This document shows, in pieces, positions 1 through 64,000 of a stretch of DNA of 64,000 bases. The stretch is from Escherichia coli. GTDB lineage: Bacteria > Pseudomonadota > Gammaproteobacteria > Enterobacterales > Enterobacteriaceae. Positions within the stretch are counted from its first letter, which is position 1. Each line of letters begins with the position of its first letter. The notes beneath the pieces were generated by a model that had not been told where the DNA came from, made no database searches, and saw nothing but the letters and a program-made list of their open reading frames with translations. The DNA is taken from assembly GCF_003790525.1 (NCBI RefSeq), contig NZ_CP033636.1. One strand, 5' to 3'. The position numbers and the translations under genes are program-made.

Positions 1-1
1 T

Positions 2-448
2 GCTGCCGGGACCGTCGCGCCAAGCCAGATTCTGCGGAAACTCGCCTCCTATCCGCGGCAGAACGAGCTCGCGACAGCCCTGCGGGAAGTCGGTCGCGTC
101 GAGCGCACCCTGTTCATGATCGACTGGATTCTGGATGCCGAACTCCAACGGCGTGCCCAGATCGGGCTCAACAAAGGCGAAGCTCATCATGCGCTGAAGC
201 GGGCAATCAGCTTCCACCGCCGCGGTGAAATCCGCGACCGTTCCGCCGAAGGCCAGCATTACCGCATCGCCGGCATGAATCTGCTCGCCGCCATCATCAT
301 CTTCTGGAACACCATGAAGCTCGGCGAGGTCGTTGCAAACCAGAAACGCGATGGAAAGCTGCTATCGCCCGATCTCTTGGCCCATGTTTCGCCGCTCGGA
401 TGGGAACACATCAATCTCACCGGAGAATATCGCTGGCCAAAGCCTTAG
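2..448 (+). CDS. tnpA: Tn3-family transposase TnpA, C-terminal fragment (5' part lies outside window); Tn5393-like
   Basis: Frame open from window edge, ends ...[19 protein letters not shown]; same C-terminal motif as the other Tn3-family TnpA copies in this window; stop abuts a Tn5393-type terminal repeat. Confidence 0.8.
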   Translation, partial: AAGTVAPSQILRKLASYPRQNELATALREVGRVERTLFMIDWILDAELQRRAQIGLNKGEAHHALKRAISFHRRGEIRDRSAEGQHYRIAGMNLLAAIIIFWNTMKLGEVVANQKRDGKLLSPDLLAHVSPLGWEHINLTGEYRWPKP

Positions 449-481
449 CGTAGGATTCCGCCCCCTCCCGCAAACGACCCC
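401..481 (-). repeat. Tn5393-type terminal inverted repeat (about 81 bp, 38-bp core 444-481, GGGG terminus at 481)
   Basis: Reverse complement reads GGGGTCGTTTGCGGGAGGGGGCGGAATCCTACGCTAAGGC...; near-identical to the repeat at 2592-2672. Confidence 0.7.
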
Positions 482-1393
482 GTGATGACCCTGCAGGCAT
501 CCCCTGAGACCCGGTTAATGCGCGCCGAGGTGCAGCGGCATTATCCGCACATCTGGCAGGAGCTGGAGGGGCTGGCGCAGGGACTGGAGGCCACTGTTGA
601 TCAGGTCTTTGCCTGGAACTGCCGTGGCGATCTGGTGCGCTCAACGTCGGATGGCTGTACGACGGTGGCCGGGGTAAACGCCGCAGGCGAGCGGATTATC
701 GCGCATAATGAAGACGGTTTTCCTCAGTTACGGGATGAATGCTTGCTGGCTACCATTACTCCGAGTCGCGGTCTGAGCTTTACGAGTTTTGCCTATCCGG
801 GGTCGATTTGCGGCCACACCTTTGCGGTAAATGAAAAAGGTATCGTTAACACGGTGAATAACATCCGTGCAGTGTATCGTCCGCAGGGATTACCGCGTCA
901 GATCCTGGCTCGCGCCTCGCTGAATGCGAACACCCTCGACGAGGCCATCACTATACTTACCGGCCAGCCGCGATCCGGGGCGTTTCACCATACGCTCGGG
1001 CAGCTGGGCGATGCGCGGCTGTTCAGCGTTGAGGCCACCGGTCAAGGCTGTTCCGTTCTACCCCTGACGACGGTAACCGGGCATGCCAACCATCTGGTGC
1101 ATGCGGCACTGGCTGGCGTTGAGCAGATCGTTACCGACAGTTCAGCGTCGCGGCAGTTACGCCTCGTGCAGTGGCGGGAAACGCAACCTCCGTTTGACGC
1201 CGCGGCGGCAAAAACCATTCTCTCAGATACCCATGACGCAGAACTGCCAATTTACCGGCTGGCTGCCGACGATCCGGATGAGGAGAACACCCTCGCCACG
1301 GCAGTTTTCACCCTCGATGCCAACCACGTCAGGTGGCAAATTTTCGACATTAACCGCGACGATGCTAAATTTCATGGAGAAGTGCGTGGGTGA
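482..1393 (+). CDS. Ntn-hydrolase (peptidase C45 / acyl-CoA:6-APA acyltransferase-like) protein, probably 5'-truncated at the transposon end
   Basis: 303-aa ORF starting inside the IR; contains SDGCTTVAG nucleophile-like motif typical of Ntn hydrolases; assignment from motif memory only. Confidence 0.4.
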   Translation: MMTLQASPETRLMRAEVQRHYPHIWQELEGLAQGLEATVDQVFAWNCRGDLVRSTSDGCTTVAGVNAAGERIIAHNEDGFPQLRDECLLATITPSRGLSFTSFAYPGSICGHTFAVNEKGIVNTVNNIRAVYRPQGLPRQILARASLNANTLDEAITILTGQPRSGAFHHTLGQLGDARLFSVEATGQGCSVLPLTTVTGHANHLVHAALAGVEQIVTDSSASRQLRLVQWRETQPPFDAAAAKTILSDTHDAELPIYRLAADDPDEENTLATAVFTLDANHVRWQIFDINRDDAKFHGEVRG

Positions 1394-1546
1394 AATAGCC
1401 GGTCGTCAGTCATAAAGGGCAGGGGAGTACCGTTGGCCCGGCGTTCGATAGTACCGTCCGGATACTGCCAGATATCGGCGTCCAGGGAGATGTCCTGAAG
1501 CGCGGTGTCCGGAATTTCAGGTTTGTGTCTCTACAAAGACTAACTA

Positions 1547-2362
1547 TCAGAAAAACTCATCGAGCATCAAATGAAACTGCAATTTATTCATATCAGGATT
1601 ATCAATACCATATTTTTGAAAAAGCCGTTTCTGTAATGAAGGAGAAAATTCACCGAGGCAGTTCCATAGGATGGCAAGATCCTGGTATCGGTCTGCGATT
1701 CCGACTCGTCCAACATCAATACAACCTATTAATTTCCCCTCGTCAAAAATAAGGTTATCAAGTGAGAAATCACCATGAGTGACGACTGAATCCGGTGAGA
1801 ATGGCAAAAGCTTATGCATTTCTTTCCAGACTTGTTCAACAGGCCAGCCATTACGCTCGTCATCAAAATCACTCGCATCAACCAAACCGTTATTCATTCG
1901 TGATTGCGCCTGAGCGAGACGAAATACGCGATCGCTGTTAAAAGGACAATTACTAACAGGAATCGAATGCAACCGGCGCAGGAACGCTGCCAGCGCATCA
2001 ACAATATTTTCACCTGAATCAGGATATTCTTCTAATACCTGGAATGCTGTTTTCCCGGGGAGCGCAGTGGTGAGTAACCATGCATCATCAGGAGTACGGA
2101 TAAAATGCTTGATGGTCGGAAGAGGCATAAATGCCGTCAGCCAGTTTAGTCTGACCATCTCATCTGTAACATCATTGGCAACGCTACCTTTGCCATGTTT
2201 CAGAAACAACTCTGGCGCATCGGGCTTCCCATACAATCGATAGATTGTCGCACCTGATTGCCCGACATTATCGCGAGCCCATTTATACCCATATAAATCA
2301 GCATCCAGGTTGGAATTTAATCGCGGCCTCGAGCAAGACGTTTCCCGTTGAATATGGCTCAT
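1547..2362 (-). CDS. aph(3')-Ia: aminoglycoside 3'-phosphotransferase APH(3')-Ia (kanamycin/neomycin resistance, Tn903 type)
   Basis: 271-aa translation MSHIQRETSCSRPRLNSNLDADLYGYKWARDNVGQSG... matches the Tn903 kanamycin resistance protein. Confidence 0.95.
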   Translation of the reverse strand: MSHIQRETSCSRPRLNSNLDADLYGYKWARDNVGQSGATIYRLYGKPDAPELFLKHGKGSVANDVTDEMVRLNWLTAFMPLPTIKHFIRTPDDAWLLTTALPGKTAFQVLEEYPDSGENIVDALAAFLRRLHSIPVSNCPFNSDRVFRLAQAQSRMNNGLVDASDFDDERNGWPVEQVWKEMHKLLPFSPDSVVTHGDFSLDNLIFDEGKLIGCIDVGRVGIADRYQDLAILWNCLGEFSPSLQKRLFQKYGIDNPDMNKLQFHLMLDEFF

Positions 2363-2466
2363 AACACCCCTTGTATTACTGTTTATGTAAGCAGACAGTT
2401 TTATTGTTCATGATGATATATTTTTATCTTGTGCAATGTAACATCAGAGATTTTGAGACACAACGT

Positions 2467-2591
2467 GGATTTGTTGAATAAATCGAACTTTTGCTGAGTT
2501 GAAGGATCAGATCACGCATCTTCCCGACAACGCAGACCGTTCCGTGGCAAAGCAAAAGTTCAAAATCACCAACTGGCCCACCTACAATAAA
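2467..2591. mobile_element. IS903 terminal fragment (about 125 bp) upstream of aph(3')-Ia
   Basis: GGATTTGTTGAATAAATCGAACTTTTGCTGAGTTGAAGGATCAGATCACGC... matches IS903 end as found in Tn903; cut off by the Tn5393 IR. Confidence 0.7.
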
Positions 2592-2672
2592 GGGGTCGTT
2601 TGCGGGAGAGGGCGAAATCCTACGCTAAGGCTTTGGCCAACGATATTCTCCGGTAAGATTGATGTGTTCCCA
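2592..2672 (+). repeat. Tn5393 terminal inverted repeat (IRR, about 81 bp) downstream of strB
   Basis: GGGGTCGTTTGCGGGAGAGGGCGAAATCCTACGCTAAGGCTTTGGCCAACGATATTCTCCGG... Confidence 0.8.
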
Positions 2673-2697
2673 GGGGATAGGAGAAGTCGCTTGATAT

Positions 2698-3534
2698 CTA
2701 GTATGACGTCTGTCGCACCTGCTTGATCGCGGCCGCGATAGCTAGATCGCGTTGCTCCTCTTCTCCATCCGCGTTCCAAGCTGCGGAAAGGCACCCATAA
2801 GCGTACGCCTGGTCGAGCAGGCGACGCGGATCGACGTCCAGCGCACGAGAGAATGCGTCCGCCATCTGTGCAATGCGTCTAGGATCGAGACAAAGGTCGT
2901 CTCTGTCAGCCGGATCGTAGAACATATTGGCGGCGCCAAAGCCCACTTCACCGACCAGACCGACGGGATCTATCACCAGCCAGCCGCGACTGGAGAACAT
3001 GATGTTTTCATGATGCAGATCGCCATGTAGCCCACGCAGTTCCGAGGCATTGCTCATCATTTGATCGGCTATAATCGCCGCGTGGACGTAGTCAGTTTGA
3101 CAACCTGCGTTTTGATCATCGCGCGCCCGCTGAAACAAAGCTGCAAAGCGATCCCGGATCGGGAGAAGGGCAGAAGGCAGGGGTTCCTCAGATGCGGCAT
3201 ACAGCTTCGCCATTAGTTCCGCTGCAATTTCGGTCGCCTGGTAGTCGCCGTGCTCGGCAACGATGTGAGAGAGCATTCGCTCCCCGGCATATTCGAGCAA
3301 CATCAGATTGTTCTCACGACCGAGCAACCGGACTGCTCCCCTCCCATTGCGCCATACCAGATAGTCGGCCCCGCGCAGTTCATCAGCAATGTCTTCTATA
3401 GGTTTCAATTCCTTGACGATTGCAGGAGTCCCGTCTGGCAATGAAACTTTCCAAACGAGGCTGGAAAAGGTGTCCGCAATGAGAACAGGTTGCGAAACGT
3501 GCCAATGAGCAGGAAAAACAGGCGGCATGAACAT
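2698..3534 (-). CDS. strB: aminoglycoside 6-phosphotransferase APH(6)-Id (streptomycin resistance)
   Basis: Translation MFMPPVFPAHWHVSQPVLIADTFSSLVWKVSLPDGTPAIVK... (278 aa from internal ATG); overlaps strA stop by 1 nt. Confidence 0.95.
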   Translation of the reverse strand: MFMPPVFPAHWHVSQPVLIADTFSSLVWKVSLPDGTPAIVKELKPIEDIADELRGADYLVWRNGRGAVRLLGRENNLMLLEYAGERMLSHIVAEHGDYQATEIAAELMAKLYAASEEPLPSALLPIRDRFAALFQRARDDQNAGCQTDYVHAAIIADQMMSNASELRGLHGDLHHENIMFSSRGWLVIDPVGLVGEVGFGAANMFYDPADRDDLCLDPRRIAQMADAFSRALDVDPRRLLDQAYAYGCLSAAWNADGEEEQRDLAIAAAIKQVRQTSY

Positions 3535-4337
3535 CAACCCCAAGTCAGAGGGTCCAATCGCAGATAGAAGGCAAGGCGTTCGCGGTCGGGGGCTTCGATC
3601 CCCAATACATTGAATAGGACAGCGAAGGCGCGCTCTGCTTCATCTGGCGCTGCCCAGTTCTCTTCGGCGTTAGCAATCATGAGTGCCAAATCGGCATAGC
3701 GATCTGCTGTTCCGAGCCGCCCAAGGTCGATCAGACCCGTGCATTGAAGAGTTTTAGGGTCCACCATGAAGTTCGGCATGCAGGGATCACCATGGCAAAC
3801 AACCATATCGGTGCGCTCTTGGTCGAGCCGCACCGGTAGCTCTCGTTCGACACGAGCCAAAAGATCGAGCTGCGGCGTACTCTTGTCCTCGTCCGGTAAG
3901 AAGTCGGGATTGACGGCATTGCGGGACACCACATCAACGGCGCGTCCGAACATTCGCGACAGCCTGCGCTCAAACGGACATTGATCAACCGATAGGCTGT
4001 GAACAGCGCCAAGTTGCTGCCCCATTGACGGCCACGCTTTGAGCAAATCCGCTCCAGACAGATCAGCCGCCGGTACTCCCGGAATTGCCGTTATCACCAA
4101 GCATGCACCCTCCTGTTCCTCCTGCCAGTTGATCACCTCGGGGCAAGCCACACCTCGACCTTTGAGCCAAATGAGGCGGTCACGCTCTCCAGCGAGCTCA
4201 CCGCGGCGGGAAGCAGGTGCGATTTTCGCGAAGGCATGCCCGTCACCACGTCGAAAAACAAAATCACCAGATTCTCCGCCTCTGACAGGCAACCAGTCAG
4301 AATGCGATTCACCAAAAAAAATATTAGTTCGATTCAA
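3534..4337 (-). CDS. strA: aminoglycoside 3''-phosphotransferase APH(3'')-Ib (streptomycin resistance), TTG start
   Basis: 267-aa product LNRTNIFFGESHSDWLPVRGGESGDFVFRRGDGHAFAKIAPASRRGELAGERDRLIWLKG... within longer ORF. Confidence 0.95.
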   Translation of the reverse strand: MNRTNIFFGESHSDWLPVRGGESGDFVFRRGDGHAFAKIAPASRRGELAGERDRLIWLKGRGVACPEVINWQEEQEGACLVITAIPGVPAADLSGADLLKAWPSMGQQLGAVHSLSVDQCPFERRLSRMFGRAVDVVSRNAVNPDFLPDEDKSTPQLDLLARVERELPVRLDQERTDMVVCHGDPCMPNFMVDPKTLQCTGLIDLGRLGTADRYADLALMIANAEENWAAPDEAERAFAVLFNVLGIEAPDRERLAFYLRLDPLTWG

Positions 4338-4629
4338 TGGAGGTTCCTTCAGTTTTCTGATGAAGCGCGGAGGTGGCTCAACCTGCGAAAAGAAACGAGT
4401 TGCTATGGACTTGCACCGGTTGTGTTCCGGTCTATCTCTCATTTTAAGCGGCTTTTTTCTCAAATGCCACCGGCGATTTCCAGCCGAGTGTTGAATGTCT
4501 TCGGCGTGGATTATAAAAGCCATTTACCCATATAATGCGCCTACTTATCAGCCTTTGGGACGTTGGGACGGTATTTTTCACTATATACCCCCAAGTTTTT
4601 AGACATGAAAAAAGGGTAATGACTCCAAC

Positions 4630-5133
4630 TTATTGATAGTGTTTTATGTTCAGATAATGCCCGATGACTTTGTCATGCAGCTCCACCGATTTTGAGAACG
4701 ACAGCGACTTCCGTCCCAGCCGTGCCAGGTGCTGCCTCAGATTCAGGTTATGCCGCTCAATTCGCTGCGTATATCGCTTGCTGATTACGTGCAGCTTTCC
4801 CTTCAGGCGGGATTCATACAGCGGCCAGCCATCCGTCATCCATATCACCACGTCAAAGGGTGACAGCAGGCTCATAAGACGCCCCAGCGTCGCCATAGTG
4901 CGTTCACCGAATACGTGCGCAACAACCGTCTTCCGGAGCCTGTCATACGCGTAAAACAGCCAGCGCTGGCGCGATTTAGCCCCGACGTATCCCCACTGTT
5001 CGTCCATTTCCGCGCAGACGATGACGTCACTGCCCGGCTGTATGCGCGAGGTTACCGACTGCGGCCTGAGTTTTTTAAGTGACGTAAAATCGTGTTGAGG
5101 CCAACGCCCATAATGCGGGCTGTTGCCCGGCAT
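4630..5133 (-). CDS. insB: IS1 InsB
   Basis: 167-aa [61 protein letters not shown]... Confidence 0.9.
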
Positions 5134-5327
5134 CCAACGCCATTCATGGCCATATCAATGATTTTCTGGTGCGTACCGGGTTGAGAAGCGGTGTAAGTGA
5201 ACTGCAGTTGCCATGTTTTACGGCAGTGAGAGCAGAGATAGCGCTGATGTCCGGCGGTGCTTTTGCCGTTACGCACCACCCCGTCAGTAGCTGAACAGGA
5301 GGGACAGCTGATAGAAACAGAAGCCAC
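5052..5327 (-). CDS. insA: IS1 InsA
   Basis: 91-aa [46 protein letters not shown]... Confidence 0.9.
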
Positions 5328-5382
5328 TGGAGCACCTCAAAAACACCATCATACACTAAATCAGTAAGTTGGCAGCATCACC

Positions 5383-5561
5383 CGACGCACTTTGCGCCGA
5401 ATAAATACCTGTGACGGAAGATCACTTCGCAGAATAAATAAATCCTGGTGTCCCTGTTGATACCGGGAAGCCCTGGGCCAACTTTTGGCGAAAATGAGAC
5501 GTTGATCGGCACGTAAGAGGTTCCAACTTTCACCATAATGAAATAAGATCACTACCGGGCG
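5383..5561. promoter_or_regulatory. Tn9 catA1 upstream/promoter remnant (cat gene itself absent)
   Basis: ...ACGTAAGAGGTTCCAACTTTCACCATAATGAAATAAGATCACTACCGGGCG matches the region between IS1 and cat in Tn9/pACYC184-type sequences; ends at the IS10 junction. Confidence 0.6.
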
Positions 5562-6120
5562 CTGAGAGATCCCCTCATAATTTCCCCAAAGCGTAACCAT
5601 GTGTGAATAAATTTTGAGCTAGTAGGGTTGCAGCCACGAGTAAGTCTTCCCTTGTTATTGTGTAGCCAGAATGCCGCAAAACTTCCATGCCTAAGCGAAC
5701 TGTTGAGAGTACGTTTCGATTTCTGACTGTGTTAGCCTGGAAGTGCTTGTCCCAACCTTGTTTCTGAGCATGAACGCCCGCAAGCCAACATGTTAGTTGA
5801 AGCATCAGGGCGATTAGCAGCATGATATCAAAACGCTCTGAGCTGCTCGTTCGGCTATGGCGTAGGCCTAGTCCGTAGGCAGGACTTTTCAAGTCTCGGA
5901 AGGTTTCTTCAATCTGCATTCGCTTCGAATAGATATTAACAAGTTGTTTGGGTGTTCGAATTTCAACAGGTAAGTTAGTTGCTAGAACCCATGGCTCCTT
6001 TGCCGACGCTGAGTAGATTTTAGGTGACGGGTGGTGACAATGAGTCCGTGTCGAGCGCTGATTTTTTCGGCCTTTAGAGCGAGATTTATACAATAGAATT
6101 TGGCATGAGATTGGATTGCT
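5562..6120 (-). mobile_element. IS10 fragment (inside end plus 3' part of transposase gene), truncated by IS26
   Basis: CTGAGAGATCCCCTCATAATTTCCCC end; 172-aa ORF 5575-6093 matches IS10 transposase C-terminus (...EETFRDLKSPAYGLGLRHSRTSSSERFDIMLLIALML...). Confidence 0.8.
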
Positions 6121-6940
6121 GGCACTGTTGCAAAGTTAGCGATGAGGCAGCCTTTTGTCTTATTCAAAGGCCTTACATTTCAAAAACTCTGCTTACCAGG
6201 CGCATTTCGCCCAGGGGATCACCATAATAAAATGCTGAGGCCTGGCCTTTGCGTAGTGCACGCATCACCTCAATACCTTTGATGGTGGCGTAAGCCGTCT
6301 TCATGGATTTAAATCCCAGCGTGGCGCCGATTATCCGTTTCAGTTTGCCATGATCGCATTCAATCACGTTGTTCCGGTACTTAATCTGTCGGTGTTCAAC
6401 GTCAGACGGGCACCGGCCTTCGCGTTTGAGCAGAGCAAGCGCGCGACCATAGGCGGGCGCTTTATCCGTGTTGATGAATCGCGGGATCTGCCACTTCTTC
6501 ACGTTGTTGAGGATTTTACCCAGAAACCGGTATGCAGCTTTGCTGTTACGACGGGAGGAGAGATAAAAATCGACAGTGCGGCCCCGGCTGTCGACGGCCC
6601 GGTACAGATACGCCCAGCGGCCATTGACCTTCACGTAGGTTTCATCCATGTGCCACGGGCAAAGATCGGAAGGGTTACGCCAGTACCAGCGCAGCCGTTT
6701 TTCCATTTCAGGCGCATAACGCTGAACCCAGCGGTAAATCGTGGAGTGATCGACATTCACTCCGCGTTCAGCCAGCATCTCCTGCAGCTCACGGTAACTG
6801 ATGCCGTATTTGCAGTACCAGCGTACGGCCCACAGAATGATGTCACGCTGAAAATGCCGGCCTTTGAATGGGTTCATGTGCAGCTCCATCAGCAAAAGGG
6901 GATGATAAGTTTATCACCACCGACTATTTGCAACAGTGCC
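6121..6940 (-). mobile_element. IS26 copy 1 (820 bp)
   Basis: 14-bp terminal IRs GGCACTGTTGCAAA / TTTGCAACAGTGCC at exact 820-bp spacing; flanks ggattgct / acttgacc (no target duplication). Confidence 0.95.
6173..6877 (-). CDS. tnpA: IS26 transposase Tnp26 (IS6 family), G184 reference form
   Basis: 234-aa [35 protein letters not shown]... with ...[10 protein letters not shown]... Confidence 0.95.
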   Translation of the reverse strand: MNPFKGRHFQRDIILWAVRWYCKYGISYRELQEMLAERGVNVDHSTIYRWVQRYAPEMEKRLRWYWRNPSDLCPWHMDETYVKVNGRWAYLYRAVDSRGRTVDFYLSSRRNSKAAYRFLGKILNNVKKWQIPRFINTDKAPAYGRALALLKREGRCPSDVEHRQIKYRNNVIECDHGKLKRIIGATLGFKSMKTAYATIKGIEVMRALRKGQASAFYYGDPLGEMRLVSRVFEM

Positions 6941-6984
6941 ACTTGACCTGATAGTTTGGCTGTGAGCAATTATGTGCTTAGTGC
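6941..6984 (-). other. First ~44 bp of class 1 integron 3'-conserved segment, truncated by IS26
   Basis: Reverse complement GCACTAAGCACATAATTGCTCACAGCCAAACTATCAGGTCAAGT follows a GTTAGAT cassette boundary (6985-6991). Confidence 0.6.
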
Positions 6985-7029
6985 ATCTAACGTCAAAATC
7001 AGCGGCGCGTTTTTATGCGTCCGCTGGAT

Positions 7030-7851
7030 TTACTTGTTGTGCGGCGTCGCAGACTCATTGAACAACCTTTTTGCCTGCGCAATTACAGTTCTCGGAAGCT
7101 CGATATTCAGAGGTTCTGTCACGCTCTTGAACAATTCGAGACTCCACGTCCACGTTTGATGATAGGCTGCACATAGTGCTCTTGGTTCTGCACTGCTTGT
7201 GCATGCCAGATAGCGATTATACGAGTCCTCCGAGATATCCTTTTCGAGCGCGCGTGAAGGTGTCGGCCAGTGGTCTGTTGCCCCTTCGTGGAGTCGAACC
7301 AGCTTGAGTAGGTTTTCATGTGCTTTGCTGAGCAAAGCCCAGGCGCGAGCGTACTCTCCCCGATTTAAAAGATTGGCCCCAAAGAGCATCAGGCTGATGA
7401 GGTTCAACACAAGCCCTTCCACCAGCGGCGCGCCTTCACGTATCGGGGGACCGCCCACGAGAGCGCTTGCGTACCTTGACAACTCTCCTGATCGGTCCAA
7501 CAAAACAGCCGCCTCAAGCGAGGGAAACCACCCATAGCCTTGCCAAGTGGAAATGACCGGTATGTCCGATTTTCGCATGAAATGGAATTCACCGCGAATG
7601 CCGTTTTCAAAAAGTGCGGTGTGGTGGCCGAAGTCGTCCGGAAAGTAAGCAGCAACCGGACTTACGGCATTAAGCCACGAGCGCTGATCGAAATTTTCAA
7701 AATGGTCATCCTGGATGAACACTGCGAATTCGATATCAGAGAACTCGTCACCCTCTCCGATAGCAAATGAGCCGAACATCAATGCCGCGATTATTCGTGC
7801 ATCCTCATGACAACCTTCCTTGAAGAGTTCGATCATTTTCAGTTGAAGCAT
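7030..7851 (-). CDS. lnu(F): lincosamide nucleotidyltransferase Lnu(F) (gene cassette 2 of integron 1)
   Basis: 273-aa MLQLKMIELFKEGCHEDARIIAALMFGSFAIGEGDEFSDIEFAVFIQDD...; cassette context after aadA2 attC. Confidence 0.85.
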   Translation of the reverse strand: MLQLKMIELFKEGCHEDARIIAALMFGSFAIGEGDEFSDIEFAVFIQDDHFENFDQRSWLNAVSPVAAYFPDDFGHHTALFENGIRGEFHFMRKSDIPVISTWQGYGWFPSLEAAVLLDRSGELSRYASALVGGPPIREGAPLVEGLVLNLISLMLFGANLLNRGEYARAWALLSKAHENLLKLVRLHEGATDHWPTPSRALEKDISEDSYNRYLACTSSAEPRALCAAYHQTWTWSLELFKSVTEPLNIELPRTVIAQAKRLFNESATPHNK

Positions 7852-7923
7852 AGAAATATCCTTTTATTGAAGCCACAGATTATGAGGAAAGGTATACGCA
7901 GATTTTTGTTTTTTTTCGTCAGC

Positions 7924-7983
7924 ACAACGCCGGAGTTAAGCCGCCGCGCGTAGCGCGGTCGGCTTGAACGAATTGTTAGACAT
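7924..7983 (-). other. attC (59-be) of aadA2 cassette
   Basis: Reverse complement GTCTAACAATTCGTTCAAGCCGACCGCGCTACGCGCGGCGGCTTAACTCCGGCGTT, imperfect palindrome typical of aadA attC. Confidence 0.6.
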
Positions 7984-8774
7984 TATTTGCCGATTACCTT
8001 GGTGATCTCGCCTTTCACGTAGTGGACAAATTCTTCCAACTGATCTGCGCGCGAGGCCAAGCGATCTTCTTCTTGTCCAAGATAAGCCTGTCTAGCTTCA
8101 AGTATGACGGGCTGATACTGGGCCGGCAGGCGCTCCATTGCCCAGTCGGCAGCGACATCCTTCGGCGCGATTTTGCCGGTTACTGCGCTGTACCAAATGC
8201 GGGACAACGTAAGCACTACATTTCGCTCATCGCCAGCCCAGTCGGGCGGCGAGTTCCATAGCGTTAAGGTTTCATTTAGCGCCTCAAATAGATCCTGTTC
8301 AGGAACCGGATCAAAGAGTTCCTCCGCCGCTGGACCTACCAAGGCAACGCTATGTTCTCTTGCTTTTGTCAGCAAGATAGCCAGATCAATGTCGATCGTG
8401 GCTGGCTCGAAGATACCTGCAAGAATGTCATTGCGCTGCCATTCTCCAAATTGCAGTTCGCGCTTAGCTGGATAACGCCACGGAATGATGTCGTCGTGCA
8501 CAACAATGGTGACTTCTACAGCGCGGAGAATCTCGCTCTCTCCAGGGGAAGCCGAAGTTTCCAAAAGGTCGTTGATCAAAGCTCGCCGCGTTGTTTCATC
8601 AAGCCTTACGGTCACCGTAACCAGCAAATCAATATCGCTGTATGGCTTCAGGCCGCCATCCACTGCGGAGCCGTACAAATGCACGGCCAGCAACGTTGAT
8701 TCCAGATGGCGCTCAATGACGCTTAGCACCTCTGATAGTTGGTTCGAAATTTCGATGGTCACCGCTACCCTCAT
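7983..8774 (-). CDS. aadA2: aminoglycoside (3'') adenylyltransferase AadA2 (streptomycin/spectinomycin), cassette 1 of integron 1
   Basis: MRVAVTIEISNQLSEVLSVIERHLESTLLAVHLYGSAVDGGLKPYSDIDLLVTVTVRLDE...; start chosen at internal ATG of longer ORF that reads through attI1. Confidence 0.9.
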   Translation of the reverse strand: MRVAVTIEISNQLSEVLSVIERHLESTLLAVHLYGSAVDGGLKPYSDIDLLVTVTVRLDETTRRALINDLLETSASPGESEILRAVEVTIVVHDDIIPWRYPAKRELQFGEWQRNDILAGIFEPATIDIDLAILLTKAREHSVALVGPAAEELFDPVPEQDLFEALNETLTLWNSPPDWAGDERNVVLTLSRIWYSAVTGKIAPKDVAADWAMERLPAQYQPVILEARQAYLGQEEDRLASRADQLEEFVHYVKGEITKVIGK

Positions 8775-8922
8775 GATGTCTAACTTTGTTTTAGGGCGAC
8801 TGCCCTGCTGCGTAACATCGTTGCTGCTCCATAACATCAAACATCGACCCACGGCGTAACGCGCTTGCTGCTTGGATGCCCGAGGCATAGACTGTACCCC
8901 AAAAAAACAGTCATAACAAGCC
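8775..8922. other. attI1 recombination region of integron 1 (approximate)
   Basis: Lies between intI1 start (8923) and first cassette; contains the ORF-11-like leader translated as ...PRASKQQARYAVGRCLMLWSSNDVTQQGSRPKTKL. Confidence 0.55.
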
Positions 8923-9720
8923 ATGAAAACCGCCACTGCGCCGTTACCACCGCTGCGTTCGGTCAAGGTTCTGGACCAGTTGCGTGAGCGCATACGCTAC
9001 TTGCATTACAGCTTACGAACCGAACAGGCTTATGTCCACTGGGTTCGTGCCTTCATCCGTTTCCACGGTGTGCGTCACCCGGCAACCTTGGGCAGCAGCG
9101 AAGTCGAGGCATTTCTGTCCTGGCTGGCGAACGAGCGCAAGGTTTCGGTCTCCACGCATCGTCAGGCATTGGCGGCCTTGCTGTTCTTCTACGGCAAGGT
9201 GCTGTGCACGGATCTGCCCTGGCTTCAGGAGATCGGAAGACCTCGGCCGTCGCGGCGCTTGCCGGTGGTGCTGACCCCGGATGAAGTGGTTCGCATCCTC
9301 GGTTTTCTGGAAGGCGAGCATCGTTTGTTCGCCCAGCTTCTGTATGGAACGGGCATGCGGATCAGTGAGGGTTTGCAACTGCGGGTCAAGGATCTGGATT
9401 TCGATCACGGCACGATCATCGTGCGGGAGGGCAAGGGCTCCAAGGATCGGGCCTTGATGTTACCCGAGAGCTTGGCACCCAGCCTGCGCGAGCAGCTGTC
9501 GCGTGCACGGGCATGGTGGCTGAAGGACCAGGCCGAGGGCCGCAGCGGCGTTGCGCTTCCCGACGCCCTTGAGCGGAAGTATCCGCGCGCCGGGCATTCC
9601 TGGCCGTGGTTCTGGGTTTTTGCGCAGCACACGCATTCGACCGATCCACGGAGCGGTGTCGTGCGTCGCCATCACATGTATGACCAGACCTTTCAGCGCG
9701 CCTTCAAACGTGCCGTAGAA
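8923..9720 (+). pseudogene. intI1: class 1 integron integrase intI1, 3'-truncated by IS26 (about 266 of 337 codons retained)
   Basis: [44 protein letters not shown]... reading frame runs into IS26 IR at 9721. Confidence 0.9.
9010..9038 (-). promoter_or_regulatory. Pc cassette promoter, weak PcW configuration (-35 TGGACA, 17-bp spacer, -10 TAAGCT)
   Basis: Reverse strand reads TGGACATAAGCCTGTTCGGTTCGTAAGCT inside intI1 5' region. Confidence 0.6.
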
Positions 9721-10540
9721 GGCACTGTTGCAAAGTTAGCGATGAGGCAGCCTTTTGTCTTATTCAAAGGCCTTACATTTCAAAAACTCTGCTTACCAGG
9801 CGCATTTCGCCCAGGGGATCACCATAATAAAATGCTGAGGCCTGGCCTTTGCGTAGTGCACGCATCACCTCAATACCTTTGATGGTGGCGTAAGCCGTCT
9901 TCATGGATTTAAATCCCAGCGTGGCGCCGATTATCCGTTTCAGTTTGCCATGATCGCATTCAATCACGTTGTTCCGGTACTTAATCTGTCGGTGTTCAAC
10001 GTCAGACGGGCACCGGCCTTCGCGTTTGAGCAGAGCAAGCGCGCGACCATAGGCGGGCGCTTTATCCGTGTTGATGAATCGCGGGATCTGCCACTTCTTC
10101 ACGTTGTTGAGGATTTTACCCAGAAACCGGTATGCAGCTTTGCTGTTACGACGGGAGGAGAGATAAAAATCGACAGTGCGGCCCCGGCTGTCGACGGCCC
10201 GGTACAGATACGCCCAGCGGCCATTGACCTTCACGTAGGTTTCATCCATGTGCCACGGGCAAAGATCGGAAGGGTTACGCCAGTACCAGCGCAGCCGTTT
10301 TTCCATTTCAGGCGCATAACGCTGAACCCAGCGGTAAATCGTGGAGTGATCGACATTCACTCCGCGTTCAGCCAGCATCTCCTGCAGCTCACGGTAACTG
10401 ATGCCGTATTTGCAGTACCAGCGTACGGCCCACAGAATGATGTCACGCTGAAAATGCCGGCCTTTGAATGGGTTCATGTGCAGCTCCATCAGCAAAAGGG
10501 GATGATAAGTTTATCACCACCGACTATTTGCAACAGTGCC
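9721..10540 (-). mobile_element. IS26 copy 2 (820 bp)
   Basis: Exact IS26 IRs; flanks ccgtagaa / attctcac (no target duplication); truncates intI1. Confidence 0.95.
9773..10477 (-). CDS. tnpA: IS26 transposase Tnp26, G184 form
   Basis: Identical 234-aa product to copy 1. Confidence 0.95.
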
Positions 10541-10829
10541 ATTCTCACATGCGATCTCGAGTAGCCAGTTGTGGAAAACCGACATAAACATCCCCTGTTA
10601 CCCTGAAACTCTACTCACCATTTTTTCATAATTATATACAAACAGCCAGAAAGGCTGTTACAGGCGATTTGATCTGCAACCTATTGGTTAAATTAATGTA
10701 TCAAAAACGATGGTTTCTGTGACACATCCCTATAAGCAGTTGCCTATACAATAAAACGCTCTCCGGCTGTAACAAAACCCGTTACAGTATCAATACAACA
10801 AAAACGATGTAACAAAATAGGGTGGCAAA

Positions 10830-10976
10830 ATGATAATCGGCTATGCGCGTAAATCGACACATCTTCAGGATGTAACGCATCAGGTTGATGAACTGACAAA
10901 AGCGGGTTGCGAGCAAATCTATCATGAACAGATCTCACGCGGCGGCACTAAACGCGCCAAAAATGGTGCCCCGGAA
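10830..10976 (+). pseudogene. serine recombinase (resolvase/invertase family) 5' fragment, truncated by IS26
   Basis: MIIGYARKSTHLQDVTHQVDELTKAGCEQIYHEQISRGG... resembles N-terminus of Hin/Gin/TnpR-type recombinases; upstream region carries repeated GTTACAG/TGTAACA motifs. Confidence 0.6.
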
Positions 10977-12193
<1,217 letters not shown>

Positions 12194-12363
12194 TACGCCT
12201 ATTTTTATAGGTTAATGTCATGATAATAATGGTTTCTTAGACGTCAGGTGGCACTTTTCGGGGAAATGTGCGCGGAACCCCTATTTGTTTATTTTTCTAA
12301 ATACATTCAAATATGTATCCGCTCATGAGACAATAACCCTGGTAAATGCTTCAATAATATTGA

Positions 12364-13236
<873 letters not shown>

Positions 13237-13345
13237 CTGTCAGACCAAGTTTACTCATATATACTTTAGATTGATTTAAAACTTCATTTTTAATTTAAAA
13301 GGATCTAGGTGAAGATCCTTTTTGATAATCTCATGACCAAAATCC

Positions 13346-13383
13346 CTTAACGTGAGTTTTCGTTCCACTGAGCGTCAGACCCC
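13346..13383 (-). repeat. Tn3/Tn2 38-bp terminal inverted repeat (IRR) downstream of blaTEM
   Basis: CTTAACGTGAGTTTTCGTTCCACTGAGCGTCAGACCCC. Confidence 0.9.
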
Positions 13384-13997
13384 GTATATCGCTTGCTGAT
13401 TACGTGCAGCTTTCCCTTCAGGCGGGATTCATACAGCGGCCAGCCATCCGTCATCCATATCACCACGTCAAAGGGTGACAGCAGGCTCAGAAGACGCTCC
13501 AGTGTGGCCAGAGTGCGTTCACCGAAAACGTGCGCCACAACTGTCCTCCGTATCCTGTCATACGCGTAAAACAGCCAGCGCTGACGTGATTTAGCACCGA
13601 CGTAGCCCCACTGTTCGTCCATTTCAGCGCAGACAATCACATCACTGCCCGGTTGTATGCGCGAGGTTACCGACTGCGGCCTGAGTTTTTTAAGTGACGT
13701 AAAACCGTGTTGAGGCCAACGCCCATAATGCGGGCAGTTGCCCGGCATCCAACGCCATTCATGGCCATATCAATGATTTTCTGGTGCGTACCGGGTTGAG
13801 AAGCGGTGTAAGTGAACTGCAGTTGCCATGTTTTACGGCAGTGAGAGCAGAGATAGCGCTGGTGTCCGGCAGTGCTTTTGCCGTTACGCACCACCCCGTC
13901 AGTAGCTGAACAGGAGGGACAGCTGATAGAAACAGAAGCCACTGGAGCACCTCAAAAACACCATCATACACTAAATCAGTAAGTTGGCAGCATCACC
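13384..13997 (-). mobile_element. IS1 fragment (614 bp; insB 3' end and right IR missing), abutting Tn3 IRR
   Basis: Starts inside insB (GTATATCGCTTGCTGATTACGTGCAGC...) and ends with IS1 left IR ...ATCAGTAAGTTGGCAGCATCACC. Confidence 0.85.
13667..13942 (-). CDS. insA: IS1 InsA (within truncated IS1)
   Basis: 91-aa ORF identical in most positions to insA of the complete IS1 at 5052-5327. Confidence 0.85.
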
Positions 13998-14043
13998 CGA
14001 TGCAGCTTTCGTCAATCATGACAGTTATGAGTTTTCCGGTTAC

Positions 14044-14367
14044 TTATCCATTTTTGCCAGCGTGTTCCGCAACATCTGTTTTACTGTTTACACAGCACTC
14101 TTCACGTAAGAATTCGATGATAGCTTCCAGTATTTCGTATTGAGAGACACACATGAGCGTTCGACTCTCCCGGTTTTGTGTGACGAGCCCTACTGATACC
14201 AGGGCTGAAATATGATGACTTAACGTTGATGAGGGAATGCCAAGCTGCTTTTGCAATTCACCTACAGGCAAACCTTGTTCTCCAGCTTTTACAAGATGTT
14301 TGAATATGAACAAACGGGTCGGGTGACCCAGCTCTTTTAGTGCTTTAGCTACTTCTTCCAGTTGCAT
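14044..14367 (-). CDS. arsR: ArsR/SmtB-family metalloregulatory transcriptional repressor
   Basis: 107-aa MQLEEVAKALKELGHPTRLFIFKHLVKAGEQGLPVGELQKQLGIPSSTLSHHISALVSVGLV... winged-HTH signature; divergent from permease gene. Confidence 0.75.
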   Translation of the reverse strand: MQLEEVAKALKELGHPTRLFIFKHLVKAGEQGLPVGELQKQLGIPSSTLSHHISALVSVGLVTQNRESRTLMCVSQYEILEAIIEFLREECCVNSKTDVAEHAGKNG

Positions 14368-14472
14368 GTGACAACCCTCTGTCTAATGATATTTCGATAA
14401 TACCAGAAATATCTTGACCAGAATTATATTTCGATTATTCTAGAAACGTAGATTTTGTCAAGAGGGTTTAGT

Positions 14473-15606
14473 ATGAATAGTTGGATTTCTATGCTGCAAG
14501 ATGCCGCAGAGATGTTTTTGTTTTTGGCCGTCGAGCTATCTTTGCTGTTTATTGTCATCAGTGCCGGTGTGAGCCTGATAAGGCAAAAGGTCCCGGACCA
14601 TAAAATCCAGCAATTGATAGGGGCGAAAAAAGGAAAAGGCTACCTGCTGGCCTCGTTGTTGGGAGCCGTTACCCCTTTCTGTAGTTGCTCAACAATTCCA
14701 ATGCTACGAGGGTTGTTGTCGGCGAAAGCAGGGTTTGGTCCGACACTCACTTTTTTGTTTGTTTCACCGTTGCTTAATCCCATTATCGTGGGGTTAATGT
14801 GGGTTACCTTTGGCTGGAAAGTAACTTTGTTGTACGCGATCATCGCTGCCGGTGTCTCAGTCCTTGCCAGTATCGTATTGGATTTACTAGGATTTGAACG
14901 TCATATTGTTGATCACAAAAACTCAGCATCAAGTGGTTGCACCACGAAATGCGATGATTCCGAAGCTTCGGTAAAAACGTCGGCGGGTTCCAGTTGTTGC
15001 AGCACTAGCTCGACTCAATTGCCTTTAAAAACGAGTTGCTGTACTTCATCAGCGAACCCCATAATTAACTTAAGGACGGTAAAGAACGAGCAGAACGTAT
15101 CAGCGTGTTGTTCATCAATATCATCTGAACAACCAGCTGTTAGCTGTTGCAGCAGCGAGAATCTGGGCAATGTGAATCTCACAACGAATACCACCTCTGG
15201 CCCAATAAAGTTAGCTATGAAAGATGCCTTACAGCAGTTTAAGGATGTTCTGCCTTATCTTTTGTTAAGTGTATTAATAGGTTCATTTATTTATGGCTTT
15301 ATCCCTTCAGAGTGGATTGCAGCTCATGCCGGAGCAGATAATCCCTTAGCCATACCGCTGAGTGCAGTTGTTGGTATTCCGTTGTATATCCGCGCAGAGG
15401 CAGTGATACCACTTGCATCAGTGCTGATGACTAAAGGAATGGGCCTGGGGGCATTAATGGCCTTGATAATCGGTAGTGCTGGAGCGAGTTTGACAGAAGT
15501 AATACTGCTTAAATCAATGTTCAGAATGCCTATGATAGTCGCTTTTCTGACAGTAATCCTGGGTATGGCCATACTTATGGGGTATCTGACCCAATTGCTT
15601 TTTTAA
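14473..15606 (+). CDS. arsP: ArsP-like permease (putative organoarsenical efflux permease) with Cys-rich central insertion
   Basis: Contains TPFCSCS motif (AVTPFCSCSTIPMLRG) recalled as diagnostic of ArsP permeases; multiple TM segments; ~90-aa Cys/Ser/Thr-rich low-complexity segment; SD AGAGGG 6 bp upstream of ATG 14473. Confidence 0.7.
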   Translation: MNSWISMLQDAAEMFLFLAVELSLLFIVISAGVSLIRQKVPDHKIQQLIGAKKGKGYLLASLLGAVTPFCSCSTIPMLRGLLSAKAGFGPTLTFLFVSPLLNPIIVGLMWVTFGWKVTLLYAIIAAGVSVLASIVLDLLGFERHIVDHKNSASSGCTTKCDDSEASVKTSAGSSCCSTSSTQLPLKTSCCTSSANPIINLRTVKNEQNVSACCSSISSEQPAVSCCSSENLGNVNLTTNTTSGPIKLAMKDALQQFKDVLPYLLLSVLIGSFIYGFIPSEWIAAHAGADNPLAIPLSAVVGIPLYIRAEAVIPLASVLMTKGMGLGALMALIIGSAGASLTEVILLKSMFRMPMIVAFLTVILGMAILMGYLTQLLF

Positions 15607-15630
15607 TAATAATAGTAAGGGTCTTCTGGT

Positions 15631-16450
15631 GGCACTGTTGCAAATAGTCGGTGGTGATAAACTTATCATCCCCTTTTGCTGATGGAGCTGCACATGAACC
15701 CATTCAAAGGCCGGCATTTTCAGCGTGACATCATTCTGTGGGCCGTACGCTGGTACTGCAAATACGGCATCAGTTACCGTGAGCTGCAGGAGATGCTGGC
15801 TGAACGCGGAGTGAATGTCGATCACTCCACGATTTACCGCTGGGTTCAGCGTTATGCGCCTGAAATGGAAAAACGGCTGCGCTGGTACTGGCGTAACCCT
15901 TCCGATCTTTGCCCGTGGCACATGGATGAAACCTACGTGAAGGTCAATGGCCGCTGGGCGTATCTGTACCGGGCCGTCGACAGCCGGGGCCGCACTGTCG
16001 ATTTTTATCTCTCCTCCCGTCGTAACAGCAAAGCTGCATACCGGTTTCTGGGTAAAATCCTCAACAACGTGAAGAAGTGGCAGATCCCACGATTCATCAA
16101 CACGGATAAAGCGCCCGCCTATGGTCGCGCGCTTGCTCTGCTCAAACGCGAAGGCCGGTGCCCGTCTGACGTTGAACACCGACAGATTAAGTACCGGAAC
16201 AACGTGATTGAATGCGATCATGGCAAACTGAAACGGATAATCAACGCCACGCTGGGATTTAAATCCATGAAGACGGCTTACGCCACCATCAAAGGTATTG
16301 AGGTGATGCGTGCACTACGCAAAGGCCAGGCCTCAGCATTTTATTATGGTGATCCCCTGGGCGAAATGCGCCTGGTAAGCAGAGTTTTTGAAATGTAAGG
16401 CCTTTGAATAAGACAAAAGGCTGCCTCATCGCTAACTTTGCAACAGTGCC
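15631..16450 (+). mobile_element. IS26 copy 4 (820 bp), G184N variant type, flanked by 8-bp direct repeat CTTCTGGT
   Basis: Exact IS26 IRs; 15623-15630 and 16451-16458 both CTTCTGGT (target site duplication of a simple insertion). Confidence 0.95.
15694..16398 (+). CDS. tnpA: IS26 transposase, G184N variant
   Basis: ...[15 protein letters not shown]... Confidence 0.9.
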   Translation: MNPFKGRHFQRDIILWAVRWYCKYGISYRELQEMLAERGVNVDHSTIYRWVQRYAPEMEKRLRWYWRNPSDLCPWHMDETYVKVNGRWAYLYRAVDSRGRTVDFYLSSRRNSKAAYRFLGKILNNVKKWQIPRFINTDKAPAYGRALALLKREGRCPSDVEHRQIKYRNNVIECDHGKLKRIINATLGFKSMKTAYATIKGIEVMRALRKGQASAFYYGDPLGEMRLVSRVFEM

Positions 16451-16559
16451 CTTCTGGTTTCATGTTGAACAAAGAAGACCCTTTAGCTTCTGTAATCCAT
16501 TTAATCAGTCTGAATGAAATAGATTATAAATTCTGCTCTGCATACCTGCTTAACCAAAG

Positions 16560-16930
16560 TCTCATGATTCTGATTGTCGGTACAGTGCCTGAATGTGGCA
16601 TATCTGGGAGGTGCTGTACCCTGTTGCATCTGCCGTTTCTTTCTTGACCTGCCGGTAGTAAAGTACCTTTTGATGCCGTTCCTGAGCGACCTGTTTTCCC
16701 TGATATTTACCCAGCGTATGTGCGAGTTCAACTCCCTGCTTTTGGCGCTGGCGGTCAATTTGCTCGACCAGCAAAATATCATTGCGGTGACTGTCCATCA
16801 GTAAGCGACCCAGTTCCGGTCGGTCAAGTTTTGTACCGCTGATATTCTCCCGGTAGTAACTGGCTATTTTATGCCCCCGCTCCTAAACAAACTGCTCCAG
16901 CATCTCTTTTGCCCGATCGGTGAACTGATC
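16560..16930 (-). pseudogene. degenerate serine recombinase (resolvase-like) remnant upstream of tnpA
   Basis: Minus-strand translation ...YYRENISGTKLDRPELGRLLMDSHRNDILLVEQIDR... resembles the SG.K.DRP.L..LL...GD.LVV..LDRL core of serine recombinases but frame is interrupted. Confidence 0.35.
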
Positions 16931-17133
16931 TTCCGTCTATGCCCTTAAATAAGTGCTGATGAACATTTTTTCACCGCATTACCGCATTTAGGTTATTGCA
17001 TTTAATCTATCGCATATAGGCTATGTCGTTCATTGTGTGCCGTCACGTTTAGATTATGGTGTCAGGGTATACCCTTATGCGATAACCATTTTTGTTAAAA
17101 ATAACGCATCGAATAATTTATGAGGAAAACTAT

Positions 17134-20121
17134 ATGGCAAGGAGGCAGATTCTTTCTCTGTCGGAAAGAGAATCATTACTGGCATTACCGGACGATGAGT
17201 TAACGCTGACCCGAATGGCCTATTTCAGTGAGCATGATCTGGCGCTTATCAGTGCTCACCGTAAACCCGCCAGCCGTTTTGGTTTTGCCGTCCTTCTTTG
17301 CTATCTGAAAAATGTCGGCTTTGCCCCGGATAAAAAAATCTCTCCCTCTGATGCGCTGCTGAAGCATATCGCCAGCAGGCTAAAGCTTACCGGGGATCTC
17401 TGGCCTGCTTACCTTTCCGGCCGGGATACGACCCGGCGTGAGCATTTAACCGAACTGTACCGCTATCTTGGCGTAAAGGCGTTCACCGGCAAAATACAGC
17501 AGGACTGTATTACGCACCTGTTATCGATGGCGACGCGCACCGATAAAGGCATTCTCCTAGCCGAAGAGTTACTTGTCTATCTCCGGCAGAACAACGTGAT
17601 AATCCCCGCGATTGATGTCGTGGAGCGTACCTGTGCTGAAGTCATGGCAGGCGGCGATAAAATCGTATTTCAGACCCTGAATGCCCCGTTAACTCCGGCT
17701 CACAGGGATGCCCTGGATCATTTACTTGAGTCATCAGATAATCAGCCTTCCAGGCTGACATGGCTTCTGCAACCGCCGGGTAAAATCAATGGTAAGAACG
17801 TGCTGCAACATCTTGATCGGCTCAGCAGCATTGAATCGCTGGCATTACCTGAAGGTATAGATCGTACCATTCACCAGAACCGGTTGCTGAAACTGGCGCG
17901 GGAAGGCCGAAAGATGAGTAGCCGGGATTTGACCCGATTTTCAGCTGCCCGGCGTCATGCGATCCTGGTGTGCGTGCTGGAAGAAGCCAGAGCCACACTG
18001 ACAGACGAAGTGATTGAGCTGCATGAGCGAATGCTGAATAGTCTTTTCAGCAAAGCCAAACGAACACAGGCTGAGCGCCTTCAGCAGACCGGAAAGCTGA
18101 TCCAGTCAAAACTGAGGCAGTACATCGATGTCGGTCAGGCGCTGTCTGATGCCCGTGATTCCGGTGGCGATCCCTGGCTCGCAATAGAAAACATACTCCC
18201 ATGGGCTGAATTTGTCGCCAGTCTGGATGAAACACGCCATCTCGCCAGAAAAAATAATTTTGACCCGCTGCATATTATTACCGAGAAATACAGCACATTA
18301 CGGAAATATGCCCCACGCATGTTGTCCGCTTTACAGTTAGTCGCAACCCCGGCAGCGCAACCTCTGGCTGATGCACTGGTTGTGATCAAGGATATGTACC
18401 GGAAGCAGTCACGTAAAGTTCCGGCGGCAGCGCCGCTTGAGTTTGTCCCTGAAAGCTGGCGCAAGGTGGTGATTACACCTGTGGGTATTGACCGGCAGTA
18501 CTATGAGTTTTGTGCACTCAGCGAGCTTAAGGGGGCGTTGCGCTCCGGGGATATCTGGGTTAAAGGCTCGCGCCGCTACAAAAATTTTGATGATTACCTC
18601 ATACCCGAGAAGGACTTTGACAAACTCACACCGGCACTGCCACTGCCCGTATCTGCTGATTATCATGAGTACATTACCAGCCGTATGACCCTGCTTCAGT
18701 CCAGACTTGAAGAGGTCAATGCCATGGCTGCCCTTGGTGAACTGCCCGATGTGGAAATATCCGACAGGGGCGTAAAAGTCTCTCCGCTGGATAACTGCGT
18801 TCCGGCGCAGGTTTCACCGCTGGCAGAGCTGGTTTACAGCATGCTACCGCGACCTAAAATCACGGAAATTCTCGATGAGGTAAACAGCTGGACGACGTTT
18901 ACCCGACATTTTTCGCATATAAAAAATGACATTACCCGTCCCGATACCCGCTTGCTCCTCACCACCATTCTTGCGGATGGCATCAATCTTGGCCTGACCA
19001 AAATGGCAGAAGCCTGCCCCGGGAGCACCAAATCATCACTCGAAGATATTCAGGCATGGTACATCCGTGACGAAACCTATTCAGCCGCTCTTGCAGAGCT
19101 GGTAAATGCGCAGGGGAAAAGACCGTTGGCGGCATTTTGGGGAGACGGAACAACGTCATCATCAGATGGACAAAATTTCAGAACCGGCAGCTCAGGCCGC
19201 TACGCAGGGCAGGTTAACCCGAAATATGGGCAAGAGCCTGGACGTCAGTTTTATACCCATATTTCGGATCAATACAGCCCGTTTTACACCTGCATAATCA
19301 GTCGGGTCAGGGATTCAACCCATGTTCTCGATGGCTTGCTGTACCACGAAAGCGACCTGGAAATCAGGGAACATTACACCGATACCGCTGGTTTCACCGA
19401 TCATGTCTTTGCCCTGATGCATCTGTTGGGATTTGCGTTCTGTCCGCGAATCAGGGATCTCCACGACAAAAAACTGTTTATCAAAGGGAAAGCAGAGAAA
19501 TACCCGGCGCTTCAGTCACTGATATCAACGACCAGCCTGAATCTGAAAGAGATCGAAATCCACTGGCGTGAAGTGCTGCGTCTGGCAACCTCGATAAAGC
19601 AGGGAACCGTGACGGCATCCCTGATGCTGAAAAAGCTTGCCAGCTATCCCAAGCAAAACGGACTTGCCAAAGCACTGAGAGAAATTGGCCGCATTGAGCG
19701 AACCCTGTTTATGCTCGACTGGTTCCGCGACCCGGCTCTGCGTCGGCGGGTACAGGCGGGGCTGAATAAAGGCGAAGCCCGTAACGCGCTGGCGCGTGCG
19801 GTATTTATGCACCGACTGGGAGAAATCAGGGACAGAAAACCGGAAAATCAGAGCTATCGCGCCAGTGGACTGACGCTGCTGACGGCTGCCATATCCCTGT
19901 GGAATACCGTCTATATGGAAAGAGCGGTCGATGCCCTGAAGCGTAAAGGGGTGAAGATCAACGAGCAACTGCTGTCGCATTTGTCGCCGTTGGGCTGGGA
20001 ACACATCAATCTGACAGGTGATTATATCTGGAAAAGCAACCGGATACCGGCTTCTGGTAAGTTTCGTCGGCTAAGACCAGCTAAAGTCGAAAGGTCAAAA
20101 AACAGCCTTAACGTACAATAA
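17134..20121 (+). CDS. tnpA: Tn3-family (Tn21-subgroup-like) transposase TnpA, apparently intact
   Basis: 995-aa [44 protein letters not shown]... to ...[45 protein letters not shown]; SD GAGGA upstream; stop inside 38-bp IR. Confidence 0.9.
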   Translation: MARRQILSLSERESLLALPDDELTLTRMAYFSEHDLALISAHRKPASRFGFAVLLCYLKNVGFAPDKKISPSDALLKHIASRLKLTGDLWPAYLSGRDTTRREHLTELYRYLGVKAFTGKIQQDCITHLLSMATRTDKGILLAEELLVYLRQNNVIIPAIDVVERTCAEVMAGGDKIVFQTLNAPLTPAHRDALDHLLESSDNQPSRLTWLLQPPGKINGKNVLQHLDRLSSIESLALPEGIDRTIHQNRLLKLAREGRKMSSRDLTRFSAARRHAILVCVLEEARATLTDEVIELHERMLNSLFSKAKRTQAERLQQTGKLIQSKLRQYIDVGQALSDARDSGGDPWLAIENILPWAEFVASLDETRHLARKNNFDPLHIITEKYSTLRKYAPRMLSALQLVATPAAQPLADALVVIKDMYRKQSRKVPAAAPLEFVPESWRKVVITPVGIDRQYYEFCALSELKGALRSGDIWVKGSRRYKNFDDYLIPEKDFDKLTPALPLPVSADYHEYITSRMTLLQSRLEEVNAMAALGELPDVEISDRGVKVSPLDNCVPAQVSPLAELVYSMLPRPKITEILDEVNSWTTFTRHFSHIKNDITRPDTRLLLTTILADGINLGLTKMAEACPGSTKSSLEDIQAWYIRDETYSAALAELVNAQGKRPLAAFWGDGTTSSSDGQNFRTGSSGRYAGQVNPKYGQEPGRQFYTHISDQYSPFYTCIISRVRDSTHVLDGLLYHESDLEIREHYTDTAGFTDHVFALMHLLGFAFCPRIRDLHDKKLFIKGKAEKYPALQSLISTTSLNLKEIEIHWREVLRLATSIKQGTVTASLMLKKLASYPKQNGLAKALREIGRIERTLFMLDWFRDPALRRRVQAGLNKGEARNALARAVFMHRLGEIRDRKPENQSYRASGLTLLTAAISLWNTVYMERAVDALKRKGVKINEQLLSHLSPLGWEHINLTGDYIWKSNRIPASGKFRRLRPAKVERSKNSLNVQ

Positions 20122-20144
20122 TTTTCGATATCCAAACTGACCCC
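20107..20144 (-). repeat. 38-bp Tn3-family terminal inverted repeat belonging to the tnpA at 17134-20121
   Basis: Reverse complement GGGGTCAGTTTGGATATCGAAAATTATTGTACGTTAAG; differs from the Tn3, Tn21, Tn1721 and Tn5393 repeats present elsewhere in the window. Confidence 0.75.
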
Positions 20145-20403
20145 GAATACAAGGACAATGCCGGTACCGCCTGATTACTTCTGGCGTCGTCTACAATGTT
20201 ACTCCAGGCATATGCTGCGTCGTCCGGGGTTTGTTTTGGATCTATGTCCAATGTCGGCCAGACGTGGCCCTGATGATTCTTGCCCTTTGTACAGGAAGTG
20301 ATTAAGTGTACTGAGCGTTCAGAGAACATTATCTTCCTTACATACCCATAGAACAGCTTTCTAAGAACGGTGGGCTCGGCTGAAAATTACAAATCAGCCC
20401 CTT

Positions 20404-20766
20404 TCACGGCATCATTTTGATTCTTCGCGTCTGCCCCAGTAAGATGACCGGTTTTCTGCATGACAGTGTTATTCCTAACAAACGCAACACAAAACCACGC
20501 CAGCCAGAGCAAATTTTTTCATTTGCTGCGTAAAGCCTATTGTTTTCTCTTTTAAGCTTCGCCCACTCGTTACAGAGGGTAACATCATCAAGCGCTGTTA
20601 TATGCTTCGCCTCACCTTCGACGATAACGGTATGGATACCGTATGCTGTAAATCTCATACTATTTTCCAGAACCCAGTTGCGGTATTCGTCGAGTCCACC
20701 TTCGGAACCGGTAGCTCTGCGCCACATTTCAATTTGCTTGTGTGATGGGTCAAGTGTACTTGTCAT
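20404..20766 (-). CDS. hypothetical protein (120 aa)
   Basis: ORF only; no recognisable motif. Confidence 0.3.
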   Translation of the reverse strand: MTSTLDPSHKQIEMWRRATGSEGGLDEYRNWVLENSMRFTAYGIHTVIVEGEAKHITALDDVTLCNEWAKLKRENNRLYAANEKICSGWRGFVLRLLGITLSCRKPVILLGQTRRIKMMP

Positions 20767-21408
20767 TGAAGCCTCGTCTCAGCGATAACGCTTGAAATAG
20801 CCCGCTTTGGTCATCATGAAATTAGCCATCTGACTGGCGATTTGATTGTATCTTACTCATAGTGCCCTACCTATAGGTTAAAAAGGGGCATTTTCGCTTT
20901 ATAGCGTGTTCAGCAGCATCAATCCTCCCAAGAAAGGCTGGCTTATTAAGCCGGTCCATCATTTTCTGTATATCTCTCATCAATTTTTATATCCGCCCTG
21001 GAGTGCACCGTTCAAGCACACCGATTAGGCAGATAGTCACTAGTTAACTCTTTACTAGTGACTAAATTCCATTGATATACGTGACAACGTCACGTCATGA
21101 AAGCTTTTAAATGCCTATTTTTCATACAATGGGATTTAATTAGGAGTAAATCCCATAGGCTTACATAAGGATGACAATTAAAAGCGTTAAATATCAACCA
21201 GATAGAATGATTACCCCCAATTAATGGGCTCATCACATTATTTCACTGGCTGGGGTTATTGCTGGCATATCTGAAAGTGCTAATATGTTAGTCATTAGTA
21301 ATTAGTAAAGCCTTTACTAAACGCGTTTCTACGTAATTTCTATAGGTTTTATAGTGTCCTACCTTTGCTCAAATCAAAATGTTCTGACATACCAAAATGG
21401 AGTGTAAA

Positions 21409-22227
21409 ATGACTCAAAACCAGGGTTCTGAGCCAGTACCGGCGAGCCGGACAGGGCAGCTCATCAGCGCCCGGGATATGGCCATGCAGAAATTCGAAGA
21501 AGGGATGCGGTTAATCTCGGAAGCGTCGGAACTGTGCGGTCTCTCTCTCTTCACCAGCAGAATTATGCAGCCCAACGCATTTGGTCTTCCGTCGTCACTG
21601 GATCGCACCATCGAGGAGGGGCGTAAGGAAATTGACCGTAAAACGTGGAAAAGGCTCTTTGAAGAAACAGGTATGGACCGGTACTGGAACCATAAGCAAA
21701 AAGAAGCCTTTAACGAATCCCTTCGTACGGATCCGCCCGTCGCTTCCCTGGAGATTGTTAAGGGAACATTACAGCATGCACTGGCTAACAGACGAGACAC
21801 CCTTGCAGAAGGTTTCGTTGATGTTCTCAACAAGCTTGACCGAAGTTTCAAAAGCAATGCCAGGCAATATACAATGCCAAAAAAGCTTGTTCTTCGGGGG
21901 ATTTTTCCTGGTGTGAACGTGCTGAGGTACAACGGTTTCTCGCAGGACAATCACTTTTGTTTACGCGACTTTGAGAATATTGTATGCATCTGTTCTGATA
22001 CTCCAACACCTGCAACCGGCGGTGGGCTGAGTATGGTCGACAGGCTGACGGCCATGAGAAATACAGAATTCACAGGCGAGGTCAGTGATGAGAATGGCTG
22101 GCGGTGTCGCCTGTTTGAGAATGGAAACGTTCATATTTGCATCGACAGTATCTCGCTTCTGAATGCTCTGAACGATCTTATCAGCATATATTTTGCAAAC
22201 CAGCTTCCGGCCGCAGGAAAAAAATGA
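21409..22227 (+). CDS. hypothetical protein (272 aa), first gene of a two-gene operon
   Basis: ATG at 21409 preceded by GGAG; stop overlaps next start (ATGATGA); low-GC island. Confidence 0.5.
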   Translation: MTQNQGSEPVPASRTGQLISARDMAMQKFEEGMRLISEASELCGLSLFTSRIMQPNAFGLPSSLDRTIEEGRKEIDRKTWKRLFEETGMDRYWNHKQKEAFNESLRTDPPVASLEIVKGTLQHALANRRDTLAEGFVDVLNKLDRSFKSNARQYTMPKKLVLRGIFPGVNVLRYNGFSQDNHFCLRDFENIVCICSDTPTPATGGGLSMVDRLTAMRNTEFTGEVSDENGWRCRLFENGNVHICIDSISLLNALNDLISIYFANQLPAAGKK

Positions 22228-23429
22228 TGATTGAAAATGATAAAGAAAAAAGCCTGAACGATGCTACCCCGCCAGAGGTGCAGAATGACATCCGCAGCGA
22301 ATCCACTGAAAAATCAAAGGAAATGGGTCGTTCAAGGTACTCATCTATCGCGATGATCGATTACTTCAATGCAATCGAACGTCTGTGCAAAGAGAAAGAA
22401 ATTAACCCGGAAAATATCGATCTGAGCTTCAAAGTTCACTGGCTCAGAAACGCTGTTGGCGGCTCGTTTGCAAGGTCACAGGAGATGTTCGCGGAGTACC
22501 AGAAGTATGTTAAAGAGGTTCCTGAAGAGGCCCGTTACCTGGATATACCCGATGAGGTAAAGGTTGCACTCGGCGATATTATCTCGTACATCACCTGGCA
22601 CTACCGTAGAAGCTATACCGCAATACAGAATGATAGTGTTAAAAAAGCTGAAGCACGTAGCATGCAGCTGGAGGAGGAGGTAACGCAGCTGTTACAGCGG
22701 CTTGAGCAAAGCGCTACCGATATGGATGAGCTGAAACTTGAGAATCAGGCACTACAGGGTCGATTAGAGATCCGGGACAGTACCGTCAAGGAGTTAGAAA
22801 CAAGGCTGAATGTTGCCGAAGCAGAACTCGAAACCTGCCATCACCAGTTAGATAGCACACGGCATGAATTGAGCCTCGCACAGCAGTCAAATGACTCACT
22901 CTCCCAGCAACTGGCTGAACGTAAAACAGAGATCGCTGGTCACCTTGAATATCAAAAAAAGCTGAACGAAGAGATCAACACGCAGCGTTCTGATAACGCC
23001 GGTCTTTCCAGACAATGCGACCAGTTAAGTCAGACTGTGTCAGATACAAAGGCAGAGAGGGACAGGTTTGAACAGGAATTGATTGCTGCACAGAACCTTT
23101 GTACTGAGCTGAAAAGTGCACTGTCCGGGAAAGAGGGTGACCTGGTGGCGGTGAATGCCGAGCTTACTGAACTCCATAAACTAAACGAGTCGCTGAGCGC
23201 CGACCTGAATAAAGTAACTTTGGTCAGCCAGGGCTATGAAGCGGAAGTGGCTGAACAAAGCAATGAACTCAAAACGCTCCAGGCCAAAGTAATGAAGCTG
23301 GAAGCTACCCTGGAGGCGGAGAAAACAATCTCAGAATCCCTAAAAGGCACCATTGATACATTAACTGGTGCAATGGCAGGGGGAGGTACTGGAAAGTCAA
23401 AACAGCCGCGTAGCAGAAAAACATCATGA
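22224..23429 (+). CDS. coiled-coil protein (401 aa), KfrA-like architecture
   Basis: Long heptad-rich, Q/E/L/K-rich central region (…LEEEVTQLLQRLEQSATDMDELKLENQALQGRLEIRDSTVKELETRLNVAEAELE…) after a globular N-terminus; translationally coupled to upstream gene. Confidence 0.5.
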   Translation: MMIENDKEKSLNDATPPEVQNDIRSESTEKSKEMGRSRYSSIAMIDYFNAIERLCKEKEINPENIDLSFKVHWLRNAVGGSFARSQEMFAEYQKYVKEVPEEARYLDIPDEVKVALGDIISYITWHYRRSYTAIQNDSVKKAEARSMQLEEEVTQLLQRLEQSATDMDELKLENQALQGRLEIRDSTVKELETRLNVAEAELETCHHQLDSTRHELSLAQQSNDSLSQQLAERKTEIAGHLEYQKKLNEEINTQRSDNAGLSRQCDQLSQTVSDTKAERDRFEQELIAAQNLCTELKSALSGKEGDLVAVNAELTELHKLNESLSADLNKVTLVSQGYEAEVAEQSNELKTLQAKVMKLEATLEAEKTISESLKGTIDTLTGAMAGGGTGKSKQPRSRKTS

Positions 23430-23482
23430 TAAATGAAGCCAGGTTGATACACTTCTCTGCATCCCCTGGCACATAAGAACTT

Positions 23483-23507
23483 CTGCGGACATTCAGCCCG
23501 TCCGCAG
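23483..23507 (+). terminator. putative rho-independent terminator after the coiled-coil gene
   Basis: CTGCGGAC-ATTCAGCCC-GTCCGCAG stem-loop followed by GAGTTTTCG. Confidence 0.45.
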
Positions 23508-23708
23508 GAGTTTTCGTCCTTCAGTCAACAAATGCACTACCTTTTTTGAGTCTCCACTTTCCAGAGCAGAAAACACGTTACCGATTCTACCAACAGCTTG
23601 TATCTGAGTGATAACCCCAGTCTTGTAATCATCTAGGATCCCTGACAGGAAAGCGTTCAGTTTTGTCTGTTCGCTTAGCGAAAGCATGTAGGACATTTTT
23701 TCTCCATT

Positions 23709-25028
23709 TTAAGCAGGTGTGTCAGTTGAAAGAGGTTTGCGTGATTCTGGAAAATGAGGCAGCACCATAGTTTCAGATGCTGTGGTCGCATCCCAGTGCC
23801 ACCATCCATAAGGCCCATATTCACGGTTGTAATAATCTTTTTTGAGTTGCTTTCGGGCCAGATAAGCAGGAGTGGCCATACCAAATACTTCCATCGGGAA
23901 CGGCTTATCGCTTTTTGTGTCGAGCAGGTAGAAGTCAGGGAACACCTCACTAATACTCGCATCATAACGCATGGGCTTAACGTACTGCCGGTGCTCTGCA
24001 TCCAGCTTTTCTGCAACAACCGCCTCATAGGAGGAGTCCAGAGGTATCCAGTTCTCGCTAACGTGCATCAGCACAATTTGATGAGCTCTTACAGAAGGGC
24101 CTCTGCCGGTTACCGCAGCTGGTGACGTCAACGCAAAGACAACTATTTTCGCCCCGGATTTCCATGCTGCGTACTCCGATGAAAATCGTTTCTTTACGCT
24201 ATCCCAATGGACTTCTGAATTGAAAAAAATCAGCGGTAGCCCCCCAAAATTCCGCAGGGGTAAAAATTTAAGTGGCTTCTCATGCTTTTCAGCATCGTAG
24301 CGAGGTAAAACTGACAGGAGCATGAGACGTTTATCACTCATCGCCTGTGATGAAAGACGCTGAATTTGCGACTGAGCGACAGGTTGTTTCGGGTCAGGTA
24401 CACCAATGAATAAATGGTCACCTATGCAGGCTCTGCCGGTACGAATTTGTTTAGCGGTTTCAAGCAGACGATACCGTACCAGTGAATCGTTACGTTTCCC
24501 TGCCATTTTCGGGTACCAGACATTCAGACCAGACTCTGTCCACAAAAGACTAAGCAAGCCCAGGAGGGTCATTGAGGCCTGACCTCCTTCTGGTCGCTGA
24601 ACATGGGGCAGGGGAGGCACTTCTGATTTTTCAGGAGGATCTTTCTCTGTCATACCGATACCGAGCCTTACAGCCATATCACCTTCGGTTGTAATCCGGA
24701 CCACACCACTCGCATATCCTTTCAGGCCGGTATGCCGGGCATCAAGGGAGAAGAATACACAGGAAGGATCATGCTCAATGCCCGTGTTAGCGGCTTTGAC
24801 GAGAATAAAGGCATCACCGTTCGGTAAAGCACGAACATAAAGTCGCTTTTCTCCTTTTCCACGACATCCGCAGGTGATGACTGATTTTTGACCTGAGGTG
24901 TGGTGTGCCTTTTTAAGAGCCGACTGCCACCCTTTAGCAAACTCATCCTGCGTTTGAAAGTCAGGTGAATACCTTTTGACGTTTGGATCGTCGTCGTAAG
25001 CAATCATCACTGCGAATTTTTGGCTCAT
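23709..25028 (-). CDS. hypothetical protein (439 aa), last large gene of methyltransferase operon; candidate effector/restriction component
   Basis: SD AGGAGA 8 bp upstream of ATG; contains CGCRGKG and other Cys/His-containing segments; no confidently recognisable nuclease motif by eye. Confidence 0.6.
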   Translation of the reverse strand: MSQKFAVMIAYDDDPNVKRYSPDFQTQDEFAKGWQSALKKAHHTSGQKSVITCGCRGKGEKRLYVRALPNGDAFILVKAANTGIEHDPSCVFFSLDARHTGLKGYASGVVRITTEGDMAVRLGIGMTEKDPPEKSEVPPLPHVQRPEGGQASMTLLGLLSLLWTESGLNVWYPKMAGKRNDSLVRYRLLETAKQIRTGRACIGDHLFIGVPDPKQPVAQSQIQRLSSQAMSDKRLMLLSVLPRYDAEKHEKPLKFLPLRNFGGLPLIFFNSEVHWDSVKKRFSSEYAAWKSGAKIVVFALTSPAAVTGRGPSVRAHQIVLMHVSENWIPLDSSYEAVVAEKLDAEHRQYVKPMRYDASISEVFPDFYLLDTKSDKPFPMEVFGMATPAYLARKQLKKDYYNREYGPYGWWHWDATTASETMVLPHFPESRKPLSTDTPA

Positions 25029-25050
25029 AGTAGTCTCCTAAACAGGAAGT

Positions 25051-25218
25051 TTAATATCCCAACCAGAGCAACACTTCCTGAGCGTCATACTGTTCCTTTA
25101 CGCCCATGTCGCTAAAGAATTCTTCGAAATCTGTTTCGGGAACGCAATGCCTGGACAGTTCTTGTAATGCTCGTTCTTTAGATACCGTCTCACCTTCAGC
25201 TGATTCGAAATACGTCAT
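25051..25218 (-). CDS. small hypothetical protein (55 aa) between methyltransferase and 439-aa gene
   Basis: Own translation of minus strand: MTYFESAEGETVSKERALQELSRHCVPETDFEEFFSDMGVKEQYDAQEVLLWLGY; not in supplied ORF track (below length cut-off). Confidence 0.4.
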   Translation of the reverse strand: MTYFESAEGETVSKERALQELSRHCVPETDFEEFFSDMGVKEQYDAQEVLLWLGY

Positions 25219-25278
25219 GGTTGACCTCTGACATTATTACAACAATCTTAAGCATTTAAATTGATGAAGGAGCTCAGG

Positions 25279-26706
25279 TCAGCTGACTTCGTCGTAAAAC
25301 TGCCGCAAGCGCTGGGAGGCTGCAAATTCAATTCGTGACTTCAGCAGTTTGGCGACGGCCGCAAAGACATCAACGACCACGGAGTTCCCAAACTGTCTGT
25401 AAGCCTGTGTATTGGACACAGGGATACGGAAAACACTTTCCCCGGGTTTATCGAAGCCCATTAGCCTGCTGCATTCACGTGGCGTTAGCATGCGTGGCCG
25501 ACGGTCCATGTTGTATGTGTTATGGAAATCAGTTTCTCCCAGTTCATGAGACCAGCCCCGATCAATAAGAATTTCAGATCCGTCTTTCATATAGCGGCTT
25601 GAGAGGGTTCTGGTGACACTATTAACATTGGAAGGATCTACTAGTCCAAAACCAAAACCATTGCCTTTTGCCGCATGTTTCTTTGCATAGTTGTATAAGT
25701 ACTCCCAGAGTTTAGGGGAGAGGATGTATTTACTATCTACGCTCGGATCCAGTAAATCTGAGAGAGAAGGGCGCTTGTCCGGATAAAAGTCTTTAATGTC
25801 TCTCAGAGTAAAACCGTCTTTCAGACGTAGGTCGCGGCGAAAACCAATAAGGACGATACGTTCACGGTGCTGGGGTCGGAAATGACGGCCATCGATGACT
25901 TTAGGATCATCCGCGCCCGTGCTTTCGCTGTTTGCGACGTCGTAGCCAAGCTCATCGAGCGTTTTCATGATGATGTTAAAGGTATTACCCTTATCGTGAC
26001 TCTTCAGATTTTTTACGTTTTCCAGAACAAAAATTGCAGGTTGTTTTGCCCGGATGATCCTGGCCACATCAAAGAAGAGCGTACCCTGAGTGTCGCACTC
26101 GAAACCGTGTTTGCGACCCATAGAGTTCTTTTTACTGACACCGGCGATGCTGAATGGCTGGCATGGAAATCCCGCAAGAAGAACATCATGATCCGGGATA
26201 GAGGCATCGATAAATTTGTATGCCTCGTCATCAGTAACCTCGGGCCGGTTGCTAAGAGTGATGTCACGGATGTCTGAATTGAAGCGGTGCTCGTTCTCAT
26301 CGCAATACCAGTTCGCCCGGTAAGTACGGCTGGAATAAGTATTCCATTCGCTCGTGAAAAGACATTTACCACCGATGGCATCAAATCCGCTTCGCAGTCC
26401 ACCTATCCCTGCAAACAGATCGATAAAGCTAAAGTGCCTGTCCTCATAATCAGCAGGTCGTGAAGGTATTAAAGTCTGTAGATAGCGTCCATCTGCGATA
26501 CTCAGCTCACAATGCTCAGGTATGCATGTAACCTGACGTTTAAGGGATGCACGGGACCAATTACTGCCATTTTCATCATTTAATACCTGAGCCAGATATT
26601 TCAGGTCATAAATGGTCGAAGCTGTTAACAAAGTTTTGTGGATCAGAGATGGTGTTTTATCCACATCATTCAGGTCTGTCTCAAGATCATGAGTGTAACG
26701 TTTCAT
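25279..26706 (-). CDS. DNA (cytosine-5)-methyltransferase with ~100-aa N-terminal extension
   Basis: Motif [16 protein letters not shown], motif [13 protein letters not shown], motif VI ENVKNL, motif X QFGNSV; ATG at 26706 chosen (longer ORF to 26748 uses a GTG). Confidence 0.85.
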
Positions 26707-26917
26707 CCAAACTCTCTCAGGAATAATATCTTTGAGATAGATTAACACGCTTAATTTGGATTATTTTTTGGTTCAGGTTCTAAATTTATTGTGATTATTC
26801 TGCCTTTAAGTTGCAAAAAGATTGGTTTTAAGCCCGCCCATGAAATAATGACTTGTTAAAATACTGCCTGTAAATAGGCTTGTGGATACATGTCTGTACT
26901 CAACAAATCAAGGTGAA

Positions 26918-27436
26918 ATGATGTTTTTTTTAACAAAGTTACTTTTGCCCATCATGATTGTTGTATTCCCAGTGGCGTCCTGGGGGAACTCAACAACTTT
27001 TGAGGCAAAGGTGGTTAAGATTGTTGACGGTGACACCATAACTGCGTTGGATGCTCAAAACACAACCATCAAAATACGGATGTATGGTATAGACGCTCCT
27101 GAATCTAAACAGGCTTTTGGCCAAAAAGCAAAACAGGCCTTAACCACAGCTATAGCAACTAAAATCGTTACCGTGATAGACCATGGTACGGATATCTATG
27201 GCCGTATGTTAGGTACCATCTGGTTAGATGGATATGATATCAATGCCTCTATGGTGGACAGTGGATATGCGTGGGTTTATCGGTTCGAAGATAACGCCAT
27301 TGTCCCTGGCTATATCAAATATGAATCCGCAGCACAAAAGGAGGCAAAAGGGTTATGGGCAGACACCAACCCTGTCCCACCATGGCAGTGGAGACAGGCA
27401 AACGAAAAGCCCAGAAAGGTGAAAGAGAAGAAATAA
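26918..27436 (+). CDS. nuc: secreted thermonuclease (staphylococcal nuclease / SNase family)
   Basis: Signal peptide MMFFLTKLLLPIMIVVFPVASWG; SNase motifs VDGDT, RMYGIDAPE, YGR, GLW; SD AAGGTG upstream. Confidence 0.8.
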   Translation: MMFFLTKLLLPIMIVVFPVASWGNSTTFEAKVVKIVDGDTITALDAQNTTIKIRMYGIDAPESKQAFGQKAKQALTTAIATKIVTVIDHGTDIYGRMLGTIWLDGYDINASMVDSGYAWVYRFEDNAIVPGYIKYESAAQKEAKGLWADTNPVPPWQWRQANEKPRKVKEKK

Positions 27437-27438
27437 CC

Positions 27439-28335
27439 ATGATGAAAGAGCCTCATCCGTTACTTCAGTTGGTACTAAACGATTCCGGTCGTCTAACCAT
27501 GCCTGTTTATTATAGAGATCAACAGTATTGCCCGACTTGCCTTACAAAGGTGTTGAAGAGTGAGGATGGAAGTTTGGCGCACCTCGGGGAAATAAATCAA
27601 AATACATGTAGACCTTCTATTTCAGTAGTTGTGACAAAAGCAATTATTGAAATGTTATGTGACGGGGAAAAAATATATGTAAATCCAATACGACACCGAG
27701 GCCGGGTGCTGGCACCCTCAGTAATTTTTTCTCCCGACACTCACACTTTCAAACCGTTTATAAATACAGACTATCAGCCTGTGGGAGCAAACTGGAAAAG
27801 TGAAAAGGGATATAAACTCGGTCTGTTTTATCTCAAAGATCGAGCCAACTCTATCAATAAAGAGGAATTTGATTTCATTGCCGTTATAGACCCTGAGGCA
27901 ATGCAGAAAGAATTTATTTCGGCCTGGTCTGAGGTTGATGAAAAAAATCCATTGGAAACGCTGAAGCAGATCTTACGATCTAAAAACAACTCTTCTTTAT
28001 GGGTAAAATGGCCTGGCAAAATTGAGCATGCGCAAAAAGGAAATTACAACGAAAATTACTGGTTCGATTATCAATCTGATAATCAGGAAGTGAACTGTAC
28101 GGTCTCTGTTGTAGGTATCGAAGGTAACAGTTCCGGTGAGACAATTTATAGATTGCAAACTTTGCTAAAGCGTAAGCTCAATGAATATCAACTGGTTCGG
28201 TCTTTAGGAACTATTATGCTTCTTGATAATACCGGGAATATGATTCCATCAAACCATCCTTATTTTGAAGTCATCTCAAAAGCATGTATAAATGGAGTGC
28301 GTGACTTTGTTCGTCAAAACCCGTGGGTAGTCTGA
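27439..28335 (+). CDS. hypothetical protein (298 aa)
   Basis: Starts 2 nt after nuclease stop; no recognisable motif. Confidence 0.5.
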   Translation: MMKEPHPLLQLVLNDSGRLTMPVYYRDQQYCPTCLTKVLKSEDGSLAHLGEINQNTCRPSISVVVTKAIIEMLCDGEKIYVNPIRHRGRVLAPSVIFSPDTHTFKPFINTDYQPVGANWKSEKGYKLGLFYLKDRANSINKEEFDFIAVIDPEAMQKEFISAWSEVDEKNPLETLKQILRSKNNSSLWVKWPGKIEHAQKGNYNENYWFDYQSDNQEVNCTVSVVGIEGNSSGETIYRLQTLLKRKLNEYQLVRSLGTIMLLDNTGNMIPSNHPYFEVISKACINGVRDFVRQNPWVV

Positions 28336-28382
28336 CGGTCAACTATAAAGCATAATATAATTAGTAATAACAAGGAACAGAC

Positions 28383-28790
28383 ATGAATGAAAACTCAGTA
28401 ATCTTAATAAGTTTATTTTGGTTTTTTTTGGGATCGAGTGTTGTAGCTGGTTTTATGGATGCATCATTATATTGCTGGATTTTTGCAGCCATAAGCGCAT
28501 TGTTTCTTCTTTCGGTGATACAAACACCAAAGGAGTTAACGGTATCTATTAGTCATATGACAAGCAAAACGCTGATCTCAAAGACAGATGATGGATACAC
28601 ATTTAGCATTTCACCTTACGGAGACGGGTACCGCTTATCAGTCTCGCCTGAAAATCGTCACAATGGTACCCAAAGCTTTGACGGCTGGTTCCCACGTTTT
28701 TTTTCCGAACCACAGTATGCCAAATCATCTTTAACTAAATTTCTCGGTGAGTCCTTAGTATGGGAAGAAGATTCAAGTAATGCTCTATGA
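28383..28790 (+). CDS. hypothetical membrane protein (135 aa, two N-terminal hydrophobic helices)
   Basis: SD AAGGA upstream; hydrophobic N-terminus ILISLFWFFLGSSVVAGF... Confidence 0.45.
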   Translation: MNENSVILISLFWFFLGSSVVAGFMDASLYCWIFAAISALFLLSVIQTPKELTVSISHMTSKTLISKTDDGYTFSISPYGDGYRLSVSPENRHNGTQSFDGWFPRFFSEPQYAKSSLTKFLGESLVWEEDSSNAL

Positions 28791-28835
28791 GATTACTTAT
28801 TATAAATTTTTCTATTAATCTCCATGGAGTGATAT

Positions 28836-29090
28836 ATGAATTTGGCCTATTTTTTATTTTTGTCTATAACTGTTATGCTTACGAGCTTTATTATTAAATC
28901 ACTTGTCGTATTGGTAAAGTTCAAATTACTTCGTGATGAACGTCTCGAATATACCAGCAATAAAAATATTGATGAGATGTACGATTTAATGAATGCGAAG
29001 GAAGAAATCCTCATAAGGCATCATAAGCAGATGTTGGCATTGCATCTTTCACTATTAATATTCGTTCTATTTATTGCTTACATTTACTAA
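28836..29090 (+). CDS. small hypothetical membrane protein (84 aa)
   Basis: SD GGAG upstream; two hydrophobic segments. Confidence 0.4.
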   Translation: MNLAYFLFLSITVMLTSFIIKSLVVLVKFKLLRDERLEYTSNKNIDEMYDLMNAKEEILIRHHKQMLALHLSLLIFVLFIAYIY

Positions 29091-29127
29091 AAATAATTTT
29101 ATTCAACATTTCAACAAAGGGTTTTCA

Positions 29128-29415
29128 ATGGAAAGCTTCGAAACTGAACAAATGATTCAATATGCTTTCTACATAAATATCGTAATAACGACTGGTTTGG
29201 CATGGTTTTGCTTGCGGTCAGGATTGCATTACAATTTTTTCAGAAAAGCAGAGAGTGCCAGAACAAAAGGGCTGAGTAGTACCTCTACTGAACACGGTCC
29301 AGCAATAGTGAGACTAAAGAAGCTACAAGCATTAGTAGATTTTATTAGTAACTGTGCTTTTCTAATCCTTTCAATTGGCACAGCTTATATTTTGTATGTT
29401 TGGAGCCACAGTTAA
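29128..29415 (+). CDS. small hypothetical membrane protein (95 aa)
   Basis: ATG at 29128 within longer TTG-initiated ORF; two hydrophobic segments. Confidence 0.4.
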   Translation: MESFETEQMIQYAFYINIVITTGLAWFCLRSGLHYNFFRKAESARTKGLSSTSTEHGPAIVRLKKLQALVDFISNCAFLILSIGTAYILYVWSHS

Positions 29416-29484
29416 CTCATACGAGGTAACTTCGGCAGGTAACAACTTCTAATGCAGGACTTTAATAACTCTAAGGGATTCTAC

Positions 29485-29682
29485 ATGAAAAAAGACGATC
29501 TAATTACGCGTTGTAAATTACTTAAAGGCGAACGCGATGAGTCTATCTTTACCATATTAATTGGGATAGTAGTAAAGCTGGGGCTGGTAGGCCTGGCATT
29601 CTATCTGTTGCTTGGTTCCACGATTGATTGGTCAAGCTGGAAAACTTATGCCGCCATGTTGATCTTGGGAGCATTTCTCTAA
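29485..29682 (+). CDS. small hypothetical membrane protein (65 aa)
   Basis: MKKDDLITRCKLLKGERDESIFTILIGIVVKLGLVGLAFYLLLG...; SD AAGGGA upstream. Confidence 0.35.
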   Translation: MKKDDLITRCKLLKGERDESIFTILIGIVVKLGLVGLAFYLLLGSTIDWSSWKTYAAMLILGAFL

Positions 29683-29794
29683 AATCTTGAACCTTTTTTC
29701 ACTCATTACAAGCCATGACCTAGTGCGTAGATCATACGATCTTTAAACCTTATGTCATTGATTTATAAGTACATATAACAAAGATTATGTTAAA

Positions 29795-29812
29795 TACTGT
29801 ATGTATGTACAG
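29795..29812. promoter_or_regulatory. LexA-box-like palindrome (CTGT-N8-ACAG)
   Basis: TACTGTATGTATGTACAG about 200 bp upstream of the 30019 gene; could be chance in AT-rich DNA. Confidence 0.35.
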
Positions 29813-30018
29813 CATCAACAGTTGCCCCCCTCATATTGAGGTAATTGCTACATTCATACCACTATTCTTCTTATAGTATCGACATCCTGAATTATTGCAC
29901 CCTACTGCTTTGTCTTTAGCTGTTCCGAATTAAAATTCATTGCTCAATTTGGATCACATGACGATCAGCGTATTCCTTTGCTTTATCAAAGTTAAGTTTT
30001 TAAAACATAAGATATGTA

Positions 30019-30480
30019 ATGACAAATTCTCAATCTGATTTTCCTTTGAACGATCAAAATTTTCAGGCAGATTTGCTGAAAATCAAAAAGGTTTTCGCCG
30101 ACCTTATAACGCAGGCATCAGATGGTAAGATACCCATAAGGTCTTCTCATGTACACGGCTTACACCATTTCGAGGAGCTCTACATCCGGGCAAGAGCAGG
30201 CATGTGTTCGGTCCTGGGATATCCGGTCATGGTTGTTTCAACTATCTCAGTTAAAGAGCCCGGCACAGGCATTTTTAGAGCGCTTCTTGCAGAATTGAAA
30301 TGTATTGCAGATGAACAAAATTACATTTTGAAAATTGAAAATGTACTGCCTCCCCTATTCCGCAAATACCTTATTCAAGAAGGTTTTGTTTTCCCAGGTG
30401 AACCTTGGATGTGTGGTTCCGGCTATTGGTTTAAGAACCCACAAGTACTTCATGAAAATATTGAGTTATTATCTGTTTAA
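30019..30480 (+). CDS. hypothetical protein (153 aa), possible GNAT-like fold
   Basis: Segment VMVVSTISVKEPGTGIFRALLAEL loosely resembles acetyltransferase motif A; weak. Confidence 0.4.
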   Translation: MTNSQSDFPLNDQNFQADLLKIKKVFADLITQASDGKIPIRSSHVHGLHHFEELYIRARAGMCSVLGYPVMVVSTISVKEPGTGIFRALLAELKCIADEQNYILKIENVLPPLFRKYLIQEGFVFPGEPWMCGSGYWFKNPQVLHENIELLSV

Positions 30481-30509
30481 GTCGATCTAACAATTTCACT
30501 GGAGCTAAC

Positions 30510-30917
30510 ATGTCCCCGGAATTGGTATCAGACATTGCAAGAGTGGCGCATGAAAAGCTACTTTCAATTTTAACGGAGTGCGGCATAGAGAAGACGGCAG
30601 GCACTTGCCTTTTTGCAAGCTATCTTGTGTGTTATTTAGCAAAAACTAAAGGTCTAGATGCTGTTGTCCGTGGGGGTAACGGTGCAGATGATGGCGGTAT
30701 ATTTATAGAGTGTGGTGGCTTTGGCCATTATTGGTGTGAGTTGAATTTCGAAGAAGTGCAATATTATATTGACATCACTTCCGAACAGTTTGGGTTTCAT
30801 CCATACATAGTGAAACTCGCCAACGATATAACAGGATGGCCTCGATATATTCCTGGTGATCAGGAAACGGTCGATAGTCATTTAGAACAATTATTACGCG
30901 ACGGCTATACAGAATAG
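30510..30917 (+). CDS. hypothetical protein (135 aa), possible Cys/His hydrolase
   Basis: SD GGAG upstream; candidate catalytic Cys (AGTCLFASY) and His (GGFGHYWCE); speculative. Confidence 0.4.
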   Translation: MSPELVSDIARVAHEKLLSILTECGIEKTAGTCLFASYLVCYLAKTKGLDAVVRGGNGADDGGIFIECGGFGHYWCELNFEEVQYYIDITSEQFGFHPYIVKLANDITGWPRYIPGDQETVDSHLEQLLRDGYTE

Positions 30918-30967
30918 GCTGCGTATACCCTATCGCAGCCTTTCAGGCTCTTAACCCTTGTGACCTG

Positions 30968-31495
30968 TTAACGGAACCACTCAGGATGACGCTGCCGATC
31001 AACTTTGATAACCTGCGAATTAAATTCAACGACATCCGCTGGAGTAAGCATTAATTCATCAGGATTTACAATAAATGGTCTTAAAACCACTTCGCCACCG
31101 TCTTCTTTTGCACCGTAGATATTAATAAGAAAGTGCAGTCGTTGATTTCCTTCAGCATTGCGTTGCCATTCTCTAAAAGTCAAAGTTTGTTTAATATAGT
31201 TTGTTAAAAGAAATGCGAATTCAGATTCTTCCGTTTGTGAGATACCGATTTTGTTAGACATTTTTTTTAGTATCTTTCCGAGCATGGACACACAGGCATC
31301 TAGACTTAACGATGTTGAAATTTTGGTCGTATTAAAATCCTCCTGCGAAAGTGAAATCATCCATGTATTATCTTTATGATAGTCGGTAATATAAATAAAA
31401 TGAGATGTAAAAGGCGTTGAGTGATTGAACTCTCCTAAGTTCCATCCATACTGACTCACTGTATTTGAGCTAAGTTCTTTGTCGGTAATGTTCAT
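30968..31495 (-). CDS. hypothetical protein (175 aa)
   Basis: ORF with plausible SD; no motif recognised. Confidence 0.45.
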   Translation of the reverse strand: MNITDKELSSNTVSQYGWNLGEFNHSTPFTSHFIYITDYHKDNTWMISLSQEDFNTTKISTSLSLDACVSMLGKILKKMSNKIGISQTEESEFAFLLTNYIKQTLTFREWQRNAEGNQRLHFLINIYGAKEDGGEVVLRPFIVNPDELMLTPADVVEFNSQVIKVDRQRHPEWFR

Positions 31496-31661
31496 AATTC
31501 ATACCTTTCGATAAAGTCTGTAATGATAATTAGCTATCTCAAAGGACCAGAACAACTCTTGAAATAACCACACTCGAAGAATTTATCATATTGAACACCC
31601 CTACCTAATAACCTTGCCGACTTAATAAATCACAATAGCCCTCCCCTGACATTTTAAAATG

Positions 31662-32048
31662 CTACTTGAATTTTTGATAGCTTATGGTTGTTTTATGTTC
31701 TTTGTGATACGCATATGTCATCTTCTCTTTCCAGTACCAATCTTGTAGATCCTGCAAGTCTAGCCCATTTTTCTCACGTATGCTTTCGTGTAATTCGCTA
31801 AGCGCGAGTTTATCATTAGGTTTATAAATGGCTAATTTTTCTTCAAATAAATCCAGCCAACGTTTCCCCATCTTACGACGCAAAACAAACACCATCGTGA
31901 TAAATGTAATGAAATGCACAGCAATTAGTTCCAACTTATGCGATTGCTGACCAGATAAAATTACTATTGTAACAACAGGGATGGCCGTATATAAAGCAAT
32001 CAAAGCGACCATAAGTTGGTATGGTTTTTCCCGTATTACCATGTTCAT
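31662..32048 (-). CDS. hypothetical membrane protein (128 aa)
   Basis: Two hydrophobic helices; start lies 41 bp from the Tn1721 IR so promoter may be displaced. Confidence 0.4.
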   Translation of the reverse strand: MNMVIREKPYQLMVALIALYTAIPVVTIVILSGQQSHKLELIAVHFITFITMVFVLRRKMGKRWLDLFEEKLAIYKPNDKLALSELHESIREKNGLDLQDLQDWYWKEKMTYAYHKEHKTTISYQKFK

Positions 32049-32088
32049 GGGTAAACCAGAGGACGCTACTGCTTGCCAAAATCTTAAA

Positions 32089-32126
32089 GGGGAGCCCGCA
32101 GAATTCGGAAAAAATCGTACGCTAAG
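32089..32126 (+). repeat. Tn1721 38-bp terminal inverted repeat
   Basis: GGGGAGCCCGCAGAATTCGGAAAAAATCGTACGCTAAG. Confidence 0.9.
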
Positions 32127-33942
32127 GTTTTCCGGGCATCCGTAAGGGCCGAAACTTCCCGTCTTCCAGTCTGCGGCTCTGCCGCCAGACGTAATCGCCG
32201 GTTAGGTTGATGTGCTCCCAGCCCAGCGGCGACAGGAATTGCAGCAGCTCGCCGTCCACCGGCTTGCCGGCCTCGACCAACCCCTGGGTGGCGCGTTCCA
32301 GGTACACCGTGTTCCACAGCACGATAGCCGCCGTCACCAGGTTGAGGCCGCTGGCCCGGTAGCGCTGCTGCTCGAAGCTCCGATCCCTGATTTCCCCAAG
32401 GCGGTTGAAGAACACCGCCCTGGCCAGCGAGTTGCGCGCCTCACCTTTGTTCAGGCCGGCATGCACGCGGCGGCGCAGTTCAACACTTTGCAGCCAGTCC
32501 AGGATGAACAGCGTGCGCTCGATCCGGCCCAGCTCGCGCAGGGCCACGGCCAGTCCGTTCTGGCGCGGGTAGCTGCCGAGCTTGCGCAGCATCAGCGAGG
32601 CGGTGACGGTGCCCTGCTTGATCGAGCTGGCCAGGCGCAGGATGTCGTCCCAGTGGGCACGCACGTGCTTGATGTTCAGGGTGCCGCCGATCAGCGGGCG
32701 CAACGTCGGGTAGGCTTGCACGCCCTGCGGCACGTACAGCTTGGTTTCGCCGAGGTCGCGGATGCGCGGCGCGAAGCGGAAGCCTAGCAGGTGCATCAGG
32801 GCAAAGACGTGATCGGTGAAGCCGGCCGTGTCGGTGTAGTGCTCCTCGATCCGCAGGTCGGACTCGTGGTACAGCAGGCCGTCGAGCACATAGGTGGAAT
32901 CGCGGACGCCGACATTCACCACGCGGGTGCTGAACGGCGCGTACTGGTCGGAGATATGGGTATAGAACAGCCGTCCCGGCTCGCTACCGTACTTCGGGTT
33001 GACGTGCCCGGTGCTCTCGCCCCGGCCACCCGCGCGGAAGCGCTGGCCATCGGAGGATGAGGTCGTGCCGTCGCCCCAGTGGGCGGCAAAGGCGTGGCGA
33101 TACTGGTGGTTGACCAGCTCGGCCAAGGCCGCCGAATAGGTTTCGTCGCGGATGTGCCAGGCTTGCAGCCAGGACAGCTTGGCGTAGGTCAGGCCGGGGC
33201 TCGACTCGGCCATCTTGGTCAGCCCGAGGTTGATCGCATCACCGAGGATTGCGGACAGCAGCAACGTCCTGTCTTTGGCCTCGGCCCCGTCCTTCAAGTG
33301 GGTGAAGTGGCGGCTGAAGCCCGTCCAGTCGTCCACGTCCATCAGCAGTTCGGTGATCTTGATGCGCGGCAGTAACTGGCTGGTTTGGTCGATCAGCGCC
33401 TGCGCCCGATCCGGCACCGCCGCATCCAGCGGGGTGATTTTCAGCCCTGACTCGGTGAGGATGGCATCGGGCAGCTCGTTGTCCTTGGCCAGGCGGGTGA
33501 CGGTGGCCAACTGCTCGTCCAGCAGCTGCAAACGCTCTTCCAGGTACTGGTCGCTGTTCGGGTTGATCGCCAGGGGCAGGGCCTGCTCGCGCTTGAGTGC
33601 GGCGAACTTCTCGGCCGGCAGCAGGTAGTCGTCGAAGTCGCGGAACTGCCGCGAGCCCTTGACCCAGATGTCGCCGGAGCGCAGGGCGTTCTTCAGCTCG
33701 GACAGGGCGCAGATTTCGTAGAATTTCCGGTCGAGGCCTTCCGGGGTGATCACCAGCGGCTTCCAGCGCGGCTTGATGAAGGCCGTGGGTGCATCGGCCG
33801 GCACCTTGCGCAGGTTGTCGGCGTTCATCTCACGCAGGGTCTGCACGGCTGCCAGCACGCCTTGCGCGGCCGGCCCGTGCTGTTCCCCAACTTTTCGCTC
33901 GGCGAAGAGTATGAACATGCGCCGCCGGCGACGAATCGCCAA
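32122..33942 (-). pseudogene. tnpA: Tn1721 truncated transposase gene (tnpA', C-terminal ~585 codons)
   Basis: ...[74 protein letters not shown]... to ...[36 protein letters not shown]; N-terminal half absent. Confidence 0.85.
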
Positions 33943-34269
33943 ATCTCACCGTATCTCCCGAGCGGACGATTTCGCACCGGTCTGCCCGTCGAAGGGCTTG
34001 CGATCGAACGGGGCGACCTTTTCTATGCATGTCCGCGAGCCAGCGTCTTTTATGGCACGGCGCTCGACGCCGACCTTCGGACGCGCGGCGTAAGCACGCT
34101 TGTCATGGCCGGGATAAGCACCACCGGCGTTGTTCTTTCAAGCGTCGCCTGGGCTAGTGATGCGGACTACGACGTGCGTTTGGTCCAGGACTGCTGCTAC
34201 GACCCGGATCGGGATGCCCACGAAGCTCTGTTGCGTTCCGGGTTCGGCGGACGTGTACAGGTCGTGTAA
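33862..34269 (+). pseudogene. isochorismatase-family hydrolase fragment (Tn1721 tet module)
   Basis: ...YACPRASVFYGTALDADLRTRGVSTLVMAGISTTGVVLSSVAWASDADYDVRLVQDCCYDPD... resembles C-terminus of isochorismatase-like proteins; 5' end overlaps tnpA' junction. Confidence 0.4.
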
Positions 34270-34406
34270 TTTTCGGGCCTCGCATGATCGCGGCCATAGC
34301 CGCAGGTGGATTGGTGCGAGGCAGGGCCAGTCCAAGTCAGGGTGCGGTCATCGCGGCGCCTGCAACTCTCAAAAACCCATCGCCGTAGCGGAGGTCTTGT
34401 AATCGC

Positions 34407-35291
34407 ATGTCATTACGCACGCCCGATTTATTGTTCACAGCGATAGCACCTGCCATTTGGGGCAGCACCTACATTGTCACCACCCAATACCTGCCGAACT
34501 TCTCACCGATGACGGTCGCGATGCTGCGGGCGTTGCCGGCGGGTTTATTGCTCGTGATGATCGTCCGACAGATTCCAACGGGAATCTGGTGGATGCGCAT
34601 CTTCATCCTCGGCGCACTTAATATTTCGCTATTCTGGAGCTTGTTGTTTATTTCGGTCTACCGCCTGCCGGGCGGGGTCGCGGCGACGGTAGGCGCTGTG
34701 CAGCCGCTGATGGTCGTGTTCATCTCTGCCGCTCTGCTAGGTAGCCCGATACGATTGATGGCGGTCCTGGGGGCTATTTGCGGAACTGCGGGCGTGGCGC
34801 TGTTGGTGTTGACACCAAACGCAGCGCTAGATCCTGTCGGCGTCGCAGCGGGCCTGGCGGGGGCGGTTTCCATGGCGTTCGGAACCGTGCTGACCCGCAA
34901 GTGGCAACCTCCCGTGCCTCTGCTCACCTTTACCGCCTGGCAACTGGCGGCCGGAGGACTTCTGCTCGTTCCAGTAGCTTTAGTGTTTGATCCGCCAATC
35001 CCGATGCCTACAGGAACCAATGTTCTCGGCCTGGCGTGGCTCGGCCTGATCGGAGCGGGTTTAACCTACTTCCTTTGGTTCCGGGGGATCTCGCGACTCG
35101 AACCTACAGTTGTTTCCTTACTGGGCTTTCTCAGCCCGGGGACCGCCGTGTTGCTAGGATGGTTGTTCTTGGATCAGACGCTGAGTGCGCTTCAAATCAT
35201 CGGCGTCCTGCTCGTGATCGGGAGTATCTGGCTGGGCCAACGTTCCAACCGCACTCCTAGGGCGCGTATAGCTTGCCGGAAGTCGCCTTGA
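34407..35291 (+). CDS. pecM: PecM-like EamA/DMT family transporter
   Basis: 294-aa multi-TM protein in the expected position of the Tn1721 tet module. Confidence 0.8.
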   Translation: MSLRTPDLLFTAIAPAIWGSTYIVTTQYLPNFSPMTVAMLRALPAGLLLVMIVRQIPTGIWWMRIFILGALNISLFWSLLFISVYRLPGGVAATVGAVQPLMVVFISAALLGSPIRLMAVLGAICGTAGVALLVLTPNAALDPVGVAAGLAGAVSMAFGTVLTRKWQPPVPLLTFTAWQLAAGGLLLVPVALVFDPPIPMPTGTNVLGLAWLGLIGAGLTYFLWFRGISRLEPTVVSLLGFLSPGTAVLLGWLFLDQTLSALQIIGVLLVIGSIWLGQRSNRTPRARIACRKSP

Positions 35292-35322
35292 CCCGCATGG
35301 CATAGGCCTATCGTTTCCACGA

Positions 35323-36522
35323 TCAGCGATCGGCTCGTTGCCCTGCGCCGCTCCAAAGCCCGCGACGCAGCGCCGGCAGGCAGAGCAAGTAGAGGGCAGC
35401 GCCTGCAATCCATGCCCACCCGTTCCACGTTGTTATAGAAGCCGCATAGATCGCCGTGAAGAGGAGGGGTCCGACGATCGAGGTCAGGCTGGTGAGCGCC
35501 GCCAGTGAGCCTTGCAGCTGCCCCTGACGTTCCTCATCCACCTGCCTGGACAACATTGCTTGCAGCGCCGGCATTCCGATGCCACCCGAAGCAAGCAGGA
35601 CCATGATCGGGAACGCCATCCATCCCCGTGTCGCGAAGGCAAGCAGGATGTAGCCTGTGCCGTCGGCAATCATTCCGAGCATGAGTGCCCGCCTTTCGCC
35701 GAGCCGGGCGGCTACAGGGCCGGTGATCATTGCCTGGGCGAGTGAATGCAGAATGCCAAATGCGGCAAGCGAAATGCCGATCGTGGTCGCGTCCCAGTGA
35801 AAGCGATCCTCGCCGAAAATGACCCAAAGCGCGGCCGGCACCTGTCCGACAAGTTGCATGATGAAGAAGACCGCCATCAGGGCGGCGGCGACGGTCATGC
35901 CCCGGGCCCACCGGAACGAAGCGAGCGGGTTGAGAGCCTCCCGGCGTAACGGCCGGCGTTCGCCTTTGTGCGACTCCGGCAAAAGGAAACAGCCCGTCAG
36001 GAAATTGAGGCCGTTCAAGGCTGCCGCGGCGAAGAACGGAGCGTGGGGGGAGAAACCGCCCATCAGCCCACCGAGCACAGGTCCCGCGACCATCCCGAAC
36101 CCGAAACAGGCGCTCATGAAGCCGAAGTGCCGCGCGCGCTCATCGCCATCAGTGATATCGGCAATATAAGCGCCGGCTACCGCCCCAGTCGCCCCGGTGA
36201 TGCCGGCCACGATCCGCCCGATATAGAGAACCCAAAGGAAAGGCGTCGTCGCCATGATGGCGTAGTCGACAGCAGCGCCGGCCAGCGAGACGAGCAAGAC
36301 CGGCCGCCGCCCGAAACGATCCGACAGCGCGCCCAGCACAGGTGCGCAGGCAAATTGCATCAACGCATACAGCGCCAGCAGAATGCCATAGTGGGCGGTG
36401 ACGTCGTTCGAGTGAACCAGATCGCGCAGGAGGCCCGGCAGCACCGGCATAATCAGGCCGATGCCGACAGCGTCGAGCGCGACAGTGCTCAGAATTACGA
36501 TCAGGGGTCTGTTGGGTTTCAC
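35323..36522 (-). CDS. tet(A): tetracycline efflux MFS transporter Tet(A), GTG start
   Basis: 399-aa VKPNRPLIVILSTVALDAVGIGLIMPVLPGLLRDLVHSNDVTAHYGILLALYALMQF...LWSGAGQRADR. Confidence 0.95.
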   Translation of the reverse strand: MKPNRPLIVILSTVALDAVGIGLIMPVLPGLLRDLVHSNDVTAHYGILLALYALMQFACAPVLGALSDRFGRRPVLLVSLAGAAVDYAIMATTPFLWVLYIGRIVAGITGATGAVAGAYIADITDGDERARHFGFMSACFGFGMVAGPVLGGLMGGFSPHAPFFAAAALNGLNFLTGCFLLPESHKGERRPLRREALNPLASFRWARGMTVAAALMAVFFIMQLVGQVPAALWVIFGEDRFHWDATTIGISLAAFGILHSLAQAMITGPVAARLGERRALMLGMIADGTGYILLAFATRGWMAFPIMVLLASGGIGMPALQAMLSRQVDEERQGQLQGSLAALTSLTSIVGPLLFTAIYAASITTWNGWAWIAGAALYLLCLPALRRGLWSGAGQRADR

Positions 36523-36627
36523 GTCTGGCCTCCGGACCAGCCTCCGCTGGTCCGATTGAACGCGCGGATTCTTTATCACTGATAAGTTGGTGGACATATT
36601 ATGTTTATCAGTGATAAAGTGTCAAGC

Positions 36628-37278
36628 ATGACAAAGTTGCAGCCGAATACAGTGATCCGTGCCGCCCTGGACCTGTTGAACGAGGTCGGCGTAGACGGTC
36701 TGACGACACGCAAACTGGCGGAACGGTTGGGGGTTCAGCAGCCGGCGCTTTACTGGCACTTCAGGAACAAGCGGGCGCTGCTCGACGCACTGGCCGAAGC
36801 CATGCTGGCGGAGAATCATACGCATTCGGTGCCGAGAGCCGACGACGACTGGCGCTCATTTCTGATCGGGAATGCCCGCAGCTTCAGGCAGGCGCTGCTC
36901 GCCTACCGCGATGGCGCGCGCATCCATGCCGGCACGCGACCGGGCGCACCGCAGATGGAAACGGCCGACGCGCAGCTTCGCTTCCTCTGCGAGGCGGGTT
37001 TTTCGGCCGGGGACGCCGTCAATGCGCTGATGACAATCAGCTACTTCACTGTTGGGGCCGTGCTTGAGGAGCAGGCCGGCGACAGCGATGCCGGCGAGCG
37101 CGGCGGCACCGTTGAACAGGCTCCGCTCTCGCCGCTGTTGCGGGCCGCGATAGACGCCTTCGACGAAGCCGATCCGGACGCAGCGTTCGAGCAGGGACTC
37201 GCGGTGATTGTCGATGGATTGGCGAAAAGGAGGCTCGTTGTCAGGAACGTTGAAGGACCGAGAAAGGGTGACGATTGA
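36628..37278 (+). CDS. tetR(A): tetracycline repressor TetR(A)
   Basis: MTKLQPNTVIRAALDLLNEVGVDGLTTRKLAERLGVQQPALYWHFRNKRALLDALAEAMLAENHTHSVP...; divergent from tet(A). Confidence 0.95.
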   Translation: MTKLQPNTVIRAALDLLNEVGVDGLTTRKLAERLGVQQPALYWHFRNKRALLDALAEAMLAENHTHSVPRADDDWRSFLIGNARSFRQALLAYRDGARIHAGTRPGAPQMETADAQLRFLCEAGFSAGDAVNALMTISYFTVGAVLEEQAGDSDAGERGGTVEQAPLSPLLRAAIDAFDEADPDAAFEQGLAVIVDGLAKRRLVVRNVEGPRKGDD

Positions 37279-37669
37279 TCAGGACCGCTGCCGGAGCGCA
37301 ACCCACTCACTACAGCAGAGCCATGTAGACAACATCCCCTCCCCCTTTCCACCGCGTCAGACGCCCGTAGCAGCCCGCTACGGGCTTTTTCATGCCCTGC
37401 CCTAGCGTCCAAGCCTCACGGCCGCGCTCGGCCTCTCTGGCGGCCTTCTGGCGCTCCTGCTGCGGCGTCCGCTCGTGGGCCGTGGCGCGGGTCCGCGCGC
37501 CGGCCTCGTGCGCCTGGCGCTCGCGGGCGAGGTCCAGGGCGGCCGTCTTCACGTTCTGCCTTGCGCAGATGAGATAGGAGAGCATGAAAAACCTCGGGGC
37601 AGCCATCGAATGATGCCATCTACAGGGGTTAAAATAACCACCATCATTTCATAACAATACCTGCTGACT

Positions 37670-38260
37670 ATGAAGATCTACGTCATCAAAATAGCAGTTC
37701 ATGGAGTCAGTCCGATGGTCTGGCGTCGGCTGAGAATTGCTGCCGACACGTCACTGGCCGCGCTTCACTTCATTTTCCAGATAGTGCAGGGCTGGGGGGA
37801 CGACCATCTCCATCAATTTCACATTTATGGCAAAGATTACGGTATCTCCTACGAAGGAGGCATCGGTTTTGTCGATAATCCGTTCCGGGTCGTGATTGAT
37901 GATTTTGCTTTTGATGCTGGCGATCGCTTTACCTATGAATACAATTTCTTTGAGCACTGGCTTCATGACATTCGTGTTGAGGCCATTTATGAAAACTCTA
38001 CGCTGAAAGCGCCGTTTTGTATAAGCGGCCATGGTATGCCCGGAGCCACAGCTGCGGATGAGTTCGATAAAACCCTGGCGTTTCTTGAAGCTATCGTTAA
38101 TGCGGATGATGAAACAACGGTCGGCGAGATCCGCCCTTTTGCTGACGACCTGGATGCTGTCAGGTTCAACCGCCACAAAATCAACCGGCAACTGAGCAGG
38201 CTCGACCTTGCATCTCCGGTACTGGAGCCTGAAGTTATCTGGCTGGGCCGTCGTCGCTGA
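37670..38260 (+). CDS. plasmid pRiA4b ORF-3-like protein
   Basis: MKIYVIKIAVHGVSPMVWRRLRIAADTSLAALHFIFQIVQGWGDDHLHQF... matches the remembered IYQLKITL...PIWRR...LH..IQ...GW...HLH.F signature. Confidence 0.55.
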   Translation: MKIYVIKIAVHGVSPMVWRRLRIAADTSLAALHFIFQIVQGWGDDHLHQFHIYGKDYGISYEGGIGFVDNPFRVVIDDFAFDAGDRFTYEYNFFEHWLHDIRVEAIYENSTLKAPFCISGHGMPGATAADEFDKTLAFLEAIVNADDETTVGEIRPFADDLDAVRFNRHKINRQLSRLDLASPVLEPEVIWLGRRR

Positions 38261-38396
38261 CTGATGTCTATAAAGGTATACGTTTTCAGCATGCCTCTCA
38301 GATCCCCGAAAAAATGTCTATAAACCTCCCTAAATCAGTGTTTATGGATTATTCTTTAAATCTCTATGATGTTTAAAGACCTTCCGGAGGTTTTGC

Positions 38397-38969
38397 GTGC
38401 AATATGCCTACATCAGGGTAAGCTCGGCCGATCAGAATACGGCCCGTCAGGAAGAGGCATTGTCAAAGGCGGGTTTTCAGCCTGATAAAATTTGTGTTGA
38501 GCATGCCAGCGCGAAGGACACAAACCGCCCGGGGTTACAGGAACTCCTGGGGCAATTACGCCCTGGTGATACGCTTCTGGTTCATTCCATCGATCGCCTT
38601 TGCCGGAATATGTCGGATATGTGCGCTGTCACCACCCGGCTTCGTGACCAGGGCGTTACCCTTATTTTTCTGAAAGAGCAGCTGACGTTCAGCGCCGGCA
38701 CAAACAATCCGATGCAGGAACTGCAGCTGCACATGATGTCGGCATTCAGCCAGTTTGAACGAGCCTTACTGAAGGAAAGGCAGGCCGACGGCATCGCCGC
38801 GAAAAAAGCACGGGGTGAAAAAACAGGGCGCCCCGGCGCCGATATCAAAAAGATCCAGGAAATTGACGCACTCAGAAGCAGAGGGGTCAGGCTCAGGATC
38901 GCCTGCGACCATGCGGGCCTTGGCGTTTCCACATATTATAAGCTTCGTCACCAGATGAACAACCAGTAG
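38397..38969 (+). CDS. serine recombinase / resolvase
   Basis: MQYAYIRVSSADQNTARQEEALSKAGFQPDKICVEHASAKDTNRPGLQELLGQLRPGDTLLVHSIDRLCR...; upstream direct repeats ATGTCTATAAA x2 (res-like). Confidence 0.8.
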   Translation: MQYAYIRVSSADQNTARQEEALSKAGFQPDKICVEHASAKDTNRPGLQELLGQLRPGDTLLVHSIDRLCRNMSDMCAVTTRLRDQGVTLIFLKEQLTFSAGTNNPMQELQLHMMSAFSQFERALLKERQADGIAAKKARGEKTGRPGADIKKIQEIDALRSRGVRLRIACDHAGLGVSTYYKLRHQMNNQ

Positions 38970-39002
38970 CCGGGAGATAGTCATCCACCACAGCAGGAGG
39001 CA

Positions 39003-40397
39003 ATGATGCAACTGACGCTCCAGATAGTCATCACCGATGAATCAGGCTCCAGTCGAACGGAGGAACTGATGACAATCCAGAAATCAGGGGAGACCCGGAA
39101 CGACATCGGATTATCGGTGTCAGAATCCAAGCTGTTGCTGAATACGGTCCAGCAGTCGGTGGTCCAGCTGCAGGCAGACGAATATACTCAACACCATATC
39201 CGGTGCCCTCACTGCCTTGCTGCGCGCAGAATCAAAGGCAAACAGAAAATACGGTACCGGACGCTGTTTGGCGTTATTCCGGTATCCGGGCTTCGGGTGT
39301 ACCGGTGCCGTTGTGAAGAGAGTGATACAAAGACAGTCAGTTTGCTCAGCGACTGGGCCGGCGATTATTCTCACCCGGCACTGAAATATATTGAAACCCG
39401 CTGGGCCTCGATGATCTCCTATGAAATGACGACTCGTCTGCTGAAAGATATTCTGCCGGTGGGCCACAGCCTGAATGCCTCAACGGTGAGGAATCATTTA
39501 TGCCAGGTGGCGCAGCGTCTTGACGCTGAGGCTGAAGCTCATTCAGGTTTTCTTTCCGGCTGCCCCCGCGACTGGGGGAACCTGCCCAGGCCAGGAAAAC
39601 CGCTTGTGGTGGGTATAGATGGTGGTTATGTTCGCGATCGGGATGACAAAAAGCGTAATTTTGAAATTATTGCCGGGAAGTCTTTTTCCGTTGGTGCGCC
39701 TGCTGACACCCGCCGCTTCGGTTTTGTTCAGAAGGATGACTGTCATCCGGAACGCAGGCTCATGACCCACCTTTCAGCGCAGGGAATGCAGGCCAACCAG
39801 CAGATATTTTTTCTGTCCGACGGCGCGGATAATCTCAGGGACCTCCAGTTCGGTATGTACCCTGAGTCAACGCATGTGCTGGACTGGTTTCATATCACCA
39901 TGAGGCTGAAGGTGCTCATGCAATATGCCCGGGGACTGCTGGTATCAGATCCAGAGGCGGGGAGTAAAGTTCTGGCACTGCTGGAAAGCATTAAACGATA
40001 TCTCTGGCATGGCAATGTTGTCGCTGCGCTGGAACATATTGATAATTGCGTTATGTATTGCGATGACCCTGAACTCAGCTATCCTAGCCTGAAATCCCTG
40101 CAAAAACATCTGGATGAAATGTATACCTACATCCGGAATAATAAGATGATGATCCCAAACTACGGCGAAATGCGTCGGTACGGAGAGCCGGTATCAACCG
40201 CGTTTGTGGAATCCACGATCAATGAAGTGATCGCCAGACGAATGGCCAAAAAGCAGCAGATGCAGTGGAGCAGAAAAGGGGCTCATTATTTGTTACAGAC
40301 CCGGACCGCCGTTTTGAATAACGAACTGCAGGATAAATTTGTCTGCTGGTATCCGGGTTTTCAAAGTGACGGGAAGGGACCAGCGATGGCAGCATAG
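39003..40397 (+). CDS. DDE transposase, ISKra4-family-like (possibly ISKpn19-like element)
   Basis: 464-aa protein with CPHC...C.C zinc-finger-like N-terminal segment and large catalytic domain; family assignment from memory, unverified. Confidence 0.5.
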   Translation: MMQLTLQIVITDESGSSRTEELMTIQKSGETRNDIGLSVSESKLLLNTVQQSVVQLQADEYTQHHIRCPHCLAARRIKGKQKIRYRTLFGVIPVSGLRVYRCRCEESDTKTVSLLSDWAGDYSHPALKYIETRWASMISYEMTTRLLKDILPVGHSLNASTVRNHLCQVAQRLDAEAEAHSGFLSGCPRDWGNLPRPGKPLVVGIDGGYVRDRDDKKRNFEIIAGKSFSVGAPADTRRFGFVQKDDCHPERRLMTHLSAQGMQANQQIFFLSDGADNLRDLQFGMYPESTHVLDWFHITMRLKVLMQYARGLLVSDPEAGSKVLALLESIKRYLWHGNVVAALEHIDNCVMYCDDPELSYPSLKSLQKHLDEMYTYIRNNKMMIPNYGEMRRYGEPVSTAFVESTINEVIARRMAKKQQMQWSRKGAHYLLQTRTAVLNNELQDKFVCWYPGFQSDGKGPAMAA

Positions 40398-40420
40398 CTC
40401 ACGCTGCCCCAATATTTTTT

Positions 40421-40858
40421 ATGCTCTCGGTCGTATGGAAGCTGGACCGCCTCGGTCGTGATCTTCGTCATCTCATTAATACAGTGCACGACCTGACCGC
40501 GAGGGGGACCGGTCTGAAAGTGCTGACCGGTCACGGGGCGACTATCGACACAACAACGGCCGCTGGCAAGCTTGTCTTCGGTATCTTTGCCGCACTGGCG
40601 GAGTTTGAGCGCGAACTGATTGCTGAAAGAACGACTGCAGGTCTGGCATCAGCAAGAGCCCGTGGGCGGAACGGCGGCCGACCTTATAAAATGACGCCAG
40701 TCAAACTGCGACTGGCAATGGCATCAATGGGACAATCAGAAACAAAGGTCAGTACGCTATGCCAGGAACTTGGGATAACCCGGCAAACTTTGTACAGGCA
40801 TATTTCCCCTGTTGGTCAACTGCGGGCGGACGGGATCAAGCTGCTCAACCGTGGATAA
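40421..40858 (+). pseudogene. tnpR: Tn3-family resolvase gene fragment (C-terminal two-thirds)
   Basis: Begins at ...[67 protein letters not shown]...; lacks N-terminal catalytic serine region. Confidence 0.7.
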
Positions 40859-40908
40859 TTTGAACGGACGGAAAAATCTGGGGTTCCGGCGTAGTACCCC
40901 TATCACCT

Positions 40909-40928
40909 CCACATTTTTGCAACAGTGC
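40909..40928 (+). repeat. orphan IS6-family (IS26-like) terminal repeat
   Basis: CACATTTTTGCAACAGTGCC, ending in the exact 14-bp IS26 IR TTTGCAACAGTGCC with diverged subterminal sequence; no adjacent IS body. Confidence 0.4.
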
Positions 40929-41176
40929 CTTATAAATGGCAGCCTTATGTTTACTTGCCAAGATGGGCTACCATATGATGTTTTATACTGAGCAATATTA
41001 ATATTATCTTTAATGGAAAAATTAAGCCCACTAAGTGACCCACTGCTATATGGCTCTATTGTGAAGACGCCTGAGGGTAAAAATTTATACATGGTTGTCC
41101 CTATGTCTATTATTGCAAGGTTGACAATATTATTCGTTTTATAAATTTGAGCGTTTAAAATCACACATCAAAGCAA

Positions 41177-41833
41177 TTAGTCAGGATAAACAACAATACC
41201 CAGTGCTTCGAGAATCAGTTCTTGCTGCCAGGCTGCAATTTTGATACCTGATGTATCGACTTTGCGGGGATCTAAACCGTCGAGTTCGGCGTGGCATAAA
41301 TTGGCACCCTGTAGGCTAAATTGCCCCCAGACATCTTCGGAAAAAACACCTCGACTTAAGTCTGACTCTTTCAGTGATGCACCCGCTAGGTTCGTTCCTA
41401 TCCAGCGATTTTCAAACAACTCACATTTTTCTAAACAAACCCTCTCCATATTGGCATAGGAAAGATTACATCCAGAAATAAATGCTGAGCAAAAGTACAT
41501 ACGATTACTCACTTGATGGGCAAAGTTTGTTCGGGAAAAGTTGGCACCTTTTAAATCACACGCACGGAACTCTATACCGTAGCAATTGGCATTACTGAAG
41601 TTTGCCATCGCAAGTTGGCATTGTTGGAAACTTGCATCACGAAGATCTGCGACATCAAAGTGGCAGCCTTCGATATCACCCTGTTCAATGAACTTGCAGT
41701 TGACGAATGTCGTATCACGCAAGTTAGCACGTCGAAAGTCGCTGCGAATGAATGTGCAAGCGGTGAAGGTGAGATCACTTAAGTCTTTATGTGAAAAGTT
41801 GTGGTGCCGATATGTATGATTGTAGGTTTCCAT
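41177..41833 (-). CDS. qnrS1: pentapeptide-repeat quinolone resistance protein QnrS1
   Basis: 218-aa METYNHTYRHHNFSHKDLSDLTFTACTFIRSDFRRANLRDTTFVNCKFIEQGDIEGCHFDVADLRDASFQQC... Confidence 0.95.
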   Translation of the reverse strand: METYNHTYRHHNFSHKDLSDLTFTACTFIRSDFRRANLRDTTFVNCKFIEQGDIEGCHFDVADLRDASFQQCQLAMANFSNANCYGIEFRACDLKGANFSRTNFAHQVSNRMYFCSAFISGCNLSYANMERVCLEKCELFENRWIGTNLAGASLKESDLSRGVFSEDVWGQFSLQGANLCHAELDGLDPRKVDTSGIKIAAWQQELILEALGIVVYPD

Positions 41834-42136
41834 GAGTACTCCTTGTTGAAAGGAGGGCTAGACTACCATTATACATATGCCAAGACATTAAAATAAAAGC
41901 CTGTTACATCAACACATTACAACCCCTCAATTTACCTGTTTTAAGTGGTCAAATTGGCGCGTAGAGCGCCTATCGCTCTTGCATTGGCACGCGGCCCTGT
42001 TGAAAAAAGTTATTCGCTTTAGATAGGGTTAGGAGAGCCGTGCTTCGCCGGTAAAAAATCGGACTATCCGACGCAGGGCGGACTCATCGGCGGAGAAGCA
42101 AACTTTGACTATATCTCCCTACACTTGGAAGAGGGC

Positions 42137-42847
42137 TAGACTGGCCCCATAGATCACCAGACACTTCGACTCTCTTAAAATAAGAGGTAGTCTTGGAACT
42201 ATGTTTAATACCAGTCAGAACGATAAGATGGTTGAAGTGTTATCAGGACCTGAGCGGCGTCGGCGTCGTACACCGCAGGAAAAAATTGCCATTATTCAGC
42301 AGACTATGGAGCCCGGTATGACCGTGTCTCATGTCGCGCGCCTGCATGGCATCAATGCAAACCAGATATTCAAATGGCGCAAGCAATATTAAGACGGTTC
42401 ACTGACGGCTGTTGCATCGGGCGAGGAAGTGGTGCCGGCCTCCGAACTCGCTGCCGCCAATAAGCAAATTCGCGAACTCCAGCGCCTTCTGGGCAAAAAG
42501 ACGATGGAAGCCGAGATACTCAAAGAGGCCGTGGAGTTCGGCCGGGCAAAAAAATGGATTGCGCATGCGCCCTCGTTGCCTGGGAACGACGAATAAGCGA
42601 CGTTTGCAGAAGTCTTAGCGTGTCGCGTGCGCAGTTGAGCATTCGGGTTCACCGGCCATCTGACTGACAGGATCGCAGACGGCAGCCCCGTTCTGACGAT
42701 ACCACCGTATTGTCCCGGATAAACATGGCGGTGGCTGACCTGCCGACGTATGGTTATCGCCGTGTGTGGGCGCTGCTGCGACGGGAGTCGGAGCGGGACG
42801 GCCTGCCTGTGGTTAATGCAAAGCGGGTGTATCGCATTATGAGAACG
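42137..42847 (+). mobile_element. IS3-family (IS2-group, ISEcl2-like) element fragment: left IR, orfA and 5' part of orfB, truncated by IS26
   Basis: Begins TAGACTGGCCCC...; orfA 42201-42392 [63 protein letters not shown]; downstream frames continue IS2-like OrfB. Confidence 0.7.
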
Positions 42848-43667
42848 GGCACTGTTGCAAATAGTCGGTGGTGATAAACTTATCATCCCCTTTTGCTGAT
42901 GGAGCTGCACATGAACCCATTCAAAGGCCGGCATTTTCAGCGTGACATCATTCTGTGGGCCGTACGCTGGTACTGCAAATACGGCATCAGTTACCGTGAG
43001 CTGCAGGAGATGCTGGCTGAACGCGGAGTGAATGTCGATCACTCCACGATTTACCGCTGGGTTCAGCGTTATGCGCCTGAAATGGAAAAACGGCTGCGCT
43101 GGTACTGGCGTAACCCTTCCGATCTTTGCCCGTGGCACATGGATGAAACCTACGTGAAGGTCAATGGCCGCTGGGCGTATCTGTACCGGGCCGTCGACAG
43201 CCGGGGCCGCACTGTCGATTTTTATCTCTCCTCCCGTCGTAACAGCAAAGCTGCATACCGGTTTCTGGGTAAAATCCTCAACAACGTGAAGAAGTGGCAG
43301 ATCCCGCGATTCATCAACACGGATAAAGCGCCCGCCTATGGTCGCGCGCTTGCTCTGCTCAAACGCGAAGGCCGGTGCCCGTCTGACGTTGAACACCGAC
43401 AGATTAAGTACCGGAACAACATGATTGAATGCGATCATGGCAAACTGAAACGGATAATCGGCGCCACGCTGGGATTTAAATCCATGAAGACGGCTTACGC
43501 CACCATCAAAGGTATTGAGGTGATGCGTGCACTACGCAAAGGCCAGGCCTCAGCATTTTATTATGGTGATCCCCTGGGCGAAATGCGCCTGGTAAGCAGA
43601 GTTTTTGAAATGTAAGGCCTTTGAATAAGACAAAAGGCTGCCTCATCGCTAACTTTGCAACAGTGCC
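42848..43667 (+). mobile_element. IS26 copy 5 (820 bp), V171M transposase variant
   Basis: Exact IS26 IRs; flanks tgagaacg / cactagtg. Confidence 0.95.
42911..43615 (+). CDS. tnpA: IS26 transposase, V171M ([10 protein letters not shown]), G184 form
   Basis: Single substitution relative to copies 1, 2, 6. Confidence 0.9.
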
Positions 43668-44673
43668 CACTAGTGAGGGGCGGCAGCGCATCAAGCGGTG
43701 AGCGCACTCCGGCACCGCCAACTTTCAGCACATGCGTGTAAATCATCGTCGTAGAGACGTCGGAATGGCCGAGCAGATCCTGCACGGTTCGAATGTCGTA
43801 ACCGCTGCGGAGCAAGGCCGTCGCGAACGAGTGGCGGAGGGTGTGCGGTGTGGCGGGCTTCGTGATGCCTGCTTGTTCTACGGCACGTTTGAAGGCGCGC
43901 TGAAAGGTCTGGTCATACATGTGATGGCGACGCACGACACCGCTCCGTGGATCGGTCGAATGCGTGTGCTGCGCAAAAACCCAGAACCACGGCCAGGAAT
44001 GCCCGGCGCGCGGATACTTCCGCTCAAGGGCGTCGGGAAGCGCAACGCCGCTGCGGCCCTCGGCCTGGTCCTTCAGCCACCATGCCCGTGCACGCGACAG
44101 CTGCTCGCGCAGGCTGGGTGCCAAGCTCTCGGGTAACATCAAGGCCCGATCCTTGGAGCCCTTGCCCTCCCGCACGATGATCGTGCCGTGATCGAAATCC
44201 AGATCCTTGACCCGCAGTTGCAAACCCTCACTGATCCGCATGCCCGTTCCATACAGAAGCTGGGCGAACAAACGATGCTCGCCTTCCAGAAAACCGAGGA
44301 TGCGAACCACTTCATCCGGGGTCAGCACCACCGGCAAGCGCCGCGACGGCCGAGGTCTTCCGATCTCCTGAAGCCAGGGCAGATCCGTGCACAGCACCTT
44401 GCCGTAGAAGAACAGCAAGGCCGCCAATGCCTGACGATGCGTGGAGACCGAAACCTTGCGCTCGTTCGCCAGCCAGGACAGAAATGCCTCGACTTCGCTG
44501 CTGCCCAAGGTTGCCGGGTGACGCACACCGTGGAAACGGATGAAGGCACGAACCCAGTGGACATAAGCCTGTTCGGTTCGTAAGCTGTAATGCAAGTAGC
44601 GTATGCGCTCACGCAACTGGTCCAGAACCTTGACCGAACGCAGCGGTGGTAACGGCGCAGTGGCGGTTTTCAT
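43668..44673 (-). CDS. intI1: class 1 integron integrase IntI1 (last ~2 codons replaced by IS26 junction)
   Basis: [19 protein letters not shown]...[20 protein letters not shown] then reads into IS26. Confidence 0.9.
44558..44586 (+). promoter_or_regulatory. Pc cassette promoter, PcW configuration
   Basis: TGGACA-17 bp-TAAGCT within intI1 coding region. Confidence 0.6.
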
Positions 44674-44845
44674 GGCTTGTTATGACTGTTTTTTTGTACA
44701 GTCTATGCCTCGGGCATCCAAGCAGCAAGCGCGTTACGCCGTGGGTCGATGTTTGATGTTATGGAGCAGCAACGATGTTACGCAGCAGGGCAGTCGCCCT
44801 AAAACAAAGTTATGCAGCCAAATCCCAACAATTAAGGGTCTTAAA
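44674..44845. other. attI1 region of integron 2 (approximate)
   Basis: Between intI1 start and first cassette ATG. Confidence 0.55.
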
Positions 44846-45298
44846 ATGGTAAAAGATTGGATTCCCATCTCTCATGATAATTACAAGCAGGTGCAAGGAC
44901 CGTTCTATCATGGAACCAAAGCCAATTTGGCGATTGGTGACTTGCTAACCACAGGGTTCATCTCTCATTTCGAGGACGGTCGTATTCTTAAGCACATCTA
45001 CTTTTCAGCCTTGATGGAGCCAGCAGTTTGGGGAGCTGAACTTGCTATGTCACTGTCTGGCCTCGAGGGTCGCGGCTACATATACATAGTTGAGCCAACA
45101 GGACCGTTCGAAGACGATCCGAATCTTACGAACAAAAAATTTCCCGGTAATCCAACACAGTCCTATAGAACCTGCGAACCCTTGAGAATTGTTGGCGTTG
45201 TTGAAGACTGGGAGGGGCATCCTGTTGAATTAATAAGGGGAATGTTGGATTCGTTAGAGGACTTAAAGCGCCGTGGTTTACACGTCATTGAAGACTAG
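44846..45298 (+). CDS. arr-2: rifampin ADP-ribosyltransferase Arr (arr-2/arr-3 group)
   Basis: 150-aa MVKDWIPISHDNYKQVQGPFYHGTKANLAIGDLLTTGFISHFEDGRILKHIYFSALMEP...; allele number not verifiable here, arr-2 guessed from the cmlA-blaOXA-10-aadA1 array. Confidence 0.8.
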   Translation: MVKDWIPISHDNYKQVQGPFYHGTKANLAIGDLLTTGFISHFEDGRILKHIYFSALMEPAVWGAELAMSLSGLEGRGYIYIVEPTGPFEDDPNLTNKKFPGNPTQSYRTCEPLRIVGVVEDWEGHPVELIRGMLDSLEDLKRRGLHVIED

Positions 45299-45490
45299 TC
45301 CTTTGCATAACAAAGCCATCAAACCGGACGCCAGAGATTCCGCGCCTGTTGCGCATGGCTTCGCCATTTTATGCGCAATAGGCGCGCCACCCTGTCGCCG
45401 TTTATGGCGGCGTTGGGCGCACAATAAGGCTCCTCGCAGAGTTGCTTGAAAGTTGTTACGATTCAAATTCAATCATGAGATAGTCAGCAG

Positions 45491-45520
45491 ATGAGCACTT
45501 CCAAGAACGCAGACAAGTAA
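45491..45520 (+). CDS. cmlA leader peptide (translation attenuation)
   Basis: ATGAGCACTTCCAAGAACGCAGACAAGTAA encodes MSTSKNADK, upstream of cmlA SD AAGGAG. Confidence 0.6.
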   Translation: MSTSKNADK

Positions 45521-45618
45521 GCCGCAGCAACCTTCATTTTTCGGTTGTTGCGGCGTTCTCATGAATCCTTTTGCTCTACGGGAGCGCCGCCAAATCCTTT
45601 GTTCAAGGAGATGGTTTC

Positions 45619-46878
45619 GTGCGCTCAAAAAACTTTAGTTGGCGGTACTCCCTTGCCGCCACGGTGTTGTTGTTATCACCGTTCGATTTATTGGCATCAC
45701 TCGGCATGGACATGTACTTGCCAGCAGTGCCGTTTATGCCAAACGCGCTTGGTACGACAGCGAGCACAATTCAGCTTACGCTGACAACGTACTTGGTCAT
45801 GATTGGTGCCGGTCAGCTCTTGTTTGGACCGCTATCGGACCGACTGGGGCGCCGCCCCGTTCTACTGGGAGGTGGCCTCGCCTACGTTGTGGCGTCAATG
45901 GGCCTCGCTCTTACGTCATCGGCTGAAGTCTTTCTGGGGCTTCGGATTCTTCAGGCTTGTGGTGCCTCGGCGTGCCTTGTTTCCACATTTGCAACAGTAC
46001 GTGACATTTACGCAGGTCGCGAGGAAAGTAATGTCATTTACGGCATACTCGGATCCATGCTGGCCATGGTCCCGGCGGTAGGCCCATTGCTCGGAGCGCT
46101 CGTCGACATGTGGCTTGGGTGGCGGGCTATCTTTGCGTTTCTAGGTTTGGGCATGATCGCTGCATCTGCAGCAGCGTGGCGATTCTGGCCTGAAACCCGG
46201 GTGCAACGAGTTGCGGGCTTGCAATGGTCGCAGCTGCTACTCCCCGTTAAGTGCCTGAACTTCTGGTTGTACACGTTGTGTTACGCCGCTGGAATGGGTA
46301 GCTTCTTCGTCTTTTTCTCCATTGCGCCCGGACTAATGATGGGCAGGCAAGGTGTGTCTCAGCTTGGCTTCAGCCTGCTGTTCGCCACAGTGGCAATTGC
46401 CATGGTGTTTACGGCTCGTTTTATGGGGCGTGTGATACCCAAGTGGGGCAGCCCAAGTGTCTTGCGAATGGGAATGGGATGCCTGATAGCTGGAGCAGTA
46501 TTGCTTGCCATCACCGAAATATGGGCTTCGCAGTCCGTGTTAGGCTTTATTGCTCCAATGTGGCTAGTGGGTATTGGTGTCGCCACAGCGGTATCTGTGT
46601 CGCCCAATGGCGCTCTTCGAGGATTCGACCATGTTGCTGGAACGGTCACGGCAGTCTACTTCTGCTTGGGCGGTGTACTGCTAGGAAGCATCGGAACGTT
46701 GATCATTTCGCTGTTGCCGCGCAACACGGCTTGGCCGGTTGTCGTGTACTGTTTGACCCTTGCAACAGTCGTGCTCGGTCTGTCTTGTGTTTCCCGAGTG
46801 AAGGGCTCTCGCGGCCAGGGGGAGCATGATGTGGTCGCGCTACAAAGTGCGGAAAGTACATCAAATCCCAATCGTTGA
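45619..46878 (+). CDS. cmlA: chloramphenicol efflux MFS transporter CmlA (cmlA5-like), GTG start
   Basis: VRSKNFSWRYSLAATVLLLSPFDLLASLGMDMYLPAVPFMPNALGTTASTIQLTLTTYLVMIGAGQLLFGPLSDRLGRRPVLL... Confidence 0.9.
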   Translation: MRSKNFSWRYSLAATVLLLSPFDLLASLGMDMYLPAVPFMPNALGTTASTIQLTLTTYLVMIGAGQLLFGPLSDRLGRRPVLLGGGLAYVVASMGLALTSSAEVFLGLRILQACGASACLVSTFATVRDIYAGREESNVIYGILGSMLAMVPAVGPLLGALVDMWLGWRAIFAFLGLGMIAASAAAWRFWPETRVQRVAGLQWSQLLLPVKCLNFWLYTLCYAAGMGSFFVFFSIAPGLMMGRQGVSQLGFSLLFATVAIAMVFTARFMGRVIPKWGSPSVLRMGMGCLIAGAVLLAITEIWASQSVLGFIAPMWLVGIGVATAVSVSPNGALRGFDHVAGTVTAVYFCLGGVLLGSIGTLIISLLPRNTAWPVVVYCLTLATVVLGLSCVSRVKGSRGQGEHDVVALQSAESTSNPNR

Positions 46879-47142
46879 GAGAATGTGGCAAGCTATCGCC
46901 CAACAAATCGCTGCAGCCGACCCAAAACCGCTACGCGGTTTCGGTCGGCTGAGCTCAGGCGTTAGGCCTCGCCGAAGCGAAAGATCGCTACTTGAAGTGT
47001 TGACGCCTTTGTTTTAAAGTTTCGCGTCTATCTTTCTGATTTTGTTAAAAAATCAGACTTTGATTAATCATGTTAGACGTCAGAGGTATTTTGACTTAAA
47101 CGCCTCTGAGGTCGAATTAACGTTAGCCACCAAGAAGGTGCC

Positions 47143-47943
47143 ATGAAAACATTTGCCGCATATGTAATTATCGCGTGTCTTTCGAGTACGGCATTAGCTG
47201 GTTCAATTACAGAAAATACGTCTTGGAACAAAGAGTTCTCTGCCGAAGCCGTCAATGGTGTCTTCGTGCTTTGTAAAAGTAGCAGTAAATCCTGCGCTAC
47301 CAATGACTTAGCTCGTGCATCAAAGGAATATCTTCCAGCATCAACATTTAAGATCCCCAACGCAATTATCGGCCTAGAAACTGGTGTCATAAAGAATGAG
47401 CATCAGGTTTTCAAATGGGACGGAAAGCCAAGAGCCATGAAGCAATGGGAAAGAGACTTGACCTTAAGAGGGGCAATACAAGTTTCAGCTGTTCCCGTAT
47501 TTCAACAAATCGCCAGAGAAGTTGGCGAAGTAAGAATGCAGAAATACCTTAAAAAATTTTCCTATGGCAACCAGAATATCAGTGGTGGCATTGACAAATT
47601 CTGGTTGGAAGGCCAGCTTAGAATTTCCGCAGTTAATCAAGTGGAGTTTCTAGAGTCTCTATATTTAAATAAATTGTCAGCATCTAAAGAAAACCAGCTA
47701 ATAGTAAAAGAGGCTTTGGTAACGGAGGCGGCACCTGAATATCTAGTGCATTCAAAAACTGGTTTTTCTGGTGTGGGAACTGAGTCAAATCCTGGTGTCG
47801 CATGGTGGGTTGGGTGGGTTGAGAAGGAGACAGAGGTTTACTTTTTCGCCTTTAACATGGATATAGACAACGAAAGTAAGTTGCCGCTAAGAAAATCCAT
47901 TCCCACCAAAATCATGGAAAGTGAGGGCATCATTGGTGGCTAA
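47143..47943 (+). CDS. blaOXA-10: class D beta-lactamase OXA-10 type
   Basis: 266-aa [81 protein letters not shown]... Confidence 0.9.
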
Positions 47944-47959
47944 AACAAAGTTAAACATC

Positions 47960-48751
47960 ATGAGGGAAGTGGTGATCGCCGAAGTATCGACTCAACTATC
48001 AGAGGTAGTTGGCGTCATCGAGCGCCATCTCGAACCGACGTTGCTGGCCGTACATTTGTACGGCTCCGCAGTGGATGGCGGCCTGAAGCCACACAGTGAT
48101 ATTGATTTGCTGGTTACGGTGACCGTAAGGCTTGATGAAACAACGCGGCGAGCTTTGATCAACGACCTTTTGGAAACTTCGGCTTCCCCTGGAGAGAGCG
48201 AGATTCTCCGCGCTGTAGAAGTCACCATTGTTGTGCACGACGACATCATTCCGTGGCGTTATCCAGCTAAGCGCGAACTGCAATTTGGAGAATGGCAGCG
48301 CAATGACATTCTTGCAGGTATCTTCGAGCCAGCCACGATCGACATTGATCTGGCTATCTTGCTGACAAAAGCAAGAGAACATAGCGTTGCCTTGGTAGGT
48401 CCAGCGGCGGAGGAACTCTTTGATCCGGTTCCTGAACAGGATCTATTTGAGGCGCTAAATGAAACCTTAACGCTATGGAACTCGCCGCCCGACTGGGCTG
48501 GCGATGAGCGAAATGTAGTGCTTACGTTGTCCCGCATTTGGTACAGCGCAGTAACCGGCAAAATCGCGCCGAAGGATGTCGCTGCCGACTGGGCAATGGA
48601 GCGCCTGCCGGCCCAGTATCAGCCCGTCATACTTGAAGCTAGACAGGCTTATCTTGGACAAGAAGAAGATCGCTTGGCCTCGCGCGCAGATCAGTTGGAA
48701 GAATTTGTTCACTACGTGAAAGGCGAGATCACCAAGGTAGTCGGCAAATAA
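47960..48751 (+). CDS. aadA1: aminoglycoside (3'') adenylyltransferase AadA1 type
   Basis: MREVVIAEVSTQLSEVVGVIERHLEPTLLAVHLYGSAVDGGLKPHSDIDLLVTVTVRLDE...EFVHYVKGEITKVVGK. Confidence 0.9.
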   Translation: MREVVIAEVSTQLSEVVGVIERHLEPTLLAVHLYGSAVDGGLKPHSDIDLLVTVTVRLDETTRRALINDLLETSASPGESEILRAVEVTIVVHDDIIPWRYPAKRELQFGEWQRNDILAGIFEPATIDIDLAILLTKAREHSVALVGPAAEELFDPVPEQDLFEALNETLTLWNSPPDWAGDERNVVLTLSRIWYSAVTGKIAPKDVAADWAMERLPAQYQPVILEARQAYLGQEEDRLASRADQLEEFVHYVKGEITKVVGK

Positions 48752-48752
48752 T

Positions 48753-48812
48753 GTCTAACAATTCGTTCAAGCCGACGCCGCTTCGCGGCGCGGCTTAACT
48801 CAAGCGTTAACC
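48753..48812 (+). other. attC (59-be) of aadA1 cassette
   Basis: TGTCTAACAATTCGTTCAAGCCGACGCCGCTTCGCGGCGCGGCTTAACTCAAGCGTTAAC. Confidence 0.6.
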
Positions 48813-48816
48813 CAGG

Positions 48817-49299
48817 ATGAGAACCTTGAAAGTATCATTGATGGCTGCGAAAGCGAAAAACGGCGTGATTGGTTGCGGTCCAGACATACCCTGGTCCGCG
48901 AAAGGGGAGCAGCTACTTTTTAAAGCATTGACCTACAATCAGTGGCTTCTGGTGGGTCGCAAGACGTTTGAATCTATGGGCGCACTCCCCAATAGGAAAT
49001 ACGCGGTCGTTACCCGCTCAGGTTGGACATCAAATGATGACAATGTAGTTGTATTTCAGTCAATCGAAGAGGCCATGGACAGGCTAGCTGAATTCACCGG
49101 TCACGTTATAGTGTCTGGTGGCGGAGAAATTTACCGAGAAACATTACCCATGGCCTCTACGCTCCACTTATCGACGATCGACATCGAGCCAGAGGGGGAT
49201 GTTTTCTTCCCGAGTATTCCAAATACCTTCGAAGTTGTTTTTGAGCAACACTTTACTTCAAACATTAACTATTGCTATCAAATTTGGAAAAAGGGTTAA
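48817..49299 (+). CDS. dfrA14: trimethoprim-resistant dihydrofolate reductase DfrA14
   Basis: [80 protein letters not shown]... Confidence 0.9.
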
Positions 49300-49482
49300 C
49301 AAAGCTATGCAATCGACGGCAAAAAGCTTCGTTCGCTTCGCGCACTACGCCTTTTCCGCGATTGATAGCGACGTTATGTGAATATTGAAATGAGCATTCC
49401 AAAGAAAGGAAGTAGAAAAATTATCGTGGGCGAAAATGAGTTTTTGTGGCTCATTAGGTCAAAACTCACATATTCGCAGGAC

Positions 49483-50721
<1,239 letters not shown>

Positions 50722-50830
50722 CTGTCAGACCAAGTTTACTCATATATACTTTAGATTGATTTAAAACTTCATTTTTAATTTAAAAGGATCTAGGTGAAGA
50801 TCCTTTTTGATAATCTCATGACCAAAATCC

Positions 50831-50868
50831 CTTAACGTGAGTTTTCGTTCCACTGAGCGTCAGACCCC
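50831..50868 (-). repeat. Tn3/Tn2 38-bp IRR (second copy)
   Basis: CTTAACGTGAGTTTTCGTTCCACTGAGCGTCAGACCCC, followed directly by tet(A) internal sequence. Confidence 0.9.
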
Positions 50869-51770
50869 ATATCGGGCGGATCGTGGCCGGCATCACCGGG
50901 GCGACTGGGGCGGTAGCCGGCGCTTATATTGCCGATATCACTGATGGCGATGAGCGCGCGCGGCACTTCGGCTTCATGAGCGCCTGTTTCGGGTTCGGGA
51001 TGGTCGCGGGACCTGTGCTCGGTGGGCTGATGGGCGGTTTCTCCCCCCACGCTCCGTTCTTCGCCGCGGCAGCCTTGAACGGCCTCAATTTCCTGACGGG
51101 CTGTTTCCTTTTGCCGGAGTCGCACAAAGGCGAACGCCGGCCGTTACGCCGGGAGGCTCTCAACCCGCTCGCTTCGTTCCGGTGGGCCCGGGGCATGACC
51201 GTCGTCGCCGCCCTGATGGCGGTCTTCTTCATCATGCAACTTGTCGGACAGGTGCCGGCCGCGCTTTGGGTCATTTTCGGCGAGGATCGCTTTCACTGGG
51301 ACGCGACCACGATCGGCATTTCGCTTGCCGCATTTGGCATTCTGCATTCACTCGCCCAGGCAATGATCACCGGCCCTGTAGCCGCCCGGCTCGGCGAAAG
51401 GCGGGCACTCATGCTCGGAATGATTGCCGACGGCACAGGCTACATCCTGCTTGCCTTCGCGACACGGGGATGGATGGCGTTCCCGATCATGGTCCTGCTT
51501 GCTTCGGGTGGCATCGGAATGCCGGCGCTGCAAGCAATGTTGTCCAGGCAGGTGGATGAGGAACGTCAGGGGCAGCTGCAAGGCTCACTGGCGGCGCTCA
51601 CCAGCCTGACCTCGATCGTCGGACCCCTCCTCTTCACGGCGATCTATGCGGCTTCTATAACAACGTGGAACGGGTGGGCATGGATTGCAGGCGCTGCCCT
51701 CTACTTGCTCTGCCTGCCGGCGCTGCGTCGCGGGCTTTGGAGAAATTCTTCAAATTCCCGTTGCACATAG
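50869..51770 (+). pseudogene. tet(A): tet(A) fragment lacking ~124 N-terminal codons, with altered 3' end
   Basis: Starts ...IGRIVAGITGATGAVAGAYIADITDG...; ends ...LPALRRGLWRNSSNSRCT instead of ...LWSGAGQRADR; one internal difference from full copy (MTVVAAL vs MTVAAAL). Confidence 0.9.
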
Positions 51771-52342
51771 CCCGGCAATTCCTTTCCCTGCTCTGCCATA
51801 AGCGCAGCGAATGCCGGGTAATACTCGTCAACGATCTGATAGAGAAGGGTTTGCTCGGGTCGGTGGCTCTGGTAACGACCAGTATCCCGATCCCGGCTGG
51901 CCGTCCTGGCCGCCACATGAGGCATGTTCCGCGTCCTTGCAATACTGTGTTTACATACAGTCTATCGCTTAGCGGAAAGTTCTTTTACCCTCAGCCGAAA
52001 TGCCTGCCGTTGCTAGACATTGCCAGCCAGTGCCCGTCACTCCGCGGTCTTCACTGCGTGATCGAGTTGATCGACACCCGCCGTGACACGCTCCATGAAG
52101 TGCCTGCCTGCGTCTGTTAGCCGAACGCCCCGCGCATGGCGCTCAAATAGCAGGACACCAAGGTTATCCTCCAGCGCTTTCACACGCGCGCTGACGCTCG
52201 ACTGGCTGATACCAAGTGCCTTGGCCGCATGCCGAAAATTCAGATGCTCGGCGACGGCGATGAACTGAACAAGGGAAATGAGCGGTATCCTGCCAGACAG
52301 GATACCGACATTCACGAGGTTTCGATGGTTAGTGCGCCGCAT
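51771..52342 (-). pseudogene. truncated LysR-family regulator gene downstream of floR
   Basis: 101-aa ORF 52037-52342 carries the N-terminal HTH (…ISLVQFIAVAEHLNFRHAAKALGISQSSVSARVKALEDNLGVLLFERHARGVRLTDAG…); effector domain missing. Confidence 0.6.
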
Positions 52343-52369
52343 CGGAGCGGGCCTGCTACCAGTCGTCGG

Positions 52370-53584
52370 TTAGACGACTGGCGACTTCTCGGTGGCAGCC
52401 CCACGGAGCCGAAGGAGCACCAGCCCCAACGAAACCAGTACCGCCATCGCCGTGGCGTAACAGATCACGGGCCACGCTGTGTCACCGTTTAAAAGTGCCA
52501 CCGCCAATGTCCCGACAATGCTGACTATCAGGCTTTGAACGCAGAAGTAGAACGCGACCGCTGATCCCGCGATGTCGTCGAACTCTGCCAAAGCGCCGTT
52601 CGCGGTAACGGACACCGTGAAGACAATACCGACCGCGACAACCCACATCGGTAGGATGAAGGTGAGGAATGACGGCGAGCCGTAAAGTTCGCCGATCCCC
52701 AACAGGACCGCTCCGCAAACAAGCAACGCCATCCCACGCGCCACGCATCCTGCGATGCCCCATCTGGCGACAAAGGACTTCGCGAAACGGGTTGTCACGA
52801 TCATTACAAGCGCGACAGTGGCGAAGGCAAAGCTGAATCCGATCTCGGAATATTCCGCTTGGCCTATGAGCACACGGGTAGCCGTCGAGAAGAAGACGAA
52901 GTAGGTGCCCATACCGGCGCTAAAGCCGACAGTGTAAACCCAAAAAGCCGGACTCGCGAAGATCGGCAAGACAGATCGGCGCGTCTTGACTTGATCCAGA
53001 GGGCGGGTTTCGTGCCACCTGAAACCCGCATTTAGGAGTGCGAGCATCGCCAGTATAGCCAAAGTAATGAATATCGCCTGCCATCCCAAGAACTCGCCGA
53101 TCAATGCTCCGGCGATAGGGCCGAGCGCAGGCACGAACGCCAGCATCGAACTGAAAAGGCCGTAGATGACGACACCCTCAGGACGGTTGGCATAAACGTC
53201 GCGAACCGTCGCGAACGTCGCCACCAGCATGGCCGACGCGCCCACTGCTTGAAGTAGACGGAAAGCGACAAAGGCCGGTGCAGTTGAAGACCAAGCTGCT
53301 CCCAGAGACGCAATGACGAAAGCCGTTGCGCCCGCAAGTAGAATTGGCCGTCGCCCGATTCTGTCTGAGAGCGGACCAAAAATCACCTGGCCCACGCCGA
53401 GCATCACCATATAGAGGCTCAACGTGAGTTGGATCATAGCGGGCGTCGTGTTCAGGATGCCGGGCATCGCTGGAACGACAGGGAGATAAATATCCATCGC
53501 CAGTGAAGCGAGGATGTCGAAAGGAGCCATCAGCAGCAGTGCTGCCGGCAGCGTATAGGCCCACGCGGGGCGTGTGGTGGTCAT
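52370..53584 (-). CDS. floR: florfenicol/chloramphenicol efflux MFS transporter FloR
   Basis: 404-aa MTTTRPAWAYTLPAALLLMAPFDILASLAMDIYLPVVPAMPGILNTTPAMIQLTLSLYMVMLGVGQVIFGPLSDRIGRRP... Confidence 0.95.
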   Translation of the reverse strand: MTTTRPAWAYTLPAALLLMAPFDILASLAMDIYLPVVPAMPGILNTTPAMIQLTLSLYMVMLGVGQVIFGPLSDRIGRRPILLAGATAFVIASLGAAWSSTAPAFVAFRLLQAVGASAMLVATFATVRDVYANRPEGVVIYGLFSSMLAFVPALGPIAGALIGEFLGWQAIFITLAILAMLALLNAGFRWHETRPLDQVKTRRSVLPIFASPAFWVYTVGFSAGMGTYFVFFSTATRVLIGQAEYSEIGFSFAFATVALVMIVTTRFAKSFVARWGIAGCVARGMALLVCGAVLLGIGELYGSPSFLTFILPMWVVAVGIVFTVSVTANGALAEFDDIAGSAVAFYFCVQSLIVSIVGTLAVALLNGDTAWPVICYATAMAVLVSLGLVLLRLRGAATEKSPVV

Positions 53585-53800
53585 GACGAATCAACCCTCG
53601 ATTAAGGAATACCGGGCGACGTCTGCTCGTCAGCAATCAGATGAGACTAGCCTTACAGAGCGCCGCAACAACAATACTGGTTGTTGCGGCTTACTTGTCT
53701 GCTGACTTGGAATTTCCCATCTGATTACTCCACGCTTACGAATATGAATTGCTACATTTTATCCGATTATCTTTTGCTTCGCAATGCGGCATGGGCGCAC

Positions 53801-54685
53801 TCAGCGTTCCAGCCCCCTCTGCCGCCCTAACTGCCACGACACCGACCCGCCCTGCACGATGCCCATAACCTCGCGGCCGAGTTGGCGGTCGATGATCGGC
53901 CGCCACGGGACAAGGGTGAACTCATGGGATTTCTCGACCACGGCGAACTTGCCGCTCGATAGATGCACGGTTCCGGTAAACTTGCCGCTGACGCTCTCGC
54001 CGTCCGTGGCGGCGCGGAACGGCAGGCCCTTACTCAAAGCCATATCCGATCCGACGCCGGCTACCTCGCGCTCCCGCAGGATGGCGAGAAGGTTGCGCCG
54101 GTAGAAGACGCGGCTGTCCCGGCTGCGGGTGGCGTCGCCCTGTTCGATATGGTGCTCGCGGCGCTGGTCCATGGCTTCGCGGACTTGTTGCCCGAAGCCG
54201 GTTGGCGCAAGGTCGGCCGTCTCGCCGTGGATCAGCCGCCGGTCCAGCCAGGTCGCGCCGTCCGATCCGATCTGTTTGTTCAGATCGACCGGGGAAAGGA
54301 CGCGAACGCTGGCCTGACTGTCTCGGCCGGCGTCATGGGCGGCGGCACGGCTGACCAGATCATCGGGGATGCGCCATTGGTCGGCGTCGATCCGCTCGAC
54401 GATACCGGCCCGGCGTAGCGCCTCCAGCCGGCGCACATGGGCATCGACATAGCCCTCATAGTCGCCGCCTGGAACGCGGCACGTATAGGAAGAATAAACG
54501 CCCTTTTCACCCAAGTCCAACAGCTTTGGACCGCAGTTGACTCTTTCGACACCCCTGCGATGCAACCCAATCCGGCTGACGGGGAGCCAGCAACGCTGAA
54601 AATTTACCCTCCTCTTTCCCACTAGCGGCTCCTTTTCCGACAACCAGCACGGCGGATCCCTGCCGCGGCGCTGTGAACGCAGCAT
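53801..54685 (-). CDS. hypothetical protein of the floR module (position of the ORF often labelled virD2-like)
   Basis: 294-aa high-GC ORF between ISCR2 remnant and floR; product not confidently assignable. Confidence 0.4.
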   Translation of the reverse strand: MLRSQRRGRDPPCWLSEKEPLVGKRRVNFQRCWLPVSRIGLHRRGVERVNCGPKLLDLGEKGVYSSYTCRVPGGDYEGYVDAHVRRLEALRRAGIVERIDADQWRIPDDLVSRAAAHDAGRDSQASVRVLSPVDLNKQIGSDGATWLDRRLIHGETADLAPTGFGQQVREAMDQRREHHIEQGDATRSRDSRVFYRRNLLAILREREVAGVGSDMALSKGLPFRAATDGESVSGKFTGTVHLSSGKFAVVEKSHEFTLVPWRPIIDRQLGREVMGIVQGGSVSWQLGRQRGLER

Positions 54686-54715
54686 TTTGATTGGTATCGT
54701 TGGCCTTCAGGCTCG

Positions 54716-55547
54716 TCAGTCAAACAGACCCAGGAGCAGCTCAGCCGGTGGCGCCCGGCTTTCGGGTAACGCCCTGGTCCCGCTGGTTTCGGCTTTGTGC
54801 TTCAGGTGATCAAGGATCTGCTTGATCACTATAGGGTCTTCAATGCAGGCGATGACTTTCATGGCGCCGCCGCAGCCGCTGCAGGTCTCGATGTCGATAT
54901 TGAAAACACGCTTGAGCCGTTGCGCCCATGTCATCGACGCTCGCCGTTGTGCTGGTGTTGCCGGTTCATCAGCCACCCTGACCTTGTTGCCCCTGCCCCG
55001 TTTTGCCGGCGTGACCAACGCCCGGTGCCGACTGTTGGGTGCGAACACCCCGTGGAAGCGGGTTAGGTTGACTCTGGGCTTCGGTACCAGGGCGGCCAGC
55101 CTTGCAATGAAATCCAATGGTTCGAAAATGACGTGCGTGGTGCCGTCCCGGTACGGCGTCTTGAGCTGGTAGCGCACGTTGCCGCCTCGTGTTAACGACA
55201 GCCGCTTCTCGGATACCGCCGGGCGGCTGATGTACCGGCACAGCCGTTCGAGCTTCTTGCGTTCATCGGCCCTGGCCGCCACGCCGGCGTGCAGGCTGGA
55301 CCCGGCTACCTTGCCAATCCCGTCACCGAACGGATCACCACTGGTCGGCAGAGTTTGCAAAGTGAACACCTTTCGCCCCGCCTGTGAACCGACAGCGATA
55401 CGGTAAGTGATCGAGTGCCCCAGCAGGGGTGTCATCGGGTCGTCATCCACCGCATCCGAGGCCAGATAGCTGTTTTCGACATCCCGTTCCAGCAGGCCTT
55501 GCCGTTCCAGATAGCGACCCACCCGGTGGGCGATGGTGTGCGTCAGC
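54716..55547 (-). pseudogene. ISCR2 (IS91-family) transposase gene, 3' portion only; 5' part removed by IS1006-like insertion
   Basis: ...RLSLTRGGNVRYQLKTPYRDGTTHVIFEPLDFIARLAALVPKPRVNLTRFHGVFAPNSRHRALV...; reads into IS IR at 55548. Confidence 0.75.
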
Positions 55548-56366
55548 GGCACTGTTGCAAATAACCACGAATGGTAAGCTGAAGACTGTTTTAGCTAAAG
55601 GTGCAGCATATGAATCCTTTCCATGGTCGGCATTTTCAGGGCGAAATCATTCTTTGGGCTGTGCGCTGGTATTGTAAATATGGCATTAGCTATCGTGAAC
55701 TGCAGGAAATGCTGGCCGAACGGGGTGTGAATGTTGATCACACGACTATTTACCGTTGGGTTCAACGTTATGCTCCTGAAATAGAAAAACGTTTACGCTG
55801 GTATTGGCGTAATCCTACAGATCTGAGCTCGTGGCATATTGATGAAACCTATGTAAAAGTGAATGGACGATGGTCTTATCTGTATCGTGCAGTCGATCAA
55901 CGTGGCGATACCATTGATTTTTATCTTTCTTCTAGACGTAATACCAAATCAGCATATTGTTTTCTTGGAAAAATTTTAAATAATGTGAAGAAGTGGCAAA
56001 TTCCACAAGTGATCAACACGGATAAAGCACCCACATATGGACGTGCTTTATCACGGTTAAAACGGGAAGGTAAATGTCCACCAGACCTTGAGCACAGGCA
56101 GATTAAGTATAAAAATAACGTGATTGAATGTGATCATGGCAAGCTAAAGCGGATCATCAGGGCCACATTAGGATTCAAATCTATGAAGACGGCTTATGCC
56201 ACAATTAAAGGTATTGAAGTCATGCGTGCACTACGTAAAGGACAAGCATCGTCATTTTATTATGGTCAGCCTCAGGGTGAAGTGTGTCTAATCAACAGGG
56301 TTTTCGGTCTCTAAGTACTTTTTAAAGGGAACATCATCGACTCAAATCTCTATTTGCAACAGTGCC
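55548..56366 (+). mobile_element. IS6-family element, IS1006/IS1008-like (819 bp), sharing the IS26 14-bp terminal repeat
   Basis: Ends GGCACTGTTGCAAATAACC... / ...TTTGCAACAGTGCC; internal sequence and transposase clearly diverged from IS26. Confidence 0.8.
55610..56314 (+). CDS. tnpA: IS1006-like transposase (IS6 family)
   Basis: [105 protein letters not shown]... Confidence 0.85.
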   Translation: MNPFHGRHFQGEIILWAVRWYCKYGISYRELQEMLAERGVNVDHTTIYRWVQRYAPEIEKRLRWYWRNPTDLSSWHIDETYVKVNGRWSYLYRAVDQRGDTIDFYLSSRRNTKSAYCFLGKILNNVKKWQIPQVINTDKAPTYGRALSRLKREGKCPPDLEHRQIKYKNNVIECDHGKLKRIIRATLGFKSMKTAYATIKGIEVMRALRKGQASSFYYGQPQGEVCLINRVFGL

Positions 56367-56400
56367 AAAAAAACCAACTTCAAGTTGGTTTTTCTTTTTT
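56367..56400. terminator. bidirectional rho-independent terminator-like hairpin
   Basis: AAAAAAACCAACTT-C-AAGTTGGTTTTTCTTTTTT: 9-bp stem flanked by A-run and T-run. Confidence 0.5.
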
Positions 56401-56731
56401 AATCATCAGTGGCGACCTTAACACCATATCCAATTAAACCTGCAAGGCTAGCATAGGCTATTTTGGCATAAATCGAACCCCACCAGACCGTAATTTTACT
56501 GGCACCAAATTCCCGAACCGTTTGCCCCATAAAATTAGTGGTTTCATAGAAATTTTTAGCAGAATAACCTAACGCAATATGATCAAGGACAGGGAATAAA
56601 CTAAAAGCTAAACCTACTGCTGCTGCGGGGAAAGTAAACTCTCTTGATAGACCGAATTTTCCAGTAATAAATACAAGCGATACCACGATAATTAATCTAA
56701 TGATAGTCCATAGCATCACTGTGAAAGGCAA
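56399..56731 (-). CDS. hypothetical small membrane protein (110 aa)
   Basis: Hydrophobic N-terminal helices; ORF only. Confidence 0.35.
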   Translation of the reverse strand: MPFTVMLWTIIRLIIVVSLVFITGKFGLSREFTFPAAAVGLAFSLFPVLDHIALGYSAKNFYETTNFMGQTVREFGASKITVWWGSIYAKIAYASLAGLIGYGVKVATDD

Positions 56732-56797
56732 GTTAAAGATGCCTGCTCCCTGCCACGCAAGACCGCAAACAACTAGGGGTCGTCTCAGAAAACGGAA

Positions 56798-58124
56798 TCT
56801 ATGGTCACTCCCGTTTTTGCAACACCGATTTTGACGACAAGTTGGCTTGCTTGAATCTATCCGGCGTCTGAATGGGATTTTATTCCCGCGCCTCGATGAG
56901 TTCCGCGCCTGATGAACCTCCAGAAAATATACGGCTTCAATGAGCCTTTCCGTTTTACAGGTTCCTCAACAGGCCGGTGGGCCGTTAGTATCATCAATAT
57001 CAGTATTCGCAAAACCAGATGAATGATTGTTTAAACTGGTGTATTTCTGCCTTTATGCTTCGTAAGTTTGCTGTCGCGCCGTCAGTGCCCAGGCTATTCT
57101 GGCCAGCTTGTTTGCCAGAGCACAGGTGACGACAAAGTTGCTTTTCCGACACAACAACTCCCTGACCCAGTCGGCCAACTTGCCAGACTGGTGTTCCAGT
57201 TTTTGTATGAATACCCTGGCACACTGAACCAACAAAGTTCGGATCTTTTTGTTGCCCCGCTTGCTAATCCCTAACAATGTCGTCCGACCTCCCGTGCTGT
57301 ACTGTCGGGGTACCAGCCCTGTTGCCGCCGCAAAGTCACGGCTGCTGGCGTACTGCTTCCCGTCGCCAATCTCAGTTGAAATAGTACTGGCAGTCAGCGT
57401 TCCAACGCAGGGAATACTCAGCAAGCGCTGTCCAACCTCATCTTCGTCCAACTTTCGTTTCAACTGAGATTCCAGATCTTTAATCTGCTCAACAAGATAG
57501 TGATAATGCTGTTGTAATTTCAGCAGTAACTGGCTGAGATAAAGAGGCAAACTACTGTCCTCAAGAAGGGTACTCAGTCGACTAATAACGGCAGCACCTC
57601 GCGGAACGCTGATACCAAATTCCAGCAGAAAAGCATGCATCTGATTAGTTGTTTTCACCTTATCCTGAACCAGGGATTCACGGACACGATGCAGAGCTCG
57701 CATTGCCTGCTGAGATTCGGTTCTGGGCTGCACGAAACGCATAGATGGACGTGATGCTGCTTCACAGATAGCTTCAGCATCAACGAAGTCATTTTTGTTG
57801 CTTTTAACGAATGGGCGGACAAATTGCGGTGATATCAGCTTTGGAAAATGCCCTAACTCTTCCAGCTTGCGTGCCATAAAGTGAGAACCGCCACAGGCTT
57901 CCATCGCGATGGTTGTTGCCGGGCATGTCGCCAGAAATTCGATTAGCTTTGGTCGGGTGAATTTTTTACGGTAAACGGCCTTCCCACGATGATCCTGACA
58001 ATGAATATGGAAAGAGTTCTTACCCAGATCGATACCAATAAGCGCAATGTTTTCCATGATGGTTCTCCGAATGAAAGCCTGTCCTCAGCATAGTACTGGG
58101 AAGGAGGGAGTGACCATCTCATTA
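56798..58124 (-). mobile_element. IS4321/IS5075-like element (IS110 family, 1327 bp) inserted in the 38-bp IR of a Tn21-family transposon
   Basis: Interrupts GGGGTCGTCTCAGAAAACGGAA (56776-56797) | AATAAAGCACGCTAAG (58125-58140), the Tn21 IRtnp; 1327-bp length matches IS4321/IS5075. Confidence 0.85.
57053..58057 (-). CDS. IS110-family transposase (IS4321/IS5075 type)
   Basis: 334-aa MENIALIGIDLGKNSFHIHCQDHRGKAVYRKKFTRPKLIEFLATCPATTIAMEACGGSHFMARKLEELGH... Confidence 0.85.
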   Translation of the reverse strand: MENIALIGIDLGKNSFHIHCQDHRGKAVYRKKFTRPKLIEFLATCPATTIAMEACGGSHFMARKLEELGHFPKLISPQFVRPFVKSNKNDFVDAEAICEAASRPSMRFVQPRTESQQAMRALHRVRESLVQDKVKTTNQMHAFLLEFGISVPRGAAVISRLSTLLEDSSLPLYLSQLLLKLQQHYHYLVEQIKDLESQLKRKLDEDEVGQRLLSIPCVGTLTASTISTEIGDGKQYASSRDFAAATGLVPRQYSTGGRTTLLGISKRGNKKIRTLLVQCARVFIQKLEHQSGKLADWVRELLCRKSNFVVTCALANKLARIAWALTARQQTYEA

Positions 58125-58135
58125 AATAAAGCACG

Positions 58136-61087
58136 CTAAGCCGGTTGCAGAGGCCGTAGCGGCCTGAACTTCCCCGCGCCGATCTTGGCGCTGCTGCGCC
58201 ATAGGTAATCACCGGTCAGGTTGATGTGCTCCCAGCCGAGTGGCGACAGGTACTGCAATAGCGAGTCATCGACGGCATGACCATTGCCGCGCAACGCATG
58301 CGCCGCACGCTCCAGGTAGACCGTGTTCCACAGCACGATGGCCGCCGTCACCAGGTTGAGGCCGCTGGCCCGGTAGCGCTGCTGCTCGAAACTGCGGTCA
58401 CGGATTTCACCAAGGCGGTTGAAGAACACGGCACGGGCCAGCGCATTGCGCGCCTCGCCCTTGTTCAGCCCGGCATGCACGCGGCGGCGTAGCTCGACGC
58501 TTTGCAGCCAGTCGAGGATGAACAGCGTGCGCTCGATGCGGCCCAACTCGCGCAGCGCGACGGCCAAGCCGTTCTGGCGCGGGTAGCTGCCGAGTTTCCT
58601 GAGCATCAGCGAGGCCGTCACCGTGCCCTGCTTGATCGAGGTGGCCAGCCGCAGGATTTCGTCCCAATGGGCGCGGACGTGCTTGATGTTGAGCGTGCCG
58701 CCGATCATCGGCTTGAGCGCGTCATAGGCGGCATCGCCCTTCGGGATGTAGAGCTTGGTGTCGCCCAGGTCGCGGATGCGCGGCGCGAAGCGGAAGCCCA
58801 AGAGGTGCATCAGGGCGAAGACGTGATCGGTGAAGCCCGCCGTGTCGGTGTAGTGCTCCTCGATCCGCAGGTCGGATTCGTGGTACAGCAGGCCGTCGAG
58901 CACGTAGGTTGAGTCGCGCAGGCCGACATTGACCACCTTGGTGTGGAATGGCGCGTATTGGTCGGAGATGTGGGTGTAGAAAGTCCGTCCTGGGCTGCTG
59001 CCATATTTTGGGTTGATGTGCCCCGTGCTCTTTGCCTTGCTAGCGGTTCGGAAATTCTGTCCGTCCGATGATGATGTGGTGCCATCGCCCCAGTGCCCGG
59101 CAAAGGGATGCCGAAACTGAGCGTTGACCAGTTCAGCCAACGCTGTCGAGTACGTTTCGTCGCGGGTATGCCAGGCTTGCAGCCAAGCGAGCTTCGCGTA
59201 GGTCGTGCCGGGGCAGGACTCGGCCATCTTGGTCAGGCCCAGGTTGATCGCGTCGGCCAGGATCGTGGTCAACAACAGGTTCTTGTCCTTGGCCAGATCG
59301 CCCGATTTCAAGTGCGTGAAGTGCCGGGTGAAGCCCGTCCACTCATCGACTTCGAGCAGCAGTTCGGTGATCTTGACGTGCGGCAGGACCATGGCTGTCT
59401 GGTCTATCAGCGCCTGCGCGGTGTCGGGCACCGCCGCATCCAGCGGCGTGATCTTCAAGCCCGACTCGGTGATGATGGCATCCGGCAGGTCGTTGGCTGC
59501 CGCCATGCGGTTGACGGTGGCAAGTTGTGCTTCCAGCAGCGTCAGCCGCTCATGCAGATATTGTTCGCAGTCGGTGGCCACGGCCAGCGGCAATTCGCTG
59601 GACTGCTTGAGGCTGGTGAACTTCTCGGGCGGTACCAGGTAGTCCTCGAAGTCCTTGAACTGGCGTGAACCCTGCACCCAGATGTCGCCCGAGCGCAGGG
59701 AGTTCTTCAACTCGGACAGCGCGCACAGTTCGTAGTAGCGCCGGTCGATGCCGGCGTCGGTCATCACCAGTTTCTGCCAGCGCGGCTTGATGAAGCCGGT
59801 CGGTGCATCGGCTGGCAGCTTGCGGGCGTTGTCGGTGTTCATGCCGCGCAGCACCTCAATGGCATCAAGCACGTTTTTGGCGGCGGGCGCGGCCCGCAGC
59901 TTGAGCACGGCAAGGAATTCCGGTGCATAGCGGCGCAGGGTGGCGTAGCTCTCGCCGATGCGATGCAGGAAATCGAAGTCATCGGGTTGCGCGAGCTTCT
60001 GCGCCTCGGTGACGCTCTCGGCAAAGGAATCCCAGGACATGACGGCCTCGATGGCGGCAAACGCATCGCGGCCTGATTGCTTGGCGTCGATCAGCGCCTG
60101 ACCGATGCGCCCGTACAGACGTACCTTGGCGTTGATGGCCTTGCCTGACGCCTGGAACTGCTGCTGATGCTTATTCTTGGCAGCGTTAAACAGCTTACCC
60201 AGGATGCGGTCGTGCAGGTCGATGATTTCGTCGGTGACGGTGGCCAGCGCCACGAGAGTGGCGTAGCGCCGTTGCGGCTCGAATTTGGCCAGGTCGGCGG
60301 GTGTCATCTGGCCGCCCTCGCGGGCAATCTTGAGCAGGCGGTTCTGGTGAACCAGCCGCTCGATGCCGGTAGGCAGATCGAGTGCCTGCCATGCCTTGAG
60401 GCGTTCGATGTGTTCCAGCATATGCCGCGAATTTGGCTTGGCCGGAGACTGGCGCAACCAAGCCAACCAGGTCGTCTTGCCGTTGTCCCGGCGCTTGAGC
60501 AGATCGTCGAGGCGGCGGCGATGCGCGTCCGCCAGTGGTTCGGCCAAGGCGTCGTAGATGCGCCGGTTAGCACGGGTGATCGCCTCGGCACTCGCCCGCT
60601 CGACGGCGTTGAGGGCGGGCAGAATGACCGACTGCCGCCGCAGGTGCCCGATCAAGGCGCTGGCCAGCACGATGCCTTTGTCGGTTTGCATCGCCAGCTC
60701 GGTCAGCATCTGGACGGCCTGCCGGTAATGGCTCATGGTGAAGGGCCGGAAACCGAACACGGTTTGCAGCTCGCTCAGGTGCTCGCGCCGGGTCTGCTCC
60801 CGCTGGCCGTACTCGTTCCAGCTTTCGACGCCGACCTTGAGCTGGTCGGCGACCAGCTTCAACAAGGGCGGGAACGGTAGTTCATCGACGCCCAGGATGA
60901 CGCCGGGAAAGCGCAGGTAACAGAGCTGCACCGCGAAGCCCAGCCGATTGGCTGGCCCGCGCCGCTGTCGGATGATCGAGAGGTCGGTATCGTTGAATGT
61001 GTAATGTCGGATCAGGTCGTCCTTGGAGTCCGGCAACGCCAGCAGGCTTTCCCGCTCGGCGGCGGACAGGATGGAACGACGTGGCAT
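58136..61087 (-). CDS. tnpA: Tn21-family transposase TnpA
   Basis: 983-aa [66 protein letters not shown]...; stop within IRtnp. Confidence 0.9.
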
Positions 61088-61089
61088 AT

Positions 61090-61502
61090 TTACTGATCCG
61101 TTCTCAAGTATTGATACAGGGTTTCGCGACTGATTCCGAATTCACGAGCAAGCTTGGTCTTTTGCTCGCCAGCCTCGACACGTTGGCGCAGTTCGGCAAT
61201 ACGCTCAGACGACAGGGATTTCTTCCTGCCACGGTAAGCCCCGCGTTGCTTGGCGAGCGCAATACCCTCGCGCTGACGCTCGCGGATCAGGGCGCGCTCG
61301 AACTCGGCGAACGCGCCCATCACCGAGAGCATCAGGTTCGCCATCGGAGAGTCTTCGCCAGTAAAACTGAGGTGTTCCTTGACGAATTCGATATGCACGC
61401 CGCGTTGTGTCAGCGTTTGCACGATCCGGCGCAAATCATCGAGATTGCGCGCCAGGCGATCCATGCTATGCACCACCACGGTGTCGCCGGTGCGGGCGAA
61501 GC
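61090..61502 (-). pseudogene. tnpR: Tn21-family resolvase tnpR, 5'-truncated by IS26
   Basis: ...FARTGDTVVVHSMDRLARNLDDLRRIVQTLTQRGVHIEFVKEHLSFTGEDSPMANLMLSVMGAFAEFERALIRERQREGIALAKQRG...YLRTDQ. Confidence 0.85.
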
Positions 61503-62322
61503 GGCACTGTTGCAAATAGTCGGTGGTGATAAACTTATCATCCCCTTTTGCTGATGGAGCTGCACATGAACCCATTCAAAGGCCGGCATTTTCAGCGTGA
61601 CATCATTCTGTGGGCCGTACGCTGGTACTGCAAATACGGCATCAGTTACCGTGAGCTGCAGGAGATGCTGGCTGAACGCGGAGTGAATGTCGATCACTCC
61701 ACGATTTACCGCTGGGTTCAGCGTTATGCGCCTGAAATGGAAAAACGGCTGCGCTGGTACTGGCGTAACCCTTCCGATCTTTGCCCGTGGCACATGGATG
61801 AAACCTACGTGAAGGTCAATGGCCGCTGGGCGTATCTGTACCGGGCCGTCGACAGCCGGGGCCGCACTGTCGATTTTTATCTCTCCTCCCGTCGTAACAG
61901 CAAAGCTGCATACCGGTTTCTGGGTAAAATCCTCAACAACGTGAAGAAGTGGCAGATCCCACGATTCATCAACACGGATAAAGCGCCCGCCTATGGTCGC
62001 GCGCTTGCTCTGCTCAAACGCGAAGGCCGGTGCCCGTCTGACGTTGAACACCGACAGATTAAGTACCGGAACAACGTGATTGAATGCGATCATGGCAAAC
62101 TGAAACGGATAATCAACGCCACGCTGGGATTTAAATCCATGAAGACGGCTTACGCCACCATCAAAGGTATTGAGGTGATGCGTGCACTACGCAAAGGCCA
62201 GGCCTCAGCATTTTATTATGGTGATCCCCTGGGCGAAATGCGCCTGGTAAGCAGAGTTTTTGAAATGTAAGGCCTTTGAATAAGACAAAAGGCTGCCTCA
62301 TCGCTAACTTTGCAACAGTGCC
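61503..62322 (+). mobile_element. IS26 copy 7 (820 bp), G184N variant type
   Basis: Exact IS26 IRs; flanks ggcgaagc / aatcttcc. Confidence 0.95.
61566..62270 (+). CDS. tnpA: IS26 transposase, G184N variant
   Basis: ...[15 protein letters not shown]... Confidence 0.9.
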   Translation: MNPFKGRHFQRDIILWAVRWYCKYGISYRELQEMLAERGVNVDHSTIYRWVQRYAPEMEKRLRWYWRNPSDLCPWHMDETYVKVNGRWAYLYRAVDSRGRTVDFYLSSRRNSKAAYRFLGKILNNVKKWQIPRFINTDKAPAYGRALALLKREGRCPSDVEHRQIKYRNNVIECDHGKLKRIINATLGFKSMKTAYATIKGIEVMRALRKGQASAFYYGDPLGEMRLVSRVFEM

Positions 62323-62580
62323 AATCTTCCCGCCTTTACCATCGAAAGCGATAAACCAGAAATCGTCCGTGCCAGTTTCAAGATTTCTGCAACGTTTCAG
62401 ATGCCATCCGCCTTCTCTCGCCCAGATGGTACGGTTATTTCTGGCATTCGTTTTGTCATACCCGTGCTCGTCAAGCCAGCTATCAAAGCTGGTCAGCCCC
62501 AGGTCCTGAACCTCCAGAGAAGGTACACGAATGACCTGCAAGGTATGGCGTGGTCTTGGCTCTCTCATCTTGATCTCTTC

Positions 62581-62991
62581 CTAGCGCTGGTCTGGGAAAT
62601 ACGGATATTGCGGGCCATATTCATAATCATGCGGGCCTGGCTCAACTTCCCAGAATGGACGGCCGCTAATTGTCTTTGGACCGCGCTCGTTTACGATGTC
62701 TTCTACATCCTGAATATTAAATGGCATCGTTGCCAGTAACAGCTGATCTTCGGGTGTCAGCGTCACAGTTGCACCGTCGATACGGCTGTAAAGGTCGGCA
62801 AACTGTTTACCTGCACCGTGCAACCGGTGCTCCGCTACACTTCTGATTGCGTGTAAGTCCAGCTCCGCCGCTTCCATGCGATCCACGTATAGTTTCATTT
62901 CTTTACGCAAAGCGCTCAGCTCACGGGTTTTAATAAATCCGTAGGCGTACCCACCCAGGGCGATAACTGCAATGATTGCTAAAATAGCCAT
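62581..62991 (-). CDS. hypothetical protein (136 aa) with N-terminal membrane anchor
   Basis: MAILAIIAVIALGGYAYGFIKTRELSALRKEMKLYVDRMEAAELDLHAIR...; single N-terminal TM then helical region. Confidence 0.4.
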   Translation of the reverse strand: MAILAIIAVIALGGYAYGFIKTRELSALRKEMKLYVDRMEAAELDLHAIRSVAEHRLHGAGKQFADLYSRIDGATVTLTPEDQLLLATMPFNIQDVEDIVNERGPKTISGRPFWEVEPGPHDYEYGPQYPYFPDQR

Positions 62992-63092
62992 TTATTTTCT
63001 CTTACGTTACTGCGGCCGCCGCTTTAGTCTTAATGTGAAGCCTGGGAATTCGCTGAATGAAGAATACGTTTTCACCCCCAGGCCGACAGCTG

Positions 63093-63299
63093 TTAAGGCG
63101 CGATCCCAACACTCCATTTGTAAGTATCAGGCCCATCTTCTCCGCTGGTGGCATCAGCTACAATCTGTGCATAACGTTCTCCAGCAAGTTCTCTTACCAT
63201 CTGATCCACGACCCATTGCAGATGATGCATTTCATCGGTTCCGCCGTAACGACAAGCCAACTCAATAGCCCGCTCTATTCTTTTTTGTTCTTCAGTCAT
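63093..63299 (-). CDS. small hypothetical protein (68 aa)
   Basis: ORF only. Confidence 0.3.
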   Translation of the reverse strand: MTEEQKRIERAIELACRYGGTDEMHHLQWVVDQMVRELAGERYAQIVADATSGEDGPDTYKWSVGIAP

Positions 63300-63359
63300 A
63301 CTGAATCCTCACGCTTACATCAGCTATTCTGAAAACATGCACACTATAAATTGCGGCTG

Positions 63360-64000
63360 TCATTTCTCAGCCAGGCGCCTGCATTGCTGCCTCATTCCAT
63401 CAAAAATACTTTCCGCAAGCTGCTGGGGGAACTGGTCCGGAAGAAGCCCGCTAACACGTTCAATGACACCTGGGGTTCTGGCGATGATTTCCTCTATCAT
63501 CGCCTCTGTCTGCTGTTTACTCAGGCCGGTTATCTCACCATGCCTGATCCAGTGGCGTCGTTGTATTCGATATATCTGGTAATAGTTGCTACTGCCACGT
63601 ACGGCCATCGCCAATTTGCACTTCTGCCAGGATATCTGATTGTTCCCATGACCGATCACCGGCCATGCCGACAACACATCATAGTTTGGTGTAAGGTGAT
63701 AACGTCCCTGTGGCCCAATAGAAATACTGAAATTTTTAGCGTGGCCATCTGTTGCGGCCATCATCCAGAAAATTATCTGCGTCATAAAAAACTGCGCTTT
63801 GTCACGCTCAGCACGGTCTGAATTACTCAGAACCTCCATAATTTCCGATATACCTGGCCCGCCGTCCGCCTGATATTTTCGTAATGGCGAAACGCCCAGG
63901 GCCTGACACATATCCTCCTGGGGTAAACGAATGATCCATTGTCCGTCTCCTGACCATTTTCGGTCAAAACGTTCTACCACCAGCGCTTTCTGATCTTCAA
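63360..64000 (-). CDS. hipA: HipA-family serine/threonine kinase toxin, C-terminal part (gene continues beyond window)
   Basis: ...ERFDRKWSGDGQWIIRLPQEDMCQALGVSPLRKYQADGGPGISEIMEVL...ATDGHAKNFSISIGPQGRYHLTPNYDVLSAWPV... closely parallels E. coli HipA C-terminal kinase core including the DGHAKN motif; frame open to window edge. Confidence 0.75.
   Translation of the reverse strand, partial: EDQKALVVERFDRKWSGDGQWIIRLPQEDMCQALGVSPLRKYQADGGPGISEIMEVLSNSDRAERDKAQFFMTQIIFWMMAATDGHAKNFSISIGPQGRYHLTPNYDVLSAWPVIGHGNNQISWQKCKLAMAVRGSSNYYQIYRIQRRHWIRHGEITGLSKQQTEAMIEEIIARTPGVIERVSGLLPDQFPQQLAESIFDGMRQQCRRLAEK

Follow-up and report, generated by a model that had tools for sequence, protein, structure and literature searches.

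A 64,000-nucleotide stretch of Escherichia coli contig NZ_CP033636.1 (the window) carries an AT-rich segment, positions 20145–32088, bounded on both sides by transposon ends. This raises the question whether the segment is foreign, as a preliminary description had proposed in calling it a truncated piece of another replicon or island, or belongs to the plasmid that carries it. Our analysis makes it almost certain that the segment belongs to the native backbone of a conjugative IncHI2 plasmid of the R478 type and was not imported; it looks island-like because resistance transposons of higher GC content inserted on both sides.

Composition and replicon identity of the segment

The segment is indeed AT-rich in comparison to its surroundings: its GC content is 42.8%, dropping to 36% across 28–32 kb, whereas the flanking resistance DNA has 50.9% (1–20144) and 55.4% (32089–62322). 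However, sliding 12-kb windows over positions 1–91700 of the IncHI2 reference plasmid R478 (NC_005211, from Serratia marcescens) range from 38.5 to 52.2% GC with a median of 42.4%. The segment is low in GC relative to the transposons only; against its own replicon its composition is indistinguishable.

A BLAST search against plasmid collections settled the backbone identity at once: in the best 30 of the plasmid records listed, the segment aligned end to end with 100% identity across all 11,944 bp, which identifies it as backbone of the carrier IncHI2 plasmid instead of a piece of another replicon. An alignment of this kind, over the full length of the segment with a known plasmid backbone, was the outcome that the preliminary description had itself named as refuting its view. 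Among these 30 records typing was checked for five, directly for H1, H14 and H15, and for H2 and H13 as the pNDM33-1 plasmid family. All seven fetched plasmid records typed as IncHI2A/MOBH/MPF_F, and the segment was found in every fetched IncHI2 record spanning the region. PLSDB holds 630 records with at least 80% coverage of the segment and 1254 with a match; matches were found in plasmids of Escherichia, Salmonella, Enterobacter and Klebsiella, the majority of them predicted to be conjugative. Since no IncHI2 replication or transfer gene lies within the window, we assign the replicon from the identity of the segment to plasmids of known type; the near-identical pNDM33-1 does carry the IncHI2 replicon and transfer genes. 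The same DNA occurs in two 4.9-Mb chromosomes too, and the source of the window could be a chromosomally integrated copy.

Synteny persists among diverged IncH-like plasmids. In metagenomic plasmids whose DUF1173 protein is only 61% identical, the SNase, Dcm, DUF1173, coiled-coil, DUF4942 and H-NS genes lie together beside ter genes, and at 42% identity an SNase/DUF1173 pair is found close to H-NS and ter genes. The status of the segment as IncHI2 backbone is already known; it is ordinary, well-known backbone, and remodelling of the conserved IncHI2 backbone by IS26 and truncated Tn1721 has been described (PMC9019673, PMC4855149, PMC8407110).

The two transposon junctions

Neither end of the segment is natural, as had been recognized before: both are precise transposon junctions. 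Other IncHI2 plasmids are uninterrupted across each of them (pHNAH67 and R478 across the left, pCTXM9_020038 across the right) and the breakpoints are base-exact, so both ends represent transposon insertion points in the backbone.

The left boundary is formed by the 38-bp terminal inverted repeat (IR) GGGGTCAGTTTGGATATCGAAAATTATTGTACGTTAAG of a Tn3-family element (20107–20144, minus strand), with one exact match in the window and 0 expected by chance. The IR overlaps the 3′ end of a 1009-aa ORF from the ORF list (WP_000124023.1; 17092–20121, plus strand), for which identical plasmids carry the annotation ‘Tn3 family transposase’. Resistance block 1 ends with this transposase gene, which is not part of the segment; upstream, the element is cut by IS26 (matches at 15631–16450). 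Homology to the uninterrupted backbone of pHNAH67 and R478 begins at 20145 (or at 20142, with 3 bp of chance overlap): in pHNAH67 GTGATTACCT is directly followed by GAATACAAGG, in the window the IR is followed by GAATACAAGG. Comparison of the junction sequences shows that the insertion cuts a 666-bp backbone gene (WP_000490638.1, with a weak DUF6884 match) and leaves its first 185 nt (20145–20329, minus strand); the intact gene is found at L010 2175–2840 in pHNAH67 and at 113036–113701 in R478. The reciprocal junction of this insertion occurs in no PLSDB plasmid.

The right boundary is the 38-bp terminal IR of Tn1721, GGGGAGCCCGCAGAATTCGGAAAAAATCGTACGCTAAG (32089–32126, plus strand; 38 of 38 positions, one exact match in the window, 0 expected by chance), which would be the IRR-II end judging from the published Tn1721 structure. 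A truncated Tn1721 tnpA (32122–33942, minus strand; ORF list and annotation) reads toward the IR, and beyond it follows a module of EamA-family (pecM-like), tet(A) and tetR genes; together with the IR, these features identify Tn1721. Homology to the uninterrupted backbone of pCTXM9_020038 ends exactly at 32088, where AATCTTAAA continues into TACCTTCCG in that plasmid and into GGGGAGCCC in the window. The window contains only one copy of the Tn1721 IR and lacks the other target half (TACCTTCCGATGG...); the element is a remnant, and the pattern is not that of a simple complete insertion with a 5-bp duplication. The gene at 31662–32048 begins 40 bp from the IR, in close agreement with the 41 bp given earlier.

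The tet(A) end of Tn1721 went into intergenic DNA upstream of that gene, in an old event passed down to hundreds of plasmids; a different Tn3-family element inserted into the 666-bp gene in a more recent event represented by about 51 sequenced plasmids. Both junctions can serve as lineage markers, the Tn1721 junction (at least 617 PLSDB records) for a large IncHI2 clade and the Tn3-family junction (51 PLSDB records) for a small sub-clade of recent origin, to which pNDM33-1 and other blaNDM-5 plasmids belong.

Gene content of the block

In identical plasmids, RefSeq annotates 15 CDS and one truncated gene across the segment, close to the about 17 ORFs counted before, and predicts no resistance gene within it, again in line with the preliminary description. 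Most of the genes have been annotated as hypothetical to date. Searches of the segment revealed no function in replication, partition or transfer, and it contains no integrase, att site, flanking direct repeat or other meaningful repeats.

The truncated gene is followed by a hypothetical backbone gene (20404–20766, minus strand) for a 120-aa protein without family match; this ORF is annotated in pNDM33-1 and aligns to R478 113759–114139. A DUF4942-domain protein of 272 aa (21409–22227, plus strand; Pfam PF13708; phrog_38825, function unknown, E=4e-100) is encoded with a 4-nt overlap to the gene of a 401-aa coiled-coil protein (22224–23429, plus strand), which yielded weak coiled-coil-type matches only (SMC, JetC and LmuB coiled-coil regions), far under curated cut-offs. 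In the DUF1173 protein (439 aa; 23709–25028, minus strand), a C53/C55/H86/C90 cluster is invariant and the C-terminal part has a nuclease-like fold of the PD-(D/E)XK type. Between its gene and dcm lies a hypothetical ORF of 55 aa (25051–25218, minus strand), annotated in R478 and pNDM33-1, whose equivalent position is occupied by a 58-aa ORF in diverged plasmids. The Dcm-family DNA cytosine-5 methyltransferase (475 aa; 25279–26706, minus strand) scored 845.8 bits over residues 17–471 against NCBIfam NF007772 (PRK10458, cut-off 710), which places it in this subfamily; scores of 336.9 bits and 683.8 bits were obtained with TIGR00675 dcm and the PADLOC orphan methyltransferase model, respectively. 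Judged by family membership, the plasmid Dcm most likely methylates CCWGG.

On the other strand follows a SNase/thermonuclease-family nuclease of 171 aa (26921–27436, plus strand; Pfam PF00565) with a hydrophobic N-terminus and sub-threshold NCBIfam matches to EcnA and NucI. Directly 3′ of it, an annotated CDS (27439–28335, plus strand) encodes a 298-aa hypothetical protein that has no match in Pfam, PADLOC, NCBIfam or PHROG and a co-located 313-aa homologue in diverged plasmids. Translations and RefSeq CDS indicate small hydrophobic hypothetical ORFs at 28383–29682 (plus strand; 28455–28790, 28836–29090 and 29485–29682), again without family matches. The adjacent stretch 29685–30466 (plus strand), which holds most of ORF 30046–30480, is lineage-specific and without R478 match in the blastn map. 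At the right end (30510–32048) lie three hypothetical backbone genes (30510–30917, plus; 30968–31495 and 31662–32048, minus) that are 97% identical to R478 165579–167182 and annotated in all IncHI2 records fetched, with no family matches. Taken together, the block is non-essential backbone cargo comprising Dcm, a predicted secreted SNase-type nuclease, the DUF4942, coiled-coil and DUF1173 proteins and small membrane proteins.

Comparison with other IncHI2 plasmids and with chromosomal dcm-vsr

In R478 the corresponding backbone lies around 113.5–114.7 kb and 147.1–167.2 kb, with identical gene order and orientation and 95–99% nucleotide identity. The shared genes encode the 120-aa hypothetical, DUF4942, coiled-coil and DUF1173 proteins, the 55-aa ORF, Dcm, SNase, the 298-aa protein, small ORFs and the three right-hand hypotheticals. 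Four blocks are collinear at 95.2–99.1% identity: window 20142–21360 with R478 113514–114733, 21356–28550 with 147143–154337, 28551–29684 with 154868–156001 and 30467–32070 with 165579–167182; the gaps correspond to transposons and an island in R478. At the unoccupied target site TGTCC (21355–21359) R478 carries a ∼32-kb Tn7-like sil/pco transposon flanked by GGTCC duplications, with end sequences that agree with published ones (PMC4855149). In place of 29685–30466 it has ∼9.6 kb with SulP/USP, arsCBRH, an ISNCY element and a serine protease gene. R478 bears neither the Tn3-family nor the Tn1721 insertion and differs in the last 18 bp before the Tn1721 insertion point.

The block could also be an accessory island that the IncHI lineage acquired long ago, perhaps as anti-restriction or defence-type cargo, i.e. 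dispensable backbone of originally foreign origin. The lack of replication, partition and transfer functions, the right-hand GC content of 36% and the lineage-specific stretch 29685–30466 are consistent with this, as are the insertion hot spot (Tn7-like sil/pco, the ars island, Tn1721 and Tn3-family elements, among them an independent insertion in a Serratia plasmid) and DUF1173 homologues in other mobile-element contexts in Pseudomonas. However, the universal presence among the fetched IncHI2 records spanning the region, the neighbourhood conserved in plasmids diverged to 42–61% protein identity and a composition indistinguishable from the remaining backbone mean that any acquisition predates the IncHI2 group, so that the contrast with ‘backbone’ is largely semantic. 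We consider such an origin unlikely, with a small but real chance of being correct. Because 29685–30466 has no R478 counterpart, the block has no known maintenance function and the site is an insertion hot spot, ‘dispensable backbone’ may be a better label than ‘core backbone’.

The chicken E. coli IncHI2 plasmid pHNAH67 (NZ_KX246266) is 99.96% identical over window 20145–33641, including the Tn1721 junction, and carries parts of resistance block 2 (floR and TnAs3 modules) in matching order. Its arrangement is R478-like (H-NS block, segment, Tn1721 remnant with resistance region, IS26, umuDC/tra block). In contrast to the window, the backbone on its left, including the H-NS block and the entire 666-bp gene, is intact; there is no inversion, and a single resistance region lies between the segment and the umuDC/tra block. 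pNDM33-1 (NZ_MN915011 / NZ_CP076648), an E. coli IncHI2 plasmid with blaNDM-5 from duck (PMC8407110), is 99.95% identical over window 19089–64000, a match that spans both junctions, resistance block 2 and the backbone on the hipA side, but its resistance block 1 differs from window 1–19000 and it covers only 73% of window 1–20144. According to its annotation, the IncHI2 backbone resumes in the window after IS26 (61503–62322) with two hypothetical genes and the start of hipA (62323–64000, minus strand).

Compared to R478, the block in pNDM33-1 is plus-oriented and its flanks (R478 185000–173965 and 88497–80072) are minus-oriented. The block and the Tn1721-led resistance region are thus inverted relative to both neighbouring backbone blocks, which explains the isolation of the block; the backbone that once lay to its left, with the H-NS gene and its neighbours, is missing there in the pNDM33-1-like lineage. 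Insertion points and inversion are observed directly, and inversion and deletion driven by IS26 and transposons would have produced the present arrangement, by a mechanism and in an order that we infer.

As an alternative to inversion in situ, homologous recombination or IS26-mediated transfer might have brought the block in from another IncHI2 plasmid, which would make the present arrangement a mosaic. IS26 is known to drive both fusion and resolution of IncHI2 plasmids (PMC8407110, PMC9019673), the reciprocal left junction is missing from PLSDB, and the IS26 beside the TnAs3 resolvase gene of the window has a position and orientation unlike that of pHNAH67. Yet pHNAH67, which belongs to the same lineage, shares the block, the Tn1721 junction and 13.4 kb of adjoining DNA at 99.96% identity, and the fetched pNDM33-1 regions contain a single copy of the block, which makes transfer improbable. 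Capture, by the resistance region, of a piece broken off another replicon or genomic island would fit the transposon IRs at both ends, a GC content below that of the flanks, mostly hypothetical genes and IS26-rich surroundings that could in principle mobilise the block, but was rejected as having a negligible probability: the segment runs on into the adjacent backbone in IncHI2 plasmids without one or the other transposon, is present in R478 and in all fetched spanning IncHI2 records, has a GC content typical of IncHI2 backbone (42.8% versus 42.4%), lacks an integrase, att site and flanking direct repeat, and keeps its gene order beside the H-NS/ter genes in diverged IncH-like plasmids.

The identification as native backbone carries a correction that applies more widely: an AT-rich stretch between transposon ends in mosaic resistance plasmids is often the carrier's own backbone, not a new island. 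The stranded, inverted block illustrates how IS26 and Tn3-family activity fragment the IncHI2 backbone. It is found in over a thousand sequenced plasmids, yet its gene functions are uncharacterised.

As a tentative and rather doubtful proposal, the conserved operon of dcm, the 55-aa ORF and the DUF1173 gene, perhaps joined by the divergent SNase operon and the DUF4942/coiled-coil pair, might constitute an uncharacterised nuclease module of IncH plasmids that is linked to DNA modification. The DUF1173 protein would then be a zinc-binding Vsr/DUF559-like endonuclease that either repairs T:G mismatches at Dcm-methylated sites or acts in restriction or anti-restriction and aids establishment in new hosts. 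The chromosomal dcm-vsr pair of E. coli differs in several respects: the plasmid DUF1173 protein has no sequence match to the Vsr family, its 439 aa include additional Zn-binding and OB-like parts, the 55-aa ORF separates its gene from dcm, and in other plasmids DUF1173 is found without an adjacent methyltransferase.

Identity of the AT-rich segment

The segment at 20145-32088 had been read in the preliminary description as a truncated piece of another replicon or island, hitch-hiking inside the resistance region. A megablast search with this segment against 72,556 plasmid records does not bear out a foreign fragment: it aligned end to end with a known plasmid backbone, and the best 30 listed records each match its full 11,944 bp at 100% identity. 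At least 80% of the segment was covered in 630 records and 1254 gave some match; the matching plasmids come from Escherichia, Salmonella, Enterobacter and Klebsiella, most of them predicted to be conjugative. Replicon typing assigned all seven of the seven retrieved records to IncHI2A, with a MOBH relaxase and an MPF_F transfer system. Against the IncHI2 reference plasmid R478 (NC_005211) the segment falls into four collinear blocks: 20142-21360 (R478 113514-114733, 95.2% identity), 21356-28550 (147143-154337, 99.1%), 28551-29684 (154868-156001, 97.5%) and 30467-32070 (165579-167182, 97.0%). The segment is thus known, widely sequenced IncHI2 backbone: transposon insertions delimit it, and an inversion has left it stranded.

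The description of an AT-rich stretch between two transposon terminal inverted repeats (IRs) that carries no resistance function holds. Both IRs are exact and the GC content is 42.8%, down to 36% in the right third, versus 50.9% in the left and 55.4% in the right flank; the annotation of identical plasmids lists 15 genes and one truncated gene, none of them a resistance gene. However, the segment is AT-rich relative to the transposons only, as it matches the median of 12-kb windows over R478 positions 1-91700 (42.4%, range 38.5-52.2%). No Rfam family was matched at E≤0.1 between 19000 and 33500, and a repeat search returned chance-level pairs only.

The segment was also found in two 4.9-Mb chromosomes, CP066545.1 and CP172494.1. 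There, genes for an isochorismatase and an EamA protein adjoin it at the Tn1721-end side, the same pair that follows the Tn1721 IR in the window. These copies are consistent with integrated IncHI2 plasmids of the type described previously (PMC9019673).

Transposon junctions

Both boundaries are insertion points inside the backbone, exact to the base, so that neither is a natural end, as had been proposed; the sequence runs on uninterrupted in the IncHI2 plasmids pHNAH67 (left) and pCTXM9_020038 (right). Each IR occurs as a single exact copy in the window where none is expected by chance: the Tn3-family IR GGGGTCAGTTTGGATATCGAAAATTATTGTACGTTAAG at 20107-20144 on the minus strand, within which a 1009-aa transposase ORF (17092-20121) ends, and the Tn1721 IR at 32089-32126. 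With one IR apiece, both transposons are remnants, and the partner halves of the two target sites were not found in the window.

At the right junction pCTXM9_020038 (NZ_CP031724) reads ...AAAATCTTAAA followed directly by TACCTTCCGATGG... and continues into more backbone genes, whereas in the window the same AAAATCTTAAA is followed by GGGGAGCCC. In pCTXM9_020038 the gene next to this junction has a longer PGAP prediction of 163 aa, which would span the Tn1721 insertion point. The 18 bp immediately preceding the Tn1721 IR (32071-32088, GCTTGCCAAAATCTTAAA) are missing in R478, which departs from the other lineages here, and present in Enterobacter IncHI2 plasmids.

At the left junction pHNAH67 (NZ_KX246266) reads ...GTGATTACCT and then GAATACAAGG..., whereas in the window GAATACAAGG directly adjoins the IR. 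The Tn3-family insertion truncates a 666-bp gene (WP_000490638.1, with a weak Pfam match to DUF6884), of which the first 185 nt are left at 20145-20329 on the minus strand and which is intact in pHNAH67. In GenBank MF344581 the intact gene is labelled 'tgtA5 cluster protein 2', a name tied to 7-deazaguanine DNA-modification clusters.

Using 120-nt junction-spanning queries against the plasmid collection PLSDB, the Tn1721 junction was found in at least 617 records and the left junction in 51. Because of these counts the Tn1721 junction is the older of the two markers and defines a large IncHI2 clade, within which the left junction, a younger marker, defines a sub-clade. The other half of the left target site was absent from the window and from the pNDM33-1 regions examined. 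Because the reciprocal junction (left backbone half, GAATA and IR) is contiguous in no PLSDB record, the left junction could not be traced to a simple insertion that duplicated 5 bp or to an inversion in one step; in three Serratia IncHI2 plasmids its two halves lie ~450 bp apart. These three plasmids, among them Serratia marcescens pQC07_1 (AP028550.1, about 7500-14550), carry the same 38-bp IR ~450 bp from the insertion point of the window; next to the IR come genes for AhpD, AraC, MFS and oxidoreductase proteins and for a serine recombinase. A related Tn3-family element, sharing the IR but with different passenger genes, appears to have inserted there independently.

Inversion and isolation of the block

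The IncHI2 plasmid pNDM33-1 is 99.95% identical to the window at 19089-64000. When mapped on R478, it carries the 12-kb block in plus orientation, flanked on the left by R478 185000-173965 (traG to umuDC) and on the right by 88497-80072 (toward ter), both in minus orientation. In contrast, the order in pHNAH67 is R478-like: H-NS block, segment, Tn1721 remnant with one resistance region, IS26 and umuDC/tra block. Since the block is opposite to both of its neighbours in pNDM33-1 while pHNAH67 keeps the R478-like order, the segment and the attached Tn1721-led resistance region were inverted in place in the lineage of the window. In this lineage resistance DNA flanks the segment on both sides, and the backbone that adjoins it in R478 and pHNAH67 (an HNH gene, a plasmid H-NS gene and four small genes) is absent at that position, as judged in the pNDM33-1 record at 40000-173285. 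In the window the backbone resumes after an IS26 (61503-62322) with two hypothetical genes and then hipA.

The mechanism of the inversion is one that we infer; IS26-driven inversion, deletion and fusion have been documented for such plasmids (PMC9019673, PMC8407110). That a single IS26 inversion turned a pHNAH67-like ancestor into this arrangement was rejected: relative to pHNAH67, the IS26 at 61503-62322 meets the TnAs3 resolvase gene at a point 316 bp deeper and faces the other way, and the resolvase fragment near the umuDC side in pNDM33-1 overlaps with the copy in the window instead of complementing it. The rearrangement history was therefore multi-step.

Gene content and variable sites

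The segment encodes a DUF4942 protein (21409-22227), a coiled-coil protein (22224-23429) whose gene overlaps that of the former, a DUF1173 protein (23709-25028, minus strand), a Dcm-family cytosine-5 methyltransferase (25279-26706, minus strand; NF007772 with 845.8 bits at a cut-off of 710, PADLOC top model 'orphan methyltransferase') and a protein of the SNase/thermonuclease family whose N-terminus is hydrophobic (26921-27436). The other ORFs gave no match in Pfam, NCBIfam, PADLOC or PHROGs. Apart from the methyltransferase models and coiled-coil noise, PADLOC yielded no defence system; PHROGs matched families of unknown function only, and PDB sequence searches with DUF1173 and DUF4942 returned nothing significant. 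A literature search on the backbone genes of the segment found no functional study.

In metagenomic plasmids with a 61% identical DUF1173, the set SNase, 313-aa protein, Dcm, 58-aa ORF, DUF1173, coiled-coil, DUF4942 and H-NS is kept, adjoining ter genes. A Klebsiella variicola plasmid at 42% identity has no Dcm there, yet its SNase and DUF1173 genes remain adjacent and divergent, close to H-NS/ter genes; at 39%, in Pseudomonas, the gene context is different. This synteny in diverged plasmids supports the view that the module has long resided in IncH-type backbones, and argues against DUF1173 as a restriction enzyme dependent on the adjacent methyltransferase.

Collinearity with R478 is broken at two sites. 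The first discontinuity in R478 is a ~32-kb Tn7-like sil/pco transposon with GGTCC at both flanks, in place of which the window holds the empty target TGTCC (21355-21359), 38 bp before the DUF4942 ORF begins; the end sequences of the element in R478 agree with the published ends (PMC4855149). The second is the ars/ISNCY island and is a second variable hot spot within the backbone: the window instead has 782 lineage-specific bp without R478 match (29685-30466), which include most of a 144/153-aa ORF, whereas R478 and pCTXM9_020038 carry SulP/USP, arsCBRH, ISNCY elements and a serine protease gene at this position.

Follow-up and report, generated by a model that had tools for sequence, protein, structure and literature searches.

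A conserved DUF4942/coiled-coil gene pair of the IncHI plasmid backbone: a possible KfrA-type operon behind a palindrome-rich leader

KfrA has a helical head, a long coiled coil and a basic C-terminal tip, and autoregulates, with an operator that overlaps the promoter of its gene (PMC7783346, PMC7821693). TlpA, from the Salmonella virulence plasmid pSLT, is a temperature-sensing coiled-coil autorepressor that has been described as a KfrA homologue (PMC7821693). The stretch of DNA analysed here (64 kb, hereafter the window) is IncHI2 plasmid backbone, and contains a two-gene operon whose second product shows the same architecture of head, long coil and basic tip. The operon is a conserved but unstudied part of the IncHI backbone; a literature search, which included the RefSeq protein accessions, found no study of the IncHI DUF4942/coiled-coil locus.

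The operon lies behind a divergent control region of 642 bp, the leader (20767-21408), which extends from a leftward ORF of 120 aa (20404-20766, minus strand) to the DUF4942 gene. Gene 1 (21409-22227, plus strand) encodes a stand-alone DUF4942 protein of 272 aa (WP_000193209), and gene 2 (22224-23429, plus strand) encodes a head-plus-coiled-coil protein of 401 aa (WP_001572381). The two reading frames overlap in the sequence ATGA at 22224-22227, where the TGA of gene 1 meets the ATG of gene 2 in an arrangement that suggests translational coupling; the sequence-only reading that drew attention to the locus had described this overlap correctly. A GGAG Shine-Dalgarno sequence lies 6 nt 5' of the gene 1 start, and an AGGA 7 nt 5' of the gene 2 ATG; an alternative in-frame ATG at 21397 would give a gene 1 product of 276 aa. 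The leader has a GC content of 38%, compared with about 47-51% in the genes, contains no annotated gene in any matching plasmid record, and matches no Rfam family. The pair has H-NS, a DUF6884 protein, DUF1173, Dcm, SNase and HNH proteins as its neighbours, and HNH endonucleases, a helicase, HipA and SNase are found in the neighbourhood; no par or kor genes are present within 12 kb on either side.

The gene 2 product begins with a variable, disordered segment (residues 1-36), followed by a conserved helical head (residues 37-140, encoded by 22332-22643 on the plus strand; alignment A2), a coiled coil of about 245 residues (136-380; 22629-23363, plus strand) and a basic tail (381-401; 23364-23426, plus strand). 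The coiled coil, which had been proposed from the sequence, is supported by a heptad contrast of 0.474 over residues 136-380, against 0.274 +/- 0.033 in shuffles, and by a proline-free stretch from residue 110 to residue 394. Database matches of the coil segment are confined to SMC, crescentin and similar coiled-coil families. With the head alignment, an iterated protein search finds gene 2 homologues only in IncHI-type elements, and PDB sequences searched with a head profile give chance matches only. With a pLDDT of 57, the AF2 model of the head is too poor for a fold search; the helices that it predicts, at 41-58, 62-76 and 82-98 with a long helix from 110, are compatible with an alpha1 / alpha2-turn-alpha3 / tail layout. 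The annotation of the coiled-coil protein as an 'ATP/GTP-binding protein' is rejected, as the P-loop-like AGGGTGKS falls in a C-terminal tail that is not conserved.

A resemblance to KfrA had been suggested for this protein, and it holds for the architecture; the sequence similarity of the heads is weak. The gene 2 protein is similar in size to the KfrA proteins of the IncP-1 plasmids RK2 and R751 and the IncU plasmid RA3 (about 350-400 aa), and is likewise the product of a plasmid backbone gene. At the KfrA promoter there is a repeated or palindromic site found nowhere else in the plasmid, and the gene 2 leader is alike in its putative operator; the expected co-expression with a second, partly helical protein recalls kfrC-kfrA in RA3. 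A weak, in-register likeness runs through the heads, (L/V)R-x-x-(V/L)G-G-S ... (Y/W) ... (I/L)P-x-x-V (PMC7783346, PMC7821693). There are also several differences. Neither the gene 2 head nor any of the 11 aligned family members matches the Pfam KfrA_N model (PF11740) at E<=10, a scan with the full-length protein gives coiled-coil families alone, and the head carries the disordered extension of about 36 aa and a longer alpha1-alpha2 connection. Gene 2 is second in its operon, behind the DUF4942 gene, rather than first; it has no adjoining korB/incC-type partition genes, whereas KfrA operons are normally found beside partition and central-control genes; and the putative operator is a 17-bp palindrome 3' of the -10 element, not a set of 9-bp repeats around it.

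Alignment of the gene 2 head with six real KfrA heads by hhalign gives a probability of 13.8%, an E-value of 0.002 and a score of 24.9, which is close to the 20.1 obtained with an unrelated control (gene 2 head against DUF4942); none of 300 column shuffles reaches the KfrA score (mean 11.3, maximum 19.9). TlpA shows the best pairwise similarity found, with a BLASTP E-value of 0.003; the aligned 112 residues run from LRNxVGG into the beginning of the coil and are 26% identical. When 1435 ORFs were searched with an HMM, TlpA came out near the top, but with E=4, so that the similarity has no database-scale significance. TlpA (371 aa) has the same head-plus-coiled-coil layout and is plasmid-borne in Enterobacteriaceae; unlike gene 2, it is monocistronic. 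The motif LRNAVGG-SF...EYQ...IP-EV is in register both with TlpA in the BLASTP alignment and with KfrA_N in the hhalign alignment. Taken on sequence comparison, homology of the gene 2 head to KfrA and TlpA is weakly supported.

Residues 73-261 of the gene 1 protein match DUF4942 (PF13708) with an E-value of 3.3e-26, over model positions 2-187 of 190, and the conserved residues D76, W80, PP(110), D187, NG(238-239), H242 and N255 are shared with the family, for which 583 representatives (clusters) were collected at E<=1e-3. The predicted structure matches DUF4942 members with a Foldseek probability of 1.00, and no protein outside the family; the predicted fold has no solved homologue. In many longer relatives, of about 450-520 aa, DUF4942 precedes a C-terminal gamma-type N6-adenine methyltransferase domain of class I SAM type, while the gene 1 protein stops at residue 272, directly after DUF4942. 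The fusions P0079, P0084 and P0124 illustrate this, with an extra segment of roughly 200 aa that carries motif I (EPxAGxG) and motif IV (NPPF). Stand-alone copies of DUF4942 are found beside Dam- or Dcm-type methyltransferases in mobile elements, and beside DUF1173, SNase, H-NS and PsiA in other large plasmids; coupling to a coiled-coil partner is seen only in IncHI-type elements. Since DUF4942 forms the N-terminal module of methyltransferases in its relatives, it most likely represents a module associated with DNA or with methyltransferases. This places an uncharacterised family in context, as an N-terminal module of N6-adenine-type methyltransferases that, in mobile elements, also recurs next to DNA methyltransferases, DUF1173, SNase and H-NS. 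NCBIfam, PHROGs and PADLOC offer no informative family for either protein of the pair, the only PHROGs match being phrog_38825, of unknown function. Gene 1 was also considered as a counterpart of the gene that precedes kfrA in IncU plasmids, and this was rejected (hhalign probability 0.4%).

The pair and its neighbours are kept in IncHI2 plasmids, in IncHI1-like elements and in a more distant ter plasmid, whose DUF4942 protein is 54% identical. The synteny block, H-NS ... / DUF4942, coiled-coil protein / DUF1173, Dcm / SNase, is present in 1176 IncHI2 plasmid records, and also in IncHI1 and in an IncHI1-like element embedded in a chromosome. The junction between the genes lies between -4 and +2 nt in all the IncHI-type relatives examined, so the view of the pair as a unit, as proposed earlier, stands; both genes show an excess of synonymous change.

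At 21358-21362 the window reads CCTAC, which is the unoccupied target of a Tn7-like sil/pco transposon. R478-type IncHI2 plasmids have this 5-bp target duplicated on either side of an insert some 33 kb or more in length, which encodes TnsA, TnsB, TnsC and TnsD followed by sil and pco, and which has TGT...ACA ends with repeated TAAAGTTGT motifs. The insert parts the promoter and the operator-like sites from the genes, and does so in hundreds of conjugative IncHI2 plasmids. One IncHI1 allele, moreover, has a nonsense codon in gene 1 with gene 2 intact. Because of the split in R478-type plasmids and this nonsense allele, the operon is to be regarded as an accessory and evidently dispensable function. 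A role in core plasmid maintenance, one of those first envisaged, is not supported, in view of the same 33-kb insertion and the lack of partition genes nearby; overall, the earlier interpretation as a maintenance or regulatory locus, or as part of a defence system, is partly supported.

A PWM scan identifies a candidate sigma-70 promoter of the extended -10 type for the operon at 21259-21286 on the plus strand, with the -35 element TTGCTG at 21259-21264, a 16-nt spacer ending in TG (21278-21279) and the -10 element TAATAT at 21281-21286; transcription would start at about 21293. A stricter consensus promoter scan reported nothing in the leader. The TTG of the -35 element and the string TGCTAAT do not vary among IncHI2 and IncHI1-type leaders (alignment A8) that elsewhere share only about 50% identity, and positions 21269-21319 show no substitutions at all between IncHI2 lineages. 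Directly 3' of this promoter, in all IncHI leaders aligned (A8), lies an operator-like palindrome, Op, which reads TTAGTAAAG-C-CTTTACTAA at 21302-21320 (17-bp motif 21303-21319) and would occupy positions of about +10 to +27. A palindrome had been noted near 21300, and is real; its spacer is a single base, not the 'CC' given for it. In the related locus L007 Op reads TAGTAAAG-G-CTTTACTA, with arms grown to 11 bp (CACTAGTAAAG-G-CTTTACTAGTG), and in L003 it is conserved with one mismatch. The motif has two copies in the leader and is otherwise absent from the window; a scan of roughly 140 kb of a reference IncHI2 plasmid gives a single match outside the leader, with 3 mismatches. L008 keeps the coiled-coil partner and has no Op motif, as would be expected if protein and operator co-evolve. 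The two copies are 262 bp apart here, compared with 285-286 bp in IncHI1-type leaders; DNA looping between them was considered and rejected, because helical phasing is not conserved.

The leader as a whole is enriched in perfect inverted repeats. With arms of at least 7 and loops of at most 12 it contains five, where 0.63 are expected and none of 1000 dinucleotide shuffles reaches five; the window average is 0.8 per 642 bp. Three of the repeats have arms of at least 9, against 0.05 expected. The description of an AT-rich leader with perfect palindromes is confirmed, and the palindromes are also kept in homologous leaders that are only about 50% identical elsewhere. With the pair recurring in other replicons and the palindromes in homologous leaders, both outcomes that the sequence-only reading had named as telling against it are contradicted. 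Together with the position of Op just 3' of a conserved promoter, this conservation is consistent with their proposed operator-like character. Palindrome 1, TAGTCACTAGT-N9-ACTAGTGACTA, spans 21034-21064 with 11-bp arms, and is thus longer than the 21036-21062 assigned to it before. Within it, at 21041-21057, lies TAGTTAACTCTTTACTA, the distal operator-like copy. Where 0.06 would be expected, the window has just two matches to TAGTAAAGNCTTTACTA at up to 3 mismatches, and this copy is one of them. The equivalent half-site, CTTTACTA, is retained in IncHI1-type leaders, and the right arm of palindrome 1 has one mismatch in the second IncHI2 lineage.

P2, ACGTGAC-AAC-GTCACGT with the core GTGAC-N3-GTCAC, is at 21079-21095 and is unique in the window; it was recognised in the sequence-only reading at 21079-21093, with coordinates 1 nt off. 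It occupies the same relative place in L003, L005, L007 and L008, its arms are invariant (alignment A7), and the IncHI2 lineages do not differ at this site. P3, which had been overlooked, is at 21129-21156 and reads ATGGGATTTA-N8-TAAATCCCAT, with 10-bp arms. In IncHI1-type leaders its arms are identical and its loop differs at two positions (ATTAGGAG vs ATTCGGGG); at the equivalent place L008 and L015 have unrelated perfect palindromes with arms of 13-14 bp. To our knowledge, none of the sites of CRP, LexA, TrpR or HipB, nor the Ter site, fits the leader palindromes by spacing or sequence.

The explanation that we tentatively prefer, at somewhat less than even confidence, is that the locus is an accessory operon of KfrA type that belongs to the IncHI backbone and regulates itself. 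The extended -10 promoter would drive a bicistronic, translationally coupled mRNA for the DUF4942 protein and a KfrA/TlpA-type protein, the latter with a small helical, HTH-like head, a dimerising coiled coil of about 245 residues and a basic C-terminal tip. On the model of KfrA and TlpA, the gene 2 protein, as a dimer or oligomer, may bind the 17-bp TAGTAAAG-N-CTTTACTA of Op (21303-21319) and also the second, weaker copy about 260 bp upstream (21041-21057); such binding would make it a repressor of the operon that encodes it, and perhaps of the divergent leftward promoter too. P2 and P3 would be further sequence-specific sites for other factors in the same control region. In favour of this explanation are the conserved pair and synteny, the synonymous excess in both genes, the conserved promoter elements and Op, the near-confinement of the Op motif to the leader, the KfrA-like architecture, the in-register motif and the predicted helices of the head; against it are the missing KfrA_N match, the low hhalign probability with a control close behind, the E-value of TlpA in the HMM search, the poor head model, the stricter promoter scan, the lack of partition neighbours, the L008 leader and the occurrence of P2 without the coiled-coil gene. 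The product of the operon may be an accessory to plasmid establishment or maintenance.

It is also conceivable, though rather unlikely, that the palindromes are operators for other regulators, host factors or plasmid-encoded ones, and that the coiled-coil protein has a structural or scaffolding role rather than a repressing one. P2 is found not only in L008: an unrelated 343-kb plasmid without the coiled-coil gene has it too, in the form of the exact 13-mer GTGACACTGTCAC, so that at least P2 must be bound by something else. After the Tn7-like insertion all the palindromes remain with the leftward operon, with P2, the P3 core and the Op core intact, and palindrome 1, P2 and P3 cluster 55-175 bp upstream of the best leftward promoter candidate. 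Such regulators might control the leftward operon (a 126-aa protein, the DUF6884 protein and others) or both divergent promoters. However, the invariable place of Op immediately 3' of the conserved rightward promoter speaks against this, no annotated HTH regulator gene lies beside the leader, and restriction of the Op motif to the leader is typical of a local autoregulator. A self-regulated accessory function is also probably a better description than a defence system. The latter, in the form of a two-gene defence or toxin-antitoxin-like system, would suit a tightly coupled plasmid pair near HNH endonucleases, a helicase, HipA and SNase, and PADLOC does match the coiled coil to its LmuB and JetC models. 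These PADLOC-DB 2.0 matches cover only the coiled-coil segment of gene 2, at low scores, with none for gene 1, and amount to coiled-coil noise; profile searches recognise no enzymatic domain in either protein, and the disconnection from the promoter and the nonsense allele of gene 1 with gene 2 intact are tolerated, unlike in an addiction module. We consider this explanation very improbable.

An establishment or anti-restriction island, expressed early after conjugative entry, is unlikely, if less remote than a defence pair. In such an island the hairpins would act in single-stranded DNA, as promoters or in priming, and DUF4942 would aid restriction evasion. The methyltransferase fusions and the methyltransferase, DUF1173, SNase, H-NS and PsiA neighbours of DUF4942 elsewhere are in line with this; the gene 1 protein, however, has no methyltransferase domain, the adjoining DUF1173 and Dcm genes are on the opposite strand, and known anti-defence and defence models are unmatched. 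The locus lies on the side of the mobI/MobH region opposite the relaxase, with plus-strand genes pointing toward that region, but the relaxase region is about 30 kb of backbone away. Folded as single-stranded DNA, the leader is more stable than shuffles (z-score -4.2), and at the corresponding position L008 and L015 retain long perfect palindromes whose sequence differs. Against this, the structure conserved between IncHI2 and IncHI1 leaders consists only of two short, local hairpins with invariant arms and no covariation, and there is no conserved long stem like that of Frpo-type single-stranded promoters, in which an imperfect hairpin of about 300 nt holds the -35 and -10 elements.

IncHI1 and IncHI2 plasmids play a major part in carrying resistance to multiple drugs, to colistin (mcr-1, mcr-9) and to heavy metals, and much of the IncHI backbone is still annotated 'hypothetical'. 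For one backbone operon the present analysis provides a testable map, with a candidate promoter, two operator-like copies, two invariant palindromes and a candidate KfrA/TlpA-type autoregulator. Since the locus is accessory and evidently dispensable, its practical importance is moderate. IncHI plasmids are known for temperature-sensitive transfer, and a more speculative idea, to which we give little credence, is that gene 2 encodes a TlpA-like thermosensor and autorepressor with temperature-dependent binding to Op, and that DUF4942, as an orphan DNA module of methyltransferase type, joins it in a sequence-specific nucleoprotein scaffold that aids this temperature-sensitive biology. Conjugation, establishment or maintenance could then be affected, with P2 and P3 as parts of a small, unrecognised cis-acting control or hairpin region. 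If the coiled-coil protein were a thermosensor or a segregation scaffold, this would bear on the temperature sensitivity of IncHI plasmids and on plasmid stability.

At its 3' end the operon faces a convergent ORF of 67 aa (23493-23696, minus strand). A GC-rich hairpin with a 9-bp stem lies between gene 2 and this ORF at 23483-23507. It was reported on the minus strand, and on the plus strand the stem is followed by GAGTTTTCG; the hairpin is probably a bidirectional terminator.

The locus consists of two overlapping open reading frames, as a sequence-only reading had described, with the ATG of the second gene and the TGA of the first forming ATGA. Gene 1 (21409–22227, + strand) encodes a DUF4942 protein of 272 residues and has a GGAG Shine-Dalgarno sequence 6 nt upstream; an alternative in-frame ATG at 21397 would add 4 residues. 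Gene 2 (22224–23429, +) encodes a coiled-coil protein of 401 residues, with AGGA 7 nt upstream of its ATG. The operon region is 100% identical to that of many IncHI2 (MOBH, MPF_F) conjugative plasmids from Escherichia, Salmonella, Enterobacter and Klebsiella; 1176 plasmid records match, 565 of them over at least 80% of the query. RefSeq names gene 1 a 'DUF4942 domain-containing protein' (WP_000193209) and gene 2 a 'hypothetical protein' (WP_001572381). The label 'ATP/GTP-binding protein', given to gene 2 in some GenBank records, is an artefact of a P-loop-like AGGGTGKS (residues 384–391, window 23373–23396), since this lies in the non-conserved C-terminal tail, where other homologues have GAVTIKPK or GGISPRQ.

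Homology to the IncHI2 backbone begins at 20142; to its left, within an IS26/integron mosaic, lies a Tn3-family transposase gene (17092–20121), which abuts the backbone and truncates a DUF6884-like leftward gene. The first leftward ORF (20142–20766 region) has 120 residues here and 126 in the reference annotation; a frameshift close to its 3′ end is suggested by a 1-nt change in the offset of the window relative to the reference. Two Rfam AAC_AAD_leader/attI-type matches above gathering score (8755–8830, −; 44763–44829, +) mark class 1 integron cassettes in the IS26-rich resistance mosaic (1–20141 and about 37600–62300).

IncHI2 plasmids share the gene block with IncHI1 (pRHB31), with an IncHI1-like element that is part of an E. 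coli chromosome and with a more distant plasmid carrying ter genes. Its order is H-NS … DUF6884 protein (−), DUF4942 (+), coiled-coil protein (+), small ORF (−), DUF1173 (−), small ORF (−), Dcm-type methyltransferase (−), SNase (+) and a hypothetical gene (+). In the ter plasmid the DUF4942 protein is 54% and the coiled-coil protein 28% identical to those of the window; Photorhabdus tasmaniensis also has both proteins, each on a 289-kb contig. The junction between the two genes is −4 to +2 nt in all IncHI-type relatives examined. Between IncHI2 lineages, gene 1 shows 8 synonymous against 2–3 non-synonymous codon changes, and gene 2 shows 18–19 against 8.

The leader upstream of gene 1 (20767–21408) spans 642 bp and has a GC content of 38%, compared with about 47–51% in the genes. 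It contains five perfect inverted repeats (arms of at least 7, loop of at most 12), where 0.63 are expected and none of 1000 dinucleotide shuffles reaches five; three have arms of at least 9, against 0.05 expected. The density across the window is 0.8 per 642 bp. Since shuffles and window alike give far lower values, the enrichment is real. The three palindromes reported from the sequence-only reading all exist, with small corrections to their extents and spacer: palindrome 1 (21034–21064) has 11-bp arms, P2 (21079–21095) reads ACGTGAC-AAC-GTCACGT with a GTGAC-N3-GTCAC core at 21081–93, and the promoter-proximal, operator-like Op (21302–21320, core 21303–19) reads TTAGTAAAG-C-CTTTACTAA, with a single-base spacer. 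A fourth, P3 (21129–21156; ATGGGATTTA-N8-TAAATCCCAT, 10-bp arms), had been overlooked.

The leaders of IncHI2 and IncHI1-type elements are only about 50% identical, and discrete islands are common to both in the same order: a distal copy of the Op motif within palindrome 1 (TAGTAAAG-N-CTTTACTA, 21041–57); the P2 core (21081–93), which the ter plasmid also has; P3 (21129–56), whose arms are identical and whose loop has two differing positions; GGGTT-x-TTG, about 17 nt and TGCTAAT, corresponding to a −35 TTG and an extended −10 (TG-n-TAATAT, 21278–21286); and, directly after the latter, Op (21303–19). In the chromosomal IncHI1-like copy the arms of Op are lengthened to 11 bp (CACTAGTAAAG-G-CTTTACTAGTG). 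The two IncHI2 leader lineages differ at 55 of 642 bp (8.6%, versus 1.4–2.3% in the genes); P2, the P3 core, the −35, the −10 and the Op core are all free of differences. Within the 64-kb window the Op motif matches only its two leader sites (0.06 expected), and a scan of about 140 kb of a reference IncHI2 plasmid gave nothing beyond one match with 3 mismatches; P2 and P3 are likewise unique in scans of the same kind. A position weight matrix scan places −35 TTGCTG/16 nt/−10 TAATAT among the best rightward candidates, implying a putative transcription start near 21293 with Op at about +10 to +27. We infer promoter activity from conservation, because a stricter built-in scan reported no promoters in the leader.

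The arms of P2 and P3 are invariant and lack compensatory changes in the leader alignment, which argues for these being sequence-specific protein sites. A hairpin role for the leader palindromes is also possible, as the leader is unusually structured as ssDNA (fold z −4.2) and unrelated perfect AT-rich palindromes with 13–14-bp arms occupy the equivalent position in the ter plasmid (L008 7644–7675, CTATGCGATATAA-N6-...) and in a distant DUF4942 locus (L015 5759–5793, TATATGTCGTATAA-N7-...). These lie 200–330 bp upstream of the DUF4942 gene, each preceded by a GTGAC/GTTAC...GTCAC site, and point to distant loci keeping a structural element rather than a sequence. An exact 13-mer palindrome, GTGACACTGTCAC, occurs in three plasmid types (L016 2372–2384; L008 7576–7588; the chromosomal IncHI1-like element L007, 7698–7710); in L016 (CP063404.1), a 343-kb plasmid without the coiled-coil gene, it is in a long intergenic region adjoining DUF1173. 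A factor common to these large plasmids, or one supplied by the host, may bind there.

Homologues of gene 2 are few and confined to IncHI-type elements. In their alignment the first 36 or so residues vary and the head after them is well conserved (residues 37–140; YF-x-x-IE, WLR-x-x-VGGSF-x-R-x-QEM, VPEEAR-x-L-x-IP); a weakly conserved middle of about 245 residues leads to EATL-x-AEKTI-x-x-SLKGTI, a conserved end, and then to a basic tail. Residues 136–380 contain no proline, have a heptad periodicity of 0.474 (0.274 ± 0.033 in shuffles) and match SMC/crescentin-type families only. KfrA-type proteins repress their own promoter by way of an operator located there, and TlpA of pSLT has been described as a temperature-dependent homologue of KfrA (PMC7783346, PMC7821693). 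The likeness to KfrA, noticed earlier from sequence, holds for the design of the protein, which is KfrA/TlpA-like; it fails for Pfam membership, a Pfam search of the head giving no matches, and is mixed for homology of the head. The AlphaFold2 model of the head is poor (pLDDT 57), with helices fitting an α1/α2-turn-α3/long-helix layout. Alignment of the head with six genuine plasmid KfrA heads by hhalign gave a probability of 13.8% and a score of 24.9, with P-T/E-N, VR/LR-x-x-LG/VG-GS, W/Y and LP/IP-x-x-V in register; column shuffles reached at most 19.9 (n = 300, none at 24.9) and an unrelated helical control 20.1. BLASTP against TlpA gave E 0.003, as a single comparison only, pairing LRNAVGG-SF with LRNQVGGGN and running on into the coil; in an HMM search of 1435 ORFs TlpA ranked third among non-family matches (E = 4). 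Homology is thus possible but unproven, and gene 2 looks like a divergent variant of the KfrA/TlpA type.

Residues 73–261 of gene 1 form the DUF4942 domain (Pfam, E 3.3e-26). Scanning 1.84 billion representative proteins in full with HMMER gave 583 relatives, many of them stand-alone proteins of 250–290 residues; many others (450–520 residues) join an N-terminal DUF4942 to a C-terminal class I SAM methyltransferase domain with EPxAGxG and NPPF motifs, which are typical of N6-adenine or N4-cytosine DNA methyltransferases. From gene 1 this methyltransferase domain is missing. The simplest interpretation of DUF4942 is therefore a module associated with DNA or with methyltransferases. Where DUF4942 stands alone outside IncHI, its gene has no coiled-coil partner; in the gene strings of mobile elements it is repeatedly found next to methyltransferases of Dam or Dcm type, and its other recurrent neighbours are DUF1173, SNase, a PLD-like protein, H-NS and PsiA. 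DUF4942, DUF1173, an SNase-family nuclease and an H-NS paralogue form a recurring neighbourhood in different large plasmid families (window 23493–27436; L007, L008, L016), often joined by a Dcm-type methyltransferase and, in L016, adjoined by PsiA; it may be an uncharacterised establishment-type module.

The best-supported reading, which we hold tentatively and at somewhat below even chances, is an autoregulated accessory operon of KfrA/TlpA type, in which the coiled-coil protein would repress transcription by binding to Op and to the distal copy of Op, and its co-expressed partner, DUF4942, would be related to DNA or methyltransferases. That the leader sites instead serve other regulators or the leftward operon is unlikely, and has in its favour the occurrence of P2 in plasmids without the coiled-coil gene. 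An early-expressed establishment or anti-restriction island with ssDNA-active hairpins would accord with the methyltransferase connection of DUF4942, its PsiA/SNase/H-NS neighbourhood elsewhere, and the position and orientation of the locus relative to the mobI/MobH region; however, that region is roughly 30 kb away and the leader has no conserved long hairpin, making this quite improbable. Searches gave no match supporting a defence system, as had been proposed earlier, or a toxin-antitoxin pair, and we give this very little credence. Within the literature library searched, no paper treats the locus, DUF4942 function or the RefSeq protein accessions. The predicted coupling to DUF4942, the candidate operator and promoter map and the additional invariant palindromes are new; they are useful for annotating the IncHI backbone and offer an entry point to DUF4942, and nothing in the locus contradicts current understanding.

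In the R478-like lineage, roughly half of the IncHI2 records, leader and genes lie 30–80 kb apart. The junctions have a 5-bp CCTAC in common (window 21358–21362; L004 3590–3660, L002 8950–9010), the insert starts with TGTCCGAAGACAATAAAGTTGT and ends with ACAACTTTAATGTCTGTGTACA, and in p17S-208 it encodes TnsA, TnsB, TnsC and TnsD, then the sil and pco operons; NZ_MH077952.1 (31500–66500) is among the sequences carrying it at CCTAC. The insert is therefore a Tn7-like metal-resistance transposon, lodged in the operon's 5′ UTR with a 5-bp target duplication; it severs the conserved promoter and all palindromes from both genes, which are intact. From the pcoE end to the DUF4942 start codon downstream is about 380 bp, and both have the same orientation, which could allow read-through into the genes. 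By analogy with Tn7 and attTn7, the conserved Op region just left of the insertion could contain a recognition site of TnsD type. In IncHI1 pRHB31-C07_2 the DUF4942 gene (L003 6929–7744) has an in-frame nonsense codon at about codon 152 (YKTNA*QFV, compared with YKSNAQQFV in the intact L007 allele), and the coiled-coil gene is intact. Because the transposon cuts the promoter away and this nonsense allele exists, a conjugative plasmid can function without the native regulation and without gene 1 at least, which argues against a core maintenance or addiction function.

Some R478-type plasmids carry mcr-9 and rcnA/rcnR near the Tn7-like insert. Rearrangement breakpoints of other IncHI2 plasmids fall within the leader (window ~20944, ~20968 and ~21008), and in one such plasmid (L006) a Tn3-like transposase directly adjoins it; together with the Tn7-like site, these mark the intergenic region as an insertion hot spot.

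Follow-up and report, generated by a model that had tools for sequence, protein, structure and literature searches.

Gene content and plasmid context of the locus

The window, a stretch of 64,000 nucleotides of Escherichia coli DNA (contig NZ_CP033636.1), holds between positions 26,918 and 29,682 a nuclease gene, a 298-aa open reading frame (orf298), and four small open reading frames of 65 to 135 aa, all on the plus strand, just as an earlier note on this DNA had described. In the existing annotation, the nuclease is a "thermonuclease family protein" and every other gene a "hypothetical protein," with two of the small genes (orf84 and orf95) missing from the RefSeq (PGAP) annotation. We found the region to be 100% identical in more than 1,000 IncHI2A-typed plasmids, the examined records all being IncHI2A/MOBH/MPF_F. 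A total of 1,138 plasmid records matched the query, with 1,074 covering at least 80% of it and 666 at an identity of at least 99%, and matches occurred in 285 of 5,426 complete E. coli genomes, almost all of them plasmid-borne. The IncHI1 plasmid pHCM1 carries the same block of genes in synteny at ~52% protein identity. Because identical copies are present in many IncHI2A/MOBH/MPF_F plasmids, the region is known plasmid backbone, and the operon is a conserved part of the backbone of IncHI2 resistance plasmids. The fallback view of the earlier note, that the cluster is plain plasmid backbone, thus proved right; the refuting case that it named, a conserved backbone block with assigned functions, holds for the conservation but not for the functions, as only the nuclease has a functional annotation.

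Searches within the region yielded zero Rfam RNA families and no repeats of note; predicted promoters and terminators were as numerous as in shuffled sequence. The literature search returned nothing relevant on the function or expression of an IncHI nuclease, or on expression of or experiments with this operon.

A nuclease with a predicted signal peptide

The first gene (26921..27436, plus strand) encodes a 171-aa protein of the SNase (thermonuclease) family. An alternative ATG at 26918 lies one codon upstream of the PGAP start at 26921. The protein matched the NCBIfam models EcnA (7e-19) and NucI (5e-13) with scores below their equivalog cutoffs, so that it is assigned to family level only; it further matched phrog_452 of PHROG (1e-19) and, over residues 29 to 150, the Staphylococcus aureus nuclease structures in the PDB (1e-10), while PF00565 is precomputed on its orthologues. 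These matches uphold the family assignment that the earlier note had made from the motifs VDGDT and RMYGIDAPE, which align with the Ca2+-binding and catalytic residues of S. aureus nuclease. Overall similarity to that enzyme is low (phmmer E value of 1e-10), but the two share the fold family and the DGDT Ca2+ site, and the alignment (DGDT, IKIR, IDAPE, YGR) retains D21, R35, D40, E43, and R87 (S. aureus numbering). Where the S. aureus enzyme has T41, with the backbone carbonyl as the Ca2+ ligand, the plasmid protein has Ala. From its sequence, the active site appears intact, and Ca2+-dependent, heat-stable DNase/RNase activity is predicted. The gene evolves with a dN/dS of 0.16.

Like S. aureus nuclease, the plasmid enzyme has an N-terminal signal peptide, here a predicted Sec signal, MFFLTKLLLPIMIVVFPVASWG (26921..26986, plus strand), which was called by a hydropathy heuristic, sequence inspection, and comparison of orthologues. 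Residues 1 to 22 are hydrophobic (Kyte-Doolittle-type peak of 2.26) and end in the small-residue stretch S-W-G, and the same layout of K/KK, hydrophobic core, and small-residue end recurs in all 10 SNase orthologues examined (59 to 99% identity), which agrees, within the reach of such a heuristic, with the signal peptide proposed in the earlier note. What would remain after cleavage is a bare 149-aa domain. Unlike its S. aureus counterpart, the gene is borne by Enterobacteriaceae plasmids and is coupled to the orphan orf298.

Genes of the SNase family are widespread in plasmid backbones: Homologues with 37 to 52% identity were present in at least 5,000 PLSDB plasmid records. IncC plasmids (with a "thermonuclease family protein") and Klebsiella IncFIB/HI1B plasmids likewise have a small backbone SNase-domain gene, and in Klebsiella p23-1 the SNase gene is also divergent from a DUF1173 gene. 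In the two such loci examined (L024 and L025), the gene downstream of SNase is not orf298 but H-NS (L024) or HU (L025). The ParB protein of RK2/RP4 is of SNase type and is encoded in the parCBA operon together with a resolvase. The present locus does not correspond to that operon, as the neighbors of the nuclease gene are the methyltransferase described below and orf298, with no adjacent resolvase or ParC-like gene.

An orphan protein family coupled to the nuclease

The start of orf298 (27439..28335, plus strand) was confirmed at 27439, leaving the 2-nt gap after the nuclease stop that the earlier note had reported. In all 10 lineages examined, orf298 either overlaps the end of the SNase gene, by 8 nt at most, or starts no more than 17 nt after its stop, and the coupling holds even in L012, the most distant lineage, which is without the methyltransferase. 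The encoded protein, which we take to be cytoplasmic, has an N-terminal CPxC...H...C motif and, unlike the nuclease, no signal peptide; the zinc-ribbon-like N-terminal part is optional in the family. We obtained zero matches to it in Pfam or PDB, no recognizable fold, no nuclease-family or nuclease-fold match, and none among the PADLOC-DB v2 models. The family is very small, with 25 cluster representatives in a set of 1.84 billion proteins; it evolves under purifying selection and appears from sequence searches to occur solely on MOBH-type plasmids and in related islands, with orf298 itself matching 1,555 plasmids. Its divergence outpaces that of the nuclease: The IncHI2 and IncHI1 types share 52% identity in orf298 and 74% in the nuclease, and the corresponding values for L008 are 38 and 59%. 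Distant relatives (~25% identity), one on an IncT plasmid and another on a MOBH plasmid of Klebsiella, have no adjacent SNase gene. Both orf298 and DUF1173 carry N-terminal Cys/His motifs, and their paralogy was rejected at an hhalign probability of 0.5%. A crude AF2 test, in which mature SNase and orf298 were fused by a linker and modeled from a paired alignment, gave confident domains and a pTM of 0.43, which lends no support to a stable complex.

Place of the pair within a conserved block

The nuclease and orf298 form the right arm of a larger conserved block. Adjacent to the nuclease and transcribed divergently from its operon is a gene for a Dcm-type DNA cytosine-5 methyltransferase (25279..26706, minus strand; NCBIfam PRK10458, 840 bits at a cutoff of 710). 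The left arm (21409..25218) comprises a DUF4942 gene (21409-22227) and a gene for a 401-aa coiled-coil protein (22224-23429), both on the plus strand, followed on the minus strand by a 67-aa gene (23493-23696), a DUF1173 gene (23709-25028), and a 55-aa gene (25051-25218). This order, from DUF4942 through the methyltransferase to SNase and orf298, holds from IncHI2 to IncHI1. The genes of the left arm and their order are unchanged in IncHI2, IncHI1, L003 to L007, L009, L013, L019, L021, and L022, and chromosomal or island copies also keep the gene order of the block. The methyltransferase adjoins the SNase gene in 9 of 10 divergent lineages examined and is fragmented in L022. The operon lies far from the transfer genes, in line with the remark in the earlier note that this context differs from that of nuc genes embedded among transfer genes.

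Among known anti-phage systems (PADLOC-DB v2), only the SNase domain (CBASS-type SNc effector model, 3e-11) and the methyltransferase matched, whereas orf298 and the small genes gave nothing. The best model for the methyltransferase was "orphan methyltransferase," with type II methyltransferase models also matching. We rejected type II restriction-modification as a description of the block, since the methyltransferase is of the orphan class and has no paired endonuclease, orf298 being matchless and DUF1173 lacking a nuclease active-site signature, although the fold of DUF1173 is PD-(D/E)XK-related (PMC3045609). The coiled-coil protein weakly resembles LmuB/JetC, a similarity of the low-complexity coiled-coil kind. 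In L003, L006, and L007, the block adjoins Thoeris ThsB/ThsA genes, and in L018 it adjoins DUF2726 and an S-4TM putative pore-forming effector.

A variable array of small membrane proteins

Downstream of orf298, DNA of 36% GC carries orf135 (28383..28790), orf84 (28836..29090), orf95 (29128..29415), and orf65 (29485..29682), all on the plus strand. Hydropathy gives one or two transmembrane (TM) segments for each: orf84 has a TM segment, a charged loop, and a C-terminal TM segment; orf95 is a two-TM hairpin; and orf65, 65 aa in its PGAP form, would be 76 aa if started at 29452, with the TM segment at residues 29 to 58. The description of all four as small membrane proteins in the earlier note therefore fits, except that orf135 is a chimera with a soluble C-terminal 77 aa. 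The Shine-Dalgarno-like sequences that it mentioned are likewise present, 5 to 10 nt upstream of every open reading frame of the operon (AAGGTGA, AAGGAA, GGAG, AAGGG, and AAGGGA).

By our own estimate, chance would yield ~0.2 open reading frames of at least 84 codons per strand in 1.3 kb, so that four nonoverlapping frames of 65 to 135 codons on the same strand are far above chance. Purifying selection acts on the small-gene families, whose conservation the earlier note had left in doubt: dN/dS is 0.17 to 0.33 at dS of 0.1 to 2 for orf104, orf85, orf95, orf77, and orf84 (0.23 for orf84 versus L019, and 0.17 to 0.25 for orf95), with orf65 the least constrained (~0.3 to 0.74, from few substitutions). 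Homologues of orf95, orf77, and orf84 are present in loci of IncHI1 type or farther removed, and homologues with 34 to 55% identity are kept in divergent loci, among them those of orf84 in the distant locus L009 (34%, E value of 1e-8) and of orf95 in L019 (54%, 1e-34) and the IncHI1-type L004 (35%, 2e-15). Among the hairpin proteins, the only supported groupings were w95/L019_98/L004_99 and the pair orf84/L009_87; paralogy of orf84 and orf95 was not significant. From this evidence, the small membrane frames are real genes whose number and order depend on the lineage. L008, L012, and L022 lack them or have other genes in their place, and in L019 their order is changed. Not being constant members, they can hardly be viewed as parts of one machine. 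Neither these genes nor the downstream orf153 and orf135b had any match in NCBIfam, PADLOC, PHROGs, or Pfam, and given also their variable membership, the suggestion of the earlier note that they might serve immunity, exclusion, or pore formation found no positive evidence. Sequence inspection revealed a lipobox in none of the small frames.

The chimera orf135 consists of the 56 N-terminal residues of a 104-aa membrane protein (orf104), the residues SH, and a 77-aa soluble protein, orf77 (28557..28790, plus strand), with the conserved sequence DDGYTF...NGTQxFDGWFPR.... BLASTN against L017 and L018 placed the junction at 28550|28551 of the window, corresponding to 3215|3746 of L017, and the missing 530 bp are present in 462 plasmids, compared to about 650 with the deleted form; no obvious microhomology was seen at the junction. 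Stand-alone homologues of orf77 (75 to 77 aa, 56 to 97% identical) occur in L017, L019, L004, and L008, and the family is restricted to SNase-orf298-type modules. The fused frame orf135 is found only in the plasmid's own lineage and is the product of a 530-bp deletion, by which this plasmid differs from the otherwise same kind of block in the IncHI backbone of R27, pHCM1, and R478. The event took out one membrane-protein gene, orf85, and joined the start of another, orf104, to the 77-aa gene.

Interpretation of the operon

We consider it probable that this backbone operon of IncHI-type (MOBH/MPF_F) conjugative plasmids provides an exported, nonspecific nuclease that acts on DNA in the cell envelope. 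Its first gene encodes an SNase-type enzyme with an intact active site and a predicted Sec signal peptide that would be cleaved off, which is why we infer export to the periplasm or envelope, where Ca2+ would be available and the enzyme could cut DNA and RNA nonspecifically. Likely substrates would be DNA outside the cell or in biofilms, or DNA that enters the envelope unprotected. The product of orf298, presumably cotranscribed, probably translationally coupled, and cytoplasmic, may at best guess regulate or safeguard the nuclease as its partner. Downstream, a recombining stretch of AT-rich DNA holds the genes for small inner-membrane proteins, whose set depends on the plasmid lineage, and the whole is the right arm of the block with the orphan Dcm-type methyltransferase, DUF1173, and DUF4942. 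The tight coupling of a cytoplasmic partner to an extracytoplasmic nuclease counts against this explanation and is left unexplained by it. Quite improbable, in our judgment, is a more elaborate version, in which SNase-orf298, orf77, and the hairpin proteins would make up an envelope-level DNA barrier peculiar to H-group plasmids: The cytoplasmic orphan protein would control or position the periplasmic nuclease via inner-membrane adaptors, such that incoming phage or rival-plasmid DNA would be degraded on entry, with the DNA of the plasmid itself spared through Dcm methylation or shielding by the T4SS.

Alternatively, orf298 might be an inhibitor that neutralizes the nuclease precursor in the cytoplasm prior to export. 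NuiA plays this part for NucA, a secreted nuclease of Anabaena, and barstar for barnase, and there too an exported nuclease is paired with an adjacent gene for a cytoplasmic protein. The invariable position of orf298 directly 3' of the SNase gene (overlapping or at most 17 nt away in 10 of 10 lineages), the signal peptide on the nuclease but not on orf298, and a faster divergence typical of immunity-like partners fit this analogy. However, orf298 is without sequence or fold similarity to known proteins, a complex was not predicted (the crude linker-fusion pTM of 0.43), and 298 aa is large for a simple inhibitor; relatives at ~25% identity stand without an SNase neighbor, and SNase genes are found in at least 5,000 plasmids compared to 1,555 for orf298, with no orf298-like partner in L024 and L025. 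SNase moreover requires millimolar Ca2+, so that a cytoplasmic precursor would be nearly inactive anyway. We therefore regard an inhibitor pair as unlikely. Somewhat less likely still is that the whole block, from DUF4942 to the small proteins, is a defense or anti-defense (establishment) module with the TM proteins as membrane-disrupting effectors. While the gene order preserved across IncHI2, IncHI1, and the copies on chromosomes or islands, the Thoeris or DUF2726 and S-4TM neighbors, the orphan and type II methyltransferase matches, the PD-(D/E)XK-related fold of DUF1173, and the weakly LmuB/JetC-like, SMC-like coiled-coil protein could be read in this way, no protein beyond the methyltransferase has a meaningful PADLOC score, DUF1173 lacks the active-site signature, the coiled-coil matches reflect low complexity, and the small TM proteins vary between loci or are missing. 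Furthermore, cytoplasmic phage DNA would be out of reach for an exported nuclease.

That the small frames are chance products of AT-rich spacer DNA is very improbable. The 36% GC, the absence of orf84 and orf95 from the PGAP annotation, the lack of family matches, the dN/dS of up to 0.74 (few changes) for orf65, and the accidental fusion in orf135 would be in keeping with it, but AT-rich DNA disfavors long open reading frames, and the low dN/dS of the other five families, the 34 to 55% identical homologues kept in divergent loci, and the Shine-Dalgarno motifs all speak against it. Hardly credible, lastly, is a bacteriocin-like operon, hinted at in the earlier note, with a secreted nuclease toxin, orf298 as immunity protein, and small membrane proteins for release or lysis. 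The one-strand order of the genes is superficially that of toxin, immunity, and lysis in colicins, but the nuclease consists of one SNase domain and has no receptor-binding or translocation domains, and the same type of enzyme is backbone in at least 5,000 plasmids. Colicin lysis proteins require a lipobox, and the small frames have none; we rejected a colicin-type operon on these grounds.

Significance for IncHI2 plasmids

Among the chief carriers of mcr-1, mcr-9, ESBL, and metal-resistance genes are the IncHI2 plasmids, with a backbone of roughly 200 kb for much of which no function has been assigned. Our analysis delimits a conserved block common to IncHI1, IncHI2, and related islands; identifies its right arm as a predicted-exported nuclease always coupled to an orphan protein family; and corrects the gene model of the small frames, with a deletion chimera and two conserved genes absent from the RefSeq annotation. 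The operon is ordinary overall, a well-defined knockout target rather than a surprise. If the nuclease affects extracellular DNA and biofilm, transformation, or the entry of phages and plasmids, it would bear on the persistence and spread of IncHI2 plasmids.

Gene layout and plasmid origin

On the + strand of the window, a gene for a staphylococcal-type nuclease (SNase, PF00565) occupies 26921-27436 (the earlier note began it at ATG 26918, one codon upstream) and is followed, 2 nt past its stop, by the 298-codon orf298 (27439-28335) and then by four small ORFs, likewise named by amino acid length: orf135 (28383-28790), orf84 (28836-29090), orf95 (29128-29415), and orf65/76 (29485 or 29452 to 29682). 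The earlier note had described this same-strand arrangement, with SD-like sequences and one or two hydrophobic helices per small ORF, and all of it was borne out: a correctly spaced SD-like motif lies upstream of every ORF, and a Kyte-Doolittle scan found a hydrophobic nuclease N-terminus and one or two transmembrane (TM) segments in each small ORF, with no TM segment in orf298.

Plasmids typed IncHI2A/MOBH/MPF_F carry the 3-kb stretch at 100% identity, and it matches 1,138 PLSDB records (1,074 at ≥80% of the query). Among 5,426 complete E. coli genomes, 285 contain it, nearly always plasmid-borne. At the level of the sequence itself there is thus nothing new. The possibility, raised in the earlier note, of a known plasmid backbone with assigned functions holds for the backbone but not for the functions: PGAP labels the nuclease “thermonuclease family protein” and the other annotated genes “hypothetical protein.” The low-GC backbone segment stops at 32122, where GC changes from 36 to 63% and a truncated TnAs1-like Tn3-family transposase (32122-33942, − strand) marks the backbone end. 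A complete 1009-aa Tn3-family transposase lies at 17092-20121 (+), upstream of a DUF4942 gene. Rfam AAC_AAD_leader/attI matches at 8755-8830 (−) and 44763-44829 (+), of 74 and 77 bits, point to a pair of class 1 integron attI sites.

The nuclease and its invariant partner

The nuclease matches the NCBIfam families EcnA (7e-19) and NucI (5e-13), both under their equivalog cutoffs, as well as phrog_452 in PHROGs (1e-19) and S. aureus nuclease in the PDB (1e-10). Alignment to the latter shows that D21, R35, D40, E43, and R87, comprising the Ca2+ ligands and catalytic residues, are kept, while T41 is replaced by Ala; by domain match and active site, the protein is an SNase family member. Its first 22 residues resemble a Sec signal peptide, and the K/KK, hydrophobic core, and small-residue cleavage motif recur in all 10 extracted orthologues, down to 59% identity and below. 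From the intact active site and conserved signal peptide, we infer that the nuclease is active, exported, Ca2+-dependent, and non-specific. A 473-aa “TNase-like domain-containing protein” of Salmonella Heidelberg (UniProt H9THC4, an AFDB50 match) is a fused SNase-orf298 gene call, and clusters P0033 and P0034 (~190 aa each) join the SNase domain to a portion of orf298; frameshifts, deletions, or assembly errors probably account for these forms.

For orf298, Pfam gave no match even at E ≤ 10, and neither did NCBIfam, PADLOC, or PHROG families or PDB sequences. The family is very small: 5.8 billion proteins contain 34 clusters of it at 90% identity, and a profile search of 1.84 billion recovered 25 representatives. 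Long members carry an N-terminal CPxC...H...C that is absent from short, distant ones, and P93, W119, S121, G124, G128, W188, E234, L261, and C283 are invariant through the wide family, a set that does not suggest a catalytic site.

A conserved IncHI block

Looking up the genomic contexts of orf298 family members, we found the same block in nine lineages: the window, L019, L021, the L003-L007 group, L022, L013, L008, L009, and the IncHI1 plasmid pHCM1. Their orf298 identity to the window falls from 81% (L019) and 73% (L021) through 52% (L003-L007 and pHCM1), 45% (L022), 41% (L013), and 37% (L008) to ~20% (L009). One side of the block encodes DUF4942, a ~400-aa coiled-coil protein, a 67-aa ORF, DUF1173, and a 55-aa ORF (window 21409-25218), followed by a Dcm-type methyltransferase (25279-26706, −); SNase and then orf298 run divergently from the latter. 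The methyltransferase is PRK10458 (E. coli Dcm-like; 840 bits, cutoff 710), with “orphan methyltransferase” as its top PADLOC model, and DUF1173 is reported to have a PD-(D/E)XK-related fold lacking the active-site signature (PMC3045609). L008 has an incomplete left arm, with several small ORFs between DUF1173 and the methyltransferase and no DUF4942 gene called. In a tenth, most distant lineage (L012), SNase and orf298 alone of the block remain together. Across all ten, the spacing from the SNase stop to the orf298 start ranges from an 8-nt overlap to a 17-nt gap. Gene calling finds the 67-aa ORF (23493-23696, −) in L003-L007, L019, and L021; the pHCM1 record annotates it, and the RefSeq IncHI2 record does not. 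In the searchable literature we found no description of the invariant pairing of SNase with orf298, of how far the conserved IncHI block extends, or of the gene model of the small-ORF array as corrected below.

A deletion chimera in a mosaic array

The other main IncHI2 lineage (e.g., OW967211; 97.9% nucleotide identity) carries 530 additional bases between window positions 28550 and 28551, and its array reads orf104 and orf85 (about three TM segments each), the soluble orf77, and then orf84, orf95, and orf65/76. This difference identifies the window's orf135 as a chimera, composed in frame of orf104 codons 1-56, two junction codons, and the whole of orf77; the same deletion removed orf85. In PLSDB, 462 plasmids hold the 530-bp segment and ~650 the deleted form. 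Stand-alone soluble orf77 homologues (75-77 aa, 56-58% identical) occur in IncHI1-type loci and L008, indicating that the stand-alone gene is the ancestral state.

By Nei-Gojobori against L019, dN/dS is 0.16 for nuc, 0.19 for orf298, 0.18 for orf104, 0.33 for orf85, 0.27 for orf77, 0.23 for orf84, 0.17-0.25 for orf95 (also compared with the IncHI1-type L004), and 0.3-0.7 for orf65; the low values argue that the small ORFs are genuine genes, orf65 being the least certain. L009 has an orf84 homologue (34% identical) located 2.3 kb downstream of its very divergent orf298, and neither the orf77 nor the orf84 family was found outside these modules. Both orf84 and orf95 are under purifying selection and conserved in divergent loci; RefSeq/PGAP leaves them unannotated in NZ_CP031547 (14037-14291 and 14329-14616 of that locus, L001), and the OW967211 annotation omits orf77 and orf95.

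The array is mosaic, and small-ORF number and order vary by lineage: L019 has orf98 ahead of orf77, L021 86-aa and 187-aa proteins, and L004 an orf95 homologue followed by a 97-aa hairpin protein, while L008, L012, and L022 are without hairpin proteins. Between the window and L019, dS is 0.08-0.11 for orf77/orf84, 0.56 for orf298, and ~2 for orf95, an unevenness between the same two plasmids that points to recombination within the array. The site downstream behaves like a variable hotspot for conflict-type cargo: L003, L006, and L007 (10235-11691), which are IncHI1-type or chromosomal, carry Thoeris ThsB_TIR and ThsA_Macro, and one IncHI2 plasmid (L018, 4959-7698) carries DUF2726 together with a putative S-4TM pore-forming effector. 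In the window, backbone ORFs of 153 aa (30019-30480, +), 135 aa (30510-30917, +; distinct from orf135), 175 aa (30968-31495, −), and 128 aa (31662-32048, −; two TM segments) follow. Neither NCBIfam nor PADLOC matches any of the four, PHROG matches are weak, and the first two, scanned against Pfam, had none there. In the 135-aa protein, a Cys...His arrangement (TCLFASY...GHYWCE) may recall a papain-like or transglutaminase-like fold.

Possible roles of the operon

The evidence best supports a backbone operon led by an exported non-specific nuclease, which would act extracellularly or in the envelope; its proposed substrates are eDNA, the biofilm matrix, or incoming DNA that is unprotected. The cytoplasmic orphan protein orf298 would be co-expressed with it, followed by a variable set of putative small inner-membrane proteins. 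Inhibition of the nuclease by orf298 is a minority rival: in a crude and indirect test, an AF2 model of mature SNase, a 30-residue linker, and orf298, with the alignment paired by locus, gave confident domains (pLDDT ~90 and ~80) but a pTM of 0.43, with no fixed complex predicted. Furthermore, an IncT plasmid and a Klebsiella MOBH plasmid carry more distant orf298 relatives (~25% identity) with no SNase gene beside them, and SNase genes are far more widespread across plasmids than orf298.

The Thoeris genes adjoining the block in L003, L006, and L007, the S-4TM effector and DUF2726 in L018, and the orphan Dcm suggest that the whole block may be a defence or anti-defence module, yet the methyltransferase and the generic SNase domain are the sole components matching defence models, and the locus fits none of the PADLOC systems. 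The defining features of a type II R-M pair and of a parCBA-type operon are likewise absent, as are those of a colicin operon; a bacteriocin-type operon is unlikely, since the nuclease consists of one domain only and none of the small ORFs has a lipobox.

SNase homologues at 37-52% identity occur in at least 5,000 PLSDB plasmids. We inspected two such contexts, both with a nucleoid-associated protein gene downstream of SNase: H-NS in Klebsiella IncFIB p23-1 (L024, 2859-5215) and HU in IncC (L025, 3962-4819). In p23-1, SNase and a (split) DUF1173 gene are again divergent, which extends the DUF1173-SNase association beyond IncHI. With these other neighbours and the lone orf298 relatives, the putatively exported SNase is an ordinary plasmid backbone gene, and the IncHI-specific trait is its fixed coupling to orf298.

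What the first reader, a model, noticed from the sequence alone, without database searches (positions are those of the whole stretch)
29795..30917. LexA-box-like site upstream of a two-gene unit of unknown function
TACTGTATGTATGTACAG fits CTGT-N8-ACAG with an AT-rich spacer and lies about 200 bp upstream of the 30019 gene (weak acetyltransferase-like motif), which is followed by a 135-aa protein with a candidate Cys/His dyad. SOS-controlled plasmid genes are often toxins, colicin-like or anti-defence functions. A single such match in AT-rich DNA can arise by chance (roughly one expected per 64 kb).
Basis: partly seen in the sequence, partly recalled or inferred. Interest (0 to 1): 0.45.

Follow-up and report, generated by a model that had tools for sequence, protein, structure and literature searches.

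The report
SOS operator beside a plasmid Xer site
The suspected LexA (DNA-damage) operator is real and conserved: on IncHI-type resistance plasmids it sits directly against a dif-like XerC/XerD recombination site at the head of a shuffled gene cluster that here encodes an acetyltransferase-fold protein and a Cys-His-Asp transglutaminase-like enzyme of unknown role.

Summary
The window is an IncHI2 resistance plasmid. The 20-mer TACTGTATGTATGTACAGCA (29795-29814) scores like strong E. coli LexA sites. A site this good is expected about 0.002-0.006 times per 64 kb, not once. The same 22-mer sits in canonical position in a klebicin (colicin-like) promoter.

The pair "dif-like site + LexA box" recurs in four diverged IncHI-type lineages. 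The half-sites are kept and only central spacer bases vary, which argues for selection on LexA binding. In the IncHI1B and pIMP4_LL34 lineages the box lies 53-56 bp before the first gene downstream. In IncHI1B that gene heads a cluster holding a homologue of gene 1.

Gene 1 (153 aa) is predicted to have a GNAT fold. Gene 2 (135 aa) is predicted to have a transglutaminase/papain-like fold with invariant Cys33-His73-Asp88.

About ten other lineages carry the gene cluster and the dif-like site without the box. No convincing promoter overlaps the box here, and the gene-1 start is 205 bp away. Natural variants destroy the box. SOS control of the pair is therefore likely but unproven, and their function is unknown. 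The composite was not found described in the searched literature.

The parts
29795..29814 (.). LexA (SOS) box TACTGTATGTATGTACAGCA; core CTGT-N8-ACAG at 29797-29812
   Evidence: HI 3.7/4.4; expected 0.002-0.006 per 64 kb. The identical 22-mer lies in a klebicin promoter. Positional homologues occur in L018, L023 and L025.
29768..29795 (+). dif-like Xer site: XerC arm AGTACATATAA (29768-78), spacer CAAAGA (29779-84), XerD arm TTATGTTAAAT (29785-95)
   Evidence: scan. It matches the dif/pdif-like sites tabulated in PMC10132070, with a perfect XerD arm. An identical site occurs in pHCM1 and in a K. michiganensis plasmid with different flanks. IS1202-family IS (ISLad2 and another ISNCY element) abut its XerC side in L003, L018 and L009.
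29702..29767 (.). conserved sequence on the XerC side of the site (possible accessory sequence)
   Evidence: 94.7% identical to L005 and 75% identical to the K. michiganensis plasmid L010. No function shown.
29815..29994 (+). 180-bp non-coding segment that travels with the box; it ends at a rearrangement junction just upstream of gene 1
   Evidence: Found at 94.8% identity in E. hormaechei pE80014967-1 (L018), followed there by different genes. Homology to L002, L006, L007 and L008 starts only at about 29985-29991. No Rfam hit, and folding is no better than shuffles.
30019..30480 (+). gene 1, 153 aa, GNAT-fold protein with conserved xGxGxF and CGSGYW motifs
   Evidence: AF2 pLDDT 91.2. All top Foldseek PDB hits are GNATs: NatD, PaiA, SACOL1063, AcrVA5, TacT, AtaT. 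No Pfam, NCBIfam or PDB sequence hit. Homologues in 1697 plasmids.
30510..30917 (+). gene 2, 135 aa, transglutaminase/papain-like fold with Cys33-His73-Asp88

Best explanation
The site is a genuine LexA operator. It forms a composite with a dif-like XerC/XerD site at the head of a variable accessory gene cluster on IncHI-type plasmids.

Proposed mechanism (inferred):
- In unstressed cells a LexA dimer occupies the box.
- It blocks rightward transcription that starts in or next to the Xer core. The best candidate is TTTATA-18-TATGTT, whose -10 lies in the XerD arm, which puts the box at about +1 to +17.
- DNA damage produces RecA* and LexA self-cleavage, which derepresses the downstream genes. 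Single-stranded plasmid entry during conjugation may do the same.
- In this lineage those genes are the GNAT-fold protein and the Cys-His-Asp enzyme.

In this plasmid lineage an internal deletion or recombination appears to have removed the genes that elsewhere sit between the cluster head and the GNAT gene (ORF104, ORF92, family-B protein). That left a 205-bp leader.

Shown: the quality of the site, its recurrence next to the XerD arm in four lineages, and the folds and conserved catalytic residues of both proteins.

Inferred: LexA binding, the direction and identity of the promoter, SOS induction, and any enzymatic activity.
For: Site quality:
- HI 3.7-4.4, the best in the window, with a chance expectation of 0.002-0.006 per 64 kb.
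- The identical 22-mer lies directly after TTGACA-17-TAATGT, 45 bp before a colicin-like tRNase bacteriocin gene in pKP121-2. Colicin-type operons are classic LexA targets (established knowledge).

Conservation across four lineages, immediately after TTATGTTAAAT:
- window: CTGTATGTATGTACAG
- L018: CTGTATGAATGTACAG (HI 5.2)
- L023 IncHI1B: CTGTATATATATACAG (HI 3.4)
- L025: CTGTATATGTATACAG (HI 1.8)

Only the central spacer and outer flank bases differ. The dif spacer and the flanking DNA have diverged.

Position and gene order:
- In L023 and L025 the box is 53-56 bp upstream of the first ORF downstream. In L023 that ORF heads a same-strand cluster ORF104 / family-B C-H-D / GNAT (44% identical to gene 1) / DUF6884-like.
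- About 305 plasmids carry the IncHI1B version and about 645 carry the window version.
- All neighbouring genes to the right are on the + strand.
Against: - No + strand promoter of at least 9/12 overlaps the box. The candidates score only 8/12 and their -35 is not conserved in L018, L023 or L025.
- Gene 1 starts 205 bp downstream and has no clear Shine-Dalgarno sequence.
- About ten lineages with homologous genes and a dif-like site lack any box with HI below 10: L002-L005, L012-15, L021, L022, L024.
- In L018 the same box and leader precede different genes.
- Natural variants destroy or weaken the box. CTGT is changed to CTGC in 17 plasmids, and ISKox3 is inserted in the box centre. The box is therefore dispensable for plasmid survival.
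- A minus-strand promoter-like site (TGTACA-16-CATAAT, 9/12) overlaps the box here and in L018.
- The HI matrix was rebuilt from memory.
- There are no expression or binding data.
Confidence: 0.5

Rival explanations
1. LexA acts on the Xer site rather than, or as well as, on transcription. Bound LexA, only 1-5 bp from the XerD arm, would occlude XerD binding or synapsis. Xer recombination at this site (multimer resolution or exchange of the adjacent gene cluster) would then be gated by the SOS response.
For: The box keeps its position relative to the XerD arm: 1, 1, 5 and 5 bp between the arm and CTGT in the four lineages. Its distance to the next ORF varies from 53 to about 430 bp. The DNA to the right of the site differs in almost every lineage, and IS1202-family elements target the XerC side (PMC10132070). 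There is a precedent for cross-talk between a Xer core and an overlapping regulatory element: Pcer in cer is modelled as repressed by nearby XerCD (PMC4393325).
Against: No case of LexA controlling Xer recombination was found in the literature search. Adjacency can equally be explained by a promoter embedded in the Xer core, or by common descent of 'site + box' with later replacement of the DNA to the right. Most dif-like sites of this kind have no box. Whether XerCD acts at this site at all is untested.
Confidence: 0.12
2. The box controls a leftward (minus-strand) promoter: TGTACA (29811-29806), 16 nt, CATAAT (29789-29784). The transcript would run through the Xer core. Here it would be antisense to the 76-aa membrane-protein ORF. 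In L018 it would run towards the ISLad2 transposase.
For: It is the only promoter-like match of at least 9/12 that overlaps the box, with the box covering the -35 and the spacer. Both hexamers are retained in L018, where the next gene in that direction is the ISLad2 transposase.
Against: The arrangement is not kept in L023, where the -10 becomes CATAAC and there is no -35 match. There is no leftward ORF, Rfam hit or stable structure (z = 0.12). The 9/12 match is within what shuffles give for the region (4 found against 4.7 expected).
Confidence: 0.1
3. The box is a relic. It was once functional, or was carried in by recombination, and in this lineage it now regulates nothing, having been separated from its original first gene by a deletion.
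For: The leader ends at a rearrangement junction at about 29994. The distance to gene 1 is 205 bp and there is no clear promoter. The box has been mutated or split by IS in some plasmids without plasmid loss. The roughly 645 plasmids of this lineage are nearly identical, so they carry little evolutionary signal.
Against: The box is intact in about 600 of about 645 plasmids. One variant even moves closer to consensus, ACAGCA to ACAGTA (HI 2.3-3.8). Retention of the half-sites across four diverged lineages argues for continuing selection.
Confidence: 0.23
4. The match is a chance palindrome generated by a (TGTA)n simple repeat in AT-rich DNA.
For: The core is C(TGTA)3CAG. The bare core is expected 0.67 times per window.
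Against: The full-site score is expected only 0.002-0.006 times per 64 kb. Three further lineages have different, non-repeat spacers (ATGAATGT, ATATATAT, ATATGTAT) with the same half-sites at the same place.
Confidence: 0.03

Closest known systems
Colicin/klebicin SOS promoters (LexA box just downstream of the -10)
   Same: The identical 22-bp operator ATACTGTATGTATGTACAGCAT occurs in pKP121-2, after TTGACA-17-TAATGT and 45 bp before a tRNase bacteriocin gene. Both are plasmid-borne genes under a LexA box.
   Different: There is no bacteriocin, immunity or lysis gene here. The box is single rather than double. No strong promoter precedes it, and it abuts a Xer site.
Class 1 integron intI1 LexA box (SOS control of a recombination function)
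   Same: It is an SOS box next to a site-specific recombination element on a resistance plasmid. An example lies in the same window at 44684-44703. That it is the intI1 box is my own knowledge (Guerin et al. 2009).
   Different: In integrons the box overlaps the integrase promoter. Here the recombinases (XerC/XerD) are chromosomal and the box sits beside their binding site.
cer/Pcer-Rcd of ColE1 (promoter embedded in a plasmid Xer site)
   Same: A plasmid Xer site with a transcription signal in or next to the core, thought to be influenced by XerCD occupancy (PMC4393325).
   Different: No Rcd-like structured RNA is predicted. Regulation here would be by LexA. The role of this site in multimer resolution is untested.
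dif-like sites and pdif modules targeted by IS1202-family IS (Harmer, Pong & Hall 2023)
   Same: The same kind of site. The L003 site AGTGCGCATAA-TCAGGA-TTATGTAAGAT is listed in their Table 8 for ISLad2. They note dif-like sites in HI1 plasmids and a 'dif module' with a GNAT gene in an HI1B plasmid.
   Different: That paper does not mention LexA or SOS. Only one clear site is present here. The inverted candidate at 31064-31091 is weak and lies inside an ORF, so a true two-site module is not shown.
GNAT toxins (TacT, AtaT) and the GNAT anti-CRISPR AcrVA5
   Same: Small stand-alone GNAT fold. These are among the Foldseek hits.
   Different: No sequence-level relationship. There is no RHH antitoxin. 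The partner is an enzyme-like Cys-His-Asp protein. No activity is known.

Membership tests
LexA (SOS) box of Gammaproteobacteria | CTGT-N8-ACAG palindrome with AT-rich spacer and a low heterology index (bona fide E. coli sites mostly below about 9-12) | tested here: met
   HI 3.7/4.4 on a 26-site matrix rebuilt from memory. Chance expectation 0.002-0.006 per 64 kb.
LexA (SOS) box of Gammaproteobacteria | Overlap with, or close proximity to, a promoter of the regulated gene | tested here: inconclusive
   Only 8/12 candidates on the + strand and one 9/12 on the minus strand. 205 bp to the ATG here, but 53-56 bp in L023 and L025.
LexA (SOS) box of Gammaproteobacteria | Conservation in orthologous or positionally equivalent loci | tested here: met
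   Present beside the XerD arm in four lineages, with half-sites kept. Absent in about ten others.
LexA (SOS) box of Gammaproteobacteria | LexA binding and DNA-damage inducibility | not testable with these tools
   Needs EMSA or footprinting and reporter or RNA assays.
dif-like / pdif-like Xer recombination site | 11-bp XerC arm, 6-bp spacer, 11-bp XerD arm matching TTATGTTAAAT | tested here: met
   AGTACATATAA-CAAAGA-TTATGTTAAAT. XerD arm 11/11, XerC arm 8/11 against AGTGCGCATAA. The spacer CAAAGA is also listed in PMC10132070 Table 8.
dif-like / pdif-like Xer recombination site | Recombination by XerC/XerD | not testable with these tools
   Indirect support only: different DNA on the XerD side in each lineage, and IS1202-family IS on the XerC side.
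pdif module (gene unit bounded by two inversely oriented sites) | A second site in inverse orientation bounding the unit | tested here: inconclusive
   The only candidate is 31064-31091 on the minus strand (AGTGGTTTTAA-GACCAT-TTATTGTAAAT). It has 4 + 2 mismatches and lies inside the 175-aa ORF.
GNAT acetyltransferase superfamily (gene 1) | GNAT alpha/beta fold | tested here: met
   AF2 pLDDT 91.2. The top 50 Foldseek hits are almost all GNATs, with probability 0.97-1.0 and TM 0.40-0.47.
GNAT acetyltransferase superfamily (gene 1) | Motif A (Q/R-x-x-G-x-G/A) for acetyl-CoA binding, and significant sequence-profile membership | tested here: inconclusive
   K-E-P-G-T-G-I-F is present and G84 is invariant. 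There is no Pfam, NCBIfam or PDB profile hit.
Transglutaminase-like / papain-like cysteine enzyme superfamily (gene 2) | Core fold with Cys at a helix N-terminus, and His and Asp on adjacent strands | tested here: met
Transglutaminase-like / papain-like cysteine enzyme superfamily (gene 2) | Catalytic activity (protease, deamidase or acyl transfer) | not testable with these tools
   No Pfam family or PDB sequence relative.
GNAT-type toxin-antitoxin (TacAT/AtaRT) | RHH/DUF1778 antitoxin gene directly upstream of the GNAT toxin | tested here: not met
   No such gene. Partners are Cys-His-Asp proteins of family A or B, downstream or upstream.

The most novel reading that the evidence does not exclude
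The composite 'dif-like Xer site + abutting LexA box' is a functional unit of IncHI-type plasmids. It would couple the SOS response both to expression of a shuffled set of small enzymes (GNAT, two families of Cys-His-Asp proteins, a trypsin-like protease, DUF6884) and to Xer activity at the site. The plasmid would then switch on, or exchange, an establishment or counter-defence gene set when it enters a new host or when the host DNA is damaged.
Probability: 0.12. Interest if true: 0.8.

Novelty: new variant of a known kind. Interest (0 to 1): 0.55.

Why it matters
IncHI2, IncHI1B and related megaplasmids are major carriers of mcr-1, carbapenemase and heavy-metal resistance genes. Most of their backbone genes are annotated 'hypothetical'.

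- A conserved SOS operator at the head of a variable enzyme cluster would mean that antibiotics which trigger SOS (quinolones, beta-lactams), and possibly conjugative entry, switch on plasmid functions that nobody has characterised.
- The placement of the operator against a XerC/XerD site is, as far as the searched literature shows, undescribed. It raises a testable question: are SOS signalling and Xer-mediated recombination, or module exchange, linked on enterobacterial plasmids?
- The two proteins define unannotated families. Gene 1 has homologues in about 1700 plasmids. Gene 2 has 266 representative clusters. Both have clear catalytic signatures and could be tested for anti-defence, toxin or modification activity.

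Tried and rejected
- **Family searches.** Pfam, NCBIfam and PHROGs scans of both proteins and their neighbours gave nothing above threshold. Profile searches against PDB sequences gave nothing.
- **RNA.** Rfam and RNA folding of the leader on both strands showed no family and no unusual stability.
- **Small ORFs in the leader.** A 29-aa ORF (29787-29876) and a 32-aa ORF (29940-30038) are not conserved in L018, where there is a frameshift and a different C-terminus. I rejected them as SOS peptides.
- **The 29-bp junction motif.** I first read it as an IS terminal repeat. I rejected that once it matched the dif/pdif consensus and the published targets of IS1202-family IS.
- **Species-representative genomes.** Two scans, one with a leader 24-mer and one with the gene-1 profile, found nothing.
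- **Relation of the leader to the IncHI1B 5' region.** Local alignment of the leader against the IncHI1B 5' region and ORF104 was no better than shuffles. The weak similarity that MAFFT suggested downstream of the box is not claimed.
- **'GNAT always has a Cys-His-Asp partner'.** This holds for 10 contexts but fails for the distant Nissabacter homologue.
- **Literature.** Searches for IncHI2 + LexA, LexA box + conjugative plasmid + acetyltransferase, and LexA + XerD + dif-like found no description of this element.

Full report
**Where we are.** The region 29000-31600 is 100% identical to several hundred IncHI2 plasmids of E. coli, Salmonella and other Enterobacterales, for example pSTM6-275. 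There the two genes are annotated only as 'hypothetical protein'. The stretch is AT-rich (37% G+C) and lies between the pco/sil region and a Tn3-family/tetA insertion.

**The observation.**
- TACTGTATGTATGTACAGCA is at 29795-29814, with the core CTGT-N8-ACAG at 29797-29812.
- It sits in the 336-bp gap between a 76-aa ORF and the ATG at 30019.
- The bare core occurs three times in the window against 0.67 expected.
- One of the other two (44684-44703) lies just upstream of intI1. It is the integron LexA box known from the literature (my own knowledge).
- The third (51943-51962) lies next to an ISCR-like transposase remnant.
- A heterology index built from 26 E. coli sites, recalled from memory, gives 3.7/4.4 for the site. 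That is the best in the window and in the range of recA and sulA-type operators.
- An i.i.d. model at local composition expects 0.002-0.006 sites this good per 64 kb.
- The identical 22-mer occurs in pKP121-2. It lies directly after TTGACA-17-TAATGT and 45 bp before a colicin-like tRNase bacteriocin gene, the classic position of an SOS operator.

- Homology to a related backbone (L005) runs through the 76-aa ORF and stops exactly at 29796, the left edge of the CTGT core.
- The last 28 bp before the break, AGTACATATAA-CAAAGA-TTATGTTAAAT (29768-29795), recur with different DNA on the right. Examples are pHCM1, a K. michiganensis plasmid, and with a few changes L002 and L005.
- This is a dif-like XerC/XerD site. 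The XerD arm is a perfect match to the consensus used by Harmer, Pong and Hall.
- Their Table 8 lists the very site of L003 as the target of ISLad2. They also note dif-like sites in HI1 plasmids and a 'dif module' with a GNAT gene in an HI1B plasmid (PMC10132070).
- A scan finds such a site, in the same orientation, upstream of the gene cluster in every locus that carries a close gene-1 homologue.
- The paper mentions neither LexA nor SOS. A literature search for the combination found nothing.

**Conservation of the box.** At first the box looked lineage-specific. No site with HI below 10 lies near the homologous genes in L002-L008, L012-L015, L021, L022 or L024. Three further lineages changed that picture:

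| Lineage | Sequence after TTATGTTAAAT | HI | What follows |
|---|---|---|---|
| window (IncHI2) | A-CTGTATGTATGTACAG | 3.7/4.4 | 205 bp, then gene 1 and gene 2 |
| E. hormaechei pE80014967-1 (L018; about 10 plasmids) | G-CTGTATGAATGTACAG | 5.2 | same 180-bp leader at 94.8% identity, then different genes; ISLad2 on the XerC side |
| K. pneumoniae IncFIB/IncHI1B pKPN528-1 (L023; about 305 plasmids) | CCAGA-CTGTATATATATACAG | 3.4 | 53 bp, then ORF104, family-B Cys-His-Asp protein, GNAT (44% identical to gene 1), DUF6884-like protein |
| pIMP4_LL34 (L025) | ACGTA-CTGTATATGTATACAG | 1.8 | 56 bp, then ORF104 |

In the alignment the XerD arm and both LexA half-sites are invariant. The dif spacer, the central box positions and the flanks differ. 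That pattern is what selection for LexA binding predicts. It rules out chance and the simple-repeat explanation.

**Variation within the window lineage.** The lineage is nearly clonal, so it carries little signal.
- 17 UK pig-farm plasmids carry CTGT changed to CTGC (HI 7-8).
- One S. Agona plasmid carries ACAGCA changed to ACAGTA, which is closer to consensus.
- ISKox3 has inserted in the exact centre of the box, duplicating the 8-bp spacer. This happened both in an IncHI2 plasmid and, independently, in IncHI1B plasmids.
- The box is therefore not essential.

**What it controls.** This is the weak point.
- On the + strand only 8/12 promoter candidates exist. The best is TTTATA-18-TATGTT, whose -10 lies in the XerD arm, which would put the box at about +1 to +17. 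Its -35 is not conserved in the other lineages.
- A 9/12 minus-strand match (TGTACA-16-CATAAT) overlaps the box here and in L018 but not in L023.
- The leader has no Rfam hit, no conserved small ORF and no unusual structure.
- All downstream genes are on the + strand. In IncHI1B and pIMP4_LL34 the box is at canonical distance from the first ORF.
- I therefore favour rightward SOS control (confidence about 0.5).
- The constant spacing to the XerD arm, against a variable spacing to the genes, keeps open a second reading: LexA and XerD compete or cooperate at the site. The precedent for a promoter inside a Xer site is Pcer in cer (PMC4393325).

**The genes.**
- *Gene 1.* It has no sequence-family hit. 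It folds confidently (pLDDT 91) as a GNAT. The top structural neighbours are NatD, PaiA, SACOL1063, AcrVA5, TacT and AtaT. It keeps a K-E-P-G-T-G motif-A-like loop and an invariant CGSGYW motif. Homologues occur in 1697 plasmids, 804 of them Klebsiella.
- *Family B.* A second, distantly related Cys-His-Asp family (ECDGH...PHLW...DY) accompanies the GNAT gene in most other lineages.
- *Variant arrangements.* R478-like IncHI2 plasmids keep gene 2 alone. The distant Nissabacter GNAT stands alone.
- *Cluster membership.* The cluster also includes, variably, ORF104, a trypsin-like protease, a DUF3870-like ORF92 and a DUF6884-like protein.
- *Origin of the pair here.* The pair in the window is thus a shortened version of a larger shuffled cluster. 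Homology to fuller versions begins only about 28 bp before the gene-1 ATG.
- *Function.* It is unknown. Anti-defence, establishment or toxin-antidote roles are conjecture. The only hint is a sub-threshold Lar-like domain fused to one gene-2 relative.

**Verdict.** What is known already: LexA boxes, plasmid dif-like sites, and the GNAT and transglutaminase folds. What appears new: the conserved juxtaposition of an SOS operator with a Xer site at the head of a variable enzyme cluster on IncHI-type megaplasmids, and the two unannotated protein families. I rate it a new variant of known kinds, of moderate interest, with clear wet-lab tests available.

Noticed in passing
window 29797-29812; L027 (NZ_CP091471.2) and L026 (NZ_CP036336.1): ISKox3 (ISL3 family) is inserted in the exact centre of the LexA box in an IncHI2 plasmid and, independently, in IncHI1B plasmids. 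Each time it duplicates the 8-bp spacer (ATGTATGT and ATATATAT). The LexA-box palindrome looks like a preferred ISKox3 target.
   Followed up: partly
window 44684-44703: GACTGTTTTTTTGTACAGTC lies about 10 bp upstream of the intI1 start (minus-strand ORF 43561-44673). This is the known LexA box of the class 1 integron integrase promoter (identification from my own knowledge).
   Followed up: partly
window 51943-51962: TACTGTGTTTACATACAGTC is a good LexA-like site (HI 4.9 on the reverse strand). It lies 18 bp upstream of a truncated ISCR/IS91-like transposase N-terminus (minus ORF 51701-51925) and beside lysR and an MFS efflux gene I identified by eye as floR. Whether ISCR transposase is SOS-controlled was not pursued.
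   Followed up: no
window 31064-31091 (minus strand): A weak inverted dif-like candidate, AGTGGTTTTAA-GACCAT-TTATTGTAAAT, lies inside the 175-aa ORF (30968-31495). With the site at 29768 it would bracket the box and both genes like a pdif module. It has 6 mismatches and is coding, so it is probably spurious.
   Followed up: partly
L005 2468-2487 and 3887-3906: A 1.4-kb segment carrying a 318-aa minus-strand gene is bounded by 20-nt inverted repeats (95% complementary). One arm ends 4 nt into the dif-like site (2484-2511). It is possibly a small mobile or invertible element.
   Followed up: no
window 28383-29682: A run of four small + strand ORFs (135, 84, 113 and 76 aa), hydrophobic by eye, lies immediately upstream of the Xer site. 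Part of one of them recurs next to parM in another plasmid family (L012).
   Followed up: no
L017 (CP057739.1 and 16 other UK pig-farm plasmids): A single clade carries CTGT changed to CTGC in the box (HI rises to 7-8). It is a natural operator-down allele that could serve as a ready-made control strain.
   Followed up: partly
L002 2450-2947; L005 4660-5070; L012 3444-3860; L023 3011-3520: A second family of about 140-170-aa proteins (motifs ECDGH, PHLW, IDYRLRMW) aligns its Cys, His and Asp with those of gene 2. It accompanies the GNAT gene in most lineages and has no Pfam family.
   Followed up: partly
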